The notes below the pieces were generated by a model. The model saw nothing but the letters and a program-made list of their open reading frames with translations, had not been told where the DNA came from and did not search any database. Shown here in pieces: positions 1 to 64,000 of a stretch of 64,000 nt of DNA (within the stretch, counting starts at the first letter, position 1; every line of letters begins with the position of its first letter). The DNA is from Escherichia coli (GTDB taxonomy: Bacteria > Pseudomonadota > Gammaproteobacteria > Enterobacterales > Enterobacteriaceae), in NCBI RefSeq assembly GCF_044324785.1, contig NZ_CP172127.1. The stretch is one strand, 5' to 3'. The position numbers were made by a program, and so were the translations under genes.

Positions 1-240
1 CAAAATATCTCGATGGATCTCCCGGAAACCCTGCAAAGCCAGGCGATGCTGGAAAAACTGATGCAGACTCGCGTGCGTAACCTGCTGGCACAACCGGCAG
101 CGGGGACAACGGAAGCTAAACCTGCACCTGCACCTGCACCTGCACCTGCACCTGCACCTGCACCTGCACCTGCACCTGCACCTGCACCTGCACCTGCACC
201 GCAAGCTGATACTCCGGCAGCCGCGCCGCAAGGAGAATAA
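1..240 (+). CDS. hemX: HemX C-terminal part (5' end lies upstream of the window), ends in a Pro-Ala repeat
   Basis: Open frame from position 1 to TAA at 238-240; sits immediately upstream of hemY as in the hemCDXY operon. Identity rests on synteny and the recalled operon, not on a search. Confidence 0.8.
121..198. repeat. Perfect hexanucleotide tandem repeat (CCTGCA) x13 encoding (Pro-Ala)13 inside hemX
   Basis: Counted directly: 13 uninterrupted CCTGCA units in frame, flanked by GAAGCTAAA and CCGCAAGCT. Confidence 0.97.
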
Positions 241-242
241 CC

Positions 243-1439
243 ATGCTAAAAGTGTTATTGCTCTTTGTTTTGCTGATTGCGGGGATAGTGGTTGGCCCGA
301 TGATTGCCGGTCATCAGGGTTACGTGCTGATCCAGACCGACAACTACAATATTGAAACCAGCGTCACTGGCCTGGCGATTATTTTGATTCTGGCGATGGT
401 AGTGCTGTTTGCCATTGAGTGGCTACTGCGGCGGATCTTCCGCACTGGCGCGCACACCCGTGGGTGGTTTGTCGGACGTAAGCGTCGCCGTGCCCGTAAG
501 CAGACCGAACAGGCGCTGCTGAAACTGGCGGAAGGCGATTATCAGCAAGTTGAAAAGCTGATGGCGAAAAATGCCGATCACGCTGAACAACCGGTGGTGA
601 ACTATCTACTGGCTGCCGAAGCCGCGCAACAACGTGGTGATGAAGCACGCGCCAACCAACATCTGGAACGCGCAGCGGAGCTGGCCGGCAACGACACAAT
701 TCCGGTAGAAATCACCCGTGTACGTCTGCAACTGGCCCGTAATGAAAACCATGCAGCACGTCACGGCGTTGATAAGCTGCTGGAAGTTACGCCACGCCAT
801 CCGGAAGTATTACGTCTGGCGGAACAGGCGTATATCCGCACAGGTGCATGGAGTTCGCTGCTGGATATCATCCCATCAATGGCGAAAGCCCACGTTGGCG
901 ATGAAGAACATCGTGCAATGCTGGAACAACAGGCATGGATTGGCCTGATGGATCAGGCGCGCGCCGATGACGGTAGCGAAGGTTTGCGAAACTGGTGGAA
1001 AAACCAAAGCCGGAAAACGCGTCATCAGGTGGCGTTACAGGTGGCAATGGCGGAACATCTTATTGAATGTGACGATCATGATACTGCTCAGCAAATTATC
1101 ATCGACGGCCTGAAACGCCAGTATGATGATCGTCTGCTGCTGCCGATCCCGCGTCTGAAAACCAATAACCCGGAACAGCTTGAAAAAGTGCTGCGCCAGC
1201 AAATCAAAAACGTCGGCGATCGCCCGCTGTTGTGGAGCACACTGGGTCAGTCGCTGATGAAGCACGGAGAATGGCAGGAAGCATCGCTCGCCTTCCGCGC
1301 AGCGCTGAAACAACGTCCGGACGCCTACGATTACGCATGGCTTGCCGACGCGCTGGACAGACTGCACAAGCCGGAAGAAGCCGCAGCGATGCGTCGCGAT
1401 GGCTTGATGTTAACGTTGCAGAACAACCCGCCACAGTAG
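243..1439 (+). CDS. hemY: HemY, 398 aa inner-membrane TPR-like protein
   Basis: 398 aa ORF with N-terminal hydrophobic segments; length and position after hemX match E. coli HemY. Confidence 0.93.
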   Translation: MLKVLLLFVLLIAGIVVGPMIAGHQGYVLIQTDNYNIETSVTGLAIILILAMVVLFAIEWLLRRIFRTGAHTRGWFVGRKRRRARKQTEQALLKLAEGDYQQVEKLMAKNADHAEQPVVNYLLAAEAAQQRGDEARANQHLERAAELAGNDTIPVEITRVRLQLARNENHAARHGVDKLLEVTPRHPEVLRLAEQAYIRTGAWSSLLDIIPSMAKAHVGDEEHRAMLEQQAWIGLMDQARADDGSEGLRNWWKNQSRKTRHQVALQVAMAEHLIECDDHDTAQQIIIDGLKRQYDDRLLLPIPRLKTNNPEQLEKVLRQQIKNVGDRPLLWSTLGQSLMKHGEWQEASLAFRAALKQRPDAYDYAWLADALDRLHKPEEAAAMRRDGLMLTLQNNPPQ

Positions 1440-1449
1440 TTCTTTCTCA

Positions 1450-1471
1450 CCCGGAGGCAAGCACCTCCGGG
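1450..1471 (+). terminator. GC-rich hairpin just after hemY stop, candidate hemY terminator
   Basis: CCCGGAGG / CCTCCGGG stem with 6-nt loop 11 nt after the stop; T-tract is weak. Confidence 0.4.
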
Positions 1472-1486
1472 ACCTTTCTGATACAT

Positions 1487-1693
1487 AAAAAAACGCCTGC
1501 TCTTATTACGGAGCAGGCGTTAAAACAGGTCTGTATGACAACAAGTGGGTGCTTCACTCAACGTTGTGTCCATGGTGTCTGATGAGGCATAAGCGACATC
1601 TGTCAGTGGACGATAAGCACCGTAAACGGCTCTGCGTCATTCCGGAGTTTATGAGGCACTAAGGCGAACATAAGAGATGGAATGAGCATCTAC
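1487..1693 (-). ncRNA. glmZ: GlmZ small RNA (about 207 nt) with intrinsic terminator at its 3' end
   Basis: Minus-strand sequence begins GUAGAUGCUCAUUCC and ends in a hairpin (stem 1493-1502 / 1511-1520) plus U7, matching the recalled GlmZ sequence; location between hemY and aslA matches the known locus. Confidence 0.8.
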
Positions 1694-2117
1694 TCGTTTA
1701 TTATGCCACAGAGAACCGGGAAATAACATCCCTTAACACTTGTTATGAGATAATTCTGTAATCCTCTTTGCTTCCTGAGTAATAACTTCCTGAGTGAATA
1801 TTTCTCCTGCGCACGATTCTACACATATATATAATGAATAATAAAAGTCATTCAATTAATAACATATATATTAATTGCCGTTAAAACTAAAAACAGCATC
1901 AATAATCAACGCGATATAACATCACCGCCTTACATATCACCTGCGCCAGAGGTAGGATTGAAAACGCTCTCCTGATTTTCCAATTCATTTTCTGGATAAA
2001 TAAATAATTTATTTTTATCACTATTATTTATGCAATCATCCTGTCAGGGAGAGGGATCTCAATTATCAATGCTTAATTACGTCAACATTTTGACGACATG
2101 AAACCGGAGCATTTTGC

Positions 2118-3773
2118 ATGGAATTTTCGTTTTCACCCAAACTTCTTGTTGTGGCTGTCGCCGCCGCTCTTCCACTCATGGCCAACGCAGCAGATACCCC
2201 GTCAACCGCCACCGCACGCAAAGGCTTTGCCGGATACGATCACCCAAACCAGTATCTGGTTAAACCGGCGACCACTATTGCCGACAACATGATGCCGGTG
2301 ATGCAGCATCCTGCACAAGACAAAGAAACCCAGCAGAAGCTGGCAGAACTTGAGAAAAAAACCGGTAAGAAACCGAACGTGGTTGTTTTCTTGCTGGATG
2401 ATGTGGGCTGGATGGATGTTGGCTTTAACGGCGGCGGCGTGGCGGTGGGTAACCCTACACCAGATATCGACGCCGTTGCCAGCCAGGGGCTGATTTTAAC
2501 TTCGGCGTATTCTCAACCGAGTTCTTCCCCAACCCGCGCCACGATTCTTACCGGACAATACTCCATCCACCACGGCATTCTGATGCCGCCAATGTACGGG
2601 CAACCGGGCGGTCTGCAAGGGTTAACCACTCTGCCGCAGTTGCTGCACGATCAGGGCTACGTCACTCAGGCCATCGGGAAATGGCATATGGGGGAAAACA
2701 AAGAGTCGCAGCCGCAGAACGTTGGCTTTGATGATTTCCGCGGCTTTAACTCGGTATCCGATATGTATACCGAATGGCGTGATGTTCACGTCAACCCGGA
2801 AGTCGCCCTGAGCCCGGATCGTTCTGAATACATCCAAAAACTGCCGTTCAGCAAAGATGACGTTCATGCCGTGCGCGGCGGTGAACAGGAAGCCATTGCC
2901 GACATTACGCCGAAATATATGGAAGACCTGGATCAACGCTGGATGGAATATGGCGTTAAGTTCCTCGACAAGATGGCGAAGAGCGATAAGCCTTTCTTCC
3001 TCTACTACGGCACTCGCGGCTGTCACTTCGATAACTACCCAAATGCGAAATATGCGGGTAGCTCTCCGGCGCGCACCTCTTACGGCGACTGCATGGTGGA
3101 GATGAACGATATCTTCGCCAATCTGTATAAAGCACTGGAGAAAAACTGTCAGCTTGATAACACGCTGATTGTGTTCACCTCTGATAACGGTCCGGAAGCC
3201 GAAGTTCCGCCGCACGGTCGCACACCGTTCCGCGGTGCGAAAGGTTCTACATGGGAAGGCGGCGTTCGTGTGCCAACCTTCGTTTACTGGAAAGGCATGA
3301 TCCAACCGCGTAAATCTGACGGCATTGTCGATCTGGCGGATCTCTTCCCTACGGCGCTGGATCTGGCGGGGCATCCTGGGGCGAAAGTAGCGAATTTAGT
3401 ACCGAAAACCACCTTTATCGATGGTGTGGACCAGACATCTTTCTTCCTGGGAACAAATGGTCAGTCTAACCGTAAGGCCGAGCACTACTTCCTCAACGGT
3501 AAACTTTCTGCTGTGCGTATGGATGAGTTCAAGTATCACGTCCTGATCCAGCAACCGTACGCGTATACCCAGAGCGGGTATCAGGGTGGATTCACCGGCA
3601 CAGTAATGCAAACGGCGGGATCGTCGGTGTTTAACCTGTACACCGATCCGCAGGAAAGCGACTCCATCGGCGTGCGCCATATCCCAATGGGTGTACCGCT
3701 ACAGACCGAAATGCACGCGTATATGGAGATCCTGAAAAAATATCCACCACGCGCGCAGATTAAATCTGATTAA
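2118..3773 (+). CDS. aslA: Arylsulfatase-family protein AslA, 551 aa with signal peptide
   Basis: 551 aa ORF; N-terminal signal-like segment and sulfatase-type motifs (LLDDVGW, sulfatase fold); length matches E. coli AslA. Confidence 0.92.
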
Positions 3774-3809
3774 GCCGGCGCTATCGCTACATCGGGCCAC
3801 ACTGACCTT

Positions 3810-3839
3810 GCCGGATGCGGCGTGAACGCCTTATCCGGC
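3810..3839. repeat. REP (repetitive extragenic palindromic) element
   Basis: GCCGGATGCGGCGTGAACGCCTTATCCGGC matches the E. coli REP consensus; lies between convergent aslA and aslB. Confidence 0.75.
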
Positions 3840-3851
3840 AATCAACCGCAG

Positions 3852-3876
3852 GCGGCCACAAAATGGCCGCTTTTTT
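3852..3876 (+). terminator. Intrinsic terminator after aslA, overlapping the aslB stop
   Basis: GCGGCCA / TGGCCGC stem with CAAAA loop followed by TTTTTT. Confidence 0.6.
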
Positions 3877-5110
3877 ACTTATTCACCACCATCAAATGCG
3901 CCTGCATAATGTCGCTGGCCGGACGACCGTGCGCCAGCAAATCAGCCATTGCTTTAAGATATGGCGGTAGATGGCGGAAATAACGCTGATACCCGGCACA
4001 CAAATAATTCAGCCCGGGTTTGCCGCTGGCATCGAGCATAAAGCGGTGTTTCGGACAGCCTCCCCAGCACGCTTTTAACACGTTGCAACTGCGACACTGC
4101 GCCGGTAACTGCTTAAATTTATCTTCACCAAACACCTGCTGTTGCGGGGAATCGATCATTTCTGCAATTGTTTGCTGGTGCATATTCCCCAGCCGATATT
4201 GCGGATAAACATAGTGATCGCAGGCGTAAACGTCGCCGTTGTGCTCAACAATCACCGAGCGCCCACAGGTTGGCTGATGATGGCAAACCGCACCTGGCGC
4301 ACCGACAAAATTGGCAAACGTCCATTCGATATTCATCACGAAAATCTTGCCGACGTCGCGTTTAATCCAGTGGTCGAATATCGCCACCAGAAATTCACCA
4401 AATTCATCGGGGCGCACCGACCATTCCGTCAGTTCGCCCTGAATATCGCCAGGCGCATGCAATTTCAGTCCATCGCGGGCAGCTGTTTCATCAGCCAGAC
4501 GCTCGACCACCGGAATAAACTGGATGAATTCCACTCCCGCATCGCACAAAAAATCATAAACCTGCAACGGTTGCTGCGCGCTGGTGCGGTTGACGCAGAC
4601 CAGCACGTTATAGTCGACATGATGTTTTTGCAGGAGCGTCAGGGCACGCATCACCAGCTTATGCGTTGGTCTGCCGCCTTTGGTCACGCGATATTGATTG
4701 TGGATCTCAGCCGGACCATCCAGCGATAACCCAACAAGAAAATGATTTTCTGCCAGAAATGCACACCATTCGTCATCAAGCAGAACGCCGTTAGTCTGGA
4801 AGCTGTTACTTATCTTCCTGCCAGCACCATATTTCGCCTGTAGCACCACGGCACGGCGGTAAAAATCCAGCCCGAGTAACGTTGGTTCGCCACCCTGCCA
4901 GGTAAAAGCCACTTCGTTTTGGGTTTCGCTGGCAGCGATATAGTGACGGACATACGCTTCCAGCGTGTCATCGTCCATATGAGTGACTGGCTTTTCGCGG
5001 TAAAGGGATTGTTTTTCGAGATAAAAACAGTAGTCACAGTTCAGATTACAATCGGAACCGCTCGGTTTCGCCATCACATGAAAAGCACGCGTTGGAACCT
5101 GTTGCAGCAT
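3875..5110 (-). CDS. aslB: Anaerobic sulfatase-maturating enzyme homolog AslB (radical SAM), 411 aa
   Basis: ORF with CxxxCxxC radical-SAM motif (CNLNCDYC). Start placed at ATG 5108-5110 (MLQQVPTRAF...) to match the recalled 411 aa; the ORF track start at 5140 is 10 codons longer. Confidence 0.88.
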   Translation of the reverse strand: MLQQVPTRAFHVMAKPSGSDCNLNCDYCFYLEKQSLYREKPVTHMDDDTLEAYVRHYIAASETQNEVAFTWQGGEPTLLGLDFYRRAVVLQAKYGAGRKISNSFQTNGVLLDDEWCAFLAENHFLVGLSLDGPAEIHNQYRVTKGGRPTHKLVMRALTLLQKHHVDYNVLVCVNRTSAQQPLQVYDFLCDAGVEFIQFIPVVERLADETAARDGLKLHAPGDIQGELTEWSVRPDEFGEFLVAIFDHWIKRDVGKIFVMNIEWTFANFVGAPGAVCHHQPTCGRSVIVEHNGDVYACDHYVYPQYRLGNMHQQTIAEMIDSPQQQVFGEDKFKQLPAQCRSCNVLKACWGGCPKHRFMLDASGKPGLNYLCAGYQRYFRHLPPYLKAMADLLAHGRPASDIMQAHLMVVNK

Positions 5111-5221
5111 GGTCGCTCCTTGCCTGAAGTCATCCTTCAATAAGTTAAGGGCGAAATCATACCGTGGCGCAATGAGTTATTACGGGCGTTTATTGCGAAG
5201 GGAAAGTGACGAAATGCACAG

Positions 5222-5250
5222 AAAACAAAAAACCCCGCCGAAGCGGGGTT
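5222..5250 (-). terminator. Intrinsic terminator of the argX-hisR-leuT-proM tRNA operon
   Basis: CCCCGC / GCGGGG hairpin followed on the minus strand by a U-rich run, directly 3' of tRNA-Pro. Confidence 0.7.
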
Positions 5251-5256
5251 CAAAAT

Positions 5257-5333
5257 TGGTCGGCGAGAGAGGATTCGAACCTCCGACCCACTGGTCCCAA
5301 ACCAGTTGCGCTACCAAGCTGCGCTACTCGCCG
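5257..5333 (-). tRNA. proM: tRNA-Pro (anticodon UGG)
   Basis: 77 nt; reverse complement reads CGGCGAGUAGCGCAGCUUGGUAGCGCAACUGGUUUGGGACCAGUGGGUCGGAGGUUCGAAUCCUCUCUCGCCGACCA; cloverleaf and anticodon loop read manually. Confidence 0.95.
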
Positions 5334-5375
5334 AAATACTGCTTTTTGAATTTTTAGTTCAATTCTTTAAAGTCG

Positions 5376-5462
5376 TGGTGCGAGGGGGGGGACTTGAACC
5401 CCCACGTCCGTAAGGACACTAACACCTGAAGCTAGCGCGTCTACCAATTCCGCCACCTTCGC
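5376..5462 (-). tRNA. leuT: tRNA-Leu (anticodon CAG), long variable arm
   Basis: 87 nt, 5' GCGAAGGUGGCGGAAUUGGUAGACGCG..., anticodon loop CUUCAGG, ends CCA. Confidence 0.95.
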
Positions 5463-5482
5463 ATTGTCACAACTTCTAATAA

Positions 5483-5559
5483 TGGGGTGGCTAATGGGAT
5501 TCGAACCCACGACAACTGGAATCACAATCCAGGGCTCTACCAACTGAGCTATAGCCACC
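5483..5559 (-). tRNA. hisR: tRNA-His (anticodon GUG) including the extra 5' G-1
   Basis: GUGGCUAUAGCUCAGUUGGUAGAGCCCUGGAUUGUGAUUCCAG...CCA read on the minus strand. Confidence 0.95.
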
Positions 5560-5616
5560 ACTACAAATCTTGTTACGCGGTATTACTACCACCGCAGCTC
5601 AAGCGCCGGGACTAAA

Positions 5617-5693
<77 letters not shown>

Positions 5694-5714
5694 TTAGCGC
5701 CGTTGCGGGGGTGG

Positions 5715-5743
5715 ATAATACGGACTTCCCACCCCTCTGTCTA
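5715..5743 (-). promoter_or_regulatory. Candidate sigma70 promoter of the tRNA operon (-35 TAGACA, 17 bp spacer, -10 TATTAT, GC-rich discriminator)
   Basis: Hexamers read on the minus strand about 20 nt upstream of argX; AT-rich UP-like tract further upstream. Confidence 0.5.
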
Positions 5744-5795
5744 GTCCCTTTTTAAATAAATTGCGCGTTTGGTTACGGTTTGTGCGTTTTGCTGC

Positions 5796-7181
5796 TTATT
5801 CCTCCAGTTTATGCGCTTTACCGTGGCGATTAAGCCCAAAAACTTTATAAATCGCCGTCACCGCCAGCATAAAGATGATGCCGACAAACAGCGACATACG
5901 CGTATCTTCATTAAAGTACATGCCGATCAAAACGCAAATCAGGAATGCCATTGTTACGTAGTTGGCCCACGGGAACAGGATTGAGCGGAACGGATGGCTG
6001 GCAATCGCCGCTTTATGCGCACGACGAAAACGCAGCTGGCTTATCAATATCACAAACCATGGCACCATCCCCGGAAGCACGCTGGCACTGTAGACGTAGA
6101 CAAACACACGCTGCGGATTGGGAATGACGTAGTTCAGGCATGAGCCAATTAACAGGATAGCAATAGATACTGCCACACCCGCAACCGGTACGCCGTGACG
6201 GGAAACTTTCGCCATCGCCGCCGGTAACTGACGGTTTTTCGCCAGTGCGTAGAGCATACGTCCGCAACTGTACATGCCGCTGTTACAGCCAGAGAGCGCA
6301 GCCGTCAGCACCACAAAGTTGATAATGCCCGCCGCTGCGGTAATACCGATTTTGGCGAAAGTCAGTACGAACGGGCTGCCGTTACTGCCTATTTCATTCC
6401 ACGGGAAGATGGTGACGATAACGAAAATCGCGCCTACGTAGAAAATCAGGATACGCCACAACACTTTGCCTACGGCACTGCGCAGCGTCACCTGCGGATT
6501 CTTCGCTTCACCGGCAGTAATGCCAATCAGCTCCACGCCCTGGTAGGACGCCACCACAATACACAATGCGGTCAGGAACCCTTTCCAGCCACCCGCAAAG
6601 AAACCGCCATGCTCTGTGAGATTGCTAAAACCAATCGACTGCCCGCCATTGCCAAAACCAAAGAAAATCACGCCCAGGCCAATGACAATCATCACGATAA
6701 TCGTGGTGACTTTGATCATCGCGAACCAGAACTCGATTTCGCCGTACAACCGCACCGCCGCCAGATTCGCCAGCGCCACCAGCGCCACCGCGATCAATGC
6801 GGGTATCCACTGCGCCATCTCCGGGAACCAGAACTGGACATAAACGCCAATGGCGGTGATTTCTGAGATCCCCACCGCCATCCACATAAACCAGTAAGAC
6901 CAGGCGGTGAGATAACCAAAGAACGGGCTCATATAACGATGCGCGTAAACGGCGAACGAACCGGTAACCGGTTCGAGGAACAACATTTCGCCCATTGAAC
7001 GCATGATGAAAAAGACGAACAGCCCGGCGATGATATAGGCCAACAATACGGATGGCCCGGCCCATTTCAGGGTACTGGCGGCCCCCATAAACAGGCCGAC
7101 GCCAATGGTGCCCCCCAGGGCGATGAGTTCGATATGTCGAGCTTCCAGCCCACGCTGTAGCTCTGGTTTGTTATCTGCCAT
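5796..7181 (-). CDS. yifK: APC-family amino acid permease YifK, 461 aa
   Basis: 461 aa polytopic membrane ORF with amino-acid permease signature; synteny next to the wec cluster. Confidence 0.9.
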
Positions 7182-7371
7182 AAATCCTCGTGTTGTGTTT
7201 GCATGCTTTCCGGTGTTACCGGTTATCGTTATGGGTACATCGAGTGTTGCGAATGTTTTCGTAATTCAGGAGAAATGGCAAATAAAGCATTAAAAATTTG
7301 AATGCTTTGTGTAATAAAAAAGCAGACAGGCGACGAAGTGACCACTCCGTCGCTTTACAAAGAGAGGAAAA

Positions 7372-8112
7372 TCAGAGGTTGCCGGTGTAATGCCAGCGTA
7401 AATAACGCAGCAAACGAAGCTGACGCTTAATGCGGCTCGGCTGCGAAAGTAGGCGGTAGAGCCACTCCAGCCCCAGCGTTTGCCAGATTTTCGGTGCGCG
7501 TTTCACGTGACCGGTGAAAACATCGTAAGTCCCGCCAACGCCCATATACAGCGCATCCGGATGCACCAGACGGCAGTCGCGCATGAAGATCTCCTGCTTT
7601 GGCGATCCCATCGCAACGGTGACGATTTGCGCTCCACTGGCATGAATGCGTTCAAACAGCGCCTGACGCTGCTCGGGTTTAAAATAACCATCCTGACTGC
7701 CAACGATATTCACATTCCACTGATTGCGCAGTTTAGCTTCAGTTTGCGCCAGCACTTCATGTTTACCGCCTACAAGAAATACCGGCGTCCCTTCTTTGCC
7801 TGCGCGCGCCATCAGCTCTTCCCAGAGATCGGCCCCGGCAACGCGGGAAACCTGCGCCTGCGGGTACTTTTTACGTACTGAACGTACAACGCTGATGCCA
7901 TCCGCATATTTAAATTCGGCAGCGTTAATTAACTCCCGGACCTCGGCGTTATCTTCAATGGTCAGCATTTTTTCGGCATTAATGGCAACCAGCGTTCCCT
8001 GCTTAAGCTGCCCGTCAGCGAACAGATAATCGAGGGCGTGCTGCATATCACGCCAACCAATCAACTGTAAGCCACGCAGCGTATAGGTCGGTGCCGTGGT
8101 ATTGTTATTCAT
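7372..8112 (-). CDS. wecG: UDP-N-acetyl-D-mannosaminuronic acid transferase (ECA synthesis), 246 aa
   Basis: 246 aa ORF, last gene of the ECA cluster by synteny. Confidence 0.9.
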
Positions 8113-8114
8113 TG

Positions 8115-9467
8115 TTATCCTTCAACCTGCGTCCGGAGCGATGATTTTGTTCGTTTATGAATGAGTCCGGCGCTTTCAAAAAGCCAGTACAACAGTTTTG
8201 CGATCATCAGACATGCGCCGAAGACCACGATAAAAAAGACCACGCGTGAGACAAACGAATCCAGCCCTTCACGCGCCAGCACGATCATATTGAAGATCGC
8301 CCCAAAGCAGAAACTGTGCAATATCGCAGCCTTATAGCGATTAGTCTCTCGGTTGCCCAGCTCATACAGCCAGTCGAACCATTTGATGATCAGTCCAACC
8401 ACGATCGCCCCGAGCGGGATGAACAACGCGCCGCCCATAACAACCAGTGAGCCTATAAGCGTAGGCGAGATCGCCAGCCCGGAGTGGTTATTCAGCACTT
8501 CCCAGGTAAAGTAGTTGGCGGAGTTCAGTACCATACTCGGGCGACCCGGCCACAGCCAGGAAGGGATAAAGACATAGAAATCGCGGACAATGGGAGCCAG
8601 ACCCTGGAAGTCGATGTTGTCGTAGTTCTGCAACAGCAATGCCAGATTCTCCCACGGCGAAAAGGTATCGCGGGTGAGATAGAGAAACGTATAGAACGCT
8701 TCATCACCGCTCACATTCATTCCATAGCGTTTTAGCGCCAGCCAGAACATGCCAACAATCCCCAGCACGCCCGCTGCCGCCAGCATCCACAACGAAATCC
8801 AGCCGCGAATAATGCCAATAAACAGGAAGATAGCGAATGCGATGATGATATTGGCGCGAGTGCCGCCGACAATCATATAAGTCAGCAAGCCAAAAGCGAC
8901 CGTGCTGACGAGGAAAAACAGCCACGCTTTGCTGTCCTGGCGCAGAAAGTAGACCACCAGCATCGCCGGGATGAAAAAGTAAAAGAAGCGTTTTAACGCC
9001 ACGCCGGAGACTTCACTGGAGAAGATCTGACTGTAGGAGTTAAGCCGGAACAGCAAAAAGCCGTTGTGCATGAAGAAGATGCCGACGCTTACCAGCGCGA
9101 TGCCCATCAGGATCACCCACGTAAGATTGGTCTCCACGCGGTTCATGGTAAACAGCGGACGGCGCGGTACATCAGCAACGCGTTTGCGTAGGCGGGTTTT
9201 GTAGGTGACGTAGTAAACCGCGTAGAAGCAGCCCGCAGAAAGCAACGCCTGCAACAAGATTTCTGGCGGCGCGACACCAACATCAAAGCGAAATACCAGC
9301 ACGCTGGTCAGCGGGAAGCCGAAGAAAAAGGTGAGCAAAAACAGCAATGAAAAGAAGACATTGAAGTTAAAGCGCACACGGCGAAACTCAAACCAGGTCA
9401 GCGTGGCAATAAACAACGTACAGAGCAGCCAGACAACAAACAGGCCACTGAATTGCAGCAGACTCAT
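8115..9467 (-). CDS. wzyE: ECA polymerase WzyE, 450 aa polytopic membrane protein
   Basis: 450 aa highly hydrophobic ORF; position in cluster. Confidence 0.9.
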
Positions 9468-10543
9468 GCGACCTCCCCGGCGGCAATAGCCAACGCCCGC
9501 TGCCAGCCTTGCAGATAGTTCGGGCTAAAGAAGGCAATGGTGTTTTTATCCACCGACGCCAACTGGCGCTGCGCTTCACGCACAATATCCTCGTTGAGAT
9601 CATCGGTAGTAAACAGTACTGGCAAATGCTGTTCCGTCATATCCTGCCAGAACGGATTTTCCCGGTTAAGCACACAAGGAATGCCCGCCTGAATCAGTAA
9701 GCAAAGCGTACCAATGCCCTGCTGGCGGGCAAAAATAAAGTAACCGAGATCGCACTGGCGAAGTAGCGTCAGATAGGCGTCAAATTCCAGTTTTTCGCTC
9801 AGAACTTGTAGATTTTCTTCGCTGAATAACTCCAGTCCCGCCTGACGAACTTCCTCGATGTACGCTTCGTTATTAGGCGGATATCCCATCGGCACCACCA
9901 CTTTTACCGTATCGCCAAATTGCTGATGAACGGCGCGCAAGGCAGCAATATGCTCATTGCTGCGGTCACCGGAGTTCCCCACCAGAATGGTCATTTTTCC
10001 TTCACGTTGCCGATCGTTCGCCATCGTATTAAGAGAAGGGTCCATCCGCGTCGGGAAGTACAGCAGTTCTCCCCGCACCTTTGGATGCGTTTTGGCAAAA
10101 AAGCTCAAATCACCGCGGGTGGCAAATACACAGCCGACTCTCTTTTGCGCCAAGCGACGTAGCGGGTAAAAAAGCTTATATCTCAAGCCACTGGAAAGCT
10201 CGTACAGGTCTGCCCCCCAGATATGCCAGTAAAACTGGCTGGGCTTAATGCCACCACTCAGCAGAGCCAGCCACAGTGTGGGATTGAACTGACCGTGGAA
10301 GAAAAAACGCTGCTGACGGTTAGCTTTTGCTTTCGCGATGACCGCTTCCGCCAGCGATTTTTTCCCAGGGAAAAATTGCACAGAAAGCGTCGGACAGCTA
10401 TCACTTAAGCCGTCGTCCTTGCCAACAACCATAAACTCGCGCGCGTGCTCGCTCGTCGCGGCCAGCGCGTCATTGAAAAACCGCAAAACGGTTCGGTTAT
10501 GGTGAGGGATATCCGATCCCAGTACGTGAATCAGTACAGTCAT
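9464..10543 (-). CDS. wecF: TDP-Fuc4NAc:lipid II 4-alpha-L-fucosaminyltransferase, 359 aa
   Basis: 359 aa ORF; 4-bp overlap with wzyE; synteny. Confidence 0.9.
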
Positions 10544-11790
10544 GCCCGCCTACGCCAGAGTAAAAACACGCCACAACAAAGAGAAAAATAGACGATATAA
10601 GTTGCCATATATGCCTGCGCCGCGCCCAGTGCACCATGCGCAGGGATTAGCCAGTGGGCAAATACCATCAATAAAGTGAACTGGCTGACTTCCGCCAGAA
10701 TATAAAACCGCAATGACGCTTTGGCGATCACCAGATAACCAAAGACATAAGCGCCCACTTTTAACACATCACCCACCAACTGCCAGGCAAAGAGATCGCG
10801 CATAGCGGTAAATTTATTCGACAACAGCAGCCAGATAGCAAAATCACGCAGCAACCAGACGGTAAAACTCGCCGCCGCCACTGCCGGTAAGACGAATTTC
10901 AGCGATTTAACCACTTCCCGGGTGATATCGCGCTTTTCCGTTAGCCGCGACAACGTGGGCAGCAAATATACGCTGAACGATGCCGTAATAAATTGCAGGT
11001 AGGCATCGGAAATACTACTCACCCCTTGCCAGATCCCCACTTCATCCCAGCTATACTGCGCCGCCAGCAGTTTACGCATCATGATGTAAGCAACGGGCAA
11101 GGTCACCGACGTAATCAACGCCATGAGCGTAAATTTGCTCAACTGCCCTGCCAGGCCGTTATCCCAGCTGGGTTTCAGATAGCTTAACGGGATTGCACCA
11201 CGCTTAATTAGCATGATGACGGCAGGAATCACCACCAGCGCGGGAATCAACGCCAGCCCCAGCAACGCCCCTTCATAACCGCCCAAACGGTAACTGACGT
11301 AGTACGCGAGAACGCCAATCAGGCTGCCGACAATCAGGGATAACGCATTACCTGCGGCATCGCGAAAGCCTTTCATCAACGCCAGTAACAGGTTGCCCCA
11401 GGCGATCCCCATTTGCACCAACGCCACTAAACGCACCAGCCCCTGATAGTCGGTATTACCAAACAATCCCTGGCTAATTGGGGCTGCCGCTAGCACAAAA
11501 ACCAGCGCCATCAGCGTAGAGAAGCCAAGTACCATCGCTGATGAAGTGCCTACCACGCGGCGCAGCTGCTGCGGATTATCATGGTACTGAGCAACGTATT
11601 TGGTTACGCCATTAAAGATGCCCGCCCCGGCAAGCACGCCGAGCACGGTAATCAACTGGCGGAAATTTGCCGCCAGCCCAAGCCCCGCAGGACCAAATGA
11701 CACCGCCAGCAACTTACCTACCAGTAACCCGGCACCAATCTTGACCAGTGTACTGGCCGCCGTCCACAAGGACGCTTTTGCCAACGACAT
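10540..11790 (-). CDS. wzxE: ECA lipid III flippase WzxE, 416 aa
   Basis: 416 aa polytopic membrane ORF; synteny. Confidence 0.9.
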
Positions 11791-11791
11791 A

Positions 11792-12922
11792 TCAGGAGAA
11801 GTAGTTCAACAAGGTCGCAATTACCGTGCGCTGATTGACGGGCGACAGGTTGTAGAACAACGGCAGGCGCAGCAGGCGCTCGCTCTCTTTGGTGGTGTAG
11901 CGATCTTCACCGTGGAACTCACCAAAGCGTTCCCCCGCAGGGCAACCGTGCAGCGGAATGTAATGGAACACCGCCATGATTTCCGCTTCTTTCAGAAAGT
12001 TAATCAACGCGCTCCGGTCATCAATATCCCGCAGTTTAATGTAGAACATATGCGCGTTCTGCACGCAGCCATCGGGAATCGACGGCAGCTCGATACGCCC
12101 GGCTTTCGCCAGAGGTGCTAACGCATCGTAGTAGTTTTGCCACAGCGCCAGACGTTGCTGATTGATACGATCCGCTGCTTCCAGTTGCGCCCACAGGTAC
12201 GCAGCTTGCAGATCGGACATCAAATAGCTGGAGCCGATATCGCGCCAGGTATATTTATCGACCTGACCACGGAAGAACTGGCTGCGGTTAGTGCCTTTTT
12301 CACGGATGATCTCGGCGCGTTCGATCAACGCTTTATCGTTAATCAGCGTCGCACCGCCTTCACCGCCCGCCGTGTAGTTTTTGGTTTCATGGAAGCTAAA
12401 GCAGCCAATATGACCAATGGTTCCCAGTGCACGCCCTTTGTAAGTGGACATCACGCCCTGAGCGGCATCTTCCACCACAAACAGATTATGCTTTTTCGCC
12501 AACGCCATAATGGTGTCCATTTCGCAGGCCACACCCGCGTAATGGACCGGTACGATAACGCGCGTTTTGTCGGTGATCGCTGCTTCAATCAACGTTTCGT
12601 CGATGTTCATGGTGTCCGGGCGAACATCCACAAAAACGATTTTCGCGCCACGCAGCACAAAGGCATTGGCGGTGGAGACAAAGGTGTAGCTCGGCATGAT
12701 CACTTCATCGCCAGGCTGGATATCGAGCAGCAGCGCCGCCATCTCCAGCGAAGCGGTGCAGGATGGCGTCAGTAACACTTTGGCGCTGCCAAAACGTTGC
12801 TCCAGCCACTGCTGGCAGCGACGGGTAAAACCGCCATCGCCGCACAGTTTGCCGCTACCCATTGCCGACTGCATATAGTCGAGTTCGGTTCCCACCACCG
12901 GCGGTGCGTTAAATGGAATCAT
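11792..12922 (-). CDS. wecE: dTDP-4-amino-4,6-dideoxygalactose transaminase, 376 aa
   Basis: 376 aa ORF of the DegT/aminotransferase type; synteny. Confidence 0.9.
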   Translation of the reverse strand: MIPFNAPPVVGTELDYMQSAMGSGKLCGDGGFTRRCQQWLEQRFGSAKVLLTPSCTASLEMAALLLDIQPGDEVIMPSYTFVSTANAFVLRGAKIVFVDVRPDTMNIDETLIEAAITDKTRVIVPVHYAGVACEMDTIMALAKKHNLFVVEDAAQGVMSTYKGRALGTIGHIGCFSFHETKNYTAGGEGGATLINDKALIERAEIIREKGTNRSQFFRGQVDKYTWRDIGSSYLMSDLQAAYLWAQLEAADRINQQRLALWQNYYDALAPLAKAGRIELPSIPDGCVQNAHMFYIKLRDIDDRSALINFLKEAEIMAVFHYIPLHGCPAGERFGEFHGEDRYTTKESERLLRLPLFYNLSPVNQRTVIATLLNYFS

Positions 12923-12926
12923 GTGA

Positions 12927-13601
12927 TCACCTGTATAACCAGTACGCGGTGCTTTCTACATTCGCACCACTTTGTATGTATCGTTTTAGCGCGGCGGTGT
13001 TGCCCATTTGGGTCGCCACCCGCAAAGTTGTTTTACCGCGAGCATACGCCCAGTTTAGCGCCGTTTGCATCAGCTCAGCACCTGCACCTCGTCCAGCCAG
13101 CAGGCCAATTCGCGCATCTGTCGCATTGAGTTCCCGTAAAGAGACATAGCCGCGAATATCGCCGGACGCCGCACGTAAAATCAGACATTGATGATCAAAG
13201 GTGCCGCGCACGGCATTTTCAATCCACTGTGCATAAAAGCGTCCGCTGGCGTCAGGCGCATACCACGGCGCACGAAAACGGCTTTGCGCAAATGCGGCGC
13301 TGGCTAACTGACGTAATGCGGGAATATCGGTCTCTTGTGCCACTACAGCACCACTATCACTGACATTGTTCACGGGTAGCGCCAAATCAACTTCACCTTC
13401 TACCAGGGAGAATCCCAGCTGTTGCAGGGCATCCAGTTCACCCGTATTTGATGCCGCAATTTTGGCCTGTACCCGTGACCACGGCGCTAAGGTGTCTGAC
13501 GTCAGGAGCGGTGCTTCAGGCGTGATGCGCACGATGGCGCTGTTAACACCAAAGAAGGCGTTTTCCCAGGTTAGTGGCTCAATACTGGCGCGGACGGGCA
13601 C
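12927..13601 (-). CDS. wecD: dTDP-fucosamine acetyltransferase (GNAT); start codon uncertain
   Basis: 224 aa as the longest ORF, whose 5' end overlaps the rffH 3' end by 23 nt; a shorter in-frame start is possible. Confidence 0.75.
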
Positions 13602-14460
13602 GAAGTAACTCCAGCAGATATTGGCCGTAGCCGGTTTTCGCCAGCGAGCTGGCGGCGCGCTTCACGCCTTCGTCATCAAGCCAGCCGTTACGCCAGGCGA
13701 TCTCTTCCAGGCAGGCAATCTTAAAGCCCTGGCGTTTTTCTACCGTCTGTACAAAGGTACTGGCTTCAATCAGGCTGTCGTGAGTACCGGTGTCCAGCCA
13801 GGCAAATCCGCGCCCGAGCAGTTCAACGGTCAGGTTACCCGCCTCGAGGTACATCTGGTTGATGGAGGTAATCTCCAGTTCACCACGCTCCGACGGCTTC
13901 ACCTGCTTTGCGTACTCCACGACTTTACTGTCGTAGAAATAAAGTCCGGTCACCGCCCAGTTTGACTTCGGCTGTTTTGGCTTTTCTTCCAGCGAGATAG
14001 CGCGGAAATTGTCGTCAAACTCCACGACGCCAAAGCGTTCCGGATCCATCACCTGATAGCCAAATACCGTCGCGCCTTGCGTGCGCGCCGCAACATGACG
14101 CAACTTCGGACTGAAGCCCTGTCCGAAGAAGATGTTATCGCCCAGCACCAGACAAGAAGGTTCACCGTTGAGGAAGGTTTCACCGATGATAAAGGCCTGC
14201 GCCAGACCGTCCGGACTGGGCTGTTCGGCATATTCCAGCTGGATACCGAACTCACTACCATCGCCCAGCAGGCGCTGGAAATAACCTTTATCTTCCGGCG
14301 TAGTGATGATGAGAATTTTGCGGATACCGGCCAGCATCAGCACCGACAGCGGATAGTAAATCATTGGCTTATCGTAAATCGGCAACAGTTGCTTCGATAC
14401 GCCGCGCGTAATCGGATGCAATCGGGTACCGGAACCGCCTGCCAGGATAATACCTTTCAT
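13579..14460 (-). CDS. rffH: Glucose-1-phosphate thymidylyltransferase, 293 aa
   Basis: N-terminal GGSGTRL nucleotidyltransferase motif; 293 aa. Confidence 0.92.
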
Positions 14461-14478
14461 GTTTGCCTCCGCTGAAAA

Positions 14479-15546
14479 TTAGCCTTTCAGACCTAAACGC
14501 TCGCCCTGATAGCTACCGTCCTGCACCTGCTTCCACCAGCTTTCATTAGCCAGATACCACTGCACCGTTTTACGCATTCCACTTTCAAAGGTTTCCTGCG
14601 GCAGCCAGCCAAGTTCACGGGCAATTTTCGAAGCATCAATGGCATAACGCAGATCATGCCCCGGACGGTCAGCGACAAAGGTGATCAGGTCACGATAGTG
14701 CGCCACGCCGTGCGGCTTGTTCGGGGCCAGTTCTTCCAGCAACTCGCAAATGGTTTCCACAACATCGAGATTCTTACGCTCGTTGTGACCACCAATATTA
14801 TAGGTTTCACCGACTTTCCCGGTGGTCGCCACGCAATACAGCGCGCGGGCGTGATCTTCCACATACAGCCAGTCACGGATTTGCTGCCCGTTGCCATATA
14901 CCGGCAGCGGTTTACCCGCCAGCGCGTTGAGGATCATCAGCGGGATCAGTTTTTCCGGAAAGTGGTAAGGACCGTAGTTATTCGAGCAGTTGGTGATAAG
15001 CGTCGGCAGACCATAGGTCCGCAGCCAGGCGCGTACCAGATGGTCGCTGCTGGCTTTTGAAGCGGAATAAGGGCTGCTCGGCGCATACGGCGTGGTTTCG
15101 GTGAAGAAATCATCCGTCGAGTGCAGGTCACCATATACTTCGTCGGTGGAAATATGATGAAAACGGAACGCTGATTTTTTATCTTCCGTCAGCGCATTCC
15201 AGTAAGTCCGCGCCGCTTCAAGCAATGTATAAGTCCCGACAATGTTGGTTTCAATAAACGCTGCCGGGCCGTCAATAGAACGGTCAACATGGCTTTCGGC
15301 TGCCAGATGCATGACACAGTCTGGCTGATGCTCAGTGAATACGCGCGCCAGTTCTGCCCGATCGCAGATATCAACTTTCTCAAAGGCAAAGCGCTCGCTT
15401 TGCGCGACCGGTGCCAGCGACATCAGATTTCCGGCGTAGGTCAGCTTATCGACCACTATCACCGCGTCGCTCGTTTCGTTGATGATATAACGCACCAGCG
15501 CTGAGCCAATAAACCCGGCACCACCTGTTATCAGAATCTTTCTCAT
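14479..15546 (-). CDS. rffG: dTDP-glucose 4,6-dehydratase, 355 aa
   Basis: N-terminal TGGAGFIGS Rossmann motif; 355 aa. Confidence 0.92.
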
Positions 15547-16808
15547 CAGCGCCAGACTCCTTTGGCATCGACGACATACTGCTGATGGACATTGTCGCCA
15601 TTGATAACTTTGAACTGACTATGATCGACCAGCATCACCAGCACGTCTGCCGTTGCCAGCGCCTCGTCAAGCTGCGCCAGAGTACAAAGCCCAGTCAGTT
15701 TCTTCGGCAACTGGTGGATGTTAGGCTCAACAACCAGCGTTTCGCCGCTGTGCCACTGGGCGATCAGTTCAGCGATTTCCATCGCCGGGCTTTCGCGCAG
15801 GTCATCAATATTCGGTTTAAACGCCAGACCAAAGCAGGCGATTTTCAGTTCGCTGGCGCGTTTATCGGTAGCCGCCAGGCAGTCGGCAACCGCCGCTTTC
15901 ACCTGATCGATAACCCAGAACGGTTTGTGATCGTTCACTTCGCGCGCGGTACGGATAAGCCGCGCCTGCTGGGGGTTCTGTGCCACGATAAACCACGGAT
16001 CAACAGCGATGCAGTGGCCGCCCACGCCAGGGCCAGGCTGAAGAATATTGACGCGAGGGTGACGATTCGCCAGGCGAATCAGTTCCCAGACGTTAATTCC
16101 CTGATCGGCACAAATCAGCGACAATTCATTAGCAAAAGCGATATTCACATCGCGGAAGCTGTTTTCGGTGAGCTTACACATTTCCGCCGTCCGCGAGTTA
16201 GTGACGACACACTCACCTTCGAGGAAAATTTTGTACAGTTCGCTGGCGCGGGCCGAACAAACCGGCGTCATACCACCAATCACGCGATCGTTTTTAATCA
16301 GCTCGACCATAACCTGGCCCGGTAACACGCGTTCCGGGCAGTAAGCAATGTTGACGTCCGCCTGCTCGCCCACCTGCTGTGGGAAAGTGAGATCCGGACG
16401 CATCTCTGCTAACCATTCTGCCATCTTCTCGGTTGACCCCACCGGCGAGGTGGATTCAAGGATCACCAGCGCGCCTTTTTTCAGCACTGGCGCAATGGAG
16501 CGAGCAGCCGATTCAACGTAGGTCATATCTGGCTCATGATCGCCTTTAAACGGCGTGGGTACAGCAATCAGCCAGGCATCCGCTTCAACTGGCGTCGTGC
16601 TCGCTCGTAAAAAACCGCCTTCTACGGCAGTTTTTACTACGCTCGCCAAATCAGGTTCGACGATATGGATTTCGCCACGATTGATGGTATCAACCGCATG
16701 TTGGTTGATATCGACACCAATCACCTGTTTTTGCCGTGAGGCAAACGCTGCTGCTGTAGGCAGCCCGATGTAACCCAGTCCGATAACAGAAATGGTCGCA
16801 AAACTCAT
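15546..16808 (-). CDS. wecC: UDP-N-acetyl-D-mannosamine dehydrogenase, 420 aa
   Basis: N-terminal GLGYIG nucleotide-binding motif; 420 aa. Confidence 0.92.
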
Positions 16809-17935
16809 AGTGATATCCGATTATTTTTTAACGCTTCCAGAATGCGAGAGCATGCCTGACCATCACCATACGGGTTATGGGCGCGGCTCATAGTTTGATA
16901 TTCGTTTTCGTCTTTTAAAAGACGCGTCACTTCCTCGACAATTCGCTGCTTATCCGTGCCTACCAGACGCACCGTACCCGCCGTCACCGCTTCCGGACGC
17001 TCAGTGGTATCGCGCATCACCAGCACCGGTTTCCCCAGCGAAGGCGCTTCTTCCTGAATGCCGCCTGAGTCGGTCAAAATCAGCCAGGCGTGGTTCATCA
17101 GCCAGACAAACGGTAAATACTCCTGGGGATCGATCAGAATGACATTTTTCACATGCCCCAGAATGCGATTGACCGGCTCTCTGACGTTCGGGTTGAGATG
17201 CACCGGATAGACAATCTGGATGTCCTGGTGCGTGGTGGCGATGTCTGCCAGCGCATGGCAGATTTCTTCAAAGCCACGACCGAAGCTCTCACGCCTGTGA
17301 CCGGTCACCAGAATCATTTTTTTATTGGGGTCGATAAACGGGTAATTTGCCGCCAGTTCTGAACGCAGCGTATCGCTGCTCATCACCTGGTCACGCACCC
17401 ATAACAGTGCATCAATAACTGTATTACCGGTAATGAAGATTCGGCTGTCAGCAACATTTTCACGCAGCAAGTTTTGCCGGGAAGTTTCGGTTGGAGAGAA
17501 GTGATACATCGCCAGATGCCCGGTCAATGTACGGTTAGCCTCTTCCGGCCACGGCGAATAGAGATCGCCCGTGCGCAGACCAGCCTCAACGTGACCAACA
17601 GGAATACGCTGATAAAACGCCGCCAGGCTGGTTGCCAGCGTTGTAGTAGTATCGCCGTGAACCAGCACGACGTCTGGTTTGAACTCGGCAAGAATTGGTT
17701 TTAGCCCTTCCAGAATCCGACAGGTTATCTCTGTCAGGCCCTGTCCTGGCTGCATTATGTTGAGATCGTAGTCAGGTACAATGGAAAAGAGTTTCAGCAC
17801 CTGATCGAGCATCTCCCGATGCTGCGCAGTGACGCAAACTTTAGCCTCAAAAAAAGGATCTTTTGCCAACGCATGCACCAACGGAGCCATCTTGATGGCT
17901 TCCGGGCGCGTACCAAATACAGTCAGTACTTTCAC
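16805..17935 (-). CDS. wecB: UDP-N-acetylglucosamine 2-epimerase, 376 aa, GTG start
   Basis: ORF track begins 14 codons upstream; start set at GTG ([15 protein letters not shown]...) to match the recalled 376 aa. Confidence 0.88.
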
Positions 17936-17990
17936 ATCGATTCTCTTCGAATAAGCGGCGAGCGCCTTTGCGCTCACCGCAGCAGTGTTG

Positions 17991-19037
17991 CTATTTCGAG
18001 CAACGGCGGGTTAATGCGACACCAGCCCCGGTCAGCCCCCCGACAATGCCCCACATAATCATCAGGAAGGCACGACGTGGGCTATCGCGTTTTACCGGTT
18101 CTTCCGGCGTACGCAAATAGCGATAGGTCTGAAAACGCGGATCCAGGGTTGGACCAACATTCAGGGTGTTTAACATGGCCCGATTCTGATCATAGTCGAG
18201 ATCAAAGGCCGGACCGACGGCCTGTAAATTTTCCAGTCGAGCCTGGAGCATTGGACGCCCAAGCAGGAACATTTCTGAATCAGGCAATTCCTCGGCAGGC
18301 ACATCTGTCGCACTGCGCGAAATATTATGCTGCTCTGCAATTTTCAGCGCCTGTTCAATACTGTTCATCCGGCGGTCGTAGATGGCTTTCGCCACCTCTT
18401 CCTGACGCTTCACCTGTGCTTTCATCTGGATGGTGCGCGCCGCCCATGCACCTTTCAGCTCATCATTCAGATGGCTGGCTGCACGCTGGCTGGCAAAAGC
18501 AACATACTGACGTAACAGGTTATTAGCGTCAGGCGCGGTTTCGGCAATCAGCTTCACGCTGTCATTGACCGCGCGGGTAAAGTCTCCGGGGATAAACTGG
18601 ATGTTATTAATCATTTCATCCAGCAACGCCGCATCGGCTTTGCTGTTGCCCACCATCCGCTGCTTGTAATAGTCGGTTTGCAGCCAGAACTCTCTGCGGG
18701 TATCCCACGAGGCCAGTTGCATAACAAACTCTTTATAGGCTTCGTCCATGACCGATGGTTGGTCGGCAGAAGCCATGTTTGAACGGACATCCAGGTTACG
18801 CAAAAATTGCTGCTGTGAGTAATATCCCCCCAGCATATTCACCGTTGGACGATCGGTAATCGCCGTCGAGCTCCACTCCTGACGAGCAAAAAAAGTATAC
18901 GCCAGCGCGATTAACGCAAACGCCAGTCCCATGCCAATAATCCACAGCTTCCCAGCCCACAAGGTACGAAACAACCCACGAATATCCAGTTCATTTTCAG
19001 CGTCTTCGGCCGGTTTCCCAGGCATTGGTTGTGTCAT
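17991..19037 (-). CDS. wzzE: ECA chain-length regulator WzzE, 348 aa
   Basis: ORF with two transmembrane segments flanking a periplasmic coiled-coil region; start at the second Met (MTQPMPGK...). Confidence 0.9.
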
Positions 19038-19048
19038 CACATCCTCAT

Positions 19049-20152
19049 TTATTTGGTTAAATTGGGGCTGCCACCACGATTTCTACGCAGTCTGCGTTTT
19101 ATGCGCTTAATAAAGCGAGCAACTTTCCAGGCACGCTTAATGCAATATCCATAGAGGAAGAATGCTAGCAAAAAGAGCACCAGCATGACCCACTCCGGGA
19201 CAAAATGAGAGTATTCTGCCAGCACGCCAATAGAGGCAAGCAGTGCTGCGGCAAGGGTAATCAGCACAAATGCCTGGCGGGAAGTAAACCCGGCACGCAT
19301 GATCAAATGGTGAATATGCTGACGGTCAGGAGAGAACGGGCTCATGCCTTTACGCAGGCGACGGTACATAATCGCCACCATATCCATTAGCGGAATGGCG
19401 ATAATCCATAATGCGGTAACCGGGCTTATTGGGTGCGTTTTTCCCTGAGTCGTTTCCAGCAGGATCCAGATAACGGTAAAACCAATCAGCGTACTACCCG
19501 CATCACCCATGAAGACTTTGTAGCGGCGCCCGAGGATACCAAGGTTGAGCATGATATAGGGCAGGATGGCGGCGATCATCGCAAAGCACCAGATTGCGAG
19601 GCTGGTTTGCCCGTCGAACCACAAAATCATACCGATTGCTGCAAACGAGACGCAGGACAGCCCACCCAGCAAGCCATCAATGCCATCGACCATGTTGAAT
19701 GCATTAATGGCCGCCCAGACGGCAAATAGCGTCAGGAAGTAGCCAAACGGTCCGAGCACCATCTCCCAGGAGCCAAAGATATAACCCAGGCTACTGAGAT
19801 ACAGTTTGCCGAACACCATCATAACAATGCCAACAGCGGCCTGTATGGTGGCACGGATTTTTACGCTGATATCAAAACGGTCATCCAGCGCGCCAATGAA
19901 AACAAGCACACCGGCACAAGCGAGATAGAGAGATGCATGCGGAATATAGTAATCGACGATTCCGAACGTGAAGCAAATCCCTGCGTAAACCGAAATCCCC
20001 CCAACGAGAGGTATCAATCCCTGGTGACGTTTGCGGAAGTTTGGTTTATCCACTAAACCGACTTTTTTTGCCACCTTACGGGCAAAAAACAGAAACAGTG
20101 TCGTGAATAAAAAAATACTGATGAGATCAGTACTCACTGTCAGTAAATTCAC
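19049..20152 (-). CDS. wecA: UDP-GlcNAc:undecaprenyl-phosphate GlcNAc-1-phosphate transferase, 367 aa
   Basis: 367 aa polytopic ORF; first gene of the cluster downstream of rho. Confidence 0.92.
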   Translation of the reverse strand: MNLLTVSTDLISIFLFTTLFLFFARKVAKKVGLVDKPNFRKRHQGLIPLVGGISVYAGICFTFGIVDYYIPHASLYLACAGVLVFIGALDDRFDISVKIRATIQAAVGIVMMVFGKLYLSSLGYIFGSWEMVLGPFGYFLTLFAVWAAINAFNMVDGIDGLLGGLSCVSFAAIGMILWFDGQTSLAIWCFAMIAAILPYIMLNLGILGRRYKVFMGDAGSTLIGFTVIWILLETTQGKTHPISPVTALWIIAIPLMDMVAIMYRRLRKGMSPFSPDRQHIHHLIMRAGFTSRQAFVLITLAAALLASIGVLAEYSHFVPEWVMLVLFLLAFFLYGYCIKRAWKVARFIKRIKRRLRRNRGGSPNLTK

Positions 20153-20330
20153 AATGCATGCTCTCAGAGAAAAATATTAGCAGAAGTATAACCACGAAGG
20201 CCTTTATTCAGAAGGGAAACTCTGCTCTGAACCCACCAACCTTGTGCAAAAAACAACCACGTGATTCGTGTTATGCGCAATAAACAAACATAACTCGTAT
20301 TTGTTATAACGCCGTTAAGATTACAGATAT

Positions 20331-20365
20331 AAAAACAAAACGCCACGTAAATACGTGGCGTTTTT
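20331..20365 (-). terminator. Bidirectional intrinsic terminator downstream of rho
   Basis: CGCCACGT / ACGTGGCG stem with AAAT loop, flanked by an A-run on one side and T5 on the other, about 15 nt past the rho stop. Confidence 0.65.
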
Positions 20366-20379
20366 GGCATAAAACAAAT

Positions 20380-21639
20380 TTATGAGCGTTTCATCATCTC
20401 GAAGAAATCGTCATTGGTCTTGGTCATTGCCAGTTTATTAATGAGGAATTCCATTGCATCGATTTCGCCCATCGGGTGAATGATTTTGCGCAGGATCCAC
20501 ATTTTCTGCAGTTCTTCCTGAGTAGTGAGCAGCTCTTCTTTACGGGTACCGGAACGGTTGTAGTCGATTGCCGGGAAGACGCGTTTTTCAGCGATCTTAC
20601 GAGAGAGGTGCAGTTCCATGTTGCCTGTACCTTTAAACTCTTCGTAGATAACTTCGTCCATCTTGGAACCGGTATCGATAAGCGCGGTAGCGATGATGGT
20701 CAGGCTGCCGCCCTCTTCCACGTTACGCGCCGCACCGAAGAAGCGTTTCGGACGATGCAGGGCGTTGGCATCCACACCACCGGTCAGCACTTTACCTGAC
20801 GCCGGAACAACGGTGTTGTAAGCGCGCGCCAGACGAGTGATGGAGTCGAGCAGAATGATAACGTCTTTCTTGTGCTCAACCAGGCGTTTCGCCTTCTCGA
20901 TCACCATTTCCGCAACCTGAACGTGGCGAGATGCGGGTTCGTCAAAGGTAGAAGCAACAACTTCACCTTTTACCAGTCGCTGCATCTCGGTTACTTCTTC
21001 TGGACGTTCGTCGATCAGCAGAACCATCAGCACACAATCCGGGTGGTTGTAAGCAATGCTCTGAGCAATGTTCTGCAGCAGCATGGTTTTACCGGCTTTC
21101 GGCGGTGCCACAATCAGACCACGCTGACCACGACCGATAGGTGATGCCAGATCCAGTACGCGAGCGGTTAAATCTTCAGTAGAACCGTTACCACGTTCCA
21201 TACGCAGACGAGAGTTTGCGTGCAGCGGGGTTAAGTTCTCAAAGAGGATTTTGTTGCGGGCGTTTTCAGGTTTGTCGAAGTTAACTTCGTTAACTTTCAG
21301 CAGCGCAAAATAGCGTTCACCTTCTTTCGGCGGGCGAATCTTACCAGAGATGGTATCACCAGTGCGGAGGTTGAAACGGCGGATTTGGCTAGGGGAAACG
21401 TAGATGTCATCAGGACCGGCGAGGTAGGAGCTGTCTGCGGAACGGAGGAAACCAAATCCATCCTGCAATATCTCCAGTACGCCATCACCAAAGATATCTT
21501 CGCCACTCTTTGCGTGCTGCTTCAGGATGGCAAAAATAATGTCCTGCTTACGCATACGAGCCAGGTTTTCCAGCCCCATATTTTCGCCGAGAGTGATCAG
21601 CTCAGAAACCGGCGTATTCTTTAATTCGGTAAGATTCAT
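20380..21639 (-). CDS. rho: Transcription termination factor Rho, 419 aa
   Basis: Start at [14 protein letters not shown]...; Walker A/B ATPase motifs; the ORF-track start at 21711 adds 24 non-native codons. Confidence 0.95.
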
Positions 21640-21723
21640 AGTGGTGTGAGTTCTTAAACTTGGGGTAAATCTCGAACTTAATGTTGTGAATGGTATGGCA
21701 GGATCATCCATGCCTGTTTACGG

Positions 21724-21825
21724 TCATCGACTCATGTCTTTTCGCTGTCTGGTCACAGGAGAGTACGCAGAACTGAAACGACAAGACGGATTGAGTGACG
21801 AGCCAGAAATCTGTTCACTTCGCAT
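21724..21825 (-). CDS. rhoL: rho operon leader peptide, 33 aa
   Basis: Manually translated minus-strand ORF MRSEQISGSSLNPSCRFSSAYSPVTRQRKDMSR upstream of rho; below the ORF-track size cutoff. Confidence 0.7.
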   Translation of the reverse strand: MRSEQISGSSLNPSCRFSSAYSPVTRQRKDMSR

Positions 21826-21965
21826 TTAAGATAAAACGGGAAGCGTTGGAAATTACAAGATTCAAACTTAATAAGGTATGTTTAATACGAAGTCAACACT
21901 AAGTTAGCATGACTCACGCCGGGCGTCCAGTTTTTAGCGACGGGGCACCCGAACATGAAATTCCC

Positions 21966-22295
21966 TTACGCCAGGTTAGCGTCGAGGAACTCTTTCAACT
22001 GACCTTTAGACAGTGCGCCCACTTTGGTTGCCGCCACTTCACCGTTTTTGAACAGCAGCAGAGTCGGGATACCACGGATACCATATTTCGGCGCAGTGCC
22101 AGGGTTTTGATCGATGTTCAGTTTTGCAACGGTCAGTTTGCCCTGATATTCGTCAGCGATTTCATCCAGAATCGGGGCGATCATTTTGCACGGACCGCAC
22201 CACTCTGCCCAGAAATCGACGAGGATCGCCCCGTCCGCTTTGAGTACATCCGTGTCAAAACTGTCGTCAGTCAGGTGAATAATTTTATCGCTCAT
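21966..22295 (-). CDS. trxA: Thioredoxin 1, 109 aa
   Basis: Start at [13 protein letters not shown]...; WCGPC active site; the ORF track adds 35 upstream codons. Confidence 0.95.
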
Positions 22296-22425
22296 ATATA
22301 ACTCCACAGGAATAAGCCTGGCGTGTTGGTTTCGTTGTTGGTGTAACATTAACCAACTTAAGGTTGACTTTATTTCACCGGATACGCTTTCGTAAAGCAA
22401 TAGTAAGCTGATATTCTACCACACT

Positions 22426-23691
22426 ATGAGCAAAACACATTTAACAGAACAGAAGTTTTCCGACTTCGCCCTGCATCCGAAGGTTGTAGAAGCCCTTGAA
22501 AAAAAAGGGTTTCATAACTGTACGCCCATTCAGGCACTGGCCCTTCCGCTGACGCTGGCGGGTCGTGACGTAGCCGGGCAGGCGCAAACCGGTACCGGGA
22601 AAACGATGGCGTTTCTTACGTCAACGTTTCATTATCTTCTCTCTCATCCCGCGATTGCCGATCGCAAGGTGAATCAACCGCGTGCCTTAATTATGGCACC
22701 GACGCGTGAACTTGCCGTGCAGATCCACGCCGACGCAGAGCCACTTGCGCAAGCTACCGGCCTGAAGCTGGGTCTGGCTTACGGTGGTGATGGCTACGAC
22801 AAACAGCTGAAAGTGCTGGAAAGCGGCGTTGACATTCTGATTGGCACCACGGGGCGTTTAATTGACTACGCCAAGCAGAACCACATTAACCTCGGTGCCA
22901 TTCAGGTAGTGGTACTGGACGAAGCCGATCGCATGTACGATCTGGGCTTTATTAAAGATATCCGCTGGCTGTTCCGCCGTATGCCGCCTGCAAACCAGCG
23001 CCTCAACATGCTGTTCTCCGCCACGCTTTCGTACCGGGTACGTGAACTGGCGTTCGAGCAGATGAACAATGCCGAATATATTGAAGTGGAACCGGAACAG
23101 AAAACGGGCCACCGTATTAAAGAAGAGCTTTTCTACCCTTCTAACGAAGAAAAAATGCGTTTGCTGCAAACGCTGATCGAAGAAGAGTGGCCAGACAGAG
23201 CGATTATTTTCGCCAACACCAAACACCGTTGTGAAGAGATCTGGGGCCACCTGGCGGCAGATGGTCATCGTGTCGGTTTGTTGACAGGCGATGTCGCGCA
23301 GAAAAAACGTCTGCGTATTCTTGATGAATTTACCCGTGGGGATCTGGATATTCTGGTTGCCACCGACGTTGCCGCGCGTGGCCTGCATATCCCGGCTGTG
23401 ACGCACGTCTTTAACTACGATTTACCCGATGACTGTGAAGATTACGTTCACCGTATTGGTCGTACAGGTCGTGCAGGCGCAAGTGGTCATTCCATCAGCC
23501 TGGCATGTGAAGAGTATGCATTGAATTTGCCTGCTATTGAGACCTATATTGGTCACTCAATTCCGGTAAGCAAATACAATCCGGACGCATTGATGACCGA
23601 TCTGCCAAAACCGCTGCGCCTCACGCGCCCGCGCACAGGCAATGGTCCGCGTCGTACTGGCGCTCCGCGTAATCGTCGTCGTTCAGGTTAA
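22426..23691 (+). CDS. rhlB: ATP-dependent RNA helicase RhlB (DEAD-box), 421 aa
   Basis: GTGKT Walker A, DEAD box and Arg-rich C-terminal tail; 421 aa. Confidence 0.94.
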
Positions 23692-23825
23692 ATAAAAATG
23701 TCATACTCAAAATCATTCAAACTGTATCAAGATGGCAAGAGAATGAATCCCGATGCGCATGCTGTAGTAAGTGATTTGGGTGAAAGAACGCAGCCAACGC
23801 AGAGACAGATTGAAGGATGAAGAGT

Positions 23826-25310
23826 ATGGGTTCCACCTCGTCGCTGTATGCAGCCATTGATCTCGGTTCGAATAGTTTTCATATGCTGGTTGTGCGCGAG
23901 GTGGCTGGAAGCATCCAGACGCTGACGCGAATTAAACGCAAAGTGCGTCTGGCTGCTGGCCTGAACAGCGAAAATGCCCTGTCTAATGAAGCAATGGAGC
24001 GCGGTTGGCAATGTCTGCGCCTGTTTGCTGAACGTCTGCAAGATATCCCTCCCTCGCAAATTCGCGTTGTCGCTACGGCGACATTACGACTTGCCGTCAA
24101 TGCGGGTGATTTTATTGCCAAAGCGCAGGAAATCCTCGGTTGTCCGGTACAGGTGATCAGCGGTGAAGAGGAAGCGCGTCTGATTTATCAGGGCGTTGCT
24201 CACACCACTGGCGGTGCCGATCAGCGCCTGGTGGTGGATATAGGTGGTGCCAGTACTGAACTGGTAACCGGCACGGGTGCACAAACCACCTCTTTGTTCA
24301 GCCTGTCGATGGGCTGCGTCACCTGGCTGGAACGCTATTTTGCCGATCGTAATCTGGGGCAGGAAAATTTTGATGCTGCAGAAAAAGCGGCACGCGAAGT
24401 GTTACGTCCGGTTGCCGATGAATTACGGTATCACGGCTGGAAAGTGTGCGTTGGCGCTTCCGGCACTGTGCAGGCGTTACAGGAAATCATGATGGCACAG
24501 GGGATGGATGAACGCATTACCCTGGAAAAGTTGCAGCAACTGAAACAGCGCGCCATTCATTGCGGTCGGCTGGAGGAACTGGAGATTGACGGGCTGACGC
24601 TGGAACGTGCGTTAGTGTTCCCGAGTGGTCTGGCAATCCTGATAGCCATTTTTACCGAACTGAATATTCAGTGTATGACCCTGGCGGGCGGTGCGCTGCG
24701 TGAAGGCCTGGTCTACGGCATGTTGCATCTGGCCGTCGAGCAGGATATTCGCAGCCGTACGCTGCGTAATATTCAACGCCGCTTTATGATCGATATTGAT
24801 CAGGCACAGCGCGTAGCCAAAGTTGCGGCTAACTTCTTCGATCAGGTGGAAAACGAATGGCATCTTGAAGCAATAAGCCGCGATTTGCTCATCAGCGCCT
24901 GCCAGCTTCATGAAATCGGCCTGAGCGTTGACTTCAAACAAGCGCCGCAACATGCTGCTTATCTGGTACGTAATCTGGATCTTCCCGGTTTTACCCCCGC
25001 ACAGAAAAAATTGCTGGCGACGCTACTGCTCAACCAGACGAACCCGGTCGATCTCTCATCGCTGCATCAGCAAAATGCCGTACCGCCGCGCGTCGCAGAA
25101 CAACTCTGTCGTTTACTCCGCCTGGCCATCATTTTTGCCAGCCGTCGTCGTGACGATCTCGTGCCAGAGATGACATTACAGGCTAACCATGAACTGTTGA
25201 CCTTGACGCTTCCGCAAGGTTGGCTAACCCAACATCCGCTGGGTAAAGAGATTATTGATCAGGAAAGCCAGTGGCAGAGCTATGTCCACTGGCCGCTGGA
25301 AGTGCATTAA
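23826..25310 (+). CDS. gppA: Guanosine pentaphosphate phosphohydrolase / exopolyphosphatase-family GppA, 494 aa
   Basis: Start at [18 protein letters not shown]... (Ppx/GppA N-terminal motif); the ORF track begins 3 codons upstream. Confidence 0.9.
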
Positions 25311-25319
25311 TGAGTAAGT

Positions 25320-25351
25320 GCCGGATGCGATGCTGACGCATTTTTTCCGGC
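25320..25351. repeat. REP-like palindromic unit between convergent gppA and rep
   Basis: GCCGGATGCGATGCTGACGCATTTTTTCCGGC resembles the GCCGGATGCG...TCCGGC REP family with a diverged centre. Confidence 0.5.
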
Positions 25352-25356
25352 CTTGA

Positions 25357-27378
25357 TTATTTCCCTCGTTTTGCCGCCATCATCGCTTTCAGATTCGCCA
25401 GATGGCTTTGCCCTTTCTGCATCCGTTCTTCGGCGCTCACCACTTTGCGCTCCTGTTCCCAAATCAGATCATCCTGCGGCAGCTCCAGCAAAAAGCGGCT
25501 CGGCTCCGGGCGCACCAGTTCGCCGTACTGACGGCGTTCTTTACACAGCGTAAAGGTCAATTCCTTCTGGGCGCGGGTAATGCCGACATAGGCCAGCCGC
25601 CGCTCCTCATCGATATTATCTTCATCGATGCTGCTCTGGTGCGGCAAAAAACCTTCTTCCATACCGACCATGTAGACATAAGGAAACTCCAGCCCTTTCG
25701 ACGCGTGCAGAGTCATCAGTTGTACCTGATCCAGCTCTTCCTCACTCTCGCCGCGCTCCATCATGTCGCGCAGAGTAAAGCGCGTCACCACCTGGGTGAG
25801 CGTCATCGGCTCATCCAGTTCGCTGCCTTCCAGCATCTCCGTCATCCAGCTAAACAGTTGGTTGACGTTCTTCATGCGCATTTCGGCAGCTTTCGGGCTG
25901 GGCGATGTTTCGTACAGCCAGGATTCATAATCCATGCCGTGGATCAGATCACGCACCGCGGCAATCGGCTCCCGCTCCGCCAGGCGCTGGATTTCTGCCA
26001 ACCAGTGAGTGAAGCGGGTCAATGCTTCATAACCACGTCCGCTAAGCGTCTGACTCAGGCCCATATCAAAGCTGGCGGTAAACATGCTTTTATTGCGCGT
26101 CATCGCCCACTCACCCAGCTTTTTCAGCGTAGCCGGGCCAATCTCTCGCTTCGGCGTGTTAACGATACGCAGAAATGCGCTGTCATCGTCCGGGTTAGTC
26201 AGCACGCGCAGATAAGCCAGCAAATCCTTGATTTCAGGACGAGAGAAAAACGACGTACCACCAGAAATTTTGTACGGGATGCGGTTTTGCATCAGGAATT
26301 TTTCAAACACCCGCGACTGATGGTTACCGCGATAAAGAATGGCGTAATCTTTGTACTGCGTTTTATTGACGAAGTGATGGGCGATCAGCTCGCCAGTAAC
26401 GCGCTCGGCTTCATGTTCTTCGTTATTCGCGCTTAAAACTTTTAGCTCCGCGCCATAGCCCAGTTCGGAGAACAGACGCTTTTCAAAGACGTGCGGGTTA
26501 TTGGCAATGAGGATGTTCGCCGCTTTCAGAATACGTCCGGAAGAGCGGTAGTTCTGCTCAAGCTTAATCACCTTCAGTGCCGGGAAATCCTGACTCAGCA
26601 GCACCAGGTTTTGCGGACGTGCGCCGCGCCAGGAGTAGATCGACTGGTCATCATCACCCACCACGGTAAAGCGCGCGCGGCTGCCCACCAGCAGTTTCAC
26701 CAGCTCATACTGGCTGGTGTTGGTGTCCTGATATTCGTCCACCAGCAGGTAGCGAATTTTGTTCTGCCAGCGTTCACGAACTTCTTCATTGCGTTGCAAC
26801 AGTAACGTCGGCAATAAAATCAGGTCATCGAAGTCGAGAACGTTACAGGCTTTCAGGTGTGCATCATACAGCCCATAACAATGGGCAAAAATACGATCCC
26901 GCTCGCCCTTTGCCTCTGCCGCCGCCTGCGCCGGAGTTTTGAGATCGTTCTTCCAGTTGGAGATGGTCGAAATCAGCTGTTGCAGGAGAACTTTGTCATC
27001 TTCAATCAGCCCCTCGGTCAGCTCTTTAAGCAAAGCAAGCTGATCGGTATCGTCAAACAACGAGAAGTTTGCTTTCATCCCAAGCGCCGCATACTCTCGT
27101 TTGATGATATCCAGCCCCAGTGTGTGGAAGGTGGAGATCATTAGCCCACGCGCCTCTTTGCGACCCAGCGTCTGCCCGACACGCTCTTTCATCTCGCGCG
27201 CCGCCTTATTGGTAAAGGTCACCGCCGCGATATGTCGCGCCTGATAACCGCAACCGCGGATCAGATGGGCGATTTTATTGGTGATAACACGAGTTTTACC
27301 GGAACCCGCGCCCGCCAGCACCAGGCAGGGGCCGGTAACGAATTCGACAGCTTGTTGTTGGCCGGGGTTTAGACGCAT
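25357..27378 (-). CDS. rep: ATP-dependent DNA helicase Rep, 673 aa
   Basis: Start at [29 protein letters not shown] (UvrD/Rep superfamily 1 motifs); the ORF track adds 5 codons. Confidence 0.93.
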
Positions 27379-27416
27379 AGGAAAATCGCTCAATGAAAGT
27401 CGGGAGGGGAAAATAA

Positions 27417-27746
<330 letters not shown>

Positions 27747-27750
27747 CAGC

Positions 27751-27775
27751 AAGGCCTTCTCCGGGAGAAGGCCTT
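27751..27775. terminator. Bidirectional hairpin between convergent ppiC and ilvC
   Basis: AAGGCCTTCTCC / GGAGAAGGCCTT near-perfect palindrome within the 45-bp spacer. Confidence 0.55.
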
Positions 27776-27791
27776 GAACTCTGAATCGCAC

Positions 27792-29267
27792 TTAACCTGC
27801 AACAGCAATACGTTTCATATCCGTCATATAGCCGCGCAGTTTCTTACCTACCTGCTCAATCGCATGGCTGCGAATCGCTTCGTTCACATCACGCAACTGC
27901 GCGTTATCTACCGCACCTTCCGGAATAGCTTTACCCAGGTCGCCCGGTTGCAGCTCTGCCATAAACGGTTTCAGCAGCGGCACACAAGCGTAAGAGAACA
28001 GATAGTTACCGTATTCAGCGGTATCAGAAATAACCACGTTCATTTCATACAGACGCTTACGGGCGATGGTGTTGGCAATCAGCGGCAGTTCGTGCAGTGA
28101 TTCATAGTAAGCAGACTCTTCGATGATGCCGGAATCAACCATGGTTTCAAACGCCAGCTCAACGCCCGCTTTTACCATCGCGATCATCAGTACGCCTTTA
28201 TCGAAGTACTCCTGCTCGCCGATTTTGCCTTCATACTGCGGCGCGGTTTCGAACGCGGTTTTGCCGGTCTCTTCACGCCAGGTCAGCAGTTTCTTATCGT
28301 CGTTGGCCCAGTCAGCCATCATACCGGAGGAGAATTCGCCGGAGATGATATCGTCCATATGTTTCTGGAACAGCGGTGCCATGATCTCTTTCAATTGCTC
28401 AGAGAGCGCGTAAGCGCGCAGTTTCGCCGGGTTAGAGAGACGGTCCATCATCAGCGTGATGCCGCCCTGTTTCAGTGCTTCGGTGATGGTTTCCCAACCG
28501 AACTGAATTAGTTTTTCTGCGTATGCCGGATCGGTGCCTTCTTCCACCAGCTTGTCGAAGCACAGCAAAGAGCCAGCCTGCAACATGCCGCACAGGATGG
28601 TTTGCTCGCCCATCAGGTCAGATTTCACTTCCGCAACGAAGGACGATTCCAGCACGCCCGCACGGTGACCACCGGTTGCTGCCGCCCATGCTTTAGCGAT
28701 CGCCATGCCTTCGCCTTTCGGATCGTTTTCCGGGTGAACGGCAATCAGCGTCGGTACGCCGAATCCACGTTTGTACTCTTCACGCACTTCGGTGCCCGGG
28801 CATTTCGGCGCAACCATTACTACGGTGATGTCTTTACGGATCTGCTCTCCTACTTCCACGATGTTGAAACCGTGCGAGTAACCCAGCGCCGCGCCATCTT
28901 TCATCAACGGCTGTACGGAACGCACAACGTCGGAATGCTGCTTATCCGGCGTCAGGTTAACCACCAGATCCGCCTGCGGGATCAGTTCTTCGTAAGTACC
29001 AACTTTAAAGCCGTTTTCGGTCGCTTTACGCCAGGACGCGCGCTTCTCGGCAATCGCTTCCTTACGCAGAGCGTAGGAGATATCGAGACCAGAATCACGC
29101 ATGTTCAGGCCCTGGTTCAGACCCTGTGCGCCACAGCCGACGATGACCACTTTTTTACCCTGAAGGTAGCTCGCGCCATCGGCGAATTCATCGCGCCCCA
29201 TAAAGCGACATTTGCCCAGCTGTGCCAGCTGCTGGCGCAGATTCAGTGTATTGAAGTAGTTAGCCAT
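27792..29267 (-). CDS. ilvC: Ketol-acid reductoisomerase, 491 aa
   Basis: Start at [17 protein letters not shown]...; the ORF track adds 74 upstream codons that run into the ilvY promoter region. Confidence 0.95.
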
Positions 29268-29416
29268 GGTGATTCCTCGTGATGTTGTGCTTCTTATTGT
29301 TCGGTTCGCGTTTGCGAGATTGAATTCACTATATGACAGGAAATTTATTGCGGAAATTGATATATTCACAACGTCACATTGCAATTTCTGCAACGTCAAC
29401 ATCGAGGGCTGCGCCT
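29268..29416. promoter_or_regulatory. Divergent ilvY / ilvC promoter-operator region
   Basis: 149-bp spacer between divergent starts; location of the IlvY operators is established knowledge, individual sites not mapped here. Confidence 0.55.
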
Positions 29417-30307
29417 GTGGATTTACGCGATCTGAAAACCTTCCTGCATCTGGCGGAAAGCCGCCATTTTGGCCGTAGCGCGCGGGCAATGCACGTTAGC
29501 CCGTCTACGCTTTCGCGACAAATACAGCGCCTGGAAGAAGATCTCGGTCAGCCGCTGTTTGTGCGTGATAACCGCACGGTAACGCTGACGGAAGCGGGCG
29601 AAGAACTGCGCGTTTTCGCCCAGCAAACACTGTTGCAATATCAGCAATTGCGCCACACCATCGACCAGCAAGGGCCGTCGCTCTCTGGTGAATTACATAT
29701 CTTCTGCTCGGTGACCGCTGCCTACAGCCATCTTCCACCGATTCTCGACCGCTTCCGCGCGGAACATCCGTCAGTGGAGATCAAACTCACTACCGGTGAT
29801 GCGGCCGATGCGATGGAAAAGGTGGTCACTGGCGAAGCGGATCTGGCGATTGCGGGTAAACCGGAAACCTTGCCGGGCGCAGTGGCGTTTTCGATGCTGG
29901 AGAATCTGGCGGTGGTGCTGATTGCTCCCGCGCTGCCCTGCCCGGTGCGTAATCAGGTATCTGTCGAAAAGCCCGACTGGTCTACAGTGCCGTTTATCAT
30001 GGCCGATCAGGGACCGGTACGCCGCCGCATTGAACTGTGGTTTCGGCGTAACAAAATCAGCAACCCAATGATTTACGCCACGGTTGGCGGGCATGAAGCG
30101 ATGGTATCGATGGTGGCGCTCGGCTGTGGCGTGGCGCTGTTGCCGGAAGTGGTGCTGGATAACAGCCCGGAACCGGTGCGTAACCGCGTGATGATTTTAG
30201 AGCGCAGTGATGAAAAAACGCCGTTTGAGCTGGGCGTGTGCGTACAAAAAAAGCGGCTTCATGAGCCGCTGATTGAGGCGTTCTGGAAGATTTTGCCGAA
30301 CCACTAA
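29417..30307 (+). CDS. ilvY: LysR-type regulator IlvY, GTG start
   Basis: Start at GTG ([23 protein letters not shown]...), helix-turn-helix at the N-terminus; the ORF track begins 28 codons upstream. Confidence 0.88.
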
Positions 30308-31848
30308 CCCGCCAAAAAGAACCTGAACGCCGGGTTATTGGTTTCGTCGTGGCAATCGTAGCCCAGTTCATTCAGCCGGGTTTCAAAATCCGGTTCATGA
30401 TCGCCAAGCTCGAACGCCGCCAGTACGCGCCCGTAGTCGGTACCGTGGCTGCGATAATGGAACAGCGAGATGTTCCAGTGCGTACCCAGCGTGTTGAGGA
30501 AGCGCAGCAGCGCGCCCGGTGATTCCGGGAATTCGAAGCTGTATAGGCGTTCCTGCAACGGATGCGATGGACGCCCGCCAACCATATAGCGCACGTGTAG
30601 CTTCGCCATTTCGTCGTCGGAGAGATCAACCACGCTGTAGCCGCCGTCGTTGAGCATCTGCAAAATTTCTTTGCGCTCTTCGAGACCGCGGCTCAGGCGC
30701 ACGCCGACAAAAATGCAGGCGTTTTTGGCATCAGCAAAGCGGTAGTTGAACTCGGTGACCGAGCGCCCACCAAGTAACTGGCAGAATTTGAGGAAGCTGC
30801 CCTTTTCTTCCGGAATGGTCACCGCCAACAACGCTTCACGCTGTTCGCCCAGTTCGCAGCGTTCCGAGACGTAGCGCAGACCGTGAAAGTTCACGTTGGC
30901 ACCGGAAAGAATATGCGCCAGCCGTTCACCGCGAATGTTGTGCTGGGCGATGTATTTTTTCATCCCTGCCAGCGCCAGCGCGCCAGAGGGTTCAGCCACC
31001 GCGCGTACATCTTCGAACAGGTCTTTCATCGCCGCACAGATGGCATCGCTATCGACGGTGATGATGTCGTCAAGATACTCCTGGCACAAACGGAAGGTTT
31101 CATCGCCGATGCGTTTTACCGCGACGCCTTCAGCAAACAGCCCCACGCGGGGCAGATCAACGGGATGACCCGCATCCAGCGCTGCTTTCAGGCAGGCGGA
31201 ATCTTCCGCTTCCACGGCGATCACTTTGATTTGCGGCATCAGTTGTTTGATCAGTACCGCGACGCCCGCCGCCAGACCGCCGCCGCCGACCGGTACAAAT
31301 ACGCGGTCGAGATGGGCGTCCTGCTGGAGCAGTTCCAGCGCCAGCGTGCCTTGCCCGGCGATCACCATCGGATGGTCGAACGGCGGTACCCAGGTGAAAC
31401 CCTGCTGCTGTGACAGTTCGATCGCTTTCGCTTTCGCTTCATCGAAATTTGCGCCGTGAAGCAGCACTTCGCCGCCAAAGCCGCGCACCGCATCAACTTT
31501 GATATCGGCGGTGGCGGTTGGCATGACGATCAGCGCCTTCACGCCTAACCGTGCGGAAGAAAACGCGACGCCCTGCGCGTGGTTACCCGCAGAAGCGGTG
31601 ATCACGCCGTGCGCTTTTTGTTCTTCCGTCAGGCCCGCCATCATGGCGTATGCGCCGCGCAGCTTAAAGCTGTGTACTGGCTGGCGATCTTCGCGCTTCA
31701 CCAGAATCACGTTATCAAGACGCGACGACAGTTTTTCCATTTTCTGTAGCGGCGTGACCTGCGCCGCTTCGTAGACCGGCGCGCGCAGCACCGCTCTTAA
31801 ATATTCGGCACCTTCCGGGGTACCGGACAGGGGTTGCGAGTCAGCCAT
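30304..31848 (-). CDS. ilvA: Threonine deaminase (biosynthetic), 514 aa
   Basis: 514 aa ORF with PLP-dependent fold and C-terminal regulatory domains. Confidence 0.95.
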   Translation of the reverse strand: MADSQPLSGTPEGAEYLRAVLRAPVYEAAQVTPLQKMEKLSSRLDNVILVKREDRQPVHSFKLRGAYAMMAGLTEEQKAHGVITASAGNHAQGVAFSSARLGVKALIVMPTATADIKVDAVRGFGGEVLLHGANFDEAKAKAIELSQQQGFTWVPPFDHPMVIAGQGTLALELLQQDAHLDRVFVPVGGGGLAAGVAVLIKQLMPQIKVIAVEAEDSACLKAALDAGHPVDLPRVGLFAEGVAVKRIGDETFRLCQEYLDDIITVDSDAICAAMKDLFEDVRAVAEPSGALALAGMKKYIAQHNIRGERLAHILSGANVNFHGLRYVSERCELGEQREALLAVTIPEEKGSFLKFCQLLGGRSVTEFNYRFADAKNACIFVGVRLSRGLEERKEILQMLNDGGYSVVDLSDDEMAKLHVRYMVGGRPSHPLQERLYSFEFPESPGALLRFLNTLGTHWNISLFHYRSHGTDYGRVLAAFELGDHEPDFETRLNELGYDCHDETNNPAFRFFLAG

Positions 31849-31850
31849 TA

Positions 31851-33701
31851 TTAACTCCCCAGTTTCGATTTATCGCGCACCGCACCTTTGTCGGCGCTGG
31901 TTGCCAGGCTGGCGTAGGCGCGCAACGCAAAGGAGACCTGACGTTCGCGATTTTTCGGCGTCCAGGCTTTGTCGCCACGAGCTTCCTGCGCTTCACGACG
32001 CGCCGCCAGTTCGGCATCGCTTACCTGTAACTGAATGCCACGGTTGGGAATGTCGATAGCGATAAGATCGCCGTCTTCAATCAGACCAATGCTGCCGCCG
32101 CTTGCCGCTTCCGGCGAGACGTGGCCGATGGAAAGACCAGAGGTGCCGCCGGAGAAGCGTCCGTCGGTGATCAGCGCGCAGGCTTTACCGAGACCCATTG
32201 ATTTCAGGAAGCTGGTTGGGTAGAGCATTTCCTGCATCCCCGGACCGCCTTTCGGGCCTTCGTACCGGATCACCACTACATCGCCAGCGACAACTTTGCC
32301 GCCGAGAATCGCTTCTACCGCGTCATCCTGGCTTTCGTACACTTTCGCCGGGCCGGTGAATTTGAGGATGCTGTCATCGACGCCCGCGGTTTTAACAATG
32401 CAGCCGTTTTCTGCGAAATTACCGTAGAGCACCGCCAAGCCGCCGTCTTTGCTGTAGGCGTATTCCAGCGAGCGGATACAGCCGTTTGCGCGATCGTCAT
32501 CGAGAGAATCCCAACGGCAATCCTGCGAGAATGCCTGTGTAGTACGAATGCCAGCAGGGCCTGCGCGGAACATATTTTTAACCGCGTCATCCTGGGTCAG
32601 CATAACGTCGTATTGTTCCAGCGTTTGCGGCAACGTCAGGCCAAGCACGTTTTTCACATCACGGTTCAGTAACCCCGCGCGATCCAGTTCGCCAAGAATA
32701 CCGATAACACCACCAGCACGATGAACATCTTCCATATGGTATTTCTGGGTGCTCGGCGCAACTTTACACAGCTGTGGAACCTTGCGGGAGAGCTTATCAA
32801 TATCACTCATGGTGAAGTCGATTTCCGCTTCCTGCGCCGCCGCCAGCAGGTGAAGTACCGTGTTGGTAGAGCCGCCCATCGCGATATCCAGCGTCATGGC
32901 ATTTTCAAACGCCGCTTTGCTAGCAATATTGCGCGGCAGTGCACTTTCGTCGTTTTGCTCGTAGTAACGTTTGGTCAATTCAACAATGCGTTTACCGGCA
33001 TTGAGGAACAGCTGCTTGCGATCGGCGTGGGTCGCCAGCAGCGAGCCGTTGCCCGGCTGCGACAGGCCCAGTGCTTCGGTCAGGCAATTCATAGAGTTAG
33101 CGGTAAACATCCCGGAGCAAGATCCGCAGGTTGGACAGGCGGAACGTTCAACCTGATCGCTCTGGGAGTCAGAAACTTTCGGGTCTGCGCCCTGGATCAT
33201 CGCATCAACCAGATCGAGCTTAATGATCTGATCGGACAGTTTGGTTTTCCCGGCCTCCATCGGACCGCCGGAAACAAAGATCACCGGAATATTCAGGCGC
33301 AGGGAAGCCATCAGCATCCCCGGGGTGATTTTGTCGCAGTTAGAGATGCAGACCATAGCGTCGGCGCAGTGGGCGTTGACCATATATTCAACGGAATCAG
33401 CGATCAGTTCGCGAGATGGCAGTGAATAAAGCATGCCCCCGTGGCCCATAGCGATCCCATCATCCACCGCAATGGTGTTGAACTCTTTGGCAACGCCGCC
33501 AGCCGCTTCAATTTGTTCGGCGACCAGTTTACCGAGATCGCGCAGATGGACGTGACCCGGTACAAATTGGGTGAACGAGTTCACAACCGCGATAATCGGC
33601 TTACCGAAATCGGCGTCGGTCATTCCGGTGGCGCGCCACAGCGCACGAGCACCCGCCATATTACGACCATGAGTGGTGGTGGCGGAACGGTACTTAGGCA
33701 T
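31851..33701 (-). CDS. ilvD: Dihydroxy-acid dehydratase, 616 aa
   Basis: 616 aa ORF; ilvD/edd family motifs. Confidence 0.95.
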
Positions 33702-33765
33702 ACTTTATTTACTCCCAGTGTCTGTCTCGTAAATGGGACGGTGCGTGCCGTCCCATTTTTTGTAT

Positions 33766-34695
33766 TTATTGATTAACTTGATCTAACCAGCCCCATTTAT
33801 CTTCGGTTTCGCCAGTGAAGAGGCCGAAGAAGGCTTGCTGAATGCGTTTGGTAACCGGGCCACAACGGCCTTCGCCAACCTGAATACCGTCTACGCTGCG
33901 CACTGGCGTGATTTCTGCCGCCGTACCGGACATAAACACTTCATCCGCCAGATACAGGGATTCGCGCGACAGCACCTGCTCACGCACTTCAATTCCCAGC
34001 TCTTTCGCCAGTTTGATGATGGCGTCACGGGTAATACCCGGCAGCGCGGATGAGGTGAACGGTGGGGTGAACAGCACACCGTCTTTCACTTCAAACAGGT
34101 TTTCGCCTGCGCCTTCAGAGATATAACCGTTCACATCCAGCGCGATACCTTCCTGATAACCGTGGCGGCGCGCTTCGCTACCCACCAGCAGGGAAGAGAG
34201 GTAGTTACCACCGGCTTTTGCCGCCGTCGGGATGGTGTTTGGTGCTGCGCGGTTCCAGGAGGAAACCATCGCATCGATCCCCTGCTCCAGCGCTTCTGCG
34301 CCCAGATACGCTCCCCACGGGAAAGCGGCGATAATTACATCGGTTGAGTATCCCGCTGGCGGGTTAACGCCCATACCAACATCACCGACGAAGATCAGCG
34401 GACGGATATAGGCGCTGGTGAGATTGTTTTTGCGGATCACGTCACGACAAGCTTCCATCAGCTCATCAATGCTCTGCGAAACCGGGAAGCGATAGATTTT
34501 GGCGGAGTCATGCAGACGCTGCATATGCTCACGATGGCGGAATACAACCGGTCCTTTGTGCGAGTCGTAGCAACGGATGCCTTCAAAAACCGAGGTGCCA
34601 TAGTGCAGCGCGTGCGACATCACATGCACCTTCGCGTCTTTCCAGCGAACCATCTCCCCATTGAACCAAATGTAATCAGCTTTCTTCGTGGTCAT
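33766..34695 (-). CDS. ilvE: Branched-chain amino acid aminotransferase, 309 aa
   Basis: Start at MTTKKADYIWFNGEM...; the ORF track adds 22 codons. Confidence 0.95.
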   Translation of the reverse strand: MTTKKADYIWFNGEMVRWKDAKVHVMSHALHYGTSVFEGIRCYDSHKGPVVFRHREHMQRLHDSAKIYRFPVSQSIDELMEACRDVIRKNNLTSAYIRPLIFVGDVGMGVNPPAGYSTDVIIAAFPWGAYLGAEALEQGIDAMVSSWNRAAPNTIPTAAKAGGNYLSSLLVGSEARRHGYQEGIALDVNGYISEGAGENLFEVKDGVLFTPPFTSSALPGITRDAIIKLAKELGIEVREQVLSRESLYLADEVFMSGTAAEITPVRSVDGIQVGEGRCGPVTKRIQQAFFGLFTGETEDKWGWLDQVNQ

Positions 34696-34714
34696 TTTTA
34701 TATTCCTTTTGCGC

Positions 34715-34978
34715 TCAGGCGCGGATTTGTTGTGATGTGGTTGTGCTCTGGCAGATGGCAACGTGTGCGACGTCCACCAGTTTATTTAACTGACTAAACA
34801 GTAAGTCGACCGACCGTGGGCTGGCAACGGTCAATTCGATATTTATATTTTGTGCATCGCTGGCGGCAGCCATATTCATTGAGCAGACGTGGAAACCACG
34901 ATGACGCACCACGCGTAAAACACGTTCTAAGGTTTCTGGATTGAAGCGAGCCGATACATTGACCTGATGTTGCATCAT
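34715..34978 (-). CDS. ilvM: Acetolactate synthase II small subunit, 87 aa
   Basis: 87 aa ORF whose start overlaps the ilvG stop (ATGA). Confidence 0.92.
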
Positions 34979-36621
34979 GATAATTTCTCCAACATTTCTG
35001 AATTACTGGCACCAGGCGGCACCAGCGGCCAGACATTCTCAAGTTCGTCGATTGAGACATGAAGCAGGTATGGCCCATCACTGTTCAGCATGGTGTCGAG
35101 TGCCGCTTCAACCTGGTCTTTACGGGTGATGTGTTGGCCAGGGATGCCGAAGGCGCTGGCTAACATGAGGAAATCGGGGTTATCAGTAAGGGTGGTTTCG
35201 CTGTATCGTTCCTGAAAAAACAGTTGCTGCCATTGTCGAACCATCCCTAACCGTTGGTTATCGAGTAAGACGATTTTCAACGGTAACTGCTTGCGTTTTA
35301 CGGTGCCCAGCTCTTGCACATTCATCATGAAAGAGCCGTCACCGGAGATACAGACGACGGTATCGTTCGGTCGCGCGACTTGTGCGCCAACCGCCGCTGG
35401 TAAACCAAAACCCATGGTGCCTAAGCCGCTAGAGGTGATGAAATTTTCCGGGCGAGTGTGGGCGATGTGCTGCGCAGCCCACATCTGGTGCTGCCCCACA
35501 TCTGTGGTCACGACGCAATCCGCAGGTTTACGATCCGACAGTTGTTTTAACAACAACGGCGCGTAGATAGCGTCACCGGGATGGTCGTAACGCCAGGAAT
35601 GTTCATCACGCAGCTGCGCGCAGTGTTGCTGCCAGTCATTGATATTTAACGGCTGCTGTAATGCTGGTAACAGAGCATTTAAATCGCCTTGTAATGCCAC
35701 ATGTGCCTGACGCAGCTTGTTCATTTCTGCCGGGTCGATATCCATATGGATAACACTGGCGTGTGGTGCGAAGGTGTTCAGTTTGCCGGTCACCCGGTCA
35801 TCAAAACGTGCACCCACGGCGATCAGCAAGTCGCACTCCTGCACCGCGAAGTTCGCCGCTTTGGTGCCATGCATTCCCAGCATGCCCAGATAGTACGGAT
35901 AATCTGCTTCAACTGCGCCCAGCCCTTTCAGCGTGCAGGTGGCAGGCATTTTTGTGGTAGCGAGAAATTCTCGTAAAGCAGGAACTGCCTGCGCCATACC
36001 TACGCCCCCGCCAACGTACAGCATCGGTTTTTGCGCTTTTGCCAGCATCTGGCGCGCTTGCTCAACTTCGGCATGTGGGAAAGTCACTTCGTTTTCAACG
36101 GTGGTGAACCACGGTTCCAGGTCACCGCTGGCTAGCTGGATATCTTTTGGGATATCGACCAGAACCGGACCAGGACGACCTGAGCTGGCAACGTCGAATG
36201 CTTCAGCCATAATGCGCGGCAACTCTTCAAGCGACTGCACCAGAAAGCTGTGCTTGGTACAGGCTAACGACAATCCCAGGACATCCACTTCCTGAAATGC
36301 GTCAGTGCCGATAAACGGTGCGGACACTTGACCGGTGATGGCAACAACAGGGATGGAATCTAACAGTGCGTCCGCAAGCCCGGTTATCAGGTTGGTTGCG
36401 CCCGGACCAGACGTGGCGATACATACGCCAGTTTTGCCGGTAGCACGGGCATAACCGATAACCGCCATTGCCGCACCCTGCTCATGTCGGCACAGCAAGT
36501 GCTCCACGCCGCCGTCATACAATGCATCGTAAACCGGCATAATTGCGCCACCCGGATAACCGAAAACGGTATTCACACCCTGTGCCCGCAACGCATGTAC
36601 CACCCACTGTGCGCCATTCAT
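34975..36621 (-). CDS. ilvG: Acetolactate synthase II large subunit, intact 548 aa reading frame
   Basis: Single uninterrupted 548 aa ORF with ThDP-binding motifs; no internal frameshift or stop. Confidence 0.93.
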
Positions 36622-36623
36622 AG

Positions 36624-36674
36624 TTAGTTCCCCGTCCTGAATCTTGAGAAACAGAATTTTGTGCTGTTATTCAT
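36624..36674 (-). CDS. ilvX: Small peptide IlvX, 16 aa
   Basis: Manually translated [16 protein letters not shown] between the attenuator and ilvG, matching the recalled ilvX peptide. Confidence 0.55.
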
Positions 36675-36703
36675 TGTCTGCTCCTCGGTTATGTTTTTAA
36701 GGT

Positions 36704-36736
36704 CAAAAAAAACCCCCGGACCTTTCGGTGCGGGGG
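36704..36736 (-). terminator. ilvLXGMEDA attenuator terminator
   Basis: CCCCCG / CGGGGG hairpin followed on the minus strand by U8, directly downstream of ilvL. Confidence 0.8.
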
Positions 36737-36760
36737 TCTTAGTTCGTTAAGGCTTGATCT

Positions 36761-36859
36761 CTAAGCCTTTCCTCGTCCAAGTGCAGCCCCGCACGGTGGG
36801 ATAATAATCACCACCACGCTAATCACGACCAGGCTAATCACTCGTAGAAGGGCTGTCAT
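36761..36859 (-). CDS. ilvL: ilv operon leader peptide, 32 aa, rich in Val, Ile and Leu
   Basis: Manually translated MTALLRVISLVVISVVVIIIPPCGAALGRGKA with runs of regulatory Ile/Val/Leu codons. Confidence 0.88.
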   Translation of the reverse strand: MTALLRVISLVVISVVVIIIPPCGAALGRGKA

Positions 36860-37211
36860 TTTGTCTTTTCTTGCATCTTGTTCGAAGGAATGCCTAAAGA
36901 GTTACCATAGATTTTGCGAATAGCACAAGATATTTTTTGGCCGATTTTTATGATGCGTTTAATAATTTCAATAGAAATTGTTGTTTTTTAAAAAGAAAAT
37001 AGTGAGTGAAAAAAATTCAATTTCAGTATAAATGTTGTTCCCTTCCTCGTAGTTCATCCTTTGTCCGCTGCATTTTTGCGAGCATCATTCCACCGCCAGA
37101 ACAACTCAACTTCACTTGCACAAATAAACAGGAATCAGCCACTAAAATTCACGAATTAGCGGGCTACAGCAGCGATATCTTATGCACATAATGGTGACTC
37201 AAGGAGGGCTT

Positions 37212-38732
37212 ATGTCACTGTCAATTGTTCATACCCGCGCAGCCCTGGGAGTAAATGCGCCCCCGATCACTGTTGAGGTACATATCAGTAAAGGTCTACC
37301 CGGCTTAACGATGGTGGGCTTACCAGAAACAACGGTAAAAGAAGCTCGCGATCACGTGCGCAGCGCCATTATCAATAGCGGATATGAATATCCGGCGAAA
37401 AAAATCACCATCAACCTGGCTCCAGCCGATCTGCCAAAAGAAGGGGGACGATATGATTTACCTATCGCCATTGCGTTGCTGGCGGCCTCAGAACAGCTTA
37501 CAGCCAATAAGTTAGATGAATATGAATTAGTCGGAGAACTGGCGCTTACAGGCGCTCTGCGTGGCGTTCCCGGCGCAATTTCCAGTGCAACTGAAGCTAT
37601 TAAGGCAGGTAGAAAAATTATCGTCGCGAAAGATAACGAAGATGAAGTGGGGCTAATTAACGGTGAAGGATGCCTGATAGCCGATCATCTGCAAGCTGTC
37701 TGTGCGTTTCTGGAAGGTAAGCACACTCTCGAACGCCCGAAACCAACTGATGCAATATCCCGGGCGCTACAACATGATCTCAGTGATGTTGTCGGTCAGG
37801 AGCAAGGAAAGCGAGGACTGGAAATTACCGCCGCTGGTGGGCACAACCTTTTACTGATTGGACCGCCGGGGACAGGTAAAACAATGCTCGCCAGCCGTAT
37901 TAATGGCCTGTTGCCAGATTTAAGCAATGAAGAGGCACTGGAGAGCGCTGCGATATTAAGTCTGGTAAATGCTGAATCAGTACAAAAACAATGGCGGCAG
38001 CGCCCGTTCCGCTCACCTCATCACAGTGCGTCGTTAACTGCGATGGTGGGCGGTGGTGCAATTCCAGGGCCAGGTGAAATTTCGCTGGCGCATAACGGCG
38101 TGCTTTTTCTTGATGAGTTACCTGAATTTGAACGGCGTACACTGGATGCCTTGCGAGAGCCGATTGAATCCGGGCAGATCCATCTTTCACGCACACGAGC
38201 AAAAATAACCTATCCAGCCCGTTTCCAGCTTGTCGCGGCGATGAATCCCAGCCCTACCGGACATTATCAGGGAAACCATAACCGCTGCACGCCAGAACAG
38301 ACATTACGTTATCTCAACCGGCTCTCGGGGCCCTTTCTCGACCGCTTCGATCTCTCACTGGAGATCCCATTACCACCCCCCGGCATTTTGAGTAAAACGG
38401 TAGTGCCGGGAGAAAGCAGCGCCACCGTTAAACAACGCGTAATGGCCGCCAGAGAGCGCCAATTTAAGCGGCAGAATAAACTGAACGCCTGGCTGGATAG
38501 TCCGGAAATACGCCAATTCTGCAAACTTGAGAGCGAAGATGCGATGTGGTTGGAAGGAACACTGATCCATCTGGGGTTATCGATTCGTGCCTGGCAGCGG
38601 TTATTGAAAGTTGCACGAACCATTGCTGATATTGATCAGTCTGACATTATCACACGTCAGCATTTGCAGGAGGCAGTTAGCTATCGTGCGATTGACCGTT
38701 TGCTCATCCATCTGCAAAAACTACTGACATAA
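37212..38732 (+). CDS. comM: Mg-chelatase-like AAA+ ATPase ComM (YifB), 506 aa
   Basis: Start at ATG preceded by AAGGAGGG Shine-Dalgarno (MSLSIVHTRAALGV...); Walker A GPPGTGKT. Confidence 0.9.
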   Translation: MSLSIVHTRAALGVNAPPITVEVHISKGLPGLTMVGLPETTVKEARDHVRSAIINSGYEYPAKKITINLAPADLPKEGGRYDLPIAIALLAASEQLTANKLDEYELVGELALTGALRGVPGAISSATEAIKAGRKIIVAKDNEDEVGLINGEGCLIADHLQAVCAFLEGKHTLERPKPTDAISRALQHDLSDVVGQEQGKRGLEITAAGGHNLLLIGPPGTGKTMLASRINGLLPDLSNEEALESAAILSLVNAESVQKQWRQRPFRSPHHSASLTAMVGGGAIPGPGEISLAHNGVLFLDELPEFERRTLDALREPIESGQIHLSRTRAKITYPARFQLVAAMNPSPTGHYQGNHNRCTPEQTLRYLNRLSGPFLDRFDLSLEIPLPPPGILSKTVVPGESSATVKQRVMAARERQFKRQNKLNAWLDSPEIRQFCKLESEDAMWLEGTLIHLGLSIRAWQRLLKVARTIADIDQSDIITRQHLQEAVSYRAIDRLLIHLQKLLT

Positions 38733-38756
38733 AAAAAGGGCATTTCGCCCTTTTTA

Positions 38757-39095
38757 TTAATCGTCAGAATCGGTGTAGTCTTCAGCACCTTCAACCTGCG
38801 GTTTACCGCCGGAAAGGGTGTGAAAACGTTTTGGACGCTTGATACGCGTCATATACTTGGACCACACGCGTTCTGCTTCTGTCACTGGCTCACGTTCGCC
38901 ACGGCATACTGCTACGAAGAGTTTCTCTTCCTCGGTAACCGGCTCGCGTTTGCCAAGATCCAACTCATTGAAGGCATAACCATGACGCTCAAGCAGTTGT
39001 GCCTCTTTGATGGTGAAATCACCATGACGAGAGAATCCACGTGGATAATGTTTATTGTCGAAATATCGATTAGTCGTCGTAAAGCTTTCCGCCAT
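38757..39095 (-). CDS. maoP: Macrodomain Ori protein MaoP (YifE), 112 aa
   Basis: 112 aa ORF, divergent from hdfR, by synteny. Confidence 0.88.
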
Positions 39096-39213
39096 CCTGC
39101 ACGCTCCTAATTCTTTGACCGAGCTAGTTATGGCGCGGAGTATTAGTTACGCTTGACAGAGTGTAAAACAAAACATTTAAATCATAACGACAAATAATTT
39201 TGCGGAGAGCACT

Positions 39214-40053
39214 GTGGATACGGAATTGTTAAAAACTTTCCTGGAAGTTAGCCGAACGCGTCACTTTGGTCGAGCGGCTGAATCGCTCTATCTGACCCAG
39301 TCAGCAGTGAGCTTTCGAATCAGACAACTGGAAAATCAACTGGGTGTGAACCTTTTCACCCGCCACAGAAACAATATCCGTTTAACCGCTGCCGGTGAAA
39401 AACTACTTCCTTACGCAGAAACGCTCATGAGCACCTGGCAGGCCGCCCGTAAGGAGGTGGCGCATACCTCACGACATAACGAGTTTTCTATCGGTGCCAG
39501 CGCCTCGTTGTGGGAATGTATGCTTAATCAGTGGCTGGGACGCTTGTATCAAAATCAGGATGCCCATACAGGTTTACAGTTCGAAGCGCGAATTGCCCAA
39601 CGGCAGTCTCTGGTAAAACAGCTGCATGAACGCCAGCTTGATCTTCTTATTACTACTGAAGCGCCCAAAATGGACGAATTTAGCAGTCAGTTGCTGGGGT
39701 ATTTCACTTTAGCGCTTTATACCAGTGCCCCTTCCAAACTTAAGGGAGATCTTAACTATCTGCGACTGGAATGGGGGCCAGATTTTCAACAGCATGAGGC
39801 AGGTTTGATCGGTGCTGACGAAGTTCCCATTCTGACAACCAGTTCTGCTGAACTGGCACAGCAACAGATTGCGACGCTTAATGGTTGCACCTGGCTACCC
39901 GTCAGTTGGGCGCGTAAAAAGGGCGGCCTGCATACCGTTGTCGATAGCACAACACTTTCACGGCCGCTTTATGCCATATGGCTGCAAAATAGCGATAAAA
40001 ATGCGTTGATTCGCGATCTATTGAAAATTAACGTGCTGGATGAAGTGTATTAA
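39214..40053 (+). CDS. hdfR: LysR-type transcriptional regulator HdfR, 279 aa
   Basis: 279 aa ORF with N-terminal LysR helix-turn-helix. Confidence 0.92.
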
Positions 40054-40111
40054 TCTGAATGGCTGGCAAGGATGCCGGTAGAAGGATTTACTTCGGAGAG
40101 GTTATTTCAGA

Positions 40112-40140
40112 TAAAAAAAATCCTTAGCTTTCGCTAAGGA
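40112..40140 (-). terminator. Intrinsic terminator at the distal end of rrnC
   Basis: TCCTTAGC / GCTAAGGA stem with TTTC loop followed on the minus strand by U8. Confidence 0.7.
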
Positions 40141-40147
40141 TGATTTC

Positions 40148-40223
40148 TGGCAGGGGCGGAGAGACTCGAACTCCCAACACCCGGTTTTGGAGACCGGTGC
40201 TCTACCAATTGAACTACGCCCCT
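40148..40223 (-). tRNA. trpT: tRNA-Trp (anticodon CCA)
   Basis: AGGGGCGUAGUUCAAUUGGUAGAGCACCGGUCUCCAAAACCGGGUGUUGGGAGUUCGAGUCUCUCCGCCCCUGCCA on the minus strand. Confidence 0.95.
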
Positions 40224-40231
40224 AATTAGGG

Positions 40232-40308
40232 TGGCGGAACGGACGGGACTCGAACCCGCGACCCCCTGCGTGACAGGCAGGTATTCTAACCGACTGAACT
40301 ACCGCTCC
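40232..40308 (-). tRNA. aspT: tRNA-Asp (anticodon GUC)
   Basis: GGAGCGGUAGUUCAGUCGGUUAGAAUACCUGCCUGUCACGCAGGGGGUCGCGGGUUCGAGUCCCGUCCGUUCCGCCA on the minus strand. Confidence 0.95.
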
Positions 40309-40360
40309 ACCGAATTCTTTTACAACCACCGGTTTTATGACCGGCTTACTGCTTAATTTG

Positions 40361-40480
40361 ATGCCTGGCAGTTCCCTACTCTCGCATGGGGAGACCCCAC
40401 ACTACCATCGGCGCTACGGCGTTTCACTTCTGAGTTCGGCATGGGGTCAGGTGGGACCACCGCGCTACGGCCGCCAGGCA
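40361..40480 (-). rRNA. rrfC: 5S ribosomal RNA, 120 nt
   Basis: Reverse complement begins UGCCUGGCGGCCGUAGCGCGGUGGUCCCACCUGACCCCAUGCCGAACUCAG... and ends ...CUGCCAGGCAU. Confidence 0.95.
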
Positions 40481-40573
40481 AATTCTGTTTCATCAGACCG
40501 CTTCTGCGTTCTGATTTAATCTGTATCAGGCTGAAAATCTTCTCTCAATCCGCCAAAACAGCTTCGGCGTTGT

Positions 40574-43478
<2,905 letters not shown>

Positions 43479-43671
43479 TCACAACCCGAAGATGTTTCTT
43501 TCGATTCATCATCGTGTTGCAAAAATTTGAGAGACTCACGAACAACTTTCGTTGTTCAGTGTTTCAATTTTCAGCTTGATCCAGATTTTTAAAGAGCAAA
43601 TATCTCAAACATCACCCGAAGATGAGTTTTGAGATATCAAGGCAGGTGACTTTCACTCACAAACCAGCAAG

Positions 43672-43747
43672 TGGCGTCCCCTAGGGGATTCGAACCCCTG
43701 TTACCGCCGTGAAAGGGCGGTGTCCTGGGCCTCTAGACGAAGGGGAC
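43672..43747 (-). tRNA. gltU: Spacer tRNA-Glu (anticodon UUC)
   Basis: GUCCCCUUCGUCUAGAGGCCCAGGACACCGCCCUUUCACGGCGGUAACAGGGGUUCGAAUCCCCUAGGGGACGCCA on the minus strand. Confidence 0.95.
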
Positions 43748-43832
43748 GTATCAGTCTGCTTCGCAAGACGCCTTGCTTTTCACTTTCTATCAGACAATCT
43801 GTGTGAGCACTACAAAGAACGCTTCTTTAAGG

Positions 43833-45374
<1,542 letters not shown>

Positions 45375-45498
45375 AAAAGTTTGATGCTCAAAGAATTAAA
45401 CTTCGTAATGAATTACGTGTTCACTCTTGAGACTTGGTATTCATTTTTCGTCTTGCGACGTTAAGAATCCGTATCTTCGAGTGCCCACACAGATTGTC

Positions 45499-45518
45499 TG
45501 ATAAATTGTTAAAGAGCA
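45499..45518 (-). promoter_or_regulatory. rrn leader boxA antitermination element
   Basis: Minus strand reads UGCUCUUUAACAAUUUAUCA, the rrn boxA consensus. Confidence 0.65.
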
Positions 45519-45555
45519 GTGCCGCTTCGCTTTTTCTCAGCGGCGCGGGGTGTGC

Positions 45556-45583
45556 ATAATACGCTTTCCCGCTACAGAGTCAA
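45556..45583 (-). promoter_or_regulatory. rrnC P2 promoter (-35 TTGACT, 16 bp, -10 TATTAT)
   Basis: Hexamers read on the minus strand with 16-bp spacing. Confidence 0.7.
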
Positions 45584-45674
45584 GCATTTATTTTTGCTTT
45601 CTCTGCCGGAATTCTCAGGAGAACCCCGCTGACCCGGCGGCGTGTTTGCCGTTGTTCCGTGTCAGTGGTGGCGC

Positions 45675-45725
45675 ATTATAGGGAGTTATTCCGGCCTGAC
45701 AAGAGGAAATTTAAAATAATTTTCC
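45675..45725 (-). promoter_or_regulatory. rrnC P1 promoter (-35 TTGTCA, 16 bp, -10 TATAAT, GCGC discriminator) with upstream AT-rich UP element
   Basis: Minus strand reads TTGTCAGGCCGGAATAACTCCCTATAATGCGCCACCACTG, preceded by AGAAAATTATTTTAAATTTCC. Confidence 0.8.
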
Positions 45726-45854
45726 GACCGCGCATTTTTTCAGCAAAAGCCCCGTTAATGTGCCATAAAACAAGCAATTTGCCGTTTTTGCAACCGTAAT
45801 CACACTTCCTGGTGGCATACTAAGGAGGAATAAAAAGAAAAAGGAAGATTAGTA

Positions 45855-46547
45855 ATGCCTTTAAGCGCACAACAGTTAGCTGCACAGAAAAACCTTTCGT
45901 ATGTTCTGGCTGAGAAGCTGGCGCAACGCATCTTAAAAGGTGAATATGAACCCGGCACCATTTTGCCTGGTGAGATTGAGCTGGGCGAGCAATTTGGAGT
46001 GAGTCGTACAGCGGTACGCGAAGCGGTCAAAACGTTAACGGCAAAAGGGATGGTTTTACCGCGACCGCGAATTGGTACCCGGGTCATGCCACAATCAAAC
46101 TGGAATTTTCTTGATCAGGAATTGCTTACCTGGTGGATGACAGAAGAGAACTTTCATCAGGTCATCGATCACTTTCTGGTTATGCGTATCTGTCTGGAGC
46201 CGCAAGCTTGCCTACTGGCAGCAATGGTTGGCACCGCGGAACAGAAGGCGCATCTCAATACGTTAATGGCCGAAATGGCGGCATTAAAAGAGAACTTTCG
46301 CCGTGAACGCTGGATCGAAGTCGATATGGCCTGGCATGAGCATATCTATGAAATGAGCGCCAATCCGTTTTTGACCTCATTCGCCTCGCTCTTCCATTCG
46401 GTTTATCACACTTACTTCACGTCAATTACCAGCGACACAGTGATAAAGCTGGATCTGCATCAGGCGATTGTCGATGCGATTATCCAAAGCGATGGCGACG
46501 CGGCATTTAAAGCTTGTCAGGCGCTGCTACGCTCACCTGATAAGTGA
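45855..46547 (+). CDS. yieP: GntR/FadR-family transcriptional regulator YieP, 230 aa
   Basis: 230 aa ORF with N-terminal winged helix-turn-helix. Confidence 0.88.
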   Translation: MPLSAQQLAAQKNLSYVLAEKLAQRILKGEYEPGTILPGEIELGEQFGVSRTAVREAVKTLTAKGMVLPRPRIGTRVMPQSNWNFLDQELLTWWMTEENFHQVIDHFLVMRICLEPQACLLAAMVGTAEQKAHLNTLMAEMAALKENFRRERWIEVDMAWHEHIYEMSANPFLTSFASLFHSVYHTYFTSITSDTVIKLDLHQAIVDAIIQSDGDAAFKACQALLRSPDK

Positions 46548-46569
46548 TAACCCGATAACAGGACATTGA

Positions 46570-47997
46570 ATGAGCGATAAAAAGAAGCGCAGTATGGCGG
46601 GTTTGCCGTGGATCGCGGCGATGGCCTTCTTCATGCAGGCACTTGATGCCACTATTCTGAATACCGCCTTACCCGCAATCGCTCATAGCCTTAATCGTTC
46701 TCCTCTCGCGATGCAATCAGCCATCATCAGTTATACGCTGACGGTGGCGATGCTTATTCCGGTAAGCGGATGGCTAGCCGATCGCTTCGGTACGCGTCGC
46801 ATTTTTACCCTTGCCGTGAGTCTGTTCACATTGGGTTCTCTGGCCTGCGCACTTTCTAATTCGCTACCACAGCTGGTTGTCTTCCGGGTTATTCAGGGGA
46901 TAGGCGGCGCAATGATGATGCCTGTTGCTCGGCTGGCCTTACTGCGCGCTTATCCTCGTAATGAACTTCTTCCAGTATTGAATTTTGTCGCCATGCCGGG
47001 TCTGGTGGGGCCAATTTTAGGCCCCGTTCTTGGCGGCGTGCTGGTCACCTGGGCAACCTGGCACTGGATATTTTTAATCAATATCCCCATAGGTATTGCG
47101 GGCCTTCTTTACGCGCGCAAACATATGCCCAATTTCACCACCGCACGACGCAGATTCGATATCACTGGCTTTTTGCTGTTTGGCCTCAGCCTTGTTCTCT
47201 TCTCAAGCGGAATAGAGCTATTCGGGGAAAAGATTGTCGCCAGCTGGATTGCCTTGACGGTAATTGTCACCAGCATCGGGTTACTGCTTCTCTATATTCT
47301 CCATGCACGACGCACGCCAAACCCATTAATTTCATTAGATTTATTTAAAACCCGCACTTTCTCGATCGGTATCGTAGGCAATATTGCAACCCGTCTGGGG
47401 ACCGGCTGTGTACCGTTCCTTATGCCATTGATGTTACAGGTAGGATTTGGTTATCAGGCGTTTATTGCCGGCTGTATGATGGCACCGACAGCGTTAGGTT
47501 CCATTATTGCAAAATCGATGGTTACCCAAGTCTTACGTCGTCTGGGCTATCGCCATACGTTAGTGGGGATCACGGTGATTATTGGGCTAATGATCGCTCA
47601 GTTCTCTTTGCAATCACCAGCAATGGCGATATGGATGCTGATCTTGCCGTTGTTTATATTAGGGATGGCTATGTCGACGCAATTTACCGCAATGAATACC
47701 ATCACACTTGCCGATCTGACCGATGACAACGCCAGCAGCGGTAACAGTGTTCTGGCGGTCACGCAGCAACTGTCTATCAGTTTAGGCGTTGCTGTAAGTG
47801 CGGCCGTCCTTCGCGTTTATGAAGGGATGGAAGGCACAACGACTGTCGAACAATTCCACTATACGTTTATCACGATGGGCATTATTACTGTTGCTTCAGC
47901 AGCAATGTTCATGCTTCTGAAAACAACCGATGGTAATAATTTGATCAAAAGACAGCGTAAATCTAAGCCGAACCGCGTTCCATCAGAATCGGAGTAA
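46570..47997 (+). CDS. hsrA: MFS-family efflux transporter HsrA (YieO), 475 aa
   Basis: 475 aa 14-TMS-type MFS ORF. Confidence 0.9.
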
Positions 47998-48955
47998 GTT
48001 GTAATCGTTGTTGCTGAAGGGTCGGTTGGGTTATCCGATGGATGAGTACATCAATCGCCAGCTCCCCTAGTTCATCTTTCGGTTGGTGGATAGTGGTTAA
48101 TGGTGGCGTCATAAAGCTTGCCAGTTCGATATCGTCATAGCCAATCACCGCGATATCCTGCGGAACTTGTAACTCTGCCTGATACAGCGCCTGGTAAACG
48201 CCAACAGCCATAGCGTCATTTCCGGTAAAGACGGCCTGAGGACGCAGCGGATGTAATAACAGTTGGCGCATAGCGTCAAACCCGCCGTTAAATTCAAAAT
48301 CACCAGTGACTTCATAGCCATCAGGAATGTTGAGACCCGCACGTTTCATCGCCGCCCGATAACCTTCCAACCGCAGGCGTGCCGGAGTTTTATCCAGCGG
48401 GCCGGTAATACAGGCGATACGGGTATGACCTTTATCGATCAGATATTGCGTTGCTAAGTCTCCGCCCAGCAACGAGTTATCCTGTATAAGATCGCTGTCG
48501 CCATCGAACGGAGCCCAGTCCATCATCACAGTAGGCACTGTCGGATAACGTTGCATGATTTCACGCGAAGGTTGATGCGTTTCGGTGCACAGTAACAGCA
48601 AGCCATCAACGCGTTTTTGCATCAGCGTTTCCAGATTGCGATTCATCCGCTGTTCATCGCCTTCGGTATTGCAAAGGACGAGACTATAACCGCGTTCGAA
48701 GCAGCTGCGTTCAACGCCACGCACCAGTTCTGAATAGAAAGGATTGGTACTGGCAGTGATCAACATGCCAATGGTATGTGTTTGATTGAGTTTGAGGCTA
48801 CGCGCCAGGGCTGATGGCGCGTAATTGAGTTCTTTAATCGCCGCTTCAACTTTGGCGGTAATCGCTTCACTGACGAAGCGATCTTTATTGATAACGTGAG
48901 AAACTGTTGAGGTAGAAACGCCCGCCAGGCGGGCAACATCTTTCATTGTAGCCAA
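47963..48955 (-). CDS. rbsR: Ribose operon repressor RbsR (LacI family), 330 aa
   Basis: N-terminal [23 protein letters not shown] helix-turn-helix; 3' end overlaps the hsrA 3' end by 35 bp. Confidence 0.93.
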
Positions 48956-48958
48956 GCG

Positions 48959-49888
48959 TCACCTCTGCCTGTCTAAAAATGCGTCGATCTCTTCACGCCA
49001 CGGTACGGAAGGTTGTGCGCCTTTACGTGTTACGGCAATCGCAGCGGCAGCATGGGCAAACCGAATCGCCTCTGGCAATGGTTTTTCTTCCAGCAACGCC
49101 GTGATTAACGCGCCGTTAAAGGTATCTCCGGCAGCAATGGTATCGACAGCCTGCACCCGGAATCCAGGAACGCGCTGACCTTCACCATTCACGCTAGCCC
49201 ATACACCACGACTTCCTAAAGTAATCAGTACAGTACGGATACCTTTTTCATGCAGTACCTGCGCCGCCTTCGCTGCATCTTCATCATTTTCAACACGAAT
49301 ACCGGTGAGCTTTTCTGCTTCCGTTTCGTTTGGCGTAATAATGTCCACCAGCGCCAGCAGTTCGTCAGGAAGTTCGCGAGCCGGAGCCGGGTTAAGCGCA
49401 ACGATAGTCTTATTTTGATGGGCGATTTTCGCCGCTGCCTTCACACTTTCGAGTGGTGATTCCAGCTGCATTAATAATGCTGACGCGTTGGCAATACGCT
49501 CACGTTGCGCTTCCACCAGCGCCGGGGAAAGGGCAGCATTAGCGCCGGCATGAATACCGATGACATTCTCACCTTCGCCATTAACAAAAATCAGCGCCAC
49601 ACCTGTTGATTCGCCTTTGATCACGCTGACCGGAGAAATATCAATGTTATCAGTGGCGAGCTGCTGGCGAACGCTCTCACCAATACTGTCATCACCCGTA
49701 CAGGCAATAAACGCGATATTCGCACCGCTACGCCCAGCAGCCACAGCCTGATTAGCGCCTTTGCCGCCAAATGCAACCTGATAGTGGTTACCGGTTACGG
49801 TTTCGCCTGGAGTAGGAAAAGATTGAAGATTAAGAATGTGGTCAGCATTAATGCTGCCAAGAACAACGAGGCTGCCTGCGTTTTGCAT
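48959..49888 (-). CDS. rbsK: Ribokinase, 309 aa
   Basis: Start at MQNAGSLVVLGSINADHIL...; the ORF track adds 9 codons. Confidence 0.92.
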   Translation of the reverse strand: MQNAGSLVVLGSINADHILNLQSFPTPGETVTGNHYQVAFGGKGANQAVAAGRSGANIAFIACTGDDSIGESVRQQLATDNIDISPVSVIKGESTGVALIFVNGEGENVIGIHAGANAALSPALVEAQRERIANASALLMQLESPLESVKAAAKIAHQNKTIVALNPAPARELPDELLALVDIITPNETEAEKLTGIRVENDEDAAKAAQVLHEKGIRTVLITLGSRGVWASVNGEGQRVPGFRVQAVDTIAAGDTFNGALITALLEEKPLPEAIRFAHAAAAIAVTRKGAQPSVPWREEIDAFLDRQR

Positions 49889-49908
49889 ATTCGGGATGTC
49901 CATAAAAT

Positions 49909-49931
49909 GCGCCACCGTGTTAGGGTGGCGC
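49909..49931 (-). terminator. Strong hairpin in the rbsB 3' UTR / rbsB-rbsK spacer
   Basis: GCGCCACC / GGTGGCGC stem with 7-nt loop followed on the minus strand by AUUUUAU. Confidence 0.45.
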
Positions 49932-50013
49932 GTGCCCTGCTTTTCTTTATATTACACGTTCATCTGTCGATGACGTATTTATGTCACCATCAGGTCATAC
50001 AACCTGATTAAAA

Positions 50014-50904
50014 CTACTGCTTAACAACCAGTTTCAGATCAACCGGATACTTAGCCTGAACTTTCTCGCCTTTCAGCACTTTATCTGCGGTTTCGACGCC
50101 TTTCGCGCCAATCTGATCGGGTAGCTGAGCGATAGTCGCTGCTAGTTTGCCATCATTCACCGCTTTTTCGCCATCCGGTGTACCGTCAAATCCGACGACC
50201 ATCACATCCGATTTACCGGCAGTTTGCAGCGCGCGCAGCGCGCCCAGCGCCATTTCATCATTCTGCGCGAATACAGCCTGAACATCCGGATGTGCGGTCA
50301 ACAGGTTCTGCATTACGTTCAAACCTTTAGTGCGATCAAAATCTGCTGGCTGGCTGGCAAGAACATTAAACTTGTGAGCAGCAACGGCCTGCTGGAAGCC
50401 TTCGCCACGTTCACGGGCTGCGGATGTACCAGCAATGCCTTGCAGCTCGATAACTTTGGCACCTTCGCCCGCTTTCTTCGCGATGTAATCACCGGCGATT
50501 TTGCCGCCCAGTACGTTATCAGAAGCAATGTGGCTCACCACTTCACCTTTCGTTGCCTGGCGGTCAAGAGTGATAACCGGGATGTTCGCCTGGTTAGCCA
50601 TCTTCACAGCATTACCCACTGCGTCGGAGTCGGTCGGGTTAATCAGCAGAATTTTGGTGCCGCGAACGGTTAAGTCCTGCACGTTCGCCAGCTCTTTCGC
50701 CGGGTTGTTCTGGGAGTCCAGCACCACCAGGTTATAGCCAAGTTTATCCGCCTCTTTCTGCGCGCCATCTTTCAGCGATACAAAGAACGGGTTGTTAAGC
50801 GTGGAGACCACCAGCGCGATGGTGTCTTTTGCCATCGCATTCGCACTGACGGTGGCGCTTAGCGCAACAGCGGAAACCAGGGTAGCCAGTTTTTTCATGT
50901 TCAT
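50014..50904 (-). CDS. rbsB: Periplasmic ribose-binding protein, 296 aa
   Basis: Start at [23 protein letters not shown] (signal peptide); the ORF track adds 2 codons. Confidence 0.93.
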
Positions 50905-50928
50905 ATTCAAGATGTCCTGTAGTCGTTA

Positions 50929-51894
50929 TTACTGCTTTTTGTTGTCTACCAGCACCGCCAGCAAAATCACCACCGCTTTGACGATCATCTGGTAATAGGA
51001 GGAAACACCTAACAAATTCAATCCATTATTAAGGAAGCCAAGAATTAATGCGCCGATCAACGTCCCAACAATGCGACCTTTTCCGCCCGCCAGACTCGTA
51101 CCGCCCAGAACCACCGCAGCAATAGCATCCAGCTCATAGCCAGTCCCCGCCGTAGGTTGTGCGGAGGAGAGACGCGCCACTTCAATGATCCCGGCCAGCG
51201 ATGCCAGCAGACCACAAAGAGAATAGACGATGATTTTGATTTTATTGACGTTGATACCAGAAAGGCGCGTTGCCGCTTCGTTGCCGCCCAGCGCGTAGAT
51301 GTAACGCCCCAGACGCGTGTGATGCAGCATGTACCAGACCGCGAGGAACACAATCCCCATGATCCAGACTGGCGTCGGTACGCCCAGCGGACGACCAATA
51401 CCAAACCAGCCAAACAGATCGGCGTTCTCAGTAAAGCCGGTATTCACTGGGCTACCATTGGTATAAACCATGGTCACGCCGCGCAGTAAAAGCATCATAA
51501 CCAGCGTAGCGATAAACGCCTGGACGCGACCTTTCGCTACAATCACCCCGGTTACCGCACCAATTGCGGCACCTAACGCGAGAGCGGCAGCGACAGCCAC
51601 CAGCGCATTGACTTCAATGCCGACGATAGATGCAGCAACTGCGCCGGTCAGCGCCAACAGAGAACCTACCGACAAGTCGATACCCGACGTCAGGATCACC
51701 AGCGTCATCCCGACCGCCATAATGGCGTTCACCGAGGTTTGCTGGAGAATATTGAATAAGTTATTGATGGTGAAAAAGTTCGGACTTAACGTCGAGACAA
51801 TCGCGATCAGCACCAGCAGAGCGATAAGCGATTTCTGCTCCATCAGCCACGCTTTCGTGAAATAACGGCGACCAGAGACAGTCTGGGTTGTCAT
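50929..51894 (-). CDS. rbsC: Ribose ABC transporter permease, 321 aa
   Basis: 321 aa polytopic ORF. Confidence 0.93.
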   Translation of the reverse strand: MTTQTVSGRRYFTKAWLMEQKSLIALLVLIAIVSTLSPNFFTINNLFNILQQTSVNAIMAVGMTLVILTSGIDLSVGSLLALTGAVAASIVGIEVNALVAVAAALALGAAIGAVTGVIVAKGRVQAFIATLVMMLLLRGVTMVYTNGSPVNTGFTENADLFGWFGIGRPLGVPTPVWIMGIVFLAVWYMLHHTRLGRYIYALGGNEAATRLSGINVNKIKIIVYSLCGLLASLAGIIEVARLSSAQPTAGTGYELDAIAAVVLGGTSLAGGKGRIVGTLIGALILGFLNNGLNLLGVSSYYQMIVKAVVILLAVLVDNKKQ

Positions 51895-51898
51895 TTTT

Positions 51899-53404
51899 TT
51901 ACTCCTGATTCACGCGATTAAGCTTGCCCACAGCGGCAGCCATTAACACTTCCTGGGTGGCCTGCTCACGAGTAAATTCCCCGCTGAGATGCCCTTCATG
52001 CATGACGATGATGCGATCGCTCATGCCTAATACTTCTGGCATCTCCGATGACACCAGAATGATGCTCAAGCCATCGGCTTTGAACTGGTTAATCAGTTGA
52101 TAGATCTCTTTTTTCGCGCCGACATCTACGCCACGGGTAGGCTCATCGAGGATCAACACTTTAGGGCGTGTCATTAGACCACGGGCAATCGCCACTTTTT
52201 GCTGATTGCCACCGGAAAGCAGACCAATTGCCTGTTCCATCGACGGCGTTTTCACATTAAACAGACGAATGAAATCACTCACTGCCTGCTGTTCATCGGC
52301 ATGCTTCAAACTGCCGCCAGTACGGCTAAAGTAACGCAGCGCAGTCAGCGACATATTCTCTTTTACTGACATGCCCAGCACTAAACCGTCACGTTTACGG
52401 TCTTCAGAGATATACACAATGCCGTTTGCCAGGCCATCCTGCGGTGAACGGGTAACGACTTCATGCCCATCCAGGGTGACGTAACCACTGGTGCGCGGCA
52501 GTGCGCCGTAGAGCACTTTCATCAGTTCGGTACGACCTGCGCCCATCAAACCAGAGACGCCAAGAATTTCGCCTTTGCGTAAAGTAAAAGAGACATCGTT
52601 AACGCCAGGTCCGCAGAGATTATCGACTTTCAGGCGAATATCTCCCGGCGCTTTGTCCAGGTGTGGATATTGATCTTCCAGCTTGCGGCCCACCATCATC
52701 TCAATCAGCGAATCTTCGGTCAGTGATGCTACTTCACGCTCAGCAATAAATTGCCCGTCACGAAAAACGGTAACGTCATCGCAAATCTCGAAGATTTCTT
52801 TCATGCGGTGGGAAATATAGACAATACCGCGGCCTTGCGATTTCAGCTCGCGGATGACGCGGAACAAGGATTCGGTTTCGGTATCGGTCAGCGCATCGGT
52901 CGGTTCATCCATAATGATGACTTTCGACTCAAAGCTCAGCACTTTGGCTATTTCAACCATTTGCTGGTCACCGATGGAAAGATCGCCCACCAGCTTGTCG
53001 CTTTTAAAGCGCAGGTTAAGTTTAGCCAGCAATTTATCCGCTTCGGCATACATGGTTTTCCAGTCAATTTTGCCAAAGCGATTAACAAACTCACGACCGA
53101 GGAAAATGTTTTCGGCAATGGTCAACTGCGGGATCAGGTTCAGTTCCTGATGGATAATCCCAATCCCGGCTTCCTGGGAAGATTTCGGCCCGGTAAACGT
53201 CGTTTCTTTCCCCAGCCATAAAAGCGTACCGGCATCGCGAGTATAGATACCCGTAAGCACTTTCATCATGGTGGATTTACCCGCACCGTTTTCGCCCACC
53301 AGCGCCATCACACGGCCCGGATAGACATTTAACGCTGCGCCCGAGAGGGCTTTTACGCCCGGGAAGGCTTTATCGATGCCTTTAAGCTGAAGTAATGCTT
53401 CCAT
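51899..53404 (-). CDS. rbsA: Ribose ABC transporter ATP-binding protein with duplicated ABC domains, 501 aa
   Basis: Two Walker A motifs (GENGAGKST and a second copy) in a 501 aa ORF. Confidence 0.93.
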
Positions 53405-53411
53405 GACGGCC

Positions 53412-53831
53412 TCAGAACGTCACGCCAGCACAGAGAATGATATTCGCATACGGAGAACATTCTCCGCTGCGAATTACCGCCTGACTTTCTGCGGTTTGTT
53501 GTTTGAATTGTTCATGCGTGGTGTAACGAATTTCAATGGTATTTCCCTGGTGTTGTTGCAGCTGCTCAAGGTGAGTGAGCAACGTTTCGTGGAGATGCGG
53601 ATTATGTTGTTTGATCTCTTCCGCGATAATGGCCGCCTCGACCTGCATTTCATTTGTGACGACGCCCAGCACCTGCATAAAAGAAGGTACACCCTGGGTT
53701 AATGCCATATCGATACGCGTTGTACTTTTGGGGATGGGTAAACCAGCATCACACACCACCAGCGTATCGGTATGTCCCAGACGGGAGATCACCGATGAAA
53801 TATCAGAATTAAGAACGGTGCCTTTTTTCAT
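53412..53831 (-). CDS. rbsD: D-ribose pyranase, 139 aa
   Basis: Start at [22 protein letters not shown]...; the ORF track adds 4 codons. Confidence 0.9.
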
Positions 53832-53842
53832 TTTTTTCTCCA

Positions 53843-53862
53843 TCAGCGAAACGTTTCGCTGA
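53843..53862. promoter_or_regulatory. Perfect 20-bp palindrome, candidate RbsR operator
   Basis: TCAGCGAAACGTTTCGCTGA is exactly self-complementary and lies 12 bp upstream of the rbsD start. Confidence 0.65.
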
Positions 53863-53955
53863 CCCGCAGTTTAATCCTGACTGAGTAGGGAAAACCATCG
53901 TGACGTTACGGAAATGTGATCAACCTCGAAACGTTTTACATGGTGATTAACCATG

Positions 53956-53991
53956 AAAACAAAAACGCCCCCTTATGGAGAAAGGAGGCGT
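53956..53991 (-). terminator. Candidate intrinsic terminator after kup
   Basis: Imperfect ACGCCTCC / GGGGGCGT stem followed on the minus strand by UUUUGUUUU. Confidence 0.4.
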
Positions 53992-53997
53992 CTGGCG

Positions 53998-55866
53998 TTA
54001 GATTTCGACCTGAGTACCCAGTTCGATAACCCTGTTTGGCGGGATTTCAAATTGATCCGGCGCACGCAGCGCATTACGTTGCAGCAGCAAGTACAGCTTG
54101 CCGCGCAGACGCAAATACCACGGGCGTTTGCCGAGGATCAACGACTCATGCGACATAAAGAAAGAGGTTTCCATCATCCGGCAACTTAATCCTTCCAGAC
54201 CGCAGCGGTGGAAAACTTCTTCCACGTTTGGCGTTTCTCGCCAACCATAACTTGCCACCACGCGCCAGAAAGTGGGCGACAGTTGTTCAATCTGTACCCG
54301 ACGGACGTTATGGACATAAGGCGCGTCTTCGGTGCGCAGAGTTAACAGAATCACCCGCTCATGCAATACCTTGTTATGTTTAAGGTTATGCATCAGCGCA
54401 AAGGGAATGACGTTGATTGCACGTGACATATACACCGCGGTCCCGGGCACGCGAACGGGCGGTGATTTCTCCAGCGAAGCAATCATCGCCTCCAGAGAGT
54501 TACCATGTTCATGCATCCGCCGCAGCAAACGGAAACGTTCGCTCTTCCAGGTGGTCATCACGATAAACATCACCGTACCGAGGCTCAATGGCAACCAGCC
54601 GCCGGAGAGCAGTTTATCGAGGTTAGCGGTGAACAATGGAATATCGACACAAAGGAAAGCAATCAGGATCAGCGCAACAAAATACTTATTCCAGTGCCAG
54701 TTCTGACGTGCCACGGTAGTCGAGAGAATAGACGTCAGCACCATGGTTCCGGTCACCGCAATCCCATACGCCGCCGCCAGGTTGCTGGAGTGCTCAAAGC
54801 TGACAATCACAATCACGACCGCGACATAGAGCATCCAGTTCACAAACGGAATATAGATTTGCCCTGACTCCATTTCGGAGGTGTGAATAATGCGCATCGG
54901 CGACAAATATCCCAGACGTACCGCCTGACGCGTCAATGAGAAGACGCCAGAGATAACCGCCTGCGAGGCAATTACCGTCGCCAGTGCGGCGATGATCAGC
55001 AGCGGGATCAGCGCCCAGTCCGGTGCCAACAGGAAGAACGGGTTCTTAATTGCTTCCGGGTTCTTTAACAACAGAGCGCCCTGACCGAAGTAATTAAGAG
55101 TTAAGGAAGGTAATACGACGGTGAACCACGCCAGGCGAATAGGGAACTTACCAAAGTGCCCCATATCAGCATACAGCGCCTCGACCCCCGTAATCGACAG
55201 CACCACTGCCCCTAATGCAATAAAAGAAACCGTTTTGTATTCAAGGAAGAAATGCACCGCCCACATCGGATTCAGCGCATGCAGCACTTCCGGGTTAGCA
55301 ATAATGCTACGTAACCCCAGTCCTGCCAGAATCAAAAACCAGGTCAGCATGATCGGCGCAAACAGCTTACCGACCATAGCCGTGCCATGTTTTTGAATCA
55401 TAAATAATAAAGTGAGAACGATAATTGAGAGGGGAACTATCCAGGTATCCAGCTGCGGGGCGACGATTTCCAGACCTTCAATGGCTGACATCACCGAAAT
55501 AGCGGGTGTTATGACGACTTCACCATAGAAAAAGCTGCCGCCGATTAGCCCCATAATCACCAGCATTGATGTGGTTCGCGCCGACGTATTACGCCCGGCA
55601 AGCGACATCAACGTCAGGATCCCCCCTTCACCGGCGTTATCTGCCCGCATCACGAAGGTGAGATATTTAATGGAAACCACAAAGATTAGCAGCCAGAAGA
55701 TCAGCGATAAAAAGCCAAACACGGCATCGCGTTCAACGCCAAAACCAAACTGGCCGGACAAACATTCACGAAGTGTATATAACGGGCTGGTACCAATATC
55801 GCCGTAGACAACTCCAATCGCCGCGAGGGTAATCGCGGGCAATGATTGCTTATTATCAGTGCTCAT
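53998..55866 (-). CDS. kup: Low-affinity potassium uptake protein Kup (TrkD), 622 aa
   Basis: 622 aa ORF with a 12-TMS N-terminal domain and cytoplasmic C-terminal domain. Confidence 0.93.
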
Positions 55867-56088
55867 AGACTAGTCTTTCGTTGAAATATGAAATGTGTGC
55901 TTAGTCCCTTGGCCCACAAAAAAGCGCACAGTATGCACGATTAACGGCAAAATCGTACTCCTAAATGCGGCCACATTAACCTGGCTCAAAGAAAAACCCC
56001 CCCCCTTTGAGACTATTTTAGCCACCAGCAAGAAACGTCTATACTCGCAATTTACGCAGAAATTTTGACGAAAGGACGCCACTTCATT

Positions 56089-57585
56089 ATGGCTCACCCT
56101 CATTTATTAGCGGAAAGAATTTCCCGCCTGAGCAGTTCGTTGGAAAAGGGGCTTTATGAACGTAGCCACGCCATCCGCTTGTGTTTATTAGCGGCATTAA
56201 GTGGTGAAAGTGTGTTCCTCCTTGGCCCGCCAGGCATTGCCAAAAGTTTGATCGCCCGGCGCTTAAAATTCGCCTTTCAGAATGCCCGCGCGTTTGAATA
56301 TCTGATGACCCGCTTCTCCACGCCGGAAGAAGTTTTTGGTCCCCTTTCTATTCAGGCGCTAAAAGATGAAGGGCGCTATGAACGTTTAACCAGCGGTTAC
56401 CTGCCGGAAGCAGAAATCGTCTTTCTGGATGAGATCTGGAAAGCGGGCCCGGCAATTCTTAATACCCTGCTCACCGCCATTAACGAGCGCCAGTTCCGCA
56501 ACGGTGCACACGTAGAAAAAATCCCGATGCGTCTGCTGGTGGCGGCCTCCAACGAGCTGCCGGAAGCAGACAGCAGTCTGGAAGCGTTATATGACCGCAT
56601 GCTGATTCGTCTGTGGTTAGATAAAGTGCAGGATAAAGCGAATTTCCGCTCCATGCTGACCAGTCAACAGGATGAAAACGACAATCCGGTTCCTGCCTCC
56701 TTGCAGGTCACAGATGAAGAATATGAACGCTGGCAGAAAGAGATTGGTGAAATTACGCTGCCCGATCATGTATTTGAGCTGATTTTTATGCTGCGCCAGC
56801 AACTGGATAAATTACCGGATGCGCCTTATGTCTCGGATCGTCGCTGGAAAAAAGCGATTCGATTATTGCAGGCCAGCGCCTTTTTTAGCGGTCGCAGTGC
56901 TGTTGCCCCGGTTGATCTCATTTTGCTGAAAGATTGCCTGTGGTATGACGCGCAAAGCCTGAATTTGATACAACAACAAATTGATGTATTGATGACCGGT
57001 CATGCCTGGCAACAGCAAGGGATGTTGACCCGCCTGGGCGCGATTGTGCAACGTCACCTGCAACTACAGCAGCAACAAAGCGATAAAACAGCCTTAACGG
57101 TAATTCGTCTGGGCGGCATTTTCAGCCGTCGTCAGCAGTATCAACTTCCTGTTAACGTTACTGCTTCCACTCTGACTCTGCTGCTGCAAAAACCGTTAAA
57201 ATTGCATGATATGGAAGTGGTTCATATCTCCTTTGAGCGTAACGCGCTGGAACAGTGGCTGAGTAAAGGTGGTGAAATTCGCGGCAAACTAAACGGTATC
57301 GGCTTTGCCCAGAAACTGAATCTGGAAGTTGATAGCGCCCAACATCTTGTCGTACGCGATGTAAGTTTACAAGGCAGTACGCTGGCACTTCCCGGTTCAT
57401 CGGCTGAAGGTTTGCCAGGTGAAATAAAACAACAACTGGAAGAGCTTGAAAGCGACTGGCGCAAGCAACACGCTTTATTCAGCGAACAGCAAAAATGTCT
57501 GTTTATCCCTGGCGACTGGTTAGGTCGCATTGAAGCCAGCCTACAGGATGTCGGCGCACAGATTCGCCAGGCACAACAATGCTAA
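56089..57585 (+). CDS. ravA: MoxR-family AAA+ ATPase RavA, 498 aa
   Basis: Start at [14 protein letters not shown]...; Walker A GPPGIAKS; the ORF track adds 8 codons. Confidence 0.9.
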
Positions 57586-59030
57586 CGCTGGATACGCTTA
57601 ATGTGATGCTGGCCGTCAGCGAAGAGGGATTGATCGAAGAGATGATCATCGCGCTGCTGGCCTCACCGCAGCTGGCAGTCTTCTTTGAAAAATTCCCACG
57701 ACTGAAGGCGGCAATCACTGATGATGTTCCCCGCTGGCGTGAGGCGCTGCGCAGTCGGCTGAAAGATGCCCGAGTCCCGCCGGAACTCACCGAAGAGGTG
57801 ATGTGCTATCAGCAAAGCCAGCTCCTCTCCACGCCGCAGTTTATTGTGCAGCTACCACAGATCCTGGACTTACTGCATCGTCTGAATTCTCCATGGGCAG
57901 AACAAGCCCGACAGTTGGTTGATGCTAACAGCACGATCACTTCAGCGTTACACACGCTTTTTCTCCAGCGTTGGCGTTTAAGTCTGATCGTGCAAGCAAC
58001 GACGTTAAATCAACAGCTATTAGAAGAAGAACGCGAACAACTGTTGAGTGAAGTTCAGGAACGCATGACGCTGAGCGGACAACTTGAACCGATTCTCGCA
58101 GATAACAATACCGCAGCTGGTCGTCTGTGGGATATGAGCGCCGGTCAGCTTAAACGCGGCGACTATCAGTTGATTGTGAAATACGGTGAATTTCTTAACG
58201 AACAGCCGGAACTGAAACGCCTGGCAGAACAGTTGGGGCGTTCCCGGGAAGCCAAATCAATACCGCGCAACGATGCGCAGATGGAAACCTTCCGCACCAT
58301 GGTGCGCGAACCGGCGACGGTTCCTGAGCAGGTTGATGGTCTGCAACAAAGCGATGATATTTTACGTCTCCTGCCGCCAGAACTGGCGACACTGGGGATA
58401 ACGGAACTGGAGTATGAGTTTTACCGTCGGCTGGTGGAAAAACAGTTGCTCACCTATCGCCTGCACGGTGAGTCGTGGCGTGAAAAAGTGATCGAACGCC
58501 CGGTGGTGCATAAAGATTACGACGAACAGCCGCGCGGACCGTTTATTGTCTGCGTGGATACTTCCGGCTCAATGGGCGGCTTTAATGAACAGTGTGCGAA
58601 AGCGTTCTGCCTGGCCTTGATGCGCATTGCTCTCGCTGAAAACCGGCGCTGCTATATTATGTTATTTTCCACCGAGATCGTCCGTTATAAGCTTTCAGGC
58701 CCACAAGGTATTGAGCAAGCGATCCGCTTTTTAAGTCAGCAGTTTCGTGGCGGCACCGATCTTGCCAGTTGTTTTCGCGCCATTATGGAACGCTTGCAAA
58801 GCCGGGAATGGTTTGATGCCGATGCGGTGGTGATTTCTGATTTTATCGCCCAGCGGTTGCCTGACGACGTGACGAGTAAAGTGAAAGAGCTACAGCGGGT
58901 ACATCAGCATCGCTTTCATGCCGTGGCGATGTCTGCACATGGCAAACCCGGCATCATGCGCATTTTCGATCATATCTGGCGCTTTGATACCGGGATGCGA
59001 AGCCGCCTGCTCAGACGCTGGCGGCGATAA
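57579..59030 (+). CDS. viaA: von Willebrand factor A-domain protein ViaA, 483 aa
   Basis: 483 aa ORF overlapping the ravA 3' end by 7 nt; C-terminal VWA domain (DTSGSM). Confidence 0.92.
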
Positions 59031-59034
59031 ATTA

Positions 59035-60027
59035 TTACAGCAGAGAAGGGACGCTCTCGCGAACAGCTGCCGGCCATACACCACACTGAACCTGGCCGAT
59101 ATGTGGCAGTTGCAGCAGCAGCATGGTCAAACGAGACTGCCCGATACCGCCGCCGATGGTCTGCGGCATTTCACCGCGCAGCAGCGCCTGATGCCACTCC
59201 AGCTCCAGGCGATCTTCGTCACCGGTCAGCGCCAGCTGATGCTTCAGCGTGTCGGCATCCACGCGGATCCCCATGGAAGAAAGCTCAAACGCATCTTCCA
59301 GTACCGGGTTCCATACCAGAATATCGCCGTTCAGACCCGCATGGCCCAGCTCTGACGGGGTGCTCCAGTCATCATAATCCGGTGCGCGCACGTCGTGACG
59401 ATGACCATCACTCAACTTGCCGCCAATCCCGACGAGGAATACCGCGCCAAGATCTTTCGCAATCGCCCGCTCACGCCCTTTGGCATCGAGATCCGGATAA
59501 CGAGACAGTAACTCCTGGCTGTGTACGAAGTGGATCTGATCCGGCAGGAACGGTGCCAGGCCAAACTCTTCGCTAACCGCAGCTTCGGTTGCTTTAATTC
59601 CCGCCCAGATCGCCTCTACCGTGCTTTTCAGAGTCGAGAATTGACGCTCACCGTCGCCCATTACGCGTTCCCAGTCCCACTGGTCAACATAGACCGAGTG
59701 CAACGGAGAAAGACGGTCTTCATCGGGGCGAAGGGCTTTCATGTGCGTGTACAGCCCTTCGCCCGCGCTGAAGTCGTGTTGCCCTAAGGTCTGACGTTTC
59801 CACTTCGCCAGTGAATGAACCACTTCGAACTGGGCATCAGGCAGAGCTTTCACTTTTACCTGTACCGCTTTTTCACAGCCCGACAAGTTATCCTGCGTGC
59901 CATCCCCCACACGGCTAAGAATCGGCGCCTGGACTTCGATCAGCCCCAGACGTTCTTCCAGTTGACGAGAAAAGTGAGATTTCACGAAGCTAATTTGGCG
60001 TTGTTTGGCAATGTAAGCGGTTTTCAT
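59035..60027 (-). CDS. asnA: Aspartate-ammonia ligase (asparagine synthetase A), 330 aa
   Basis: 330 aa [22 protein letters not shown]... Confidence 0.95.
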
Positions 60028-60178
60028 TTTTTATACTCCTGCGTCCTGTTGCTTATGATTAAGCAACAAAAACCGACACACATGCAATAATCATTCAATA
60101 AAAAGCCTAACTCATTTTTGATTCATTAAAAAAGAAGGCTAAAATAGAATGAATCATCAATCCGCATAAGAAAATCCT

Positions 60179-60637
60179 ATGGAAAATTATCTGATCGACA
60201 ATCTGGACCGTGGCATCCTGGAAGCATTAATGGGCAATGCGCGCACCGCTTACGCCGAACTGGCGAAACAATTTGGCGTCAGTCCGGGGACAATTCACGT
60301 TCGAGTAGAGAAAATGAAGCAGGCGGGGATCATTACCGGGGCGCGTATTGATGTCAGCCCGAAGCAGCTCGGTTATGACGTAGGCTGCTTTATCGGCATT
60401 ATATTAAAGAGCGCCAAAGACTATCCTTCCGCGCTGGCAAAGCTGGAAAGCCTCGATGAAGTCACTGAAGCCTATTACACAACTGGCCACTACAGCATCT
60501 TTATCAAAGTGATGTGCCGTTCGATCGATGCTCTCCAGCATGTACTTATCAACAAGATCCAAACAATTGATGAAATTCAGTCCACCGAGACACTGATCGT
60601 CCTGCAGAACCCGATCATGCGTACCATTAAGCCCTGA
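60179..60637 (+). CDS. asnC: Lrp/AsnC-family regulator AsnC, 152 aa
   Basis: 152 aa ORF, divergent from asnA. Confidence 0.95.
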   Translation: MENYLIDNLDRGILEALMGNARTAYAELAKQFGVSPGTIHVRVEKMKQAGIITGARIDVSPKQLGYDVGCFIGIILKSAKDYPSALAKLESLDEVTEAYYTTGHYSIFIKVMCRSIDALQHVLINKIQTIDEIQSTETLIVLQNPIMRTIKP

Positions 60638-60658
60638 TCGGCTTTTTTAATCCCATAC

Positions 60659-60667
60659 TTTTCCACA
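60659..60667. promoter_or_regulatory. DnaA-box-like 9-mer in the mioC promoter region
   Basis: TTTTCCACA matches TTWTNCACA; a TACAAT -10 candidate lies at 60703-60708. Confidence 0.5.
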
Positions 60668-60726
60668 GGTAGATCCCAACGCGTTCACAGCGTACAATAC
60701 GCCACTCTTAATAAAGGTGGCGGTTT

Positions 60727-61170
60727 ATGGCAGATATCACTCTTATCAGCGGCAGCACCCTCGGCGGTGCCGAATATGTGGCAGAACACCTGGCTGAAAA
60801 GCTGGAAGAGGCGGGTTTTACCACCGAAACGCTGCACGGTCCGCTGTTGGAAGATTTATCTGCCTCGGGGATCTGGCTGGTTATCAGCTCAACCCACGGT
60901 GCCGGAGATATTCCGGATAACCTTTCTCCTTTCTATGAAGCATTGCAGGAACAGAAGCCCGATCTTTCTGCGGTCCGCTTTGGCGCTATCGGTATTGGCA
61001 GTCGTGAATATGACACCTTTTGTGGGGCTATCGATAAACTCGAGGCTGAACTCAAAAATTCCGGTGCAAAACAGACAGGCGAAACACTGAAGATCAACAT
61101 TCTTGATCACGACATTCCGGAAGATCCGGCAGAAGAATGGCTGGGATCGTGGATTAATTTACTCAAATAA
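60727..61170 (+). CDS. mioC: Flavodoxin-like FMN protein MioC, 147 aa
   Basis: 147 aa ORF immediately adjacent to oriC. Confidence 0.93.
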   Translation: MADITLISGSTLGGAEYVAEHLAEKLEEAGFTTETLHGPLLEDLSASGIWLVISSTHGAGDIPDNLSPFYEALQEQKPDLSAVRFGAIGIGSREYDTFCGAIDKLEAELKNSGAKQTGETLKINILDHDIPEDPAEEWLGSWINLLK

Positions 61171-61184
61171 GTATACAGATCGTG

Positions 61185-61462
61185 CGATCTACTGTGGATA
61201 ACTCTGTCAGGAAGCTTGGATCAACCGGTAGTTATCCAAAGAACAACCGTTGTTCAGTTTTTGAGTTGTGTATAACCCCTCATTCTGATCCCAGCTTATA
61301 CGGTCCAGGATCACCGATCATTCACAGTTAATGATCCTTTCCAGGTTGTTGATCTTAAAAGCCGGATCCTTGTTATCCACAGGGTAGTGCGATCCTAATA
61401 AGAGATCACAATAGAACAGATCTCTAAATAAATAGATCTTCTTTTTAATACCCAGGATCCCA
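61185..61462. other. oriC: Chromosomal replication origin oriC
   Basis: DnaA boxes at 61193-61201 (R4), 61232-61240 (R3-like TTATCCAAA), 61267-61275 (R2, TTATACACA) and 61373-61381 (R1); three AT-rich 13-mers at 61395-61438; about 15 GATC sites within roughly 320 bp. Confidence 0.92.
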
Positions 61463-61548
61463 GGTCTTTCTCAAGCCGACAAAGTTGAGTAGAATCCACG
61501 GCCCGGGCTTCAATCCATTTTCATACCGCGTTATGCGAGGCAATCACC

Positions 61549-63438
61549 ATGTTTTATCCGGATCCTTTTGACGTCATCATCATTGGCGGGGGTCATGCAG
61601 GCACCGAGGCCGCGATGGCCGCGGCGCGTATGGGTCAACAGACTCTGCTTTTGACACACAATATCGACACTCTGGGGCAGATGAGCTGCAACCCGGCGAT
61701 CGGCGGTATTGGGAAGGGACATCTGGTAAAAGAAGTGGATGCACTCGGCGGTCTGATGGCGAAAGCTATCGATCAGGCGGGTATCCAGTTTAGGATACTA
61801 AACGCAAGCAAGGGACCAGCGGTTCGCGCTACCCGTGCTCAGGCGGATCGTGTGCTCTACCGTCAGGCGGTACGTACGGCGCTGGAGAACCAACCGAACC
61901 TGATGATCTTCCAGCAGGCGGTTGAAGATCTTATTGTCGAAAACGATCGCGTGGTCGGTGCTGTTACCCAAATGGGACTGAAGTTCCGTGCCAAAGCCGT
62001 CGTGCTCACCGTTGGGACGTTCCTCGACGGTAAAATTCATATCGGTCTGGATAACTACAGCGGTGGCCGTGCTGGTGATCCGCCGTCCATTCCGCTTTCT
62101 CGCCGTTTGCGTGAACTGCCGCTGCGCGTTGGTCGTCTGAAAACCGGGACTCCGCCGCGTATTGATGCGCGTACTATCGACTTCAGCGTGCTGGCGCAAC
62201 AGCATGGCGATAACCCAATGCCGGTATTCTCGTTTATGGGTAATGCGTCCCAGCATCCACAGCAGGTGCCGTGTTATATCACCCATACCAACGAGAAAAC
62301 CCATGATGTGATCCGCAGTAACCTCGATCGTAGCCCAATGTATGCAGGGGTGATCGAAGGTGTCGGCCCACGCTACTGCCCGTCGATCGAAGACAAAGTC
62401 ATGCGCTTCGCCGACAGAAATCAGCATCAGATCTTCCTTGAACCGGAAGGGCTGACCTCAAACGAAATTTATCCGAACGGTATCTCCACCAGCCTGCCGT
62501 TCGATGTGCAGATGCAAATCGTCCGCTCCATGCAGGGGATGGAAAACGCGAAGATCGTGCGTCCGGGTTATGCCATTGAGTATGACTTCTTCGATCCACG
62601 CGACCTGAAACCGACGCTGGAGAGCAAGTTTATCCAGGGGCTGTTCTTTGCTGGTCAGATTAACGGCACTACCGGTTACGAAGAAGCCGCTGCGCAAGGT
62701 TTGCTGGCCGGTCTTAACGCTGCCCGTCTGTCTGCTGACAAAGAAGGTTGGGCTCCGGCGCGTTCTCAGGCCTATCTCGGCGTACTGGTTGATGACCTGT
62801 GCACTTTAGGAACCAAAGAACCGTATCGTATGTTTACCTCGCGCGCAGAATATCGTCTGATGCTGCGCGAAGATAACGCGGATCTGCGTTTGACTGAAAT
62901 CGGTCGTGAACTGGGTCTGGTAGATGACGAACGCTGGGCGCGCTTTAACGAGAAGCTTGAGAACATCGAGCGTGAGCGTCAGCGTCTGAAATCGACCTGG
63001 GTAACCCCGTCGGCGGAAGCTGTAGCCGAAGTGAATGCTCACCTGACTGCGCCGCTTTCCCGTGAAGCCAGTGGTGAAGATCTGCTGCGTCGTCCGGAAA
63101 TGACTTATGAAAAATTAACCACGCTGACGCCGTTTGCCCCTGCGTTGACAGACGAACAGGCGGCGGAACAGGTTGAGATTCAGGTTAAATACGAAGGTTA
63201 TATCGCGCGCCAGCAAGATGAGATCGAAAAGCAGCTGCGTAACGAGAACACCCTGCTACCAGCGACGCTGGATTACCGCCAGGTATCCGGTCTTTCTAAC
63301 GAAGTGATCGCCAAACTTAACGATCACAAACCGGCCTCTATCGGTCAGGCTTCGCGTATTTCTGGCGTCACGCCTGCGGCCATCTCCATTCTGCTGGTGT
63401 GGCTGAAAAAACAGGGTATGCTGCGTCGTAGCGCATAA
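61549..63438 (+). CDS. mnmG: tRNA uridine 5-carboxymethylaminomethyl modification enzyme MnmG (GidA), 629 aa
   Basis: N-terminal FAD-binding GGGHAG motif; 629 aa. Confidence 0.95.
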
Positions 63439-63501
63439 CGCATTAAAAATGCCTGGTAAACACCCGCTTACCGGGCAACGCATCAAGAACAGGTAATCAC
63501 C

Positions 63502-64000
63502 GTGCTCAACAAACTCACCTCTCTGCTGAAAGACGCAGGAATTTCGCTTACCGATCACCAGAAAAACCAGCTAATTGCTTACGTGAATATGCTGCATAAA
63601 TGGAATAAAGCGTACAACCTGACTTCGGTCCGCGATCCTAATGAGATGCTGGTACGCCATATTCTCGATAGCATTGTGGTGGCACCGTATCTGCAAGGTG
63701 AACGGTTTATCGATGTCGGCACCGGACCAGGACTGCCTGGCATTCCACTTTCTATCGTGCGTCCTGAAGCCCACTTCACGTTGTTGGATAGCCTTGGTAA
63801 ACGCGTGCGTTTCCTTCGTCAGGTGCAACATGAGCTTAAACTGGAGAATATTGAGCCAGTACAGAGCAGGGTAGAAGAGTTTCCTTCTGAGCCGCCATTT
63901 GATGGCGTAATTAGCCGCGCTTTTGCCTCTCTGAACGATATGGTGAGCTGGTGCCACCATCTTCCTGGTGAGCAAGGTCGTTTCTACGCGCTGAAAGGCC
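63502..64000 (+). CDS. rsmG: 16S rRNA m7G527 methyltransferase RsmG (GidB), 5' part, GTG start, continues past the window
   Basis: Open frame from GTG 63502 ([25 protein letters not shown]...); absent from the ORF track because of the non-ATG start. Confidence 0.85.

What the first reader, a model, noticed from the sequence alone, without database searches (positions are those of the whole stretch)
121..198. Perfect (CCTGCA)13 tandem repeat encoding (Pro-Ala)13 near the HemX C-terminus
Thirteen uninterrupted copies of a hexanucleotide inside a coding region is an obvious substrate for replication slippage, and each slip stays in frame. That makes it a likely length-polymorphic linker between strains. 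I cannot say from memory how many units the reference HemX carries.
Basis: seen in the sequence. Interest (0 to 1): 0.45.

Follow-up and report, generated by a model that had tools for sequence, protein, structure and literature searches.

The report
Known E. coli typing repeat (CVN014) in hemX
The 13-copy six-base repeat at the end of the hemX gene is real and varies in length between E. coli strains, but it is the CVN014 marker that has been used for E. coli strain typing since 2007, so it is ordinary.

Summary
Observation confirmed. Window 121-198 is a perfect (CCTGCA)13 array. It is in frame and encodes (Pro-Ala)13, 13 codons before the hemX stop.

In 5,425 complete E. coli genomes the locus is always present and its length changes in steps of 6 bp. 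Alleles I fetched form an unbroken ladder of 2 to 14 perfect units, and K-12 has 2. One further strain has an in-frame deletion of the whole array. A systematic sample of 60 genomes gives a Nei diversity of 0.88, and 13 units lies in the rare upper tail.

It is not new. The published CVN014 primers of the generic E. coli MLVA scheme match window 97-116 and 262-285 with no mismatch and bracket the array. The literature calls CVN014 the most variable locus of that scheme.

The word "linker" is not supported. The array lies after the Pfam HemX domain and only 13 residues follow it, so it is a C-terminal low-complexity tail.

The most likely mechanism is replication slippage that is close to neutral. 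This is inferred, not measured.

One small addition: the same hexamer array sits at the same site in E. albertii, E. whittamii and several Citrobacter species (4-14 units). Salmonella lacks it.

Novelty: already known. Interest: low.

The parts
1..240 (+). 3' end of hemX: the last 79 codons plus the stop TAA at 238-240. The window starts inside the gene.
   Evidence: Translation. Annotation of matching genomes as hemX. A full-length orthologue with the same allele is 415 aa and matches Pfam HemX PF04375 at E=4e-108 and NCBIfam PRK10920 at 722 bits against a cut-off of 313.
121..198 (+). Perfect (CCTGCA)13 array encoding (Pro-Ala)13, which is HemX residues 377-402 in the 415-aa form. This is the variable part of VNTR locus CVN014.
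   Evidence: Allelic ladder of 2-14 units.
97..116 (+). Binding site of the published primer CVN014-R (GCAGCRGGGACAACGGAAGC), 0 mismatches.
   Evidence: Primer tables in PMC8143711 and PMC8261245. Mapping in the window.
262..285 (-). Binding site of the published primer CVN014-F (TCCCCGCAATCAGCAAMACAAAGA), 0 mismatches. It lies inside the start of hemY. The predicted amplicon is 97-285, 189 bp.
199..237 (+). Non-repeat end of the HemX tail, [13 protein letters not shown]. It carries the two flanking SNP sites (GCT/GGT and ACT/GCT). The final ...PQGE is invariant across Escherichia, Citrobacter and Salmonella.
230..235 (+). AAGGAG, the likely Shine-Dalgarno sequence of hemY. It lies inside the last hemX codons, 7 nt upstream of the hemY ATG, and 31 nt separate it from the array.
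   Evidence: Read directly from the sequence. That it functions as a ribosome-binding site is inferred. Its predicted pairing does not change with unit number.
243..1439 (+). hemY coding sequence (398 codons plus TAG). Its frame and start are unaffected by changes in array length.

Best explanation
The feature is VNTR locus CVN014 of the generic E. coli MLVA scheme. It is a coding hexanucleotide microsatellite in the 3' tail of hemX. The array most likely gains and loses whole CCTGCA units by slipped-strand mispairing during replication. This mechanism is inferred from the pattern of variation and was not measured. Each step adds or removes one Pro-Ala, so the reading frame, the HemX stop codon and the hemY ribosome-binding site and start just downstream are all preserved. 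The array encodes a Pro/Ala-rich C-terminal tail that lies beyond the conserved HemX domain. The tail tolerates 0 to at least 14 units, so length changes appear to be nearly neutral and accumulate quickly. The result is a highly polymorphic strain marker rather than a switch. The 13-unit allele in this window is simply a long, uncommon allele of that marker.
For: Shown here:
- The array is perfect and in frame.
- The published CVN014 primers flank it with 0 mismatches and occur nowhere else in the window.
- The locus is present in 5,425 of 5,426 complete E. coli genomes, with match spans differing in 6-bp steps.
- Fifteen fetched alleles give every count from 2 to 14. All are uninterrupted except one entry annotated as frameshifted. 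The flanks differ at only 2 SNP sites.
- Each of the three flanking haplotypes carries several unit counts.
- At least 60 genomes whose 147 nt of flank are 100% identical to the window carry 9 or 8 units rather than 13. The array therefore changes faster than the neighbouring bases.
- The sampled allele spectrum runs from 2 to 14 with Nei diversity 0.88.
- An in-frame null allele lacks the whole array, so the array is dispensable.
- The array lies outside the Pfam domain, which covers residues 130-363.
- Predicted pairing of the hemY ribosome-binding region is identical for 0-20 units.

From papers:
- It has 9 alleles, a range of 4-15 repeats and Nei diversity 0.83 in non-O157 STEC (PMC3519732).
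- It shows the largest variation in Swedish ESBL isolates (PMC5217547).
- ST131 isolates that are identical at the other loci carry CVN014 alleles 2-11 (PMC3407997).
Against: Neutrality is inferred and not tested. No fitness or HemX-function data exist for the different lengths. No mutation rate was measured here, and I found none for this locus. The array is kept perfect at the same site across Escherichia and Citrobacter. That could reflect selection for a Pro-Ala tail rather than turnover alone. The allele census is a systematic sample of 60 genomes, not a full count. The collection is also biased; for example, it holds many K-12 laboratory derivatives with 2 units. Repeat numbers reported by MLVA laboratories may be offset from true unit counts.
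Confidence: 0.93

Rival explanations
1. The Pro-Ala tract is a selected, length-tunable rigid spacer. HemX is a membrane-anchored, coiled-coil protein distantly related to Mic60. In this reading the tail length sets how far the conserved C-terminal end reaches, and different lineages are selected for different lengths.
For: A Pro/Ala-rich tail ending in ...APQGE is conserved across Escherichia, Citrobacter and Salmonella. The same hexamer array persists, always perfect, in E. albertii, E. whittamii and several Citrobacter species, with 13-14 units in two of them. HemX is described as a distant Mic60 homologue (bioRxiv 10.1101/2022.06.14.496148).
Against: Only 13 residues follow the tract, and no domain follows it. 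The invariant ...PQGE end overlaps the hemY Shine-Dalgarno sequence and stop codon, so its conservation can be explained at the DNA level. A natural allele lacks the array entirely. Salmonella has no array. Closely related isolates and identical flank haplotypes carry many different lengths. That is the pattern expected from drift, not from lineage-specific optima.
Confidence: 0.05
2. It is a contingency (phase-variation) locus: changes in repeat number switch hemX or hemY expression on and off.
For: A long, perfect, highly mutable repeat inside an operon resembles the contingency loci of Haemophilus and Neisseria.
Against: The unit is 6 nt, so every slip stays in frame. All 2-14-unit alleles keep the same stop and the same hemY start. 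The single frameshifted entry is a 2-nt loss in one assembly, annotated as a pseudogene, and may be a sequencing error. Predicted pairing of the hemY ribosome-binding site is unchanged for 0-20 units.
Confidence: 0.01
3. The 13-unit count is an assembly or sequencing artefact of this window.
For: Short-read assemblers can mis-size tandem repeats.
Against: A 78-bp array is shorter than typical reads. Identical 13-unit alleles exist in two independent complete genomes, and 12- and 14-unit alleles also exist. Published fragment sizing finds alleles of up to 15 repeats.
Confidence: 0.01

Closest known systems
CVN014, a VNTR locus of the generic E. coli MLVA (GECM-7/GECM-10; Lindstedt et al. 2007, as cited in PMC3407997, PMC3877011 and PMC5217547)
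   Same: It is the same locus. Both published primers match the flanks exactly. The unit is 6 bp. The allele range and diversity found here (2-14 units, D=0.88) agree with published values (4-15 repeats, D=0.83; 'most variable locus').
   Different: Nothing of substance. None of the open-access papers I could search names the gene: no paper in the held library mentions both hemX and MLVA for E. coli. The original 2007 paper is not held, so I could not check whether it states that the locus lies in hemX.
Other in-frame 6-bp coding VNTRs used for typing enterobacteria (for example Salmonella Typhimurium STTR5 and the 6-bp loci of E. coli O157 MLVA schemes)
   Same: They are also hexanucleotide arrays inside genes, change in whole in-frame units, are highly polymorphic and are used as epidemiological markers (general background in PMC5183578; that STTR5 and the O157 loci have 6-bp units is from my own knowledge).
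   Different: They lie in different genes. This array is also shared at an orthologous site across two genera.
Ala/Pro-rich spacers in bacterial proteins (the OmpA hinge, the lipoyl-domain linkers of pyruvate dehydrogenase E2, the Pro-rich spacer of TonB); comparison from my own knowledge
   Same: The composition is similar (alternating Pro and Ala), and an extended, non-globular conformation is expected.
   Different: Those tracts connect two folded domains. Here no domain follows, only 13 residues. I did not test structure. The AlphaFold model was of too low confidence to use.
Phase-variable contingency loci (simple-sequence repeats of 1, 2, 4, 5 or 7 nt in Haemophilus, Neisseria and Campylobacter); comparison from my own knowledge
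   Same: Both are a mutable tandem repeat within a coding region, changed by slippage.
   Different: The unit length here is a multiple of three, so there is no frameshift and no on/off switching.

Membership tests
VNTR locus CVN014 (generic E. coli MLVA) | Both published primers bind convergently around the array. | tested here: met
   CVN014-R matches at 97-116 (+) and CVN014-F at 262-285 (-), each with 0 mismatches and a single site in the window.
VNTR locus CVN014 (generic E. coli MLVA) | The unit count differs between E. coli isolates, giving a high diversity index. | tested here: met
   A 2-14-unit ladder was read directly. A systematic sample of 60 genomes gives D=0.88. Published D is 0.83 with a range of 4-15.
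VNTR locus CVN014 (generic E. coli MLVA) | The locus is present in essentially all E. coli (no null amplification). | tested here: met
   5,425 of 5,426 genomes match. The literature reports no null alleles for CVN014. One strain, NCTC11023, has a deleted array and a SNP in the primer site.
Slippage-driven microsatellite | Length changes occur in whole units, arrays are uninterrupted, and several lengths occur on identical flanks. | tested here: met
Slippage-driven microsatellite | An elevated, length-dependent mutation rate per generation. | not testable with these tools
   This needs mutation-accumulation or fluctuation experiments. The only indirect support is that ST131 isolates differ at this locus alone.
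Phase-variable contingency locus | Repeat changes shift the reading frame or alter promoter spacing. | tested here: not met
   The unit is 6 nt. All alleles keep the same frame, stop and hemY start. Predicted pairing of the ribosome-binding site is unchanged.
Inter-domain Pro/Ala linker | Folded domains lie on both sides of the tract. | tested here: not met
   The Pfam HemX domain ends at residue 363. The tract is residues 377-402 of 415, and only 13 residues with no domain follow.
HemX protein family (Pfam PF04375 / NCBIfam PRK10920) | A significant full-length match to the family profile. | tested here: met
   PF04375 at E=4.2e-108. PRK10920 at 721.7 bits against a cut-off of 313. The test used the 415-aa orthologue from strain 135, because the window holds only the last 79 codons.
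Uroporphyrinogen-III C-methyltransferase (the name in the genome annotation) | A recognisable methyltransferase domain. | tested here: not met
   The Pfam scan finds only HemX plus weak coiled-coil or membrane matches and no methyltransferase family. No solved structure is related by sequence. The literature calls the protein poorly characterised.

The most novel reading that the evidence does not exclude
The Pro-Ala tract may not be merely tolerated. It could be maintained by selection as an extensible spacer at the end of a Mic60-like inner-membrane protein. Its persistence as a perfect hexamer array at the same site in Escherichia and Citrobacter, with repeated expansion to 13-14 units in separate lineages, would then reflect function, for example reach across the periplasm or tuning of an interaction through the conserved C-terminal end.
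Probability: 0.05. Interest if true: 0.45.

Novelty: already known. Interest (0 to 1): 0.1.

Why it matters
The locus has mainly practical value: it is a fast-evolving marker already used to subtype E. coli. This work ties the anonymous marker name CVN014 to a specific place, the Pro-Ala tail of HemX just upstream of hemY. It also shows true unit counts in complete genomes, with K-12 at 2 and a range of 0-14. These counts can help to calibrate in-silico MLVA. Biologically, the result says that the HemX C-terminal tail tolerates very large changes in length. It also shows that a coding microsatellite can persist at one site across two genera. None of this changes how HemX or haem synthesis is understood.

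Tried and rejected
1. I tried to count 13-unit alleles exactly by querying with a short amplicon-sized sequence. It failed. BLAST split the matches into two overlapping pieces inside the repeat, so alleles with 8 or 9 units scored 100% identity and 100% coverage and filled the top of the list. The frequency of 13 units is therefore known only as 0 of 60 in the systematic sample, plus 2 genomes found by chance.
2. I looked up the 415-aa protein by exact sequence. It is not in the protein collection. The members listed for the E. coli HemX cluster are 375-399 aa (the full-length ones 391-399 aa) and added little.
3. The AlphaFold2 model built from a shallow 16-sequence alignment had a mean pLDDT of 42.6. 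That is too poor for a fold search or for statements about the tail, so I did not use it.
4. Solved structures gave no sequence relative.
5. The original Lindstedt 2007 paper is not held. Full-text searches for hemX with MLVA, and for the repeat unit with VNTR, found nothing relevant to E. coli.
6. I tested the idea that repeat number changes hemY translation through mRNA structure. Predicted pairing of the Shine-Dalgarno-to-AUG region was identical for 0-20 units, so I rejected it at the level of prediction.
7. I considered phase variation and rejected it, because the unit is a multiple of three.

Full report
**1. The observation.**
Window 121-198 reads CCTGCA thirteen times without a single deviation. 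Tandem Repeats Finder reports 120-200, period 6, 13.5 copies, 100% matches and score 162. No other array in the 64-kb window exceeds three copies. A regular-expression scan found no other perfect array of four or more copies for units of 2-12 nt. In frame 1 the region translates as ...[11 protein letters not shown](PA)13[13 protein letters not shown], with the stop codon at 238-240. An ATG at 243 opens the next gene.

**2. The genes.**
A megablast of window 1-520 against 5,426 complete E. coli genomes matched 5,425 of them. Every match was annotated hemX followed by hemY. The window holds only the last 79 codons of hemX. I therefore took the full gene from strain 135, which carries the same 13-unit allele. 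Its product is 415 aa. It matches Pfam HemX (PF04375) over residues 130-363 at E=4e-108. It also matches NCBIfam PRK10920 at 722 bits against a cut-off of 313. The array corresponds to residues 377-402, and 13 residues follow it. It is therefore a C-terminal tail beyond the conserved domain, not a linker between two domains.

The annotation name 'uroporphyrinogen-III C-methyltransferase' is a legacy label. No methyltransferase family matched. A review calls HemX poorly characterised (PMC2704936). A preprint describes it as a distant Mic60 homologue that lacks the mitofilin domain.

**3. Polymorphism.**
In one search the subject span that matches query 1-520 ranged from 454 to 526 bp in steps of 6, plus one of 427 and one of 488. 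I fetched one genome for each span and cut out the sequence between the two primer sites.

- The result is a complete ladder of 2 to 14 units.
  - 2 units: K-12 W3110
  - 3 units: ATCC 11775
  - 4 units: O103:H2 12009
  - 5 units: 2010C-3347
  - 6 units: N3
  - 7 units: O157:H7 F6667
  - 8 units: CFT073
  - 9 units: strain 98221
  - 10 units: strain 19KM2415N
  - 11 units: O104:H4
  - 12 units: O104:H21
  - 13 units: strain 135 and S1bESBLb
  - 14 units: PEC199
- Every array in the ladder is perfect. The flanks differ only at two SNP sites just downstream (GCT/GGT and ACT/GCT).
- K-12 HemX is 393 aa and ends [19 protein letters not shown].
- The 427-bp case, NCTC11023, is an in-frame deletion of the whole array plus 15 nt. 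It leaves [10 protein letters not shown], so the array is dispensable.
- The 488-bp case, FCI5, has lost 2 nt inside the array and is annotated as frameshifted. I suspect an assembly error but did not test this.

**4. Allele spectrum.**
The 'spread' listing is a systematic sample: every ~90th record of the ranking. Converting spans to unit counts gives the following.

| Units | 2 | 3 | 4 | 5 | 6 | 7 | 8 | 9 | 10 | 11 | 12 | 13 | 14 |
|---|---|---|---|---|---|---|---|---|---|---|---|---|---|
| Genomes | 10 | 1 | 4 | 10 | 9 | 6 | 5 | 3 | 4 | 3 | 2 | 0 | 1 |

- The median is 6 units and Nei diversity is 0.88.
- The window's 13 units is a rare, long allele.
- The 2-unit class is inflated by K-12 laboratory derivatives.

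**5. The array changes faster than its surroundings.**
- Each of the three flanking haplotypes carries several lengths.
- In one search, all 60 listed genomes have 147 nt of flank 100% identical to the window, yet carry 9 units (37 genomes) or 8 units (23 genomes) rather than 13.
- The closest complete genome over 25 kb, strain N3 at 99.4% identity, has 6 units.

**6. It is a known marker.**
I recalled the primer sequences of locus CVN014 of the generic E. coli MLVA and then confirmed them in two papers that print the primer table (PMC8143711 and PMC8261245). The primers are F TCCCCGCAATCAGCAAMACAAAGA and R GCAGCRGGGACAACGGAAGC. In the window they match once each with no mismatch, at 262-285 (-) and 97-116 (+). 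They bracket the array and predict a 189-bp product. None of the other nine loci of the scheme lies in this window.

The literature describes CVN014 as follows.
- It is the most polymorphic locus in non-O157 STEC, with 9 alleles, a range of 4-15 repeats and Nei diversity 0.83 (PMC3519732).
- It shows the largest variation among Swedish ESBL isolates (PMC5217547).
- It is the locus at which ST131 isolates that are otherwise identical differ, with alleles 2-11 (PMC3407997).

My independent estimate from genomes agrees with these figures. No open-access paper in the held library links the name hemX to E. coli MLVA. The 2007 source paper is not held.

**7. Mechanism.**
What is shown:
- All changes are whole 6-nt units.
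- All alleles stay in frame with the same stop.
- The hemY Shine-Dalgarno sequence (AAGGAG at 230-235) and the ATG at 243 lie outside the array and are unchanged.

What is inferred:
- The changes arise by slipped-strand mispairing at replication.
- They are nearly neutral.

Supporting detail:
- The unit contains the palindrome TGCA. As single-stranded DNA, both strands can fold into imperfect hairpins, at -14.9 and -18.1 kcal/mol for 78 nt. Such hairpins could stabilise slipped intermediates. This is a plausible contribution, not a demonstrated one.
- I tested one alternative, that unit number alters hemY translation through mRNA structure. Partition-function folding of constructs with 0-20 units gave an identical pairing probability for the Shine-Dalgarno-to-AUG region in every case.
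- Phase variation is excluded, because the unit length is a multiple of three.

**8. Beyond E. coli.**
- HemX tails of Citrobacter and Salmonella are also Pro/Ala-rich, and all end in ...PQGE. At the DNA level that end overlaps the hemY ribosome-binding site.
- Citrobacter gillenii and C. rodentium carry 4 copies of the same hexamer.
- C. sedlakii instead has a 9-nt unit (GCACCTGCC). Its proteins of 394, 397 and 400 aa differ by one Ala-Ala-Pro each.
- Salmonella has no array.
- I scanned one genome per bacterial species for three or more units placed 10-40 nt before the conserved end of hemX. It found the array in eight species representatives.

| Species representative | Units |
|---|---|
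| E. albertii | 6 |
| E. whittamii | 6 |
| Escherichia sp. E1V33 | 7 |
| A separate species-level 'E. coli' representative | 7 |
| Citrobacter sp. FP75 | 6 |
| Citrobacter sp. NCU1 | 9 |
| Citrobacter sp. R56 | 13 |
| Citrobacter sp. Awk 4 | 14 |

The microsatellite is therefore older than E. coli. It has stayed perfect at one site in two genera and has expanded to 13-14 units more than once. This is the only point that goes a little beyond what I found in the literature. It leaves a small opening for the idea that the tract is selected rather than merely tolerated.

**9. Verdict.**
The feature is the already known VNTR CVN014, an ordinary and near-neutral coding microsatellite. Interest is low.

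Noticed in passing
L022-L029; L017 and L019: The same CCTGCA array sits at the orthologous hemX site in other species. E. albertii has 6 units, E. whittamii 6, Escherichia sp. E1V33 7, and several Citrobacter species have 4, 6, 9, 13 and 14. It is always perfect. Salmonella enterica (L020) has no array.
   Followed up: partly
L018 and proteins P0007, P0010, P0006: Citrobacter sedlakii has a different repeat at the same place: a 9-nt unit, GCACCTGCC (Ala-Pro-Ala in the reading frame). Conspecific HemX proteins of 394, 397 and 400 aa differ by one Ala-Ala-Pro each. This looks like an independent VNTR in the same tail.
   Followed up: partly
L014 111-140 (E. coli NCTC11023): This is a natural null allele. 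Relative to the window it is 93 bp shorter: the whole array and the next 15 nt are missing, in frame, leaving ...[11 protein letters not shown]. There is also a G-to-A change inside the CVN014-R primer site.
   Followed up: yes
L015 (E. coli FCI5): hemX is annotated as frameshifted because 2 nt are missing inside the array (CCTGCACCGCCCTGCA). This may be an assembly error rather than a real pseudogene.
   Followed up: no
window 1-240; L001 593-1840: hemX is annotated everywhere as 'uroporphyrinogen-III C-methyltransferase'. The protein matches no methyltransferase family and no solved structure. The name appears to be a legacy label from 1988.
   Followed up: partly
proteins P0001 and P0080: Two database HemX variants carry internal duplications. 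One E. coli-like protein of 485 aa repeats about 70 residues and has an interrupted tract, [16 protein letters not shown] Salmonella Berta protein of 413 aa repeats 24 residues that start inside the transmembrane segment. Whether these are real or assembly artefacts is unknown.
   Followed up: no
window 1-25000: The best match among 5,426 complete E. coli genomes is only 99.4% identical (strain N3), and the next best are 98.5% or lower. No genome matches window 1-520 exactly. The source strain therefore belongs to a lineage poorly represented in that collection, possibly Shigella, which the collection does not include.
   Followed up: no
window 229-245: In folds of mRNA fragments of about 250-370 nt, the hemY Shine-Dalgarno region is predicted to be fully paired (probability 1.00) whatever the repeat number. 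That would fit translational coupling of hemY to hemX. I did not examine which bases pair with it.
   Followed up: no
window 1487-1693 (-): The GlmZ (SraJ) small RNA gene lies just downstream of hemY (Rfam RF00083, 218 bits).
   Followed up: no
window 5257-5693 (-) and 40148-45374 (-): The window holds a tRNA cluster (Pro-Leu-His-Arg) and a complete rRNA operon (16S, tRNA-Glu, 23S, 5S, tRNA-Asp, tRNA-Trp). Together with aslAB, the enterobacterial common antigen (ECA) gene cluster, rho, trxA and rhlB, this is the usual gene order for this part of the E. coli chromosome.
   Followed up: no

What the first reader, a model, noticed from the sequence alone, without database searches (positions are those of the whole stretch)
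1487..1693. GlmZ small RNA in the hemY-aslA spacer, absent from the ORF track
The minus strand carries a roughly 207-nt unit that starts GUAGAUGCUCAUUCC and ends in a hairpin plus U7. This matches my recollection of GlmZ, the Hfq-independent sRNA that activates glmS translation together with GlmY and RapZ. It explains much of an otherwise empty 678-bp spacer.
Basis: partly seen in the sequence, partly recalled or inferred. Interest (0 to 1): 0.35.

Follow-up and report, generated by a model that had tools for sequence, protein, structure and literature searches.

The report
GlmZ small RNA gene, already known

Summary
Window 1487-1693 (minus strand) is glmZ. Rfam's GlmZ_SraJ model matches exactly these coordinates end to end (218.4 bits against a cut-off of 60, E 3e-56). 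The 207 nt are 100% identical to glmZ (b4456) of E. coli K-12, with the same 5' end, and at least 99% identical in 5424 of 5426 complete E. coli genomes. The surrounding spacer and the neighbouring genes hemY and aslA differ from K-12 by 3.6-5.6%.

An independent alignment of 65 Enterobacterales homologues supports three stem-loops. Of 39 pairs, 18 show compensatory changes, and 99.7% of cells are paired against 35-45% when the partners are slid. The 26-nt single-stranded region between the second stem-loop and the terminator pairs with positions -41 to -21 of the glmS leader. That target is invariant in every E. coli leader examined. hemY lies convergent just downstream, the conserved synteny.

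As published for E. coli, the promoter is sigma-70 type, and the sigma-54 motif found in 59 of 68 other loci is absent.

GlmZ depends on Hfq; the Hfq-independent one is its paralogue GlmY. RapZ does not help activation; it hands GlmZ to RNase E for inactivation.

Novelty: none. Interest: low.

The parts
1487..1693 (-). glmZ, the full-length primary transcript (207 nt). The 5' end (+1) is at window 1693 and the 3' end at 1487.
   Evidence: Rfam RF00083 scores 218.4 bits over model positions 1-214 at exactly these coordinates. The sequence is 207/207 identical to K-12 glmZ b4456, with the same 5' end. The published primary transcript is 207 nt (PMC4152352).
1629..1693 (-). Stem-loop 1 (GlmZ nt 1-65). 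It is one of the two RapZ contact surfaces.
   Evidence: Rfam consensus domain. The consensus fold of 66 sequences pairs nt 6-15 with 51-61, nt 21-25 with 41-45 and nt 29-30 with 37-38; 100% of cells are paired in the basal helix, with 2 compensatory pairs. Five Rfam pairs in the apical part are non-canonical on this sequence, and the MFE and consensus-fold register is used instead. The RapZ contacts come from the cryoEM paper PMC9841335.
1548..1621 (-). Stem-loop 2 (GlmZ nt 73-146), the central stem-loop recognised by RapZ and RNase E.
   Evidence: In the basal helix (nt 73-79 with 140-146), 6 of 7 pairs have compensatory changes and 100% of cells are paired. The inner helix is nt 83-86 with 123-126. 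The functional role comes from PMC4737144 and PMC9841335 and is inferred here from sequence identity.
1522..1547 (-). Single-stranded region (GlmZ nt 147-172, 26 nt). It holds the glmS-pairing seed, the main Hfq contact and the RNase E cleavage site.
   Evidence: It is exactly 26 nt, as published (PMC4737144). It is unpaired in the consensus fold and folds at only -1.2 kcal/mol, no better than shuffles. The blocks GUUGUC and GACCUG are 77-100% conserved across 66 sequences.
1537..1544 (-). Pairing arm 1 (GlmZ nt 150-157, UUGUUGUC), which pairs with glmS leader GACAACGA. The published processing site at about nt 151 (window about 1543) lies in this arm.
   Evidence: Duplex prediction with the glmS leader -60..-1 gives -19.2 kcal/mol; 6 of 1000 shuffled spacer regions and 4 of 1000 shuffled targets do as well. 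The processed form is about 151 nt (PMC4152352); its position here is inferred by identity.
1525..1531 (-). Pairing arm 2 (GlmZ nt 163-169, GACCUGU), which pairs with glmS leader ACAGGUU.
   Evidence: Nt 163-168 are 97-100% conserved in 66 Enterobacterales sequences.
1492..1521 (-). Stem-loop 3, the intrinsic terminator hairpin (GlmZ nt 173-202, 11 bp).
   Evidence: The terminator scan gives 11 pairs, 7 of them G-C, with an 8-nt loop. Seven of the 9 consensus pairs have compensatory changes. The fold of nt 147-207 has z = -5.0.
1487..1491 (-). Five unpaired 3'-terminal U residues: the termination signal and the second Hfq contact.
   Evidence: Read directly from the sequence. [quoted passage not shown]
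1700..1708 (-). Sigma-70 promoter, extended -10 element: TG at -15/-14 (1708-1707) and CATAAT at -12..-7 (1705-1700).
   Evidence: Read from the sequence and identical to K-12. E. coli glmZ has a single, constitutive sigma-70 promoter, and mutating the -10 motif abolishes expression (PMC3045617). The assignment of these particular bases is my inference. The simple consensus scan missed this promoter because its -35 element is weak.
1724..1729 (-). Candidate -35 hexamer ATGTTA (-36..-31, 3 of 6 matches to TTGACA, 18-nt spacer).
   Evidence: This is an inference from the sequence. It is consistent with the paper's statement that three bases of the -35 match TTGACA and that sequence upstream of -40 is dispensable (PMC3045617). 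The only difference from K-12 within 110 nt upstream is G for A at window 1716 (-23), in the promoter spacer.
1450..1471 (+). Context: a hairpin on the hemY strand (CCCGGAGG-CAAGCA-CCTCCGGG), probably the terminator of the hemCDXY operon, 15 nt from the glmZ 3' end.
   Evidence: -16.9 kcal/mol, with 4 of 200 shuffles as good. E. albertii carries a compensatory G-C to A-U change. The U tract is weak, so the scan did not call it.
243..1439 (+). Context: hemY, convergent with glmZ.
   Evidence: NCBIfam NF008017 HemY, 829.8 bits. RefSeq annotation.
2118..3773 (+). Context: aslA (arylsulfatase), divergent from glmZ.
   Evidence: RefSeq annotation of near-identical genomes. Weak sulfatase family hits.

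Best explanation
Window 1487-1693 (minus strand) is the gene for GlmZ (formerly SraJ/RyiA), a 207-nt trans-acting small RNA.

The mechanism below is established for the identical K-12 molecule and is inferred here from sequence identity plus the computed features.
1. Transcription starts at window 1693 from a constitutive sigma-70 promoter and ends at the SL3 terminator.
2. Full-length GlmZ, bound by Hfq through its 26-nt single-stranded region and its U tail, pairs with positions -41 to -21 of the glmS leader.
3. That stretch is the 5' half of a hairpin that hides the glmS ribosome-binding site. Pairing opens the hairpin, so glmS is translated and its mRNA is stabilised.
4. When glucosamine-6-phosphate is plentiful, the adaptor protein RapZ binds SL1 and SL2 and presents GlmZ to RNase E. 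RNase E cuts in the single-stranded region at about nt 151 and removes the pairing site.
5. When glucosamine-6-phosphate is scarce, the paralogous decoy RNA GlmY accumulates and sequesters RapZ, so GlmZ stays intact.
For: - Family match: Rfam GlmZ_SraJ scores 218.4 bits (cut-off 60), E 3.4e-56, full model, at the exact coordinates.
- Identity: 207/207 identical to curated K-12 glmZ with the same 5' end.
- Selective conservation: there are 0 differences in these 207 nt against 26 in the other 471 nt of the spacer (Fisher p = 1e-4), 43/1197 in hemY and 93/1656 in aslA. The RNA is at least 99% identical in 5424 of 5426 complete E. coli genomes, and 95-100% column identity across four Escherichia lineages against 30-88% in the flanks.
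- Structure: an alignment of 66 sequences made without reference to structure gives 39 consensus pairs, 18 of them with compensatory changes. 99.7% of cells are paired, against 35-45% when partners are slid by 1-3 columns, and 0 of 500 shuffles reach the covariation score.
- Seed: the single-stranded region is 26 nt and unstructured, and pairs with the glmS leader at -19.2 kcal/mol (4-6 of 1000 shuffles as good). Blocking the target nucleotides abolishes the leader hairpin over the ribosome-binding site.
- Target: the target and the hairpin are invariant in four E. coli leaders, including the window's closest relative.
- Synteny: hemY is convergent downstream in 59 of 70 homologous loci, and 10 of the other 11 hold too little downstream sequence to tell.
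- Promoter: sigma-70 type with no sigma-54 motif, as published for E. coli.
- Mechanism: PMC4737144, PMC4152352, PMC9841335, PMC3045617.
Against: Nothing found here argues against it. There are limits to what was shown.
- No expression data exist for this strain, so transcription, the 5' and 3' ends, and processing are inferred from identity to K-12.
- glmS, rapZ, glmY and hfq lie outside the window, so their presence in this genome is assumed, not shown.
- The duplex energy is significant only at about the 0.5% level against shuffles.
- Five apical SL1 pairs of the Rfam consensus are non-canonical on this sequence; a different register, found by both the MFE fold and the consensus fold, replaces them.
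- The promoter carries one substitution relative to K-12, at -23.
Confidence: 0.98

Rival explanations
1. It is the paralogue GlmY (a decoy RNA that only sequesters RapZ), not the base-pairing RNA GlmZ.
For: GlmY and GlmZ share 66% identity and the same SL1/SL2 fold, and they belong to one Rfam clan (PMC4737144; clan CL00011).
Against: GlmZ_SraJ is the best-scoring model of the clan at this site. The sequence is identical to K-12 glmZ, not glmY. The single-stranded region is 26 nt and complementary to glmS, whereas GlmY's is 12 nt with no complementarity. The locus sits next to hemY, whereas glmY lies upstream of glrK.
Confidence: 0.005
2. It is a silent or decaying copy: the sequence is glmZ, but in this somewhat divergent lineage it is not expressed or not functional.
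For: No expression data exist for this strain. There is one promoter-spacer substitution relative to K-12 at -23. Over 20 kb the lineage is only 98.4-99.5% identical to any complete E. coli genome.
Against: There are no substitutions in 207 nt while the flanks have diverged by 3.6-5.6%, which is the opposite of decay. The -10, TG and candidate -35 elements are identical to K-12. E. albertii and a divergent E. coli also vary in the promoter spacer while keeping the hexamers. The target site is intact in the closest relative.
Confidence: 0.01
3. The stretch encodes a small protein: a 28-codon ORF starts at the AUG at nt 5 of the RNA.
For: The ORF MLIPSLMFALVPHKLRNDAEPFTVLIVH exists in the window sequence.
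Against: There is no room for a ribosome-binding site, because the leader is 4 nt. ORF length ranges from 9 to 67 codons among 66 homologues and the frame is broken in 31 of 65. Substitutions are spread evenly over the three codon positions (303/271/260). The same nucleotides covary as RNA helices.
Confidence: 0.005

Closest known systems
GlmZ (SraJ/RyiA, b4456) of Escherichia coli K-12; Rfam RF00083
   Same: All 207 nt, the 5' end, the terminator, the 26-nt single-stranded region, the promoter hexamers, and the position between aslA and hemY.
   Different: Nothing in the RNA itself. There is one base in the promoter spacer (G for A at -23) and 25 further differences elsewhere in the spacer. 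The K-12 RefSeq record annotates only 172 nt, ending before the terminator hairpin, whereas the literature and Rfam give 207 nt (PMC4152352).
GlmY (SroF/Tke1), the paralogous decoy RNA
   Same: Homologous SL1 and SL2, both bound by RapZ, within the same glucosamine-6-phosphate feedback circuit (PMC4737144, PMC9841335).
   Different: GlmY has a 12-nt single-stranded region with no complementarity to glmS. [quoted passage not shown] The window element has none of these GlmY features.
Sigma-54/GlrR-dependent glmZ genes of Yersinia, Salmonella and most other Enterobacterales
   Same: The same RNA family, fold, seed blocks and hemY synteny.
   Different: 59 of 68 evaluable homologous loci carry TGGCAY-N5-NTGC at a fixed position, starting at -27 or -28. 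The window, E. albertii, a divergent E. coli and a few other genera lack it and have only a sigma-70 extended -10 element. This agrees with PMC3045617.
glmS ribozyme of Gram-positive bacteria
   Same: Analogous purpose: feedback control of glmS expression by glucosamine-6-phosphate (PMC4152352).
   Different: An unrelated mechanism. It is a cis-acting, self-cleaving element in the mRNA, not a trans-acting small RNA, and there is no sequence or structural relationship.

Membership tests
GlmZ_SraJ (Rfam RF00083) | The covariance-model score reaches the family's gathering threshold over the full model. | tested here: met
   218.4 bits against a threshold of 60, E 3.4e-56, model positions 1-214 of 214, not truncated. 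The same result was obtained on the 801-nt sub-window.
GlmZ_SraJ (Rfam RF00083) | The architecture SL1 - SL2 - single-stranded region - terminator SL3, supported by covariation. | tested here: met
   The consensus fold of 66 sequences has 39 pairs, 18 with compensatory changes. 99.7% of cells are paired against 35-45% for slid controls, and 0 of 500 shuffles reach the covariation score. The module lengths match the published ones, including the 26-nt single-stranded region.
GlmZ_SraJ (Rfam RF00083) | The single-stranded region is complementary to the 5' half of the hairpin that masks the ribosome-binding site in the glmS leader. | tested here: met
   GlmZ nt 150-157 and 163-169 pair with glmS -40 to -22 at -19.2 kcal/mol, and 4-6 of 1000 shuffles do as well. 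Blocking the target nucleotides removes the leader hairpin. The target is invariant in four E. coli leaders. glmS itself is not in the window.
GlmZ_SraJ (Rfam RF00083) | Conserved position: convergent with hemY at the end of the hemCDXY operon. | tested here: met
   The window has hemY at 243-1439 (+) and glmZ at 1693-1487 (-). 59 of 70 homologous loci have the same arrangement, and it is stated as conserved in PMC3045617.
GlmZ_SraJ (Rfam RF00083) | Hfq binding through the single-stranded region and the 3' oligo(U) tail, and Hfq-dependent activation of glmS. | not testable with these tools
   The sequence modules are present and identical to those tested experimentally (PMC4737144). Binding itself cannot be computed.
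GlmZ_SraJ (Rfam RF00083) | RapZ-dependent cleavage by RNase E at about nt 151, which removes the pairing site. | not testable with these tools
   Inferred from 100% identity of SL1, SL2 and the single-stranded region to the K-12 molecule used in the cleavage and cryoEM studies (PMC4737144, PMC9841335).
GlmZ_SraJ (Rfam RF00083) | The RNA is transcribed as an independent unit of about 207 nt. | not testable with these tools
   No transcriptome data are available. The promoter elements are identical to the experimentally mapped K-12 promoter and the terminator is strong.
GlmY_tke1 (paralogue, same Rfam clan) | A short (12-nt) single-stranded region with no glmS complementarity, and a position upstream of glrK/qseE. 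| tested here: not met
   The single-stranded region is 26 nt and complementary to glmS. The neighbours are hemY and aslA. GlmZ is the best model of the clan at this site.

The most novel reading that the evidence does not exclude
The most novel reading still open concerns regulation, not the RNA. In this lineage the upstream region differs from K-12 at -23, in the promoter spacer, and in a cluster at -111 to -172. These changes might alter glmZ expression, or the AT-rich 424-bp region shared by aslA and glmZ might hold an undescribed regulatory element. Nothing found here points to either. The region upstream of -40 is dispensable for the K-12 promoter (PMC3045617), and the only repeat seen there is not conserved in other Escherichia.
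Probability: 0.03. Interest if true: 0.2.

Novelty: already known. Interest (0 to 1): 0.04.

Why it matters
For discovery it does not matter: this is a textbook small RNA, found in 2001 and since dissected down to a cryoEM structure of its complex with RapZ and RNase E.

Two practical points follow.
1. The automated RefSeq annotation of the roughly 5,400 complete E. coli genomes searched shows no feature under this sequence in the records sampled. The curated K-12 record annotates only 172 of the 207 nt. A scan that works from the protein-gene track will therefore keep flagging this spacer as 'empty'.
2. The case is a useful positive control for the scan. A reader with no tools recovered the right gene, strand and both ends to the base.

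Tried and rejected
- Promoter scan: the sigma-70 consensus scan found no promoter for glmZ, because the -35 element is too weak for its threshold. The promoter was assigned by eye and from the literature instead.
- First duplex scripts: one failed on a file name and one timed out.
- Whole-leader duplex: pairing GlmZ nt 141-177 against the whole leader gave an artefactual structure with very long internal loops. It was redone on the 26-nt single-stranded region against -60..-1.
- Rfam structure: mapped onto this sequence, 5 of its 48 pairs (all in apical SL1) are non-canonical and its energy is only -18.5 kcal/mol. It was therefore not used for the covariation test; the consensus fold of an independent MAFFT alignment was used.
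- Genome-collection scan: the 5'-end pattern returned 120 loci. 50 were chance matches in unrelated phyla, as expected for 16 specified bases, and were dropped. 70 had GlmZ-like similarity beyond the seed.
- Trimming: four homologues were cut short at an internal T run and one had no detectable terminator. All five were left out.
- Small-protein reading: rejected.
- Direct repeat: ACTCAGGAAG x2 at about -83 to -107 looked like a possible operator, but it is not conserved in E. albertii or in a divergent E. coli.
- Sub-threshold Rfam hits in the spacer (ncr1175, SNORA68, Thr_leader; E 0.2-0.9) all lie on the terminator hairpins and are chance.

Full report
**1. Observation**

The minus strand of window 1487-1693 is 207 nt. 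It begins GUAGAUGCUCAUUCC and ends with an 11-bp, G+C-rich hairpin (1521-1492) and a run of U (terminator scan). There are seven T at 1493-1487. Two of them pair with the AA at the foot of the stem and five remain free.

hemY (243-1439, +; NCBIfam HemY, 829.8 bits) and aslA (2118-3773, +) flank the element, so the spacer 1440-2117 is 678 bp, as stated. The RNA occupies 31% of the spacer.

**2. Identity**

- Rfam: a scan of the whole window places the GlmZ_SraJ model (RF00083) at exactly 1487-1693 on the minus strand. The score is 218.4 bits against a gathering score of 60, with E 3.4e-56 and the model matched from position 1 to 214. A more permissive scan of the spacer adds only chance-level hits on the terminator hairpins.
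- K-12: the curated record annotates the ncRNA glmZ (b4456) between aslA and hemY. Its 5' end corresponds to window 1693, and the 207 nt are identical. The RefSeq feature is only 172 nt long and stops before the terminator, whereas the literature gives a 207-nt primary transcript and a processed form of about 151 nt (PMC4152352).
- Other E. coli: the 207 nt are at least 99% identical in 5424 of 5426 complete genomes, and the records sampled show no annotated feature under the match.

**3. Selective conservation**

Against K-12 there are no differences in the 207 nt. There are 26 in the other 471 nt of the spacer (Fisher p = 1e-4), 43 of 1197 in hemY and 93 of 1656 in aslA.

In a four-way alignment of the window, K-12, E. 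albertii and a divergent E. coli, column identity is 95-100% inside the RNA and 30-88% in the flanks. The window belongs to a somewhat unusual E. coli lineage. Over its first 20 kb the best complete genome is 99.5% identical (strain N3) and the next is 98.4%.

**4. Structure, tested independently of Rfam**

A pattern taken from the 5' end only was scanned against one genome per species. It returned 120 loci, of which 70, all Enterobacterales, have GlmZ-like similarity beyond the seed. The other 50 are the chance matches expected for 16 specified bases.

Sixty-five trimmed homologues were aligned with the window by MAFFT, without any structure information. RNAalifold predicts 39 pairs in three stem-loops and leaves the stretch before the terminator unpaired. 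Eighteen pairs show compensatory double changes.

The pair counts with controls were as follows.
- 99.7% of cells are paired, against 35-45% when the 3' partners are slid by 1-3 columns.
- 152 cells have a change on both sides, against 3-22 in the slid controls.
- 0 of 500 shuffles reach the observed covariation score.

The base of SL2 (6 of 7 pairs) and the terminator (7 of 9 pairs) carry most of the covariation. The base of SL1 is nearly invariant, which says nothing for or against it.

Mapped onto this sequence, the Rfam consensus has five non-canonical pairs in apical SL1. The MFE fold and the consensus fold agree on a different register there.

**5. Function-bearing features**

The region between SL2 and SL3 is nt 147-172, exactly the 26 nt reported (PMC4737144). 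On its own it is unstructured, at -1.2 kcal/mol and no better than shuffles.

It pairs with the K-12 glmS leader through two arms. UUGUUGUC (nt 150-157) pairs with GACAACGA, and GACCUGU (nt 163-169) pairs with ACAGGUU. Together they cover leader positions -41 to -21 at -19.2 kcal/mol, and 4-6 of 1000 shuffles do as well. In the leader those nucleotides form the 5' half of a hairpin over the ribosome-binding region, and blocking them removes the hairpin.

Across the 66 sequences, the blocks GUUGUC and GACCUG are 77-100% conserved while the positions between them vary.

glmS is not in the window. The last 52 nt of the leader are nonetheless invariant in K-12, in strain N3 (the window's closest relative) and in two of the most divergent E. 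coli leaders. All differences among these leaders lie further upstream.

**6. Promoter and context**

Upstream of +1 the window reads TG-G-CATAAT, with TG at -15/-14 and the hexamer at -12 to -7, and a weak candidate -35 element, ATGTTA. All of these are identical to K-12. The only difference within 110 nt is G for A at -23.

59 of 68 evaluable homologous loci carry a sigma-54 type TGGCAY-N5-NTGC motif at a fixed position. The window, E. albertii, a divergent E. coli and a few other genera do not.

This reproduces the published finding that E. coli glmZ has a single, constitutive sigma-70 promoter that GlrR does not bind, and that sequence upstream of -40 is dispensable (PMC3045617).

hemY lies convergent downstream in 59 of 70 loci, and 10 of the other 11 hold too little downstream sequence to tell. 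aslA is upstream in only four. The paper likewise describes the upstream side as variable.

**7. Mechanism**

The mechanism is taken from the literature on the identical molecule and inferred here.
- Hfq-bound full-length GlmZ opens the inhibitory hairpin of glmS, which activates translation and stabilises the mRNA.
- RapZ binds SL1 and SL2 and presents the single-stranded region to RNase E, which removes the seed.
- GlmY sequesters RapZ when glucosamine-6-phosphate is low (PMC4152352, PMC4737144, PMC9841335).

GlmZ binds Hfq at about 10 nM and depends on it, while GlmY is the weak binder. RapZ acts against GlmZ, not with it.

**8. Rivals**

- GlmY is excluded by the model score, the identity to glmZ, the length and complementarity of the single-stranded region, and the synteny.
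- A decaying copy is the opposite of what the conservation pattern shows.
- The 28-codon ORF that starts at nt 5 is not conserved. Its frame is broken in 31 of 65 homologues, its length ranges from 9 to 67 codons, and there is no third-position bias.

**9. Verdict**

It is of low interest, apart from being a clean positive control and a reminder that it is missing from, or shortened in, standard annotation.

Noticed in passing
window 1522-1693 versus 1487-1693: The curated K-12 RefSeq record annotates glmZ as 172 nt, ending before the terminator hairpin, although the published primary transcript is 207 nt. The PGAP-annotated E. coli genomes sampled have no feature at all under this sequence.
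   Followed up: yes
window 1450-1471 (+ strand): A strong hairpin (CCCGGAGG-CAAGCA-CCTCCGGG, -16.9 kcal/mol) lies 10 nt after the hemY stop codon and 15 nt from the glmZ 3' end, and E. albertii has a compensatory G-C to A-U change in it. It is probably the hemCDXY terminator, so two convergent terminators sit back to back. Its U tract is weak.
   Followed up: partly
window about 1776-1800 (minus strand, about -83 to -107 of glmZ): The direct repeat ACTCAGGAAG-TTATT-ACTCAGGAAG is identical in K-12 but not kept in E. albertii or in a divergent E. coli, so it is probably not a conserved regulatory site.
   Followed up: partly
window 1804-1865 and 1920-1926: The differences from K-12 cluster in the AT-rich (25-33% GC) divergent region between aslA and glmZ. 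The first 110 nt upstream of glmZ have a single difference, at 1716.
   Followed up: partly
window 1-20000: The window comes from an unusual E. coli lineage. Only 4 of about 5,400 complete genomes are at least 99% identical over 20 kb. The best is strain N3 at 99.5%, and the next is 98.4%. aslA differs from K-12 by 5.6%.
   Followed up: partly
window 36641-36930 (-): There is a strong Rfam hit to 'Rev39_5p_UTR' (157 bits). The stretch is 98.6% identical to K-12 3950251-3950540, which covers ilvL and the start of ilvX. It is therefore the ilvXGMEDA leader/attenuator under another family name.
   Followed up: partly
window 22266-22365 (-): Rfam TrxA_thermometer hit (78.7 bits), presumably the 5' UTR of trxA.
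   Followed up: no
window 40151-45374 (-) and 5260-5693 (-): A complete rRNA operon: 16S, a tRNA, a StyR-44 hit in the spacer at 43486-43594, 23S, 5S and two distal tRNAs. By its position relative to glmZ it is probably rrnC. There is also a four-tRNA cluster downstream of aslB.
   Followed up: no
L124 19261-26046 (E. coli strain N3, near glmS): The window's closest sequenced relative carries type III effector genes (espY4 and another) a few kb downstream of glmS-pstSCAB-phoU, which suggests an attaching-and-effacing or EPEC-like background for this lineage.
   Followed up: no
L009, L103, L108 (Yersinia glmZ loci): Yersinia GlmZ carries an insertion of about 15 nt in the apical loop of SL1. 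The Photorhabdus/Providencia/Morganella group has a different sequence (CCGUCU) in place of the GUUGUC pairing arm and an extra AUUG after GACCUG. The seed has therefore diverged in Morganellaceae.
   Followed up: no

Follow-up and report, generated by a model that had tools for sequence, protein, structure and literature searches.

An A/T-rich spacer of Escherichia coli that accompanies aslA rather than glmZ and may be subject to redundant repression by H-NS and StpA

The small RNA gene glmZ and aslA, encoding a putative arylsulfatase, are divergently oriented within the 64-kb stretch of E. coli DNA analyzed here (in the following, the window). The spacer between the two genes harbors a long A/T-rich tract on its aslA side, and aslA is followed by the convergent aslB, encoding an anaerobic sulfatase maturase, and a tRNA operon (for an overview see Table 1). 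An earlier, sequence-only reading of this DNA had named glmZ and aslA as the genes on either side of the tract. Both names are correct, as indicated by the full-length Rfam match of glmZ and by an aslA open reading frame whose start agrees with the RefSeq annotation; the glmZ copy of the window is, in addition, 100% identical to that of K-12. The left end of the spacer is set by the 5' end of glmZ, and, from the coordinates of glmZ and aslA, the tract therefore falls completely within the spacer. A stretch of 761 bp that includes the spacer (window 1440-2200) occurs in 5,425 of the 5,426 complete E. coli genomes searched, 5,414 of which carry 80% of it or more. The spacers of K-12 and of the window are 94.6% identical.

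Table 1. Genes, promoter elements and sequence features at the glmZ-aslA locus, in window coordinates.
Feature	Position	Strand	Remarks
hemY	243-1439	plus	
glmZ small RNA gene	1693..1487	minus	Rfam RF00083, 218.4 bits, full-length model 1-214
glmZ-aslA spacer (divergent)	1694-2117		424 bp, equal in length to K-12 3986008-3986431
glmZ σ70 core promoter, -1 to -40	1694..1733	minus	outside 1740-2117
glmZ -10, CATAAT	1705..1700	minus	our own reading of the sequence
glmZ -35-like, ATGTTA	1729..1724	minus	inferred; 18-bp spacer to -10
Promoter-like TTAACA-18-TGTAAT	1733..1762	plus	faces aslA; published computational prediction (PMC3946193, Table 1)
A/T-rich tract	1740-2117		378 bp, aslA side of the spacer
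Hypervariable segment	1794..1833		includes TATATATA; identity within Escherichia ~0.50
TATATATA	1826-1833		once in the tract
First A/T core	1834..1920		5-25% G+C per 20 bp; ends in conserved block CAGCATCAATAATCAACGCG
ACATATATAT	1862-1871		second (TA)n run
TCAATAATCAA	1899-1909		within first A/T core
ATTGAAAACGCTCTCC	1957..1972	plus	copy 1 of inverted 16-mer pair, inside the GC island
Second A/T core	1975..2040		18% G+C; between the two 16-mers
TGGATAAATA	1993-2002		tract's only near-match to the H-NS high-affinity 10-mer, 2 mismatches
ATTGAGATCCCTCTCC	2048..2063	minus	copy 2 of inverted 16-mer pair
TCAATTATCAA	2059-2069		overlapped by ATTGAGATCCCTCTCC
Short palindrome/hairpin CGTCAA-CATT-TTGACG	2080..2095	plus	11 nt upstream of the aslA Shine-Dalgarno
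aslA Shine-Dalgarno and start	2106..2120	plus	GGAG 2106-2109, ATG 2118
aslA (putative arylsulfatase)	2118..3773	plus	551-aa ORF
aslB (anaerobic sulfatase maturase)	about 3875..5140	minus	convergent with aslA; RefSeq start shorter
proM-leuT-hisR-argX tRNA genes			beyond aslB

The tract had been described as strongly A/T-rich in contrast to its surroundings, and this was borne out: its G+C content is 0.328 compared to 0.521 for the 64-kb window, and the flanking genes have 52-57% G+C. A windowed G+C profile, as suggested in the sequence-only reading, identified the tract as the deepest 378-bp trough in the 64 kb. Only 0.09% of all 378-bp windows are this low, every one of them is located at the glmZ-aslA locus, and the lowest, with a G+C content of 0.320, is at position 1721. 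The composition is mosaic, as a 'GC island' of 0.52 at 1921-1974 separates stretches of 0.26 (1800-1920) and 0.18 (1975-2040). Regions silenced by H-NS and StpA are characterized by DNA whose A/T content considerably exceeds the genome average along 100-200 bp or more, at a promoter or close to it; here, A+T amounts to 67% over 378 bp and reaches 74% and 82% in the two cores. The spacer was further ranked against the intergenic regions no shorter than 60 bp in an annotated record that is 98.2-98.3% identical over 64 kb (strain 2012C-4221, equal to the window over the 761-bp query, with an indel of ~730 bp across the 64 kb). Its G+C content of 0.337 is the second lowest of these 28 regions, whose mean is 0.433, and no other region of low G+C content is as long; the asnA-asnC intergenic region (151 bp) is lower still at 0.325. 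The spacer is rich in A/T even by intergenic standards, yet not extreme. This degree of A/T-richness is at the lower end of what is usual for promoter spacers in E. coli and is not exceptional.

The tract is also enriched in particular short sequences. AATAA, which had been reported as a repeated motif, occurs seven times compared to 1.6 expected from composition-preserving shuffles (P = 0.0006), and TpA steps occur at 10.1 per 100 bp compared to 4.2 in the window, a 2.4-fold difference. The 'TATATATA runs' of the earlier description were slightly overstated. The tract has TATATATA once, along with ACATATATAT as another (TA)n run; TATATATA is a strain-specific feature, situated in the least conserved segment and missing from K-12. 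The high-affinity 10-mer of H-NS (TCGATAAATT) is not enriched, with one 8-of-10 match in the tract compared to 1.0 expected from shuffles. The DNA curvature that the sequence-only reading had put forward as a check did not lend it support: in a periodicity test, which was used rather than a wedge-angle model, no phasing of AA/TT at 9.5-12 bp was found in the tract (P = 0.29-0.60), and because of this lack of 10-11 bp phasing no strong intrinsic curvature is predicted. Curvature and a nucleation motif, which are supportive but not obligatory in H-NS-bound regions, are not indicated for the tract by these measures.

Conservation within the spacer is unevenly distributed. Between the window and K-12, 5.4% of the spacer positions are different, compared to 10.5% of the third codon positions in hemY and 15.0% in aslA; since the spacer differs less than these positions, most of the tract is under purifying selection. 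Among the 23 differences, 11 are clustered in 1804-1847 and five in 1920-1926. The best-conserved blocks within Escherichia are 1954-1973 and 2054-2073 (both 0.98), followed by 1734-1753 (0.91) and 1894-1913 (0.90), and the block next to aslA, 2094-2117, is conserved at 0.92-0.93. The two 0.98 blocks hold a pair of inverted 16-mers (inverted repeat I2), which bracket the core of 18% G+C and are complementary at 13 of 16 positions. The 16-mer pattern has only two matches in the 64 kb, although it was derived from these two; the 16-mer was present in five of the six Escherichia species-level loci that hold the spacer, and both copies in only two. A long-range RNA stem formed by the two copies was considered and rejected, as neither E. 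albertii nor strain E69 shows a compensatory change, and the RNA stem was dropped in favor of two putative DNA sites. The sequence TCAATWATCAA occurs twice in the tract, and its copies and the inverted 16-mers are candidate protein sites.

Several other possible contents of the spacer were dismissed. A minus-strand open reading frame of 29-40 aa (1899-2021) contains a stop codon in other Escherichia, and the ATG at position 2098 lacks a Shine-Dalgarno sequence and is not in frame with aslA. An unannotated structured RNA was rejected, as Rfam gave no match in 1694-2200 at E-values up to 1. So was the scar of a mobile element: no phage similarity was found, and the plasmid matches were chromosomes filed as plasmids.

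The sequence-only reading had proposed that the tract may also hold upstream regulatory sites of glmZ, and on this point published work argues against it. The tract begins at glmZ -47, upstream of the σ70 core promoter. In E. coli, a glmZ fragment from -40 to +32 is sufficient, 5' deletions to -40 leave full activity so that the region upstream of -40 is dispensable, and mutation of the -35 and -10 elements reduced or abolished expression (Göpel et al., PMC3045617). In the same study, GlrR did not bind to glmZ -424 to +32 in band-shift assays, and glmZ expression in E. coli was unaffected by ΔglrR and ΔrpoN. In the window, no σ54 -24/-12 element (TGGCAC-N5-TTGCA-like) was present at the glmZ start, the IHF sites that accompany the -24 element in σ54-type promoters were likewise absent, and the spacer contained no match to the GlrR site TGTC-N10-GACA. 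Thus, glmZ has a self-contained constitutive σ70 promoter between -40 and +1, and the tract has no demonstrated role in its transcription. The glmZ-aslA spacer routinely serves as a neutral integration site, which we count in support of the tract being unneeded for glmZ.

Genomic SELEX with σ70 holoenzyme yielded a peak in the spacer at 3984454 in older K-12 coordinates, with a relative height of 0.98 (PMC3946193). The hexamers TTGAGA-17-GATGAT, which have been published for 'glmZ', were rejected as its promoter, as they are located ~340 bp from the proven start. Taking the offset between the two K-12 coordinate versions to be 1,977 bp, as we presume, the SELEX peak is placed at NC_000913.3 3986431, which is glmZ +1, one base before the annotated start at 3986432, and not at the promoter-like sequence facing aslA. 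A possible FNR site was also set aside: the sole nearby ChIP-seq peak is located inside glmZ, its motif scores weakly, and only one of four peak callers detected it.

The association of the tract with its two neighbors was followed across Enterobacteriaceae by a search anchored on HemY, which retrieved 80 species-level loci; 73 of these were scorable, having glmZ plus 170 bp or more of the DNA upstream of it. In nine of the 73, aslA-aslB adjoins glmZ (five Escherichia species-level genomes, Pseudocitrobacter, two Kluyvera and one gut isolate). In all nine, the G+C content of the 300 bp upstream of glmZ is 28-37%, and σ54 motifs and GlrR sites are lacking. Where aslA is missing (64 loci), this G+C content ranges from 35 to 53%, and 46 of the 64 loci carry a TGGCAC..TGCA σ54 element, usually together with TGTC-N10-GACA near -150 and -214. 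Across the 73 loci, the tract hence goes with aslA and not with glmZ. A/T-richness is kept in every aslA-bearing genus, while most of the spacer sequence is unalignable outside Escherichia.

The distance from glmZ to proM is about 3.5-3.6 kb in the seven aslA-bearing loci with proM in the fetched DNA and 138-338 bp in nearly all of the 64 loci without aslA; in Klebsiella, the glmZ-proM spacer measures 176 bp. On the glmZ side, homology to taxa without aslA reaches from the glmZ start ~17 bp upstream in the Salmonella type and ~37 bp in the Klebsiella type: 13 of 17 positions match between glmZ -17 to -1 and Salmonella-type promoters, and -37 to -1 aligns with Klebsiella. A second patch of ~45 bp is found beside the proM terminator. 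As homology is confined to these two edges, the tract forms the front of an aslA-aslB segment of ~3.5 kb located between the glmZ core promoter and the proM terminator (roughly window 1734-5210). In two taxa, a duplicated tRNA-Pro is present at the segment junction. Promoter type and cassette are not strictly coupled, since the E. coli-type σ70 promoter is also present in Klebsiella and Raoultella, which lack aslA, and in these data a gain of the segment is indistinguishable from repeated loss.

Toward aslA, a scan with the σ70 consensus gave no plus-strand site and no more hits than in shuffles, and a looser scan gave weak candidates only. The published prediction TTAACA-18-TGTAAT would result in an aslA 5' UTR of about 350 nt; its block is conserved at 0.73-0.91 within Escherichia, with the weaker TTAATA/TGCAAT in other Escherichia species. 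Judged by these scans, no strong or convincing σ70 promoter faces aslA, and its expression may therefore require relief of silencing or an activator as well.

The sequence-only reading held aslA to be poorly expressed behind a promoter silenced by H-NS. Low expression is evident from published RNA-seq data of wild-type MG1655, where aslA reaches about 78-127 normalized counts (PMC12460168, Supplementary Table 1) compared to about 950-6,100 for the nearby hemX, hemD, yifK/thrP and wecG. In the same data set, which like all expression data used here stems from K-12 and not from the strain of the window, the log2 fold change of aslA is +0.71 in Δhns (P = 9e-5, 1.6-fold), -0.26 in ΔstpA (P = 0.04), +2.78 in Δhns ΔstpA (P = 8e-145, about 7-fold) and +2.68 upon addition of netropsin (P = 3e-129, about 6.4-fold). 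An unchanged aslA level in an hns background, together with a lack of H-NS occupancy, had been named as evidence against silencing; the level changed, albeit by a small amount. As the effect is small in Δhns and large in Δhns ΔstpA, repression would be redundant between H-NS and StpA. The four nearby genes decrease in both mutant strains, the log2 values in Δhns ΔstpA being -0.62 for hemX, -1.31 for hemD, -1.17 for wecG and -4.44 for yifK, and upon netropsin they show a smaller rise (hemX +1.18, hemD +1.38) or none (wecG flat, yifK -4.53; PMC12460168). Of aslA and the four neighbors checked, only aslA responds in this way, and it does so under two independent means of removing A/T-binding silencers. 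De-repression as expected of an H-NS/StpA-silenced region is therefore seen for aslA in published K-12 data; however, loss of H-NS and StpA and netropsin are highly pleiotropic, so that the effect on aslA could be indirect.

Binding data are less uniform. Table 1 of the genomic-SELEX study marks the aslA-glmZ spacer 'HNS', whereas its Supplementary Table S2 lists the same spacer without this mark (PMC3946193). In PMC12460168, aslA is unmarked in the column for horizontally transferred genes (HTG) and in the 'HIN' column, which is not defined there and apparently refers to overlap with H-NS-dependent chromosomal hairpins (CHINs). If H-NS binds, it would recognize general richness in A/T and TpA, and neither curvature nor a nucleation motif would be involved. 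With ~0.4 kb the tract is short, and its flanking genes have 52-57% G+C; we count both against H-NS silencing. The silenced promoter of the sequence-only reading is thereby upheld in part, by the increase of aslA RNA in Δhns ΔstpA and upon netropsin, while the high-affinity motif is not enriched, no strong curvature is predicted and the SELEX tables disagree. Taken together, the expression data support redundant repression of aslA by H-NS and StpA, and we infer that both act directly on the tract. Other reports on aslA comprise an indirect effect of RpoE in E. coli K1 (PMC9147696) and entries in mutation lists only (PMC4288151, PMC9765446).

Based on these results, we consider it probable, with some reservation, that the tract serves aslA of E. 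coli as its 5' regulatory spacer and belongs to the ~3.5-kb aslA-aslB segment, which is bounded by the glmZ core promoter on one side and the argX-hisR-leuT-proM operon terminator on the other. The A/T cores would recruit H-NS and StpA, which, acting redundantly and together with a weak promoter, would hold aslA at a low basal level. Expression would then additionally depend on relief of silencing or on an activator, acting through the conserved blocks near aslA, which may carry the promoter and the activator or anti-silencer sites.

Another explanation would be a generic spacer between divergent promoters, whose A/T-richness would stem from the usual composition of promoter and regulatory DNA and from relaxed constraint on non-coding sequence, with the aslA promoter being weak or activator-dependent and the effects of H-NS, StpA and netropsin being indirect and pleiotropic. 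We regard this as possible but unlikely. In its favor, intergenic regions average 0.433 and the asnA-asnC region is even lower than the spacer, no strong σ70 promoter faces aslA, Δhns alone raises aslA only 1.6-fold, and an indirect RpoE effect on aslA has been reported in E. coli K1. The missing HNS mark in Table S2, the unmarked HTG and 'HIN' columns, the lack of motif enrichment and of A-tract phasing point in the same direction. Arguments against this explanation are the same ~7-fold rise upon two different perturbations of silencing, specific to aslA among the genes checked at the locus, the tract being the longest and deepest trough in the window, and A/T-richness being kept in all aslA-bearing genera although the sequence is mostly unalignable.

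Control might alternatively occur after initiation. A long A/U-rich aslA leader would start at the distal promoter TTAACA-18-TGTAAT (1733-1762), back-to-back with glmZ, and would be regulated by premature termination and/or by occlusion of the Shine-Dalgarno sequence through a conserved structure at 2068-2113. The distal promoter is predicted in PMC3946193 and is located in a block whose conservation extends beyond glmZ -40. The hairpin upstream of the Shine-Dalgarno sequence is maintained: E. albertii keeps it by a change on both sides, strain E69 has G-U pairs, and in the window, where K-12 has the stem GTCATCA-TTT-TGATGAC in another register, substitutions at 2085 and 2094 remake a perfect stem in a shifted register. 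In addition, AAUGCUU pairs with the GGAGCAUU region in four of five minimum-free-energy folds. Nevertheless, we consider this explanation improbable, as the SELEX RNA polymerase peak sits at glmZ +1, the hexamers are weaker in other Escherichia species, folding of the region is like that of shuffles (z-scores -0.46 to +0.24), the invariant outer helix offers no covariation to test, and Rfam gave no match. Still less credible, and in fact very improbable, is that the tract carries activating or regulatory sites of glmZ, be it for GlrR, IHF, σ54 or another factor. Such sites would be in line with most Enterobacteriaceae, which have a σ54 promoter and GlrR sites at about -150 and -214, with the conservation of the glmZ -41 to -80 block within Escherichia, and with a preprint (PMC11230228) reporting that glmZ has an AraC motif within -100 and that ΔaraC affects a -200 to +10 glmZ reporter. 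The AraC effects, however, differ in sign between plasmid, genomic-mutant and knockout assays (PMC11230228). For GlrR, σ54 and IHF, this explanation is largely refuted by the full activity of deletions to -40, the lack of GlrR binding and the unaffected expression in ΔglrR and ΔrpoN (PMC3045617), and neither TGTC-N10-GACA nor TGGCAC..TGCA occurs in any aslA-bearing locus.

Two further suggestions are linked, which we find doubtful when taken jointly. The arrival of aslA-aslB, or its exchange between genera, may have displaced the ancestral GlrR/IHF region, and the 16-mers and the TCAATWATCAA pair may be operators of an anti-silencing regulator. If true, displacement by the cassette would help to explain the constitutive, σ70-only synthesis of GlmZ in Escherichia, and the candidate regulator at the 16-mers would counter H-NS/StpA silencing under a host or anaerobic signal.

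The locus itself, the promoter analysis for glmZ, the spacer's HNS flag and the expression data have been published before; new are the strict co-occurrence of the tract with aslA-aslB across genera, the map of constraint and a few candidate sites. The findings attach a plausible silencing mechanism to aslA, a gene with a stated link to the invasion of brain endothelium in E. coli K1 (PMC9147696), and they indicate that a spacer used for 'neutral' integration is under purifying constraint and probably regulatory. Since the σ54/GlrR region is missing wherever aslA-aslB adjoins glmZ, a structural change accompanies the lost two-component control of GlmZ, which is one modest addition to the published work on GlmY/GlmZ. 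The practical value is small, and the findings neither overturn current views nor open a long-standing question.

Compared to known systems, the tract takes the same position upstream of glmZ as the activator region of the σ54/GlrR(QseF)/IHF-dependent glmY/glmZ promoters (PMC3045617), and the last ~17 bp before the E. coli glmZ start are homologous to the Salmonella-type promoter (13/17). In contrast to these promoters, the -24 element, the IHF sites and TGTC-N10-GACA are absent from the window, and the A/T tract replaces the activator region without being one itself. The aslA-aslB segment also resembles tRNA-linked cassettes, as it adjoins the proM end of a tRNA operon in some genera only, has an A/T-rich leader and is accompanied by a duplicated tRNA-Pro at the junction in two taxa. 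Unlike in tRNA-linked islets, searches of aslA-aslB revealed neither an integrase nor att sites in direct repeat, nor any similarity to mobile elements; its coding G+C content is genome-typical, and the segment is fixed in E. coli (5,414/5,426).

The remaining comparison is that with H-NS/StpA-silenced regions such as bgl, proU, hdeAB/gadA and csgD. The tract differs from these in having neither predicted curvature nor a high-affinity motif and in the disagreement of the SELEX tables on binding; furthermore, the coding sequences are not A/T-rich here, and aslA is unmarked in the HTG and 'HIN' columns. The rise of aslA, ~7-fold, is modest compared to that of the gad, hde and app genes (10^2-10^4, PMC12460168). 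As in silenced regions, however, a short tract rich in A/T and TpA precedes a weakly expressed gene, aslA is non-essential and patchily distributed among genera, and its RNA increases when both proteins are removed or displaced by netropsin. The small effect of Δhns and the large effect of the double mutant on aslA correspond to the pattern of the StpA-backed loci described in PMC12460168.

The E. coli-type σ70 promoter of glmZ is common to Klebsiella and Raoultella, as determined by comparison of the 45 bp upstream of glmZ in the corresponding hemY-anchored loci (L054, L048 and L064-L069), in which the alignment extends to about position -37. The same loci are devoid of aslA-aslB, and the distance between glmZ and proM amounts to 176-189 bp. 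Therefore, the type of glmZ promoter and the presence of the aslA-aslB cassette, the segment of about 3.5 kb between the glmZ core promoter and the proM tRNA terminator, are not strictly linked. The slot between glmZ and proM was also found to be occupied by an insert of about 3.6 kb lacking aslA in locus L070 (Enterobacteriaceae MAG UBA7338), indicating that other cargo is accepted at the same position. The region upstream of glmZ in this locus has retained the σ54 motif and contains one exact match to the GlrR site.

At the tRNA side of the cassette, two copies of tRNA-Pro(UGG) are located beside aslB in Kluyvera genomosp. 1 (L035, 10930-11181) and in the Enterobacteriaceae isolate L080 (10950-11202), compared to a single copy in E. 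coli; the doubling may represent the trace of a rearrangement at this junction. Within the cassette, the gap between the convergent genes aslA and aslB (window 3780-3870) has a G+C content of 62%, as measured in the annotated record of strain 2012C-4221, and harbors the REP-like palindromic sequence GCCGGATGCGGCGTGAACGCCTTATCCGGC.

Three repeated or palindromic features of the spacer between glmZ and aslA are listed below.

Repeats and palindromes in the glmZ-aslA spacer (window coordinates)
Feature	Position	Strand	Remarks
Inverted 16-mer pair ATTGARAWCSCTCTCC, candidate sites	1957-1972 and 2048-2063	+ and -	Nearly invariant
Palindrome/hairpin	2080-2095		5' of the aslA Shine-Dalgarno sequence
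Two imperfect 15-mer copies in tandem, CTTCCTGAGTAATAA / CTTCCTGAGTGAATA	1771-1800		glmZ -78..-107

The inverted 16-mers are separated by 75 bp, flank the second A/T core of the spacer (1975-2040, 18% G+C) on both sides, and fall within the two 20-bp blocks of the spacer that are most highly conserved in a comparison inside Escherichia. The hairpin is retained across the genus in differing forms: in the window allele, two substitutions relative to K-12 re-register the stem, and in E. albertii both sides are changed with pairing preserved. The 15-mer duplication also occurs in K-12 and is poorly conserved elsewhere in Escherichia.

An FNR ChIP-seq study has listed a weak peak at K-12 position 3984609 (coordinates of that paper), labelled "5' of glmZ/hemY". 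Of the four peak callers, one detected it, and its motif scores poorly. We therefore regard it as a probable artefact, arising from strong transcription in this region. If an offset of 1,977 bp between the two K-12 coordinate versions is right, the peak is located inside glmZ, at about window 1540.

Elsewhere in the window, the mioC-mnmG gap (about 61190-61385) contains two perfect DnaA boxes, TTATCCACA, and thus the replication origin oriC appears to be located within the window. Between rep and ppiC (about 27394-27452), about 730 bp are missing relative to strain 2012C-4221, where this additional sequence carries a gene for a PemK/MazF-family toxin. At the 3' end of hemX (120-200), an ACCTGC hexamer occurs in 13.5 perfect tandem copies encoding a Pro-Ala repeat. 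The copy number varies between strains, hemX being 1182 bp long in K-12 and 1206 bp in 2012C-4221, and the mutation list of a resequenced strain includes a (GCAGGT)8->9 change.

What the first reader, a model, noticed from the sequence alone, without database searches (positions are those of the whole stretch)
3810..3839. REP elements at convergent gene junctions
A canonical REP lies between aslA and aslB, and a diverged REP-like unit lies between gppA and rep (25320-25351). These are typical E. coli extragenic elements; the second is unusually short and diverged, with a T6 centre, and may be a decayed copy.
Basis: partly seen in the sequence, partly recalled or inferred. Interest (0 to 1): 0.15.

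Follow-up and report, generated by a model that had tools for sequence, protein, structure and literature searches.

The report
Two ordinary E. coli REP hairpins
Both sequences are members of the well-known REP family of small repeated DNA hairpins that sit between E. coli genes; this is ordinary, although the second one is a long-conserved, already catalogued element (REP286) and not a short decaying copy.

Summary
A covariance model built from 29 K-12 REP units taken from other loci scores site 1 (3809-3843) at 44.2 bits (E 2e-11). It scores site 2 (25319-25355) at 26.0 bits (E 1e-5). Nothing else extragenic in the 64 kb scores.

Site 1 is a Y-type unit. Its 30-nt core is identical to a K-12 REP elsewhere, but it lacks the family's CTAC/GTAG tail. 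It is a solo remnant of a two-unit BIME-1 that is still intact in K-12 and in strain E69.

Site 2 is not short: its core is 32 nt, against 30 nt for site 1. It is a Z1-like unit, listed as REP286 in K-12, and belongs to a small Escherichia subfamily with the core GATGC-TGAC-GCATC. It is present in 5396 of 5426 complete genomes. In one strain the REP-specific insertion sequence IS1397 sits in its loop.

The T6 run lies off-centre. It is created by a C-to-T change seen in none of 5403 genomes.

The likely roles are 3'-UTR hairpins for the convergent genes. These roles are inferred from the literature and were not tested here.

Already known; low interest.

The parts
3809..3839 (+). Site 1: solo Y-type REP (palindromic unit). 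The + strand reads 5'-T GCCGGATGCG GCGTGAACGCC TTATCCGGC-3', the 'iREP' orientation. The expected CTAC tail (3840-3843) is AATC.
   Evidence: Covariance model 44.2 bits, E 2e-11. Y-type HMM 38.4 bits. The core is identical to the K-12 unit at L014:49534-49563. The core matches a median of at least 30 places per E. coli genome. Hairpin free energy is -23.8 / -22.8 kcal/mol on the two strands.
3850..3880 (+). Intrinsic-terminator-like hairpin plus T-tract, 10 nt downstream of the REP. It is oriented for aslA. Its T-tract overlaps the aslB stop codon (3875-3877, - strand).
   Evidence: Terminator scan: 9-pair stem with 6 G-C pairs, then TTTTACTTAT. Folded. K-12, strain B and E. whittamii lack this hairpin.
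3771..3773 (+). aslA stop codon, 35 nt before the REP.
25319..25354 (+). Site 2: Z1-like REP, the counterpart of K-12 REP286 (NC_000913.3 3962701-3962736). Outer stem 25320-25325 / 25346-25351. Inner stem 25329-25333 / 25338-25342. Loop TGAC. The tail is CTTG where the family has CTAC.
   Evidence: Covariance model 26.0 bits, E 1e-5. Z1-type HMM 16.4 bits; the K-12 allele scores 22.4 bits. REP286 is listed in the Harris et al. 2026 supplement. Hairpin free energy is -19.5 / -17.2 kcal/mol, against -21.3 / -21.6 for the K-12 allele.
25334..25337 (+). Hairpin loop TGAC. This is the insertion point and 4-bp target duplication of IS1397 in strain JNE25-005.
25342..25342 (+). Private C-to-T substitution that creates the T6 run (25341-25346). 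It turns a G-C pair into G-U on the gppA-sense RNA and breaks that pair on the rep-sense RNA.
   Evidence: No full-length exact match in 5403 genomes; the best is 79/80. Allele comparison. Energies.
25308..25310 (+). gppA stop codon, 8-9 nt before the hairpin.
25357..25359 (-). rep stop codon, 5 nt from the foot of the hairpin stem on the rep-sense strand.

Best explanation
Both features are REP elements, also called palindromic units. These are the abundant 30-40-nt imperfect palindromes of E. coli intergenic DNA.

Site 1 is a Y-type unit left alone after a 70-bp deletion. An ancestral BIME-1 had a Y unit, an L linker and a Z1-like unit. The deletion ran between two 7-nt direct repeats (ATCCGGC) and removed the linker, the partner unit and the CTAC tail.

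Site 2 is the orthologue of K-12 REP286. It is a Z1-like unit of a minor Escherichia subfamily. It is fixed at the gppA-rep junction and carries one private C-to-T change in this strain.

How they most likely work is inferred from published work on other REPs and was not tested at these loci. Each is transcribed into the 3' untranslated ends of both convergent genes and folds into a stable hairpin on either strand. Such a hairpin impedes 3'-to-5' exonucleases and promotes pausing or partly Rho-dependent termination of convergent transcription.

At site 1 the hairpin lies upstream of a separate intrinsic terminator for aslA, so it would act as a second barrier.

At site 2 the hairpin is the only structure in a 46-nt gap. 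It starts 8-9 nt after the gppA stop and 5 nt after the rep stop. That is inside the window of under 16 nt in which REPs were reported to stall terminating ribosomes and lower protein output.

Both units lack the GTAG/CTAC tetranucleotide that the REP transposase RayT needs. I therefore infer that they can no longer be mobilised.
For: Identity (shown):
- Covariance model and HMMs trained on K-12 units from other loci hit only these two extragenic places in 64 kb.
- Across 463 kb of Escherichia DNA the two sites rank 87th and 110th of 113 hits.
- The hairpin is supported by covariation over 74 distinct units: 97.2% of cells are paired, against 26-45% in the slid controls.
- The site 1 core is identical to another K-12 REP and matches at least 30 places per genome.
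- The only REP-derived Rfam family, naRNA4, gives partial matches below its threshold at both sites.
- Site 2 is listed as REP286.
- The 20-nt core of site 2 occurs in 17 other canonical, CTAC-tailed units, often next to Y units.
- IS1397 is published as inserting specifically into REPs (PMC1525189). It sits exactly in the site 2 loop in one strain.

Origin of site 1 (shown by alignment):
- E. coli E69 has the same left flank and the same Y unit, followed by CTAC, the linker, GTAG and the Z1 unit, then the same right flank.

Function (from the literature):
- REP325 acts as both stabiliser and partial Rho-dependent terminator. About 60% of REPs lie between convergent genes, and such gene pairs show higher expression (bioRxiv 10.64898/2026.03.23.713779).
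- REP286 overlaps an in-vitro Rho-binding peak on the rep-sense strand.
- The rule that REPs must lie under 16 nt from a stop codon to lower translation is cited in PMC12306157.
- The requirement of GTAG for RayT binding and cleavage is in PMC3333891.

Constraint on site 2:
- It is present in 5396 of 5426 genomes.
- The 46-nt spacer of the common allele is 46/46 identical in two cryptic-clade Escherichia.
Against: - No expression, 3'-end or half-life data for these two loci were examined, so every functional step is by analogy.
- The Harris et al. preprint reports large locus-to-locus variance and no general half-life effect of terminal REPs.
- Site 2 scores in the low tail of the family: 26 bits, against 50-59 for full members.
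- The private substitution weakens the site 2 hairpin by 1.8 to 4.4 kcal/mol.
- The Rho-binding peak is an in-vitro result and is not flagged as bicyclomycin-sensitive in vivo.
- The conservation test rests on only two outgroup genomes, and recombination between clades could mimic it.
- K-12 and E69 differ in their left flank as well as in BIME orientation, so the history of the aslA-aslB junction is not fully resolved.
Confidence: 0.85

Rival explanations
1. Site 2 is a neutral relic slowly decaying, with no present role.
For: - It has lost the CTAC tail and has a U-U mismatch in the outer stem.
- It has a low family score.
- In this strain a further substitution weakens the hairpin.
- Other strains carry a stem-breaking G-to-A change or a loop T-to-C change.
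Against: - It is present in 99.4% of complete genomes, and most carry one identical allele.
- The whole 46-nt spacer is 46/46 identical between K-12 and two cryptic-clade Escherichia. At a third-position divergence of 10-22%, about 5-10 differences would be expected. The chance of none at 12% divergence is about 0.003 by my calculation.
Confidence: 0.2
2. Site 2 is an ordinary bidirectional intrinsic terminator that resembles a REP only by chance.
For: - It is a GC-rich hairpin between convergent genes.
- This strain has a run of six T.
- The Harris et al. preprint notes that a few REPs coincide with intrinsic terminators.
Against: - The terminator scan finds nothing on either strand.
- The T run lies inside the hairpin and not after it. 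It is CTTTT in all other genomes.
- The rep-sense strand has no U-tract.
- Its first 27 nt are identical to a canonical BIME unit, and it shares its core with 17 dispersed units.
- IS1397 targets it.
Confidence: 0.03
3. The elements act mainly at the DNA level, as binding sites for gyrase, IHF or DNA polymerase I, or as nucleoid organisers, and not as RNA hairpins.
For: REPs and BIMEs are reported binding sites for these proteins (PMC1525189). The K-12 allele of the aslA-aslB junction has the BIME-1 L linker, which frequently carries an IHF site (PMC3333891).
Against: - In the window both are single units and neither has an L linker.
- The 2026 preprint found no chromosome compaction and no REP-REP contacts for its model REP.
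Confidence: 0.07

Closest known systems
E. coli Y-type REP / palindromic unit (for example the K-12 unit between yfeW and yfeX, and the Y units of REP325)
   Same: The 30-nt core of site 1 is identical. It has the same two-base bubble in the stem, the same extragenic position and the same high copy number.
   Different: Site 1 has AATC where the family has CTAC/GTAG. It has no partner unit.
K-12 REP286 (rep-gpp junction, NC_000913.3 3962701-3962736)
   Same: It is the orthologous position with the same flanks. 45 of the 46 intergenic bases are identical.
   Different: One C-to-T change at 25342 creates the T6 run and weakens the hairpin.
BIME-1 (Z1 unit + L linker + Y unit) at the aslA-aslB junction of K-12, B, O157 and E69. 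By position this is probably the K-12 entry REP287 (inference).
   Same: Same locus, same right flank, and the same Y unit as in E69.
   Different: The window keeps only the Y unit. The 70 bp carrying CTAC, the linker, GTAG and the Z1 unit are missing. K-12 has the pair in the opposite orientation with a different left flank.
Rfam RF02564 naRNA4 (the RNA of two REP325 hairpins)
   Same: One hairpin of the model aligns to each site (37.9 and 22.4 bits).
   Different: Both scores are below the gathering score of 59.5. Each site has a single hairpin, not the pair.

Membership tests
REP / palindromic unit, Y type (site 1) | Imperfect GC-rich palindrome of 30-40 nt with an internal two-base mismatch | tested here: met
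   Free energy -23.8 / -22.8 kcal/mol, z-scores -5.6 / -4.8. All 12 model pairs are formed and the bubble is retained.
REP / palindromic unit, Y type (site 1) | Sequence match to the family consensus | tested here: met
   Y-type HMM 38.4 bits, E 4.7e-11. Covariance model 44.2 bits. Core identical to a K-12 unit.
REP / palindromic unit, Y type (site 1) | Conserved GTAG (CTAC on the other strand) at the foot of the hairpin | tested here: not met
   3840-3843 reads AATC. The tail was lost in the deletion inferred from the E69 allele.
REP / palindromic unit, Y type (site 1) | Dispersed in many copies, in extragenic positions | tested here: met
   Median of at least 30 megablast places per genome. 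It lies between two stop codons.
REP / palindromic unit, Z1-like (site 2) | Imperfect palindrome plus sequence match to the family | tested here: met
   Covariance model 26.0 bits, E 1e-5, with one non-standard pair. Z1-type HMM 16.4 bits, E 3.6e-4, against 5.6 bits for the Y-type model. It is in the low tail: rank 110 of 113.
REP / palindromic unit, Z1-like (site 2) | Belongs to a dispersed set of near-identical copies | tested here: met
   The 20-mer GGATGCGATGCTGACGCATC occurs 19 times in six Escherichia genomes. Two of these are the gppA-rep junction itself. The other 17 are CTAC-tailed units at other loci.
REP / palindromic unit, Z1-like (site 2) | Conserved GTAG/CTAC tetranucleotide | tested here: not met
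   25352-25355 reads CTTG, in all alleles seen.
REP / palindromic unit, Z1-like (site 2) | Recognised as a target by a REP-specific insertion sequence | tested here: met
   IS1397 lies in the loop with a TGAC duplication in strain JNE25-005. Its specificity is per PMC1525189.
REP (both sites) | Bound and cleaved by the REP transposase RayT (TnpA-REP) | not testable with these tools
   Predicted negative because GTAG is absent (PMC3333891). This needs a biochemical assay.
BIME-1 | Two inverted units (Z1 and Y) separated by the long L linker | tested here: not met
   The window has one unit and no linker. K-12, B, O157 and E69 have the full pair.
Intrinsic (Rho-independent) terminator (site 2) | Hairpin followed directly by a U-tract | tested here: not met
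   No site on either strand. The T run is inside the hairpin.
Rfam RF02564 naRNA4 | Score at or above the gathering threshold (59.5 bits) | tested here: not met
   37.9 bits at site 1 and 22.4 bits at site 2. No hit at gathering level.

The most novel reading that the evidence does not exclude
REP286 (site 2) is no longer just a repeat. It is an exapted, selectively maintained 46-nt 3'-end module shared by gppA and rep. One hairpin lies within ribosome reach of both stop codons. It would tune the translation, termination and stability of the alarmone hydrolase and the helicase together. This would explain why the whole spacer is invariant across Escherichia clades.
Probability: 0.25. Interest if true: 0.3.

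Novelty: already known. Interest (0 to 1): 0.1.

Why it matters
It matters little. REPs have been known since 1984, and both loci carry catalogued REPs in K-12.

The work is useful as a clean annotation of this window: one solo Y unit, one REP286 orthologue with a private substitution, and one empty REP site.

It is also a small worked example of how REP junctions differ between strains. The differences seen are deletion between arm repeats, pair inversion, insertion-sequence targeting, and a gene deletion that ends in a unit.

If the constraint on the gppA-rep spacer is real, it offers a compact natural case for testing how one hairpin serves two convergent genes.

Tried and rejected
- A fixed-spacing IUPAC version of the 1984 REP consensus, recalled from memory, found nothing, not even site 1, because the loop length was wrong. 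I replaced it with models trained on real K-12 units.
- The generic repeat finder showed no REP family in the window, because only two units are present.
- The local RefSeq copy of MG1655 carries no repeat_region features, so annotation could not be read directly. The REP286 name came from a preprint supplement instead.
- The Liang et al. 2015 paper is not held. The under-16-nt rule is cited second-hand from PMC12306157.
- I considered reading the T6 run as a terminator U-tract. I rejected it, because the run lies inside the stem and internal loop and is private to this sequence.
- I considered the covariance-model hit at 939-959 (17.2 bits) as a third REP. I rejected it, because it has only the outer stem and lies inside the hemY reading frame.
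- A simple inversion does not fully relate the K-12 and E69 BIME-1 alleles, because their left flanks differ.
- I did not run a cross-genus scan of the gppA-rep junction. A degenerate coding pattern in metagenomes would have been swamped by E. coli.

Full report
**What is in the sequence**

The window is E. coli chromosome. Its closest complete genome is strain N3. It is in reverse orientation relative to K-12 coordinates of about 3.93-3.99 Mb.

Positions 3810-3839 read GCCGGATGCGGCGTGAACGCCTTATCCGGC. They lie between the stop of aslA (+ strand, ending at 3773) and the stop of aslB (- strand, 3875-3877).

Positions 25320-25351 read GCCGGATGCGATGCTGACGCATTTTTTCCGGC. They fill most of the 46-nt gap between gppA (+, ending at 25310) and rep (-, ending at 25357). 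Both gene pairs are convergent.

**Formal search**

Rfam has no general REP family, and a scan at gathering level finds nothing at either site. The one REP-derived family is naRNA4, built from two hairpins of REP325. It gives partial matches below its threshold at both sites: 37.9 bits (E 1.5e-5) and 22.4 bits (E 0.038).

I therefore built my own models:
- I fetched 250 kb of K-12 in five chunks.
- I collected 47 units from the four chunks that do not contain the two test junctions. Of these, 30 are distinct.
- I built HMMs for all units and for the Y, Z1 and Z2 types.
- I built a covariance model with the 12-pair hairpin.

With nhmmer, site 1 scores 38.4 bits on the Y model (E 4.7e-11). Site 2 scores 16.4 bits on the Z1 model (E 3.6e-4) but only 5.6 bits on the Y model. 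All other hits have E above 0.2.

With the covariance model and filters off, site 1 scores 44.2 bits (E 2.2e-11) and site 2 scores 26.0 bits (E 1.1e-5). The next hit is at 939-959, 17.2 bits. It is only an outer stem and lies inside the hemY reading frame.

Across 463 kb of Escherichia DNA the model finds 113 units. Full members score 50-59 bits. Site 1 ranks 87th and site 2 ranks 110th. Over the 74 distinct units, 97.2% of pair cells are standard pairs and five pairs show compensatory changes. Slid controls give 26-45%. That alignment is fitted to the model, so it leans towards the structure.

**Site 1 in detail**

The 30-nt core is identical to a K-12 Y unit at another locus, between yfeW and yfeX. 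It matches a median of at least 30 places per E. coli genome by megablast.

Where the family has CTAC (GTAG on the other strand), site 1 has AATC.

Comparison across strains explains this:
- K-12, B and O157 carry a BIME-1 at this junction. It consists of a Z1-like unit, CTAC, the long L linker, GTAG and a Y unit.
- E. coli E69 and E. whittamii carry the same kind of pair in the opposite orientation.
- E69 shares the window's left flank (ACATCG.GCCACACTGACCTT), the same Y unit with its GTGAAC loop, and the same right flank (AATCAACCGCAGG).
- The window equals the E69 allele minus 70 bp, lost between the two ATCCGGC arm repeats.

Site 1 is thus a solo unit left by deletion. This is an inference from the alignment.

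Further alleles exist. One is a chimeric single hairpin, made by deletion between two CGCATC repeats. Another is a deletion of about 1.5 kb of aslA whose end lies in the aslA-proximal unit.

From the evenly spaced hit list, rough shares are:
- solo unit: about 10% (an upper bound of 612 genomes)
- chimeric hairpin: about 17%
- BIME-1: about 40%
- aslA-deleted: about 32%

Ten nucleotides downstream of the REP, a separate hairpin with a T-tract (3850-3880) has the form of an intrinsic terminator for aslA. Its T-tract overlaps the aslB stop codon. K-12 and B lack this hairpin.

**Site 2 in detail**

It is not short. The core is 32 nt, against 30 nt for site 1.

It is a Z1-like unit with the GCCGGA outer stem. 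Its first 27 nt (TGCCGGATGCGATGCTGACGCATCTT in the common allele) are identical to the Z1-like unit of the K-12 aslA-aslB BIME.

Relative to the usual Z1 inner stem (GACGC/GCGTC) it has GATGC/GCATC. That is a compensatory pair change.

An exact-match scan of 100,044 species genomes for the 20-nt core gave 24 matches:
- 19 are in six Escherichia genomes.
- 17 of those are CTAC-tailed units at other loci, often beside Y units.
- 2 of those are the gppA-rep junction itself, in two cryptic-clade Escherichia.
- 5 are elsewhere: four in unrelated taxa, and one on a 243-nt contig labelled Bacillus hominis that looks like an Escherichia REP locus.

Site 2 therefore belongs to a small genuine REP subfamily.

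It corresponds to REP286 of K-12 (3962701-3962736, convergent, rep/gpp) as listed in the supplement of Harris et al. 2026.

In strain JNE25-005, IS1397 sits exactly in the hairpin loop with a TGAC target duplication. IS1397 is published as inserting specifically into REPs (PMC1525189). Seven genomes in all lack a full-length copy.

Compared with the subfamily consensus, the common allele has:
- one arm change (TTATCC to TTTTCC, giving a U-U mismatch)
- CTTG in place of CTAC

**The T6 run**

The run occupies 25341-25346. It covers part of the inner stem, the internal loop and the first outer-stem base on the 3' side. The loop is TGAC at 25334-25337.

The run exists only because of a C-to-T change at 25342. 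No complete genome among 5403 has this base, and the best full-length match is 79/80.

The change costs 1.8 kcal/mol on the gppA-sense RNA (G-C becomes G-U) and 4.4 kcal/mol on the rep-sense RNA. I cannot tell a real rare variant from a sequencing error.

**Decay or constraint**

The element is present in 5396 of 5426 genomes.

In two cryptic-clade Escherichia, third codon positions of the flanking 600 nt of gppA and rep are 78-90% identical to the window. Yet the 46-nt spacer differs from the window only at the private base, so it is 46/46 identical to K-12. At 12% divergence, the chance of no change in 46 sites is about 0.003 (my calculation).

This argues against ongoing neutral decay. It rests on two genomes, however, and recombination could mimic it. 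Some E. coli strains do carry a stem-breaking G-to-A change or a T-to-C change in the internal loop.

**How they probably work**

Nothing here was measured at these loci. What follows is inference from published REP biology.

About 60% of REPs lie between convergent genes, and about 30% of convergent gaps hold one. REP325 both stabilises the upstream mRNA and acts as a partly Rho-dependent terminator. Convergent pairs with a REP show higher expression (bioRxiv 10.64898/2026.03.23.713779).

The same supplement lists REP286 as overlapping an in-vitro Rho-binding peak on the rep-sense strand (3962712-3962817). It is not flagged as bicyclomycin-sensitive.

[quoted passage not shown] 2015, as cited in PMC12306157). 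Site 2 starts 8-9 nt after the gppA stop and 5 nt after the rep stop, so it qualifies on both strands. Site 1 is 35 nt from the aslA stop and does not qualify.

The simple terminator scan finds no intrinsic terminator at site 2.

RayT needs GTAG and the stem mismatch to bind and cleave (PMC3333891). Both units lack GTAG, so I infer that they are no longer mobilisable.

**Comparison and verdict**

Both are members of a known family at loci where K-12 has catalogued REPs. Each fails one defining feature, the tetranucleotide, so each is best called a tail-less unit of that family. Neither is a BIME in this strain.

Nothing here would surprise a specialist. The finding is correct in substance, wrong in a few descriptors, and of low interest.

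Noticed in passing
window 30298-30310 (ilvY/ilvA junction): K-12 has a 58-nt segment here holding a Z2 REP followed by T5 (GTAGGCCTGATAAGCGAAGCGCTATCAGGCATTTTTCC). By position it is probably the REPt285 named as a REP-terminator in the 2026 preprint. The window lacks the segment. Its two convergent stop codons overlap (CTAA), and IlvY is one residue shorter.
   Followed up: partly
window 3774-3874, compared with L004, L005-L011, L027 and L034: The aslA-aslB junction has at least five alleles in Escherichia. These include BIME-1 in both orientations, with different left flanks that a simple inversion does not explain.
   Followed up: partly
L011:540-640, corresponding to window 2258-3809: About a third of complete E. 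coli genomes (roughly 1760 of 5426) lack about 1.5 kb of aslA. The deletion joins ...CCAGTATC to CACAGAACGC, so its 3' end lies in or at the edge of the aslA-proximal REP of the BIME-1.
   Followed up: partly
window 3850-3880: The aslA terminator-like hairpin (GGCGGCCACAAAATGGCCGC plus T6) is replaced in K-12, B and E. whittamii by a shorter sequence that forms no hairpin (GGCGGCCGCCGATTTCTAC). Its T-tract overlaps the aslB stop codon.
   Followed up: no
L019:1540-1600 and 2940-2990 (strain JNE25-005), corresponding to window 25334-25337: IS1397 is inserted in the loop of the gppA-rep REP with a 4-bp TGAC duplication. Seven of 5403 genomes lack a full-length copy of the junction.
   Followed up: partly
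window 939-959 (- strand): A REP-like outer stem (CGCCTGAT..ATCAGGCCAAT) lies inside the hemY reading frame. The covariance model gives it 17.2 bits (E 0.006). It is probably chance.
   Followed up: partly
window 95-218: A tandem CACCTG / GCACCT hexanucleotide array of about 20 copies sits near the start of the window. It is probably coding, in hemX.
   Followed up: no
window 1487-1693, 5260-5693, 22266-22365, 36641-36930, 40151-45374: Rfam finds GlmZ, a four-tRNA cluster, the trxA thermometer, a Rev39 5' UTR match and a complete rRNA operon with its tRNAs. All are expected for this chromosome region.
   Followed up: no
L033 (243-nt contig labelled Bacillus hominis): This contig carries an Escherichia-type REP with flanks nearly identical to the E. 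coli loci L025 and L041. That suggests contamination of the Bacillus assembly.
   Followed up: no

Follow-up and report, generated by a model that had tools for sequence, protein, structure and literature searches.

The wecD gene of the Escherichia coli sequence analysed here (a 64,000-nt stretch of contig NZ_CP172127.1, assembly GCF_044324785.1; hereafter, the window) is translated, with a probability that we put at about 0.94, from the GTG codon at positions 13601–13599, which yields the 224-residue crystallised TDP-fucosamine acetyltransferase. The sequence, comparative and structural evidence all agree on this start. The placement of the wecD start inside the rffH gene is a real and ordinary feature, already annotated in RefSeq, and not a new kind of system. 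Judging from the sequences compared, the overlap of the two genes is not something that ORF calling produced by chance: as in genuine overlaps, the start of the downstream gene is conserved in orthologues, and coding constraint is seen in both frames of the shared segment.

Gene Models and the rffH/wecD Overlap

The wecD (rffC) gene occupies positions 12927–13601 of the minus strand (675 nt, 224 codons, GTG start, TGA stop at 12929–12927) and encodes dTDP-4-amino-4,6-dideoxy-D-galactose (TDP-fucosamine) acetyltransferase. These boundaries are those of the RefSeq CDS, and the same 675 nt with the same rffH overlap were found in all E. coli records inspected. The upstream gene rffH, named rfbA in RefSeq (13579–14460, minus strand, TGA at 13581–13579), encodes a glucose-1-phosphate thymidylyltransferase of 293 aa; its product matches PDB 1MC3 with an E value of 5e-198 and TIGR01207 with 533 bits. 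The next gene, wecE (rffA; 11792–12922, minus strand), follows the wecD stop after a 4-nt gap.

The two genes share positions 13579–13601 of the minus strand, a segment of 23 nt that is read in two different frames. It contains the rffH codons (R)ARPRQY-stop, wecD codons 1–7 and the two leading bases of codon 8. The G and T of the wecD start codon GTG (13599–13601, minus strand) are positions 2 and 3 of an rffH Arg codon, CGT. RmlA paralogues align with RffH up to residue 286–287 only; therefore, the overlap encodes a short C-terminal RffH tail beyond the RmlA-homologous region. This tail is conserved among RffH orthologues as RARPRQY or HVRPRQY.

Upstream of the GTG, the wecD frame is closed by a TGA (13662–13664, minus strand), and there is no ATG, GTG or TTG from there to 13601, which rules out an earlier start. 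The next canonical in-frame start downstream is GTG codon 24 (Val24; 13530–13532, minus strand), which would give a product of 201 aa. Codon 44 (13470–13472, minus strand), whose use would give 181 aa, is GTA in the window and thus not a start codon. A scan of the first 110 codons showed no in-frame ATG.

The region is the enterobacterial common antigen (ECA, wec/rff) cluster on the minus strand, with the gene order wecA-wzzE-wecB-wecC-rffG-rffH-wecD-wecE-wzxE-wecF-wzyE-wecG both in the window and in the RefSeq annotation. wecD lies directly upstream of wecE, the position expected of a WecD family member. Other short overlaps in the cluster are found at wecB/wecC (4 nt), wecC/rffG (1 nt), wzxE/wecF (4 nt) and wecF/wzyE (4 nt), and the remaining six junctions from wecA to wecG are gaps of 1, 2, 4, 11, 18 and 55 nt.

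A first-pass annotation of the window had described the longest wecD ORF as one of 224 aa that begins at 13601 within the 3' end of rffH, with a 23-nt overlap, and had named the two genes wecD, for a GNAT acetyltransferase, and rffH. The coordinates were checked and these assignments hold, as does the remark that the overlap is unusually long for the cluster, since it is the sole long one there. A shorter product made from a downstream in-frame start, which it had considered, is possible in formal terms, and GTG codon 24 is the first canonical candidate. Its statement that most neighbours overlap by 1–4 nt fits four of the other ten wecA-to-wecG junctions and fails for the six that are gaps.

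Initiation Signals at the Candidate Starts

The strength of Shine-Dalgarno pairing was calculated as the energy of the duplex with the 3' end of 16S rRNA. The GTG at 13601, which is the first start after the in-frame TGA at 13664–13662, has the best value of the candidates (−5.9 kcal/mol), while pairing is weak before GTG codon 24 at 13532 (−2.8 kcal/mol) and amounts to −2.2 kcal/mol before codon 44 (GTA, 13472–13470). The motif in front of 13601 is GGAG at 13609–13612 (minus strand), with a 7-nt spacer to the GTG; it is made of the rffH codons CTG-GAG (Leu-Glu). The Glu codon of this motif is GAG, never GAA, in 38 of the 38 loci that encode Glu there. The share of GAG among all Glu codons of the same rffH genes is 43%, and every one of the nine invariant Glu columns of rffH contains both GAG and GAA. 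This suggests selection at a synonymous site of rffH for the ribosome-binding site of wecD, with counts that come from related, non-independent loci. Klebsiella and Raoultella have Asp (GAT) at that rffH codon and, with it, a weaker Shine-Dalgarno sequence, GGAT (−3.1).

The wecD start had been regarded as ambiguous in the first-pass annotation, a view to be abandoned if a clear initiation signal were seen only at 13601. To the extent that sequence and comparative data can tell, this is what is seen: 13601 has the sole good Shine-Dalgarno match, and it is also favoured by the conserved start, the coding-type substitutions in codons 8–23 and the ordered N-terminus of the protein.

Several gene calls place the start even farther upstream. 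WecD models of 233–234 aa from S. bongori and others (P0054, P0082, P0098 and P0111) begin nine codons upstream. The ATG of such models, which occur in Klebsiella, Raoultella and S. bongori gene calls, is ACG in the window; it arises from a synonymous TAT (vs. TAC) Tyr codon of rffH, and the resulting extension MANTYWILS... is not conserved. On these alignments, the models of 233–234 aa are probably over-extended.

Folding of the mRNA around the wecD start (13671–13552) revealed no significant structure (z = −0.99); this value gives no support to sequestration of the start or to coupling based on such structure. Entries for wecD/rffC/b3790 are absent from the supplements of the TRAINSPOTTER N-terminomics study (PMC13245402), of the tetracycline ribosome-profiling study (PMC4909307) and of the ribosome-signature start-site study of Giess et al. 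(PMC5576327). The tetracycline study screened positions up to 60 nt from annotated starts, and codon 24, at +69 nt, lies beyond this range. A literature search on the rffC start codon returned nothing relevant.

Conservation of the Start in Enterobacteriaceae

The comparison set comprised 80 Enterobacteriaceae loci, one per species, with 65–95% WecD identity; with the window, 81 loci were compared. A canonical start is present at the aligned codon in 68 of the 81; its distance from that codon is at most one codon in 79 loci and at most five in all 81, these loci being phylogenetically related and the counts not independent events. The two outlying loci begin three and five codons upstream; the latter is L055, whose TTGA junction was read by eye. 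By script, the start codon is GTG in 55 loci, ATG in 17 and TTG in 8, to which the TTG of L055, read by eye, is added. Such alternation of GTG, ATG and TTG at one position is what real initiation codons typically show. At codon 24, 41/81 loci have a start-capable triplet and the others GTT, GTC, GTA or CTG; codon 44 is start-capable in 53/81 and is GTA in 19/81. By this pattern, both behave as ordinary Val codons.

An intact rffH lies upstream of wecD in 44 loci, and the overlap is 23 nt in every one of them. Directly upstream of wecD is wecC in 33 loci and rffG in one. In the loci without rffH, the position of the wecD start is unchanged, and the junctions are GTGA or TTGA with a 4-nt overlap, TGATG with a 1-nt overlap, or gaps of 9–78 nt; the start position is independent of whether the upstream gene is rffH, rffG or wecC. 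Seven Raoultella, Klebsiella and related loci have a 78-nt spacer; its 3' part is what remains of a degenerating rffH 3' end and still bears the wecD start, which in four of the seven is now ATG in place of GTG. Taken together, the loci provide a clean textbook case both of dual-coding constraint and of a start codon that survives the loss of the upstream gene.

As for the fate of the upstream genes themselves, rffG and rffH are missing and wecC abuts wecD in 33 of the 80 species-level loci (L007, L015, L017, L018, L026, L027, L032, L035–L037, L040, L045, L047, L048, L054, L055, L058, L059, L065, L068–L078, L080–L083), with the junction near position 1500 of each. L019 retains rffG only, and gene fragments are retained in L033 and L086/L087. 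The locus L067, titled Chryseobacterium sp. 18061, carries an Enterobacteriaceae-type rffH-wecD pair in which WecD is 68% identical and the overlap is again 23 nt; this assembly is probably mislabelled or contaminated.

Dual-Coding Constraint and Age of the Overlap

Variation in the overlap was assessed in the 47 loci with a 23-nt junction sequence, 44 of which have an intact rffH. In wecD codons 2–7, the third positions are invariant, and almost all variation falls on second positions, where rffH has its wobble bases; the constraint on the shared segment is thus mainly that of RffH. Once the rffH stop is passed, from codon 8, variation moves mainly to the third positions. W12, E13, F16, F17 and S21 are invariant within Enterobacteriaceae. 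In representatives of the wider family with 30–56% identity, W12 and F17 stay invariant and L10 and F16 nearly do, and the N-termini predicted for these proteins are colinear. The substitution pattern indicates that wecD codons 8–23 are coding.

Five distant orthologous loci with an intact rffH were compared (L085, L088, L089, L090 and L091 (CP006569.1)), in which WecD is 39–53% identical to the query. The overlap is exactly 23 nt in four of them and 17 nt in the fifth, and the 23-nt length is retained in orthologues of 43–53% identity. In L088, L089, L090 and L091 (positions 2499–2503), wecD begins with ATG and RffH has His (CAT-G), whereas the E. coli sequence CGT-G gives GTG and Arg; L085 retains the GTG start and the RffH Arg. 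A single A/G nucleotide, therefore, determines both ATG or GTG in wecD and His or Arg in RffH. The rffH/wecD overlap is an ancient, conserved dual-coding segment.

The WecD Family and the Structure of the N-Terminus

The 224-aa product scores 356.4 bits against the NF008212 equivalog (cut-off 219), with residues 1–224 aligned to positions 1–231 of 232 of the model; when residues 1–23 are removed, this score falls by 35 bits. Two Pfam GNAT families match above the gathering score, PF13302 (28.6 vs. 25.4, residues 89–206) and PF00583 (28.0 vs. 20.7, residues 120–208), and Y208 is invariant in WecD. The TIGR02382 model (191 positions; 323.3 bits vs. 195.1) matches residues 44–224 only, which suggests an earlier truncated gene model that began at codon 44. 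The early K-12 annotation of wecD had, we assume, a product of 181 aa. For inferring the N-terminus of WecD, TIGR02382 is unsuitable.

The K-12 enzyme WecD/RffC (2FS5 and 2FT0; Hung et al. 2006, cited in PMC4964394 and PMC7439462) is the same protein of 224 aa. A comparison with the crystallised K-12 sequence aligned 223 residues and indicated three substitutions, T27S, S34P and T37A (relative to the crystal). From this near-identity to the characterised enzyme (PMC7439462), WecD would act by acetyl-CoA-dependent acetylation of TDP-fucosamine. In the K-12-like strain C600, the GTG start context and the 23-nt rffH overlap are those of the window, with a few amino-acid and synonymous differences, one of the latter at codon 44, which is GTG in C600 and GTA in the window.

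The crystallised construct, with which the first-pass annotation had suggested a comparison, carries residues 2–224 (PDB 2FS5/2FT0, E 1e-142) behind an 11-residue N-terminal tag. Residues 3–69 form an ordered domain, the domain limits being those of a review (PMC4964394). The tagged construct establishes residues 3–23 as structural; it does not place the start used in the cell. In the AlphaFold model (mean pLDDT 90.5), whose superposition on 2fs5_A takes in 221 of the 222 resolved residues (TM score 0.95, rmsd 1.6 Å), beta1 spans residues 4–9, alpha1 residues 11–17 and beta2 residues 21–26, with a pLDDT of about 90 there. Codon 24 falls inside beta2, so a start at residue 24 would mean the loss of beta1, alpha1 and half of beta2.

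Alternative Starts

Three other assignments of the start were weighed against GTG 13601. Long prokaryotic overlaps are often mispredictions of the start codon, according to PMC2478687, and GTG-24 is a canonical start codon in the window; on this view, the true start would be GTG codon 24 (13532), the protein would have 201 aa, and the 23-nt overlap would be an artefact of taking the longest ORF. We regard this as extremely unlikely, given the weak Shine-Dalgarno pairing of −2.8, a codon that could serve as a start in only 41/81 loci, the coding-type substitutions and invariant residues in codons 8–23, which this start would leave untranslated along with beta1, alpha1 and half of beta2 of the ordered domain, and the conservation of the position equivalent to 13601 even in loci without any overlap. 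It is highly unlikely that a minor, N-terminally truncated isoform, initiated internally at codon 24 or elsewhere, accompanies the 224-aa protein from 13601. Isoforms from internal starts are documented genome-wide in E. coli (bioRxiv 10.1101/520783), and the sequence does not strictly forbid low-level initiation at GTG-24. However, within the first 80 codons no internal position is kept as a start (codon 44 comes closest, being start-capable in 53/81 loci, and is GTA here), no internal start has a good Shine-Dalgarno match, and the truncated product would lack part of the folded domain. The chance that the legacy start at codon 44 (181 aa, the TIGR02382 region) is the true one is negligible. 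The limits of TIGR02382 and the GTG of C600 speak for it; in the window, as in 19/81 loci, the codon is GTA, and this start is refuted for the present genome by the absence of a start codon. The Shine-Dalgarno match of −2.2, the order of residues 3–43 in the crystal and the conservation of residues 1–43 among orthologues also contradict it. The GTG at 13601 remains the preferred start, and the way in which ribosomes reach it is considered below.

Mode of Initiation and Comparison with Known Overlaps

No promoter-like site was found in 12700–14700, and wecD is thus read from the polycistronic ECA (wec/rff) operon mRNA. On the likeliest mechanism that we infer, 30S subunits would be directed by the putative ribosome-binding site GGAG (13612–13609), placed 7 nt from the start inside the last rffH codons, probably with the aid of the ribosomes that translate rffH. 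The wecD gene begins 23 nt before the end of rffH in a different frame, the overlap encoding only the RffH tail ARPRQY, and RffH constrains the wobble positions of wecD codons 2–7.

Termination-reinitiation would also lead to 13601: a ribosome that ends rffH translation at 13581–13579 would move back about 20 nt and restart, with no new 30S subunit at the Shine-Dalgarno sequence. The two genes are co-directional in one operon with no promoter-like site nearby, the overlap is conserved across the order, and where rffH is lost, wecD is often joined to wecC by a 4-nt or 1-nt overlap, the typical geometry of reinitiation. Against it, the spacing of stop and start in reinitiation-coupled pairs (−4, −1, −8) is not that of rffH/wecD, with its 23-nt overlap and a stop 20 nt downstream of the start. 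In native E. coli pairs, reinitiation becomes steeply less efficient the farther the start lies downstream of the stop: 40–80% of the efficiency is lost at +14 nt and nearly all of it at +38 nt (PMC10666635). That GGAG is conserved at a synonymous site also points to Shine-Dalgarno-directed initiation, and in at least 12 loci, wecD has a start of its own behind a gap of 9–78 nt, with no coding sequence overlapping it from upstream. Reinitiation as the route to 13601 is therefore rather unlikely in our estimate, and an obligatory form of it is less likely than Shine-Dalgarno-directed initiation because of the stop 20 nt downstream of the start and the strong distance dependence of the process (PMC10666635).

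Among known systems, rffH/wecD is close to the coupled pairs that have 4-nt or 1-nt overlaps (ATGA, GTGA, TGATG; Huber et al. 2023, PMC10666635). Like them, rffH and wecD are adjacent genes of one operon with the start of the second inside the first, and the wecD-wecC junctions of species without rffGH are exactly of these 4-nt and 1-nt types. Unlike in those pairs, the E. coli wecD start lies 20 nt upstream of the rffH stop and is preceded by a conserved, well-placed Shine-Dalgarno sequence, which makes de novo initiation no less likely than reinitiation.

The overlap also resembles the phase-1 unidirectional overlaps of Fonseca et al. 2013 (PMC3887535) in being co-directional, out of frame and, with 23 nt, long. 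We assigned it to this class by its frame, which is not the one of the 1-nt and 4-nt overlaps, and not by a length-based definition of phase. In that dataset, virtually every phase-1 overlap is long, and the class accounts for about 32% of unidirectional overlaps; misannotation is suspected for overlaps of more than 60 nt, a limit below which rffH/wecD remains. Since phase-1 overlaps are common, the 23-nt overlap is unusual locally, not globally. While members of the class in general may be mispredictions, the rffH/wecD overlap is real and ancient, with a dual-coding constraint that is visible base by base.

A more far-reaching interpretation is that the overlap is a conserved regulatory module and not a neutral relic. 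It would fix the ratio of RffH to WecD synthesis by coupled initiation; the A/G nucleotide would tune the strength of the start together with His or Arg at RffH residue 287 (distant Enterobacterales, Sodalis-like ones among them, have ATG, and Enterobacteriaceae have GTG), and species that lost rffGH would rebuild the coupling with wecC through 4-nt or 1-nt overlaps. We consider this interpretation doubtful.

In practice, a deletion or insertion at the 3' end of rffH removes the ribosome-binding site and the start of wecD. Because these signals lie within rffH, carelessly designed rffH mutants would be polar on wecD. The 224-aa WecD model and the overlap are reliable for structure-based work, knock-out design and ECA pathway models; beyond annotation hygiene, the importance of the result is small.

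Other Observations in the ECA Cluster and the Window

The part of the window from 5000 to 22000 is 99.6% identical to E. coli strain N3, and 5,424 of 5,426 complete E. coli genomes match it with at least 95% identity over most of its length. The wecA gene (19049–20152, minus strand, 367 codons) is intact in the window; in N3, the closest genome, it is a frameshifted pseudogene (L084, 1849–2951). The longest wecB ORF (16805–17977, minus strand; GTG start, 390 aa) extends 14 codons beyond the RefSeq CDS (1131 nt, start near 17935), which is a second discrepancy between the longest ORF and the annotated start within the ECA cluster. In the complete genome of E. coli LB19b (L003, 1700–2287), the interval between mid-wecD and the 3' portion of wecE is deleted, and the annotation lists each of the two genes as a partial pseudogene; loss of ECA or accumulation of an intermediate should be expected in this strain.

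Outside the cluster, genes of tRNA-Pro, -Leu, -His and -Arg are grouped at 5257–5693 (minus strand), downstream of thrP. Those of tRNA-Trp, tRNA-Asp and tRNA-Glu (40148–40308 and 43672–43747, minus strand) lie within a stretch of about 40.1–45.8 kb that contains no ORF of 140 aa or more and is most likely an rRNA operon.

Follow-up and report, generated by a model that had tools for sequence, protein, structure and literature searches.

The window, a stretch of 64,000 nucleotides, is a segment of the Escherichia coli chromosome that extends from rrnC to glmZ. It is about 97% identical to K-12 and has the inverted orientation relative to it. Three open reading frames shorter than 60 codons are considered here, all of them on the minus strand (Table 1). 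One of them, rhoL, is located in the leader of rho, between trxA and rho, and position 21724 is the final base of its stop codon. The other two, ilvL and ilvX, precede ilvG. The ilvL frame, whose ATG begins with the A at position 36859, is on the same strand as ilvG and upstream of it, and an intrinsic terminator lies between the two (ilvG starts at 36621). The ilvG gene is intact in this strain, whereas it is a pseudogene in K-12.

Table 1. Genes, leaders and RNA elements at the rho and ilv loci (positions in the window).
Feature	Positions	Strand	Basis or remark
rho coding sequence, 419 aa (MNLTELK...), start at 21639	20380..21639	minus	K-12 synteny; leader-controlled gene
Putative rho promoter (-35-like TTGACT, 21891..21896) and leader RNA of ~255 nt	21640..21896	minus	promoter inferred from sequence and conservation
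rhoL ORF, 33 aa and stop	21724..21825	minus	MRSEQISGSSLNPSCRFSSAYSPVTRQRKDMSR; in rho leader, 84 nt upstream of rho ATG
ilvG, intact, 548 aa	34975..36621	minus	nearest structural gene after ilvL and ilvX
ilvX ORF, 16 aa and stop	36624..36674	minus	stop ends 2 nt before ilvG ATG
3' arm of predicted sequestering hairpin, UCUGUUUCUC	36646..36655	minus	ilvX codons 7-10; nearly invariant, synonymous positions included
ilvX Shine-Dalgarno site and spacer, GAGGAGCAGA	36677..36686	minus	5' arm of predicted sequestering hairpin
ilv attenuator: intrinsic terminator hairpin and 8-U run	36705..36740	minus	folding
Antiterminator 3' arm, CCCCGCAC	36728..36735	minus	in silico folding; shared with terminator 5' arm
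ilvL leader peptide ORF, 32 aa	36761..36859	minus	MTALLRVISLVVISVVVIIIPPCGAALGRGKA
Antiterminator 5' arm, GUGCGGGG	36787..36794	minus	in silico folding; ilvL codons 22-25
Match to Rfam RF02744 (Rev39_5p_UTR)	36641..36930	minus	157.1 bits, gathering score 88; full model

An earlier note, made from the raw sequence, had described a 33-residue rho leader frame, a 32-residue ilv leader rich in Val, Ile and Leu, and a 16-residue ilvX peptide. All three are present, and comparison with the annotation of K-12 (NC_000913.3) gives zero mismatches: the peptides are identical to the MG1655 products b3782 (rhoL), b3766 (ilvL) and b4669 (ilvX). The note had their lengths and coordinates right, as well as their description as known elements below 60 residues. 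The DNA of ilvL and ilvX is also identical to that of K-12, and rhoL differs by a single synonymous base. In the corresponding K-12 interval these genes are the only annotated coding sequences shorter than 60 residues. The family profiles agree with the assignments: RhoL scores 95.2 bits against NF007433 (curated cut-off 85), and IlvL scores 81.9 bits against NF007744 (curated cut-off 59) and 61.5 bits against PF08046 (cut-off 25). IlvX, with 16 residues, is below the size that profile tools handle, and its identity to b4669 was checked directly. DNA matching the three genes is present in 5,425 of 5,426 complete E. coli genomes. Among the matches listed, every one is annotated with these genes, ilvX as 'peptide IlvX' and rhoL, in the E. 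coli RefSeq genomes, under its own name. The three frames are already annotated E. coli genes, and their finding is correct, ordinary and already known.

The length of a small frame carries no meaning by itself here. The 15,136-nt span that contains the three genes has 98 frames of 16-59 residues that start with ATG, and 199 if GTG and TTG starts are included. The three stand above this background because they are exactly identical to curated genes, because the family scores of RhoL and IlvL exceed the cut-offs and because they are nearly universally present.

The ilvL gene is a classical ribosome-mediated attenuation leader of ilvGMEDA. Its 32 codons include six for Val, five for Ile and four for Leu (15/32), and the peptide is nearly invariant at 62 Enterobacteriaceae loci from more than 20 genera. 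The attenuator hairpin that had been claimed for this leader is real and consists of a 32-nt stem-loop followed by the run of eight U residues. The terminator stem is present in every full-length fold and has an energy of -21.6 kcal/mol on its own; the fold of the leader has a z-score of -4.1. A consensus promoter and terminator scanner missed the attenuator because the stem contains a 1x1 internal loop. The leader, the attenuator and the start of ilvX are matched as one cis-regulatory RNA by RF02744.

The GUGCGGGG:CCCCGCAC duplex has a predicted energy of -15.9 kcal/mol. The antiterminator forms in silico with the ribosome at codons 11-18, the Val/Ile run, is weakened with the ribosome at codon 20 and is impossible with the ribosome at the stop codon. 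To see it, the terminator's 3' arm has to be left out of the fold, which mimics the nascent transcript. In equilibrium folding of the full leader with the ribosome masked, the terminator is always retained and the antiterminator is absent. A ribosome stalled on the Val, Ile or Leu codons would leave GUGCGGGG free to pair with CCCCGCAC. This pairing would block the terminator, and transcription would continue into ilvX and ilvG. With a ribosome at the ilvL stop codon, GUGCGGGG would be covered, the terminator would form and transcription would end. The response of read-through to the charging of the branched-chain tRNAs is established for K-12, and the DNA is identical here. In addition, ilvL is repressed by GcvB (PMC9299463).

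Across the comparative set, which consists of Enterobacteriaceae whose IlvY is at least 91% identical, about 50 out of 52 distinct sequences have the ilvX frame at the same place. The start at -53 relative to ilvG is ATG in 42/52 and GTG in 9/52 (51/52 together). A stop codon, TAA or TGA, lies at -5..-3 in 49 of these sequences, and in the remaining three the frame extends to a TGA that overlaps the ilvG ATG. Internal stops are found in none of the 52 sequences, whereas the two alternative frames are interrupted by stops in 51 and 42 of them. The Shine-Dalgarno core is retained in 45 of 47 distinct segments upstream of the start, the site being GAGGAG. A small frame with its own Shine-Dalgarno site, its own start and a stop close to or overlapping the ilvG start, all of them conserved, has the architecture of a coupled upstream ORF. 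A translational fusion made to ilvX shows expression (PMC9299463). The ilvG gene is preceded by a conserved GGGGA of its own, and given this site coupling to ilvX may be unneeded.

The Shine-Dalgarno site of ilvX is predicted to pair with the ilvX frame itself. The 47-nt hairpin has an energy of -11.4 kcal/mol and a z-score of -3.5, and none of 200 shuffled sequences folds as well. In the alignment, 95.9% of the cells are paired, compared with 56-68% when the partner is slid. The same helix is present in the RF02744 consensus. The hairpin is supported mainly by invariance, as covariation is almost nil (three compensatory cells). The 101-nt single-sequence fold of the region is unexceptional (z -0.77), and RNAalifold gives a weak consensus of -2.9 kcal/mol that overlaps the Shine-Dalgarno hairpin in part. 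A second candidate hairpin, between ilvX codons 12-13 and the ilvG start (AUUCA:UGAAU), was rejected: it has 5 bp, is paired in 86% of the cells without covariation and folds no better than shuffled controls. The invariance of synonymous sites in ilvX might stem from some other function of the RNA or DNA. An IHF-type site (WATCAANNNNTTR) was sought by eye in the conserved ilvX core and none was seen; the closest sequence is found past the stop codon of ilvL, outside ilvX.

In the rho leader, it is the RNA that is conserved. Conservation across genera amounts to 91-95% in the leader and is highest downstream of rhoL: the non-coding stretch 3' of the frame is 94.9% conserved, compared with 90.9% for the rhoL frame. 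The putative -35 element TTGACT lies at -257; a consensus promoter scanner found no promoter in the leader. The C/G ratio is 1.2-1.7 across rhoL and rises to 2.0-2.9 at -79..+24, near the rho ATG, values that are compatible with a Rho-dependent attenuator and not diagnostic of one. Rho-dependent termination early in rho has been documented, with RNA polymerase occupancy increased 12-fold in a rho mutant (PMC12121999), and autoregulation of the rho leader by Rho is attributed to Matsumoto et al. 1986 where PMC12121999 cites that work. The leader RNA would be the conserved functional entity, onto which Rho loads and on which it terminates transcription prematurely.

A Shine-Dalgarno site was sought upstream of the rhoL start (CGCTTCCCGTTTTATCTTAAATG) and none was found. 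The ATG at -186 occurs in three of 37 distinct leaders, all from Escherichia, and is absent in the other 34; seven leaders have no start codon in the rhoL frame. Eight columns of the ORF alignment contain indels of a length not divisible by three, which break the frame. Between E. coli and E. albertii there are two synonymous changes, two missense changes and one nonsense change, and an additional single base change falls inside the E. coli stop triplet. A leader peptide gene is recognized by a ribosome-binding site and a frame conserved among relatives with the same leader, and rhoL has neither. Judged from these alignments, the rhoL frame is not maintained beyond Escherichia, and what is conserved is the RNA of the leader.

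Two readings of ilvX have to be weighed. One holds that IlvX is a functional peptide of 16 residues, which would for instance modulate acetolactate synthase II or some other partner, and that the frame is conserved for its product. The retention of the frame in about 50 of the 52 sequences is in accord with this, as is the fairly well kept motif KFCFSRF (S-[TI]-K-F-C-F-S-R-F across the sequences). Synonymous alternations at codons 10-11 (AGA/CGA and TCA/TCC/TCT) hint at some constraint on the peptide, and PMC9299463 cites ilvX as a detected small-peptide gene, with reference to Hemm 2008 and 2010. The pattern of variation, however, is not that of a selected peptide. An excess of third-position (synonymous) variation, which purifying selection would leave, was sought in the ilvX alignment and is absent: nucleotide diversity at codon positions 1, 2 and 3 is 0.17, 0.27 and 0.20, compared with 0.003, 0.009 and 0.25 in codons 1-10 of ilvG. 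Residues 2-3 and 12-16 vary freely, and the conserved core, AGCAYAAAATTCTGTTTC, is invariant at its synonymous sites too and is complementary to the gene's own Shine-Dalgarno site. Furthermore, in Intestinirhabdus alba the Shine-Dalgarno site of ilvX is lost along with its start codon, and the core is still retained. A role for the peptide itself is therefore rather unlikely, and its sequence would be under weak constraint. Because there is no third-position excess and the predicted partner of the Shine-Dalgarno site is an invariant part of the frame, ilvX looks like a regulatory upstream ORF of ilvG rather than a selected peptide. Its most likely role would be to set the delivery of ribosomes to ilvG, either by termination and reinitiation or by opening of local structure, and initiation at ilvX itself might be damped by the hairpin between its Shine-Dalgarno site and codons 7-10. 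Among the papers searched, none ties ilvX to upstream-ORF function or to translational coupling.

For rhoL, the alternative that follows from its annotated name, 'rho operon leader peptide', is a true leader peptide with a regulatory role, whose translation would shield or uncover the leader RNA for Rho and in this way set rho expression. The frame lies upstream of the region of Rho termination (PMC12121999), RhoL is listed among the EcoCyc leader peptides (PMC7815308), and the gene is annotated in all the matches listed, with its DNA in all complete E. coli genomes except one. Ribosome profiling of initiation sites also places it in a group of small ORFs with at least 3-fold induction under low Mg2+ (PMC11429745), because of which rhoL is probably translated in E. 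coli, where it could modulate the loading of Rho. Against this reading stand the missing Shine-Dalgarno site, the lack of the start codon and the broken frame in other genera, the neutral-like substitutions between E. coli and E. albertii, a nonsense change among them, and the better conservation of the leader outside the frame; the papers searched contained no experiment on rhoL translation. A genuine leader peptide is thus unlikely. With a frame confined to Escherichia, translation of rhoL would have at most a lineage-specific modulating effect. Outside Escherichia, rhoL behaves as a chance frame would, and frames of this size are abundant in the span. It is nevertheless very improbable that all three genes are chance intergenic frames with no information beyond the surrounding RNA elements. 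The exact match of all three to curated genes argues against it, as do the specific codon content of ilvL with its coupling to alternative RNA structures, and the start, Shine-Dalgarno site and stop position of ilvX, kept across genera in which the other two frames are closed. For ilvL and ilvX the chance reading is already refuted by conservation.

The three annotated small ORFs of E. coli thus have, with high confidence, three different standings: ilvL is an attenuation leader, ilvX an upstream ORF and rhoL a frame in a functional leader RNA. The comparison across Enterobacteriaceae points to translation as the mode of action of ilvL and probably of ilvX, but not of rhoL. A more specific proposal is advanced tentatively, its chance being put at somewhat less than even. 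It states that ilvX is no ordinary peptide gene and instead a conserved device for translational control of ilvG across Enterobacteriaceae, with its Shine-Dalgarno site locked in a 10-bp hairpin by an invariant anti-Shine-Dalgarno sequence of the frame, and with termination 2 nt before the ilvG AUG that hands on ribosomes, and at the same time that rhoL is a lineage-specific frame within a conserved, Rho-sensing leader RNA and not a leader peptide gene. The claim of the earlier note that the regulatory content resides in frames below the length cut-off holds fully for ilvL, is plausible for ilvX as an upstream ORF of ilvG and is doubtful for rhoL, whose frame is unconserved outside Escherichia in a leader RNA that is conserved.

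The finding itself adds nothing new, as all three are curated K-12 genes and ilvL is the attenuator of the textbooks. Its value is that of a positive control, in which a careful reading of raw sequence recovers genuine genes that an ORF-length cut-off would miss. Annotators and those who study small proteins may find a modest use for the comparative results. The label 'leader peptide' of rhoL rests on a frame that is unconserved beyond Escherichia, and the upstream-ORF signature of ilvX bears on the translation of IlvG (acetolactate synthase II) in strains with an intact ilvG.

Compared with its K-12 counterpart (b3766; PF08046, NF007744), IlvL has nothing different: the 32-residue sequence, the DNA and the place upstream of ilvG are the same. 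It shares with the classical leaders trpL, hisL, leuL, ivbL, thrL and pheL a run of control codons, here for Val, Ile and Leu, and an intrinsic terminator that overlaps an antiterminator. RhoL also has the same 33-residue sequence (b3782; NF007433), one synonymous base apart, at the same trxA-rho location, but in contrast to the true attenuation leaders it lacks a Shine-Dalgarno site, a run of control codons and a frame conserved outside Escherichia. The RF02744 family is described as the 5' UTR of soft-rot Enterobacteriaceae, and its consensus holds the ilvL hairpins, the terminator and the helix between the ilvX Shine-Dalgarno and anti-Shine-Dalgarno sequences. The entry treats the element as RNA only, and the two ORFs inside go unnamed. 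IlvX agrees with b4669 in its 16 residues, its DNA and its place between the attenuator and ilvG; the gene downstream of it, ilvG, is intact here, unlike in K-12. The annotation of b4669 is 'uncharacterized protein', and the interpretation as an upstream ORF with a Shine-Dalgarno hairpin goes further. Bacterial upstream ORFs whose regulatory effect comes from being translated and not from the product include toiL of topAI (PMC12121999) and mdtU (PMC7815308). Unlike these, ilvX has no demonstrated sensing function, stalling signal or link to Rho. The likeness is one of sequence architecture: as in ORFs of the toiL/mdtU type, a short frame lies directly upstream of its gene, with a strong Shine-Dalgarno site of its own and a weakly constrained peptide.

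The three small reading frames that the earlier note had recovered by translation, rhoL, ilvL and ilvX, lie at the right coordinates with the right lengths, and the span that it quoted extends from the last base of the rhoL stop codon to the first base of the ilvL ATG. Alignment to the annotated peptides, the check that it had asked for, gives no mismatch: RhoL, IlvL and IlvX are all identical to the MG1655 annotation. At the DNA level ilvL and ilvX are also identical, and rhoL carries one synonymous difference. RhoL and IlvL exceed the curated cut-offs (NF007433, NF007744, PF08046). Small ORFs are commonplace in this span (98 ATG-ORFs of 16-59 aa), and the list of three is complete because the K-12 interval holds no other annotated CDS shorter than 60 aa. 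The finding is correct and, as the note itself had said, already known, the three elements being curated in K-12 and annotated by RefSeq under the matches in E. coli genomes. Every sequence and position test places them in their annotated families; the one test that fails asks whether rhoL is kept as a reading frame, and this touches its functional label, not its identity.

Coordinates of the small reading frames and of the RNA structures in the ilv leader region
Feature	Coordinates	Strand	Length or composition	Basis
rhoL	21724..21825	-	33 aa	
ilvL	36761..36859	-	32 aa	
ilvX	36624..36674	-	16 aa	
ilv terminator at the leader's end	36705..36740	-	32-nt hairpin and eight U	folding
Predicted hairpin, ilvX Shine-Dalgarno site with ilvX codons 7-10	36646..36686	-	10 bp	folding and conservation

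According to Rfam and tRNA scans and the ORF list, the gene order is glmZ, proM-leuT-hisR-argX, wec genes, rho, trxA, rhlB, gppA, rep, ppiC and, beyond it, ilvC, ilvY, ilvADEMG, yifB and an rrn operon. The corresponding region of E. coli K-12 lies at ~3.94 to 3.99 Mb in the opposite orientation; identity to MG1655 is 94.7-97.4% over an aligned 20.5-kb stretch and ~97% overall. The ilv and rho leader segments are matched in 5,425 of 5,426 complete E. coli genomes. The ilvG gene (34975..36621, -) is intact and encodes 548 aa, whereas the MG1655 copy is a frameshifted pseudogene; this marks the strain as other than K-12, and it can be expected to make acetolactate synthase II. The rep-ppiC gap (27379..27464) measures 86 bp as against 863 bp in K-12, and the yifN pseudogene region of K-12 (about 780-830 bp) is missing.

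Among 37 distinct trxA-rho intergenic sequences the rho leader is well conserved, but the rhoL reading frame is not. The rhoL ATG, at -186 from the rho start, is confined to Escherichia (3/37 leaders) and lacks a Shine-Dalgarno site in front of it; seven of the 37 leaders have no start codon in this frame. Indels of non-multiple-of-three length occur at eight alignment columns within the ORF, so that its second half is read in a different frame in Enterobacter, Lelliottia, Huaxiibacter and Silvania. Between E. coli and E. albertii, rhoL differs at two synonymous and two missense sites and by one nonsense change; one more base differs in the triplet that forms the stop in E. coli. Mean column identity is 90.9% in the ORF versus 94.9% past its stop, in the stretch annotated as non-coding. 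These 84 nt up to the rho ATG (21640..21723, -) are the best-conserved part of the leader across genera, which suggests an RNA element, for instance a binding site for Rho or an sRNA, or a structure. The leader moderately favors C over G. Because the leader is conserved and the frame is not, and because Rho is documented to end transcription early within its own gene (PMC12121999), the conserved function is best placed in the RNA. Initiation profiling lists rhoL among the small ORFs induced in low Mg2+ (PMC11429745), so its translation in E. coli, with a local effect on Rho loading, is possible; a function for rhoL is doubtful.

Directly past the trxA stop, CTGGACGCCCGGC (21918..21930, -) is invariant in 37/37 leaders, and the sequence 5' of it varies yet stays complementary, as with GCGTCCAGAG...CTCTGGACGC in Enterobacter. 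The element is probably the trxA terminator stem-loop, even though it lacks a U run after it. At 22266..22365 (-) the Rfam model TrxA_thermometer (RF02773) scores 78.7 bits against a gathering score of 58; the match overlaps both the 5' UTR of trxA and its start codon. One comparison locus labeled Citrobacter freundii M-21 (L056, NZ_JAALBX010000017.1) groups in ilvL, ilvX and the rho leader with the Atlantibacter loci L043 and L076, apart from other Citrobacter; the record may be taxonomically mislabeled.

A genome-collection scan with IlvY as query and 10-kb flanks gave 80 Enterobacteriaceae loci covering both leaders. Among 52 distinct sequences, ilvX starts at -53 from ilvG with ATG in 42 and GTG in nine (Salmonella and the Citrobacter freundii group), and none has an internal stop. 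It ends with TAA or TGA at -5..-3 except in three, where the frame continues to a TGA overlapping the ilvG ATG. Stop codons interrupt the two alternative frames in 51 and 42 of the 52, and a GAGGAG-type Shine-Dalgarno site precedes ilvX in 45 of the 47 upstream segments that are distinct. In Raoultella and Enterobacter sp. JUb54 (L077, L082, L083), an in-frame ATG 21 nt upstream, at about -74, extends the frame to 23 codons, M[MRI]SEEQ[TR]MTNSIKFCFSRSMTG[NK], with the usual ATG and Shine-Dalgarno site retained inside.

Diversity per codon position is 0.17 / 0.27 / 0.20 in ilvX versus 0.003 / 0.009 / 0.25 in the first ten ilvG codons; ilvX variation looks unlike protein-coding variation. The core AGCAYAAAATTCTGTTTC is invariant, synonymous sites included, and its 3' part, UCUGUUUCUC, is the complement of GAGGAGCAGA, which comprises the Shine-Dalgarno site and its spacer. 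The helix of the predicted hairpin (-11.4 kcal/mol, z -3.5) also appears in Rfam's RF02744 consensus; 95.9% of its cells are paired versus 56-68% in slid controls, with only three compensatory cells, and its arm within the ORF has invariant synonymous positions across Enterobacteriaceae. Such a hairpin would explain the invariant core. The core persists in Intestinirhabdus alba (L053) despite the loss of both the ilvX start codon and its Shine-Dalgarno site.

We infer that ilvX acts as an upstream ORF: its translation, damped by the ORF's own hairpin and terminating 2 nt before the ilvG AUG, would govern the supply of ribosomes to ilvG. The peptide sequence would then be largely incidental. 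Against this stand some synonymous alternations (AGA/CGA and TCN), the fairly conserved KFCFSRF motif and the conserved GGGGA of ilvG's own upstream. An ilvX fusion is expressed and is not repressed by GcvB (PMC9299463), and a passage of the same paper cites IlvX as a detected small peptide; our literature search found no paper linking ilvX to an upstream-ORF function. The combined reading, with ilvX as an upstream ORF and rhoL demoted, is put forward tentatively, at somewhat short of an even chance, and if true would be of modest interest.

The attenuator hairpin that the earlier note had assigned to ilvL is present. Val, Ile or Leu make up 15 of the 32 ilvL codons, and the fold of the leader is much more stable than those of shuffled sequences (z -4.1). 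In silico, GUGCGGGG (36787..36794) pairs with CCCCGCAC (36728..36735), a portion of the terminator 5' arm, once the 3' arm is left out of the transcript; this pairing forms with the ribosome at codons 11-18, is weaker at codon 20 and is impossible at the stop codon. The IlvL peptide is nearly invariant in 62 loci from >20 genera, and ilvL is additionally repressed by GcvB (PMC9299463). As modeled, the leader structure follows the classical attenuation logic, and attenuation was proven experimentally on the K-12 DNA, identical here, by Lawther and Hatfield (1980), as cited in passages of PMC7815308 and PMC9299463.
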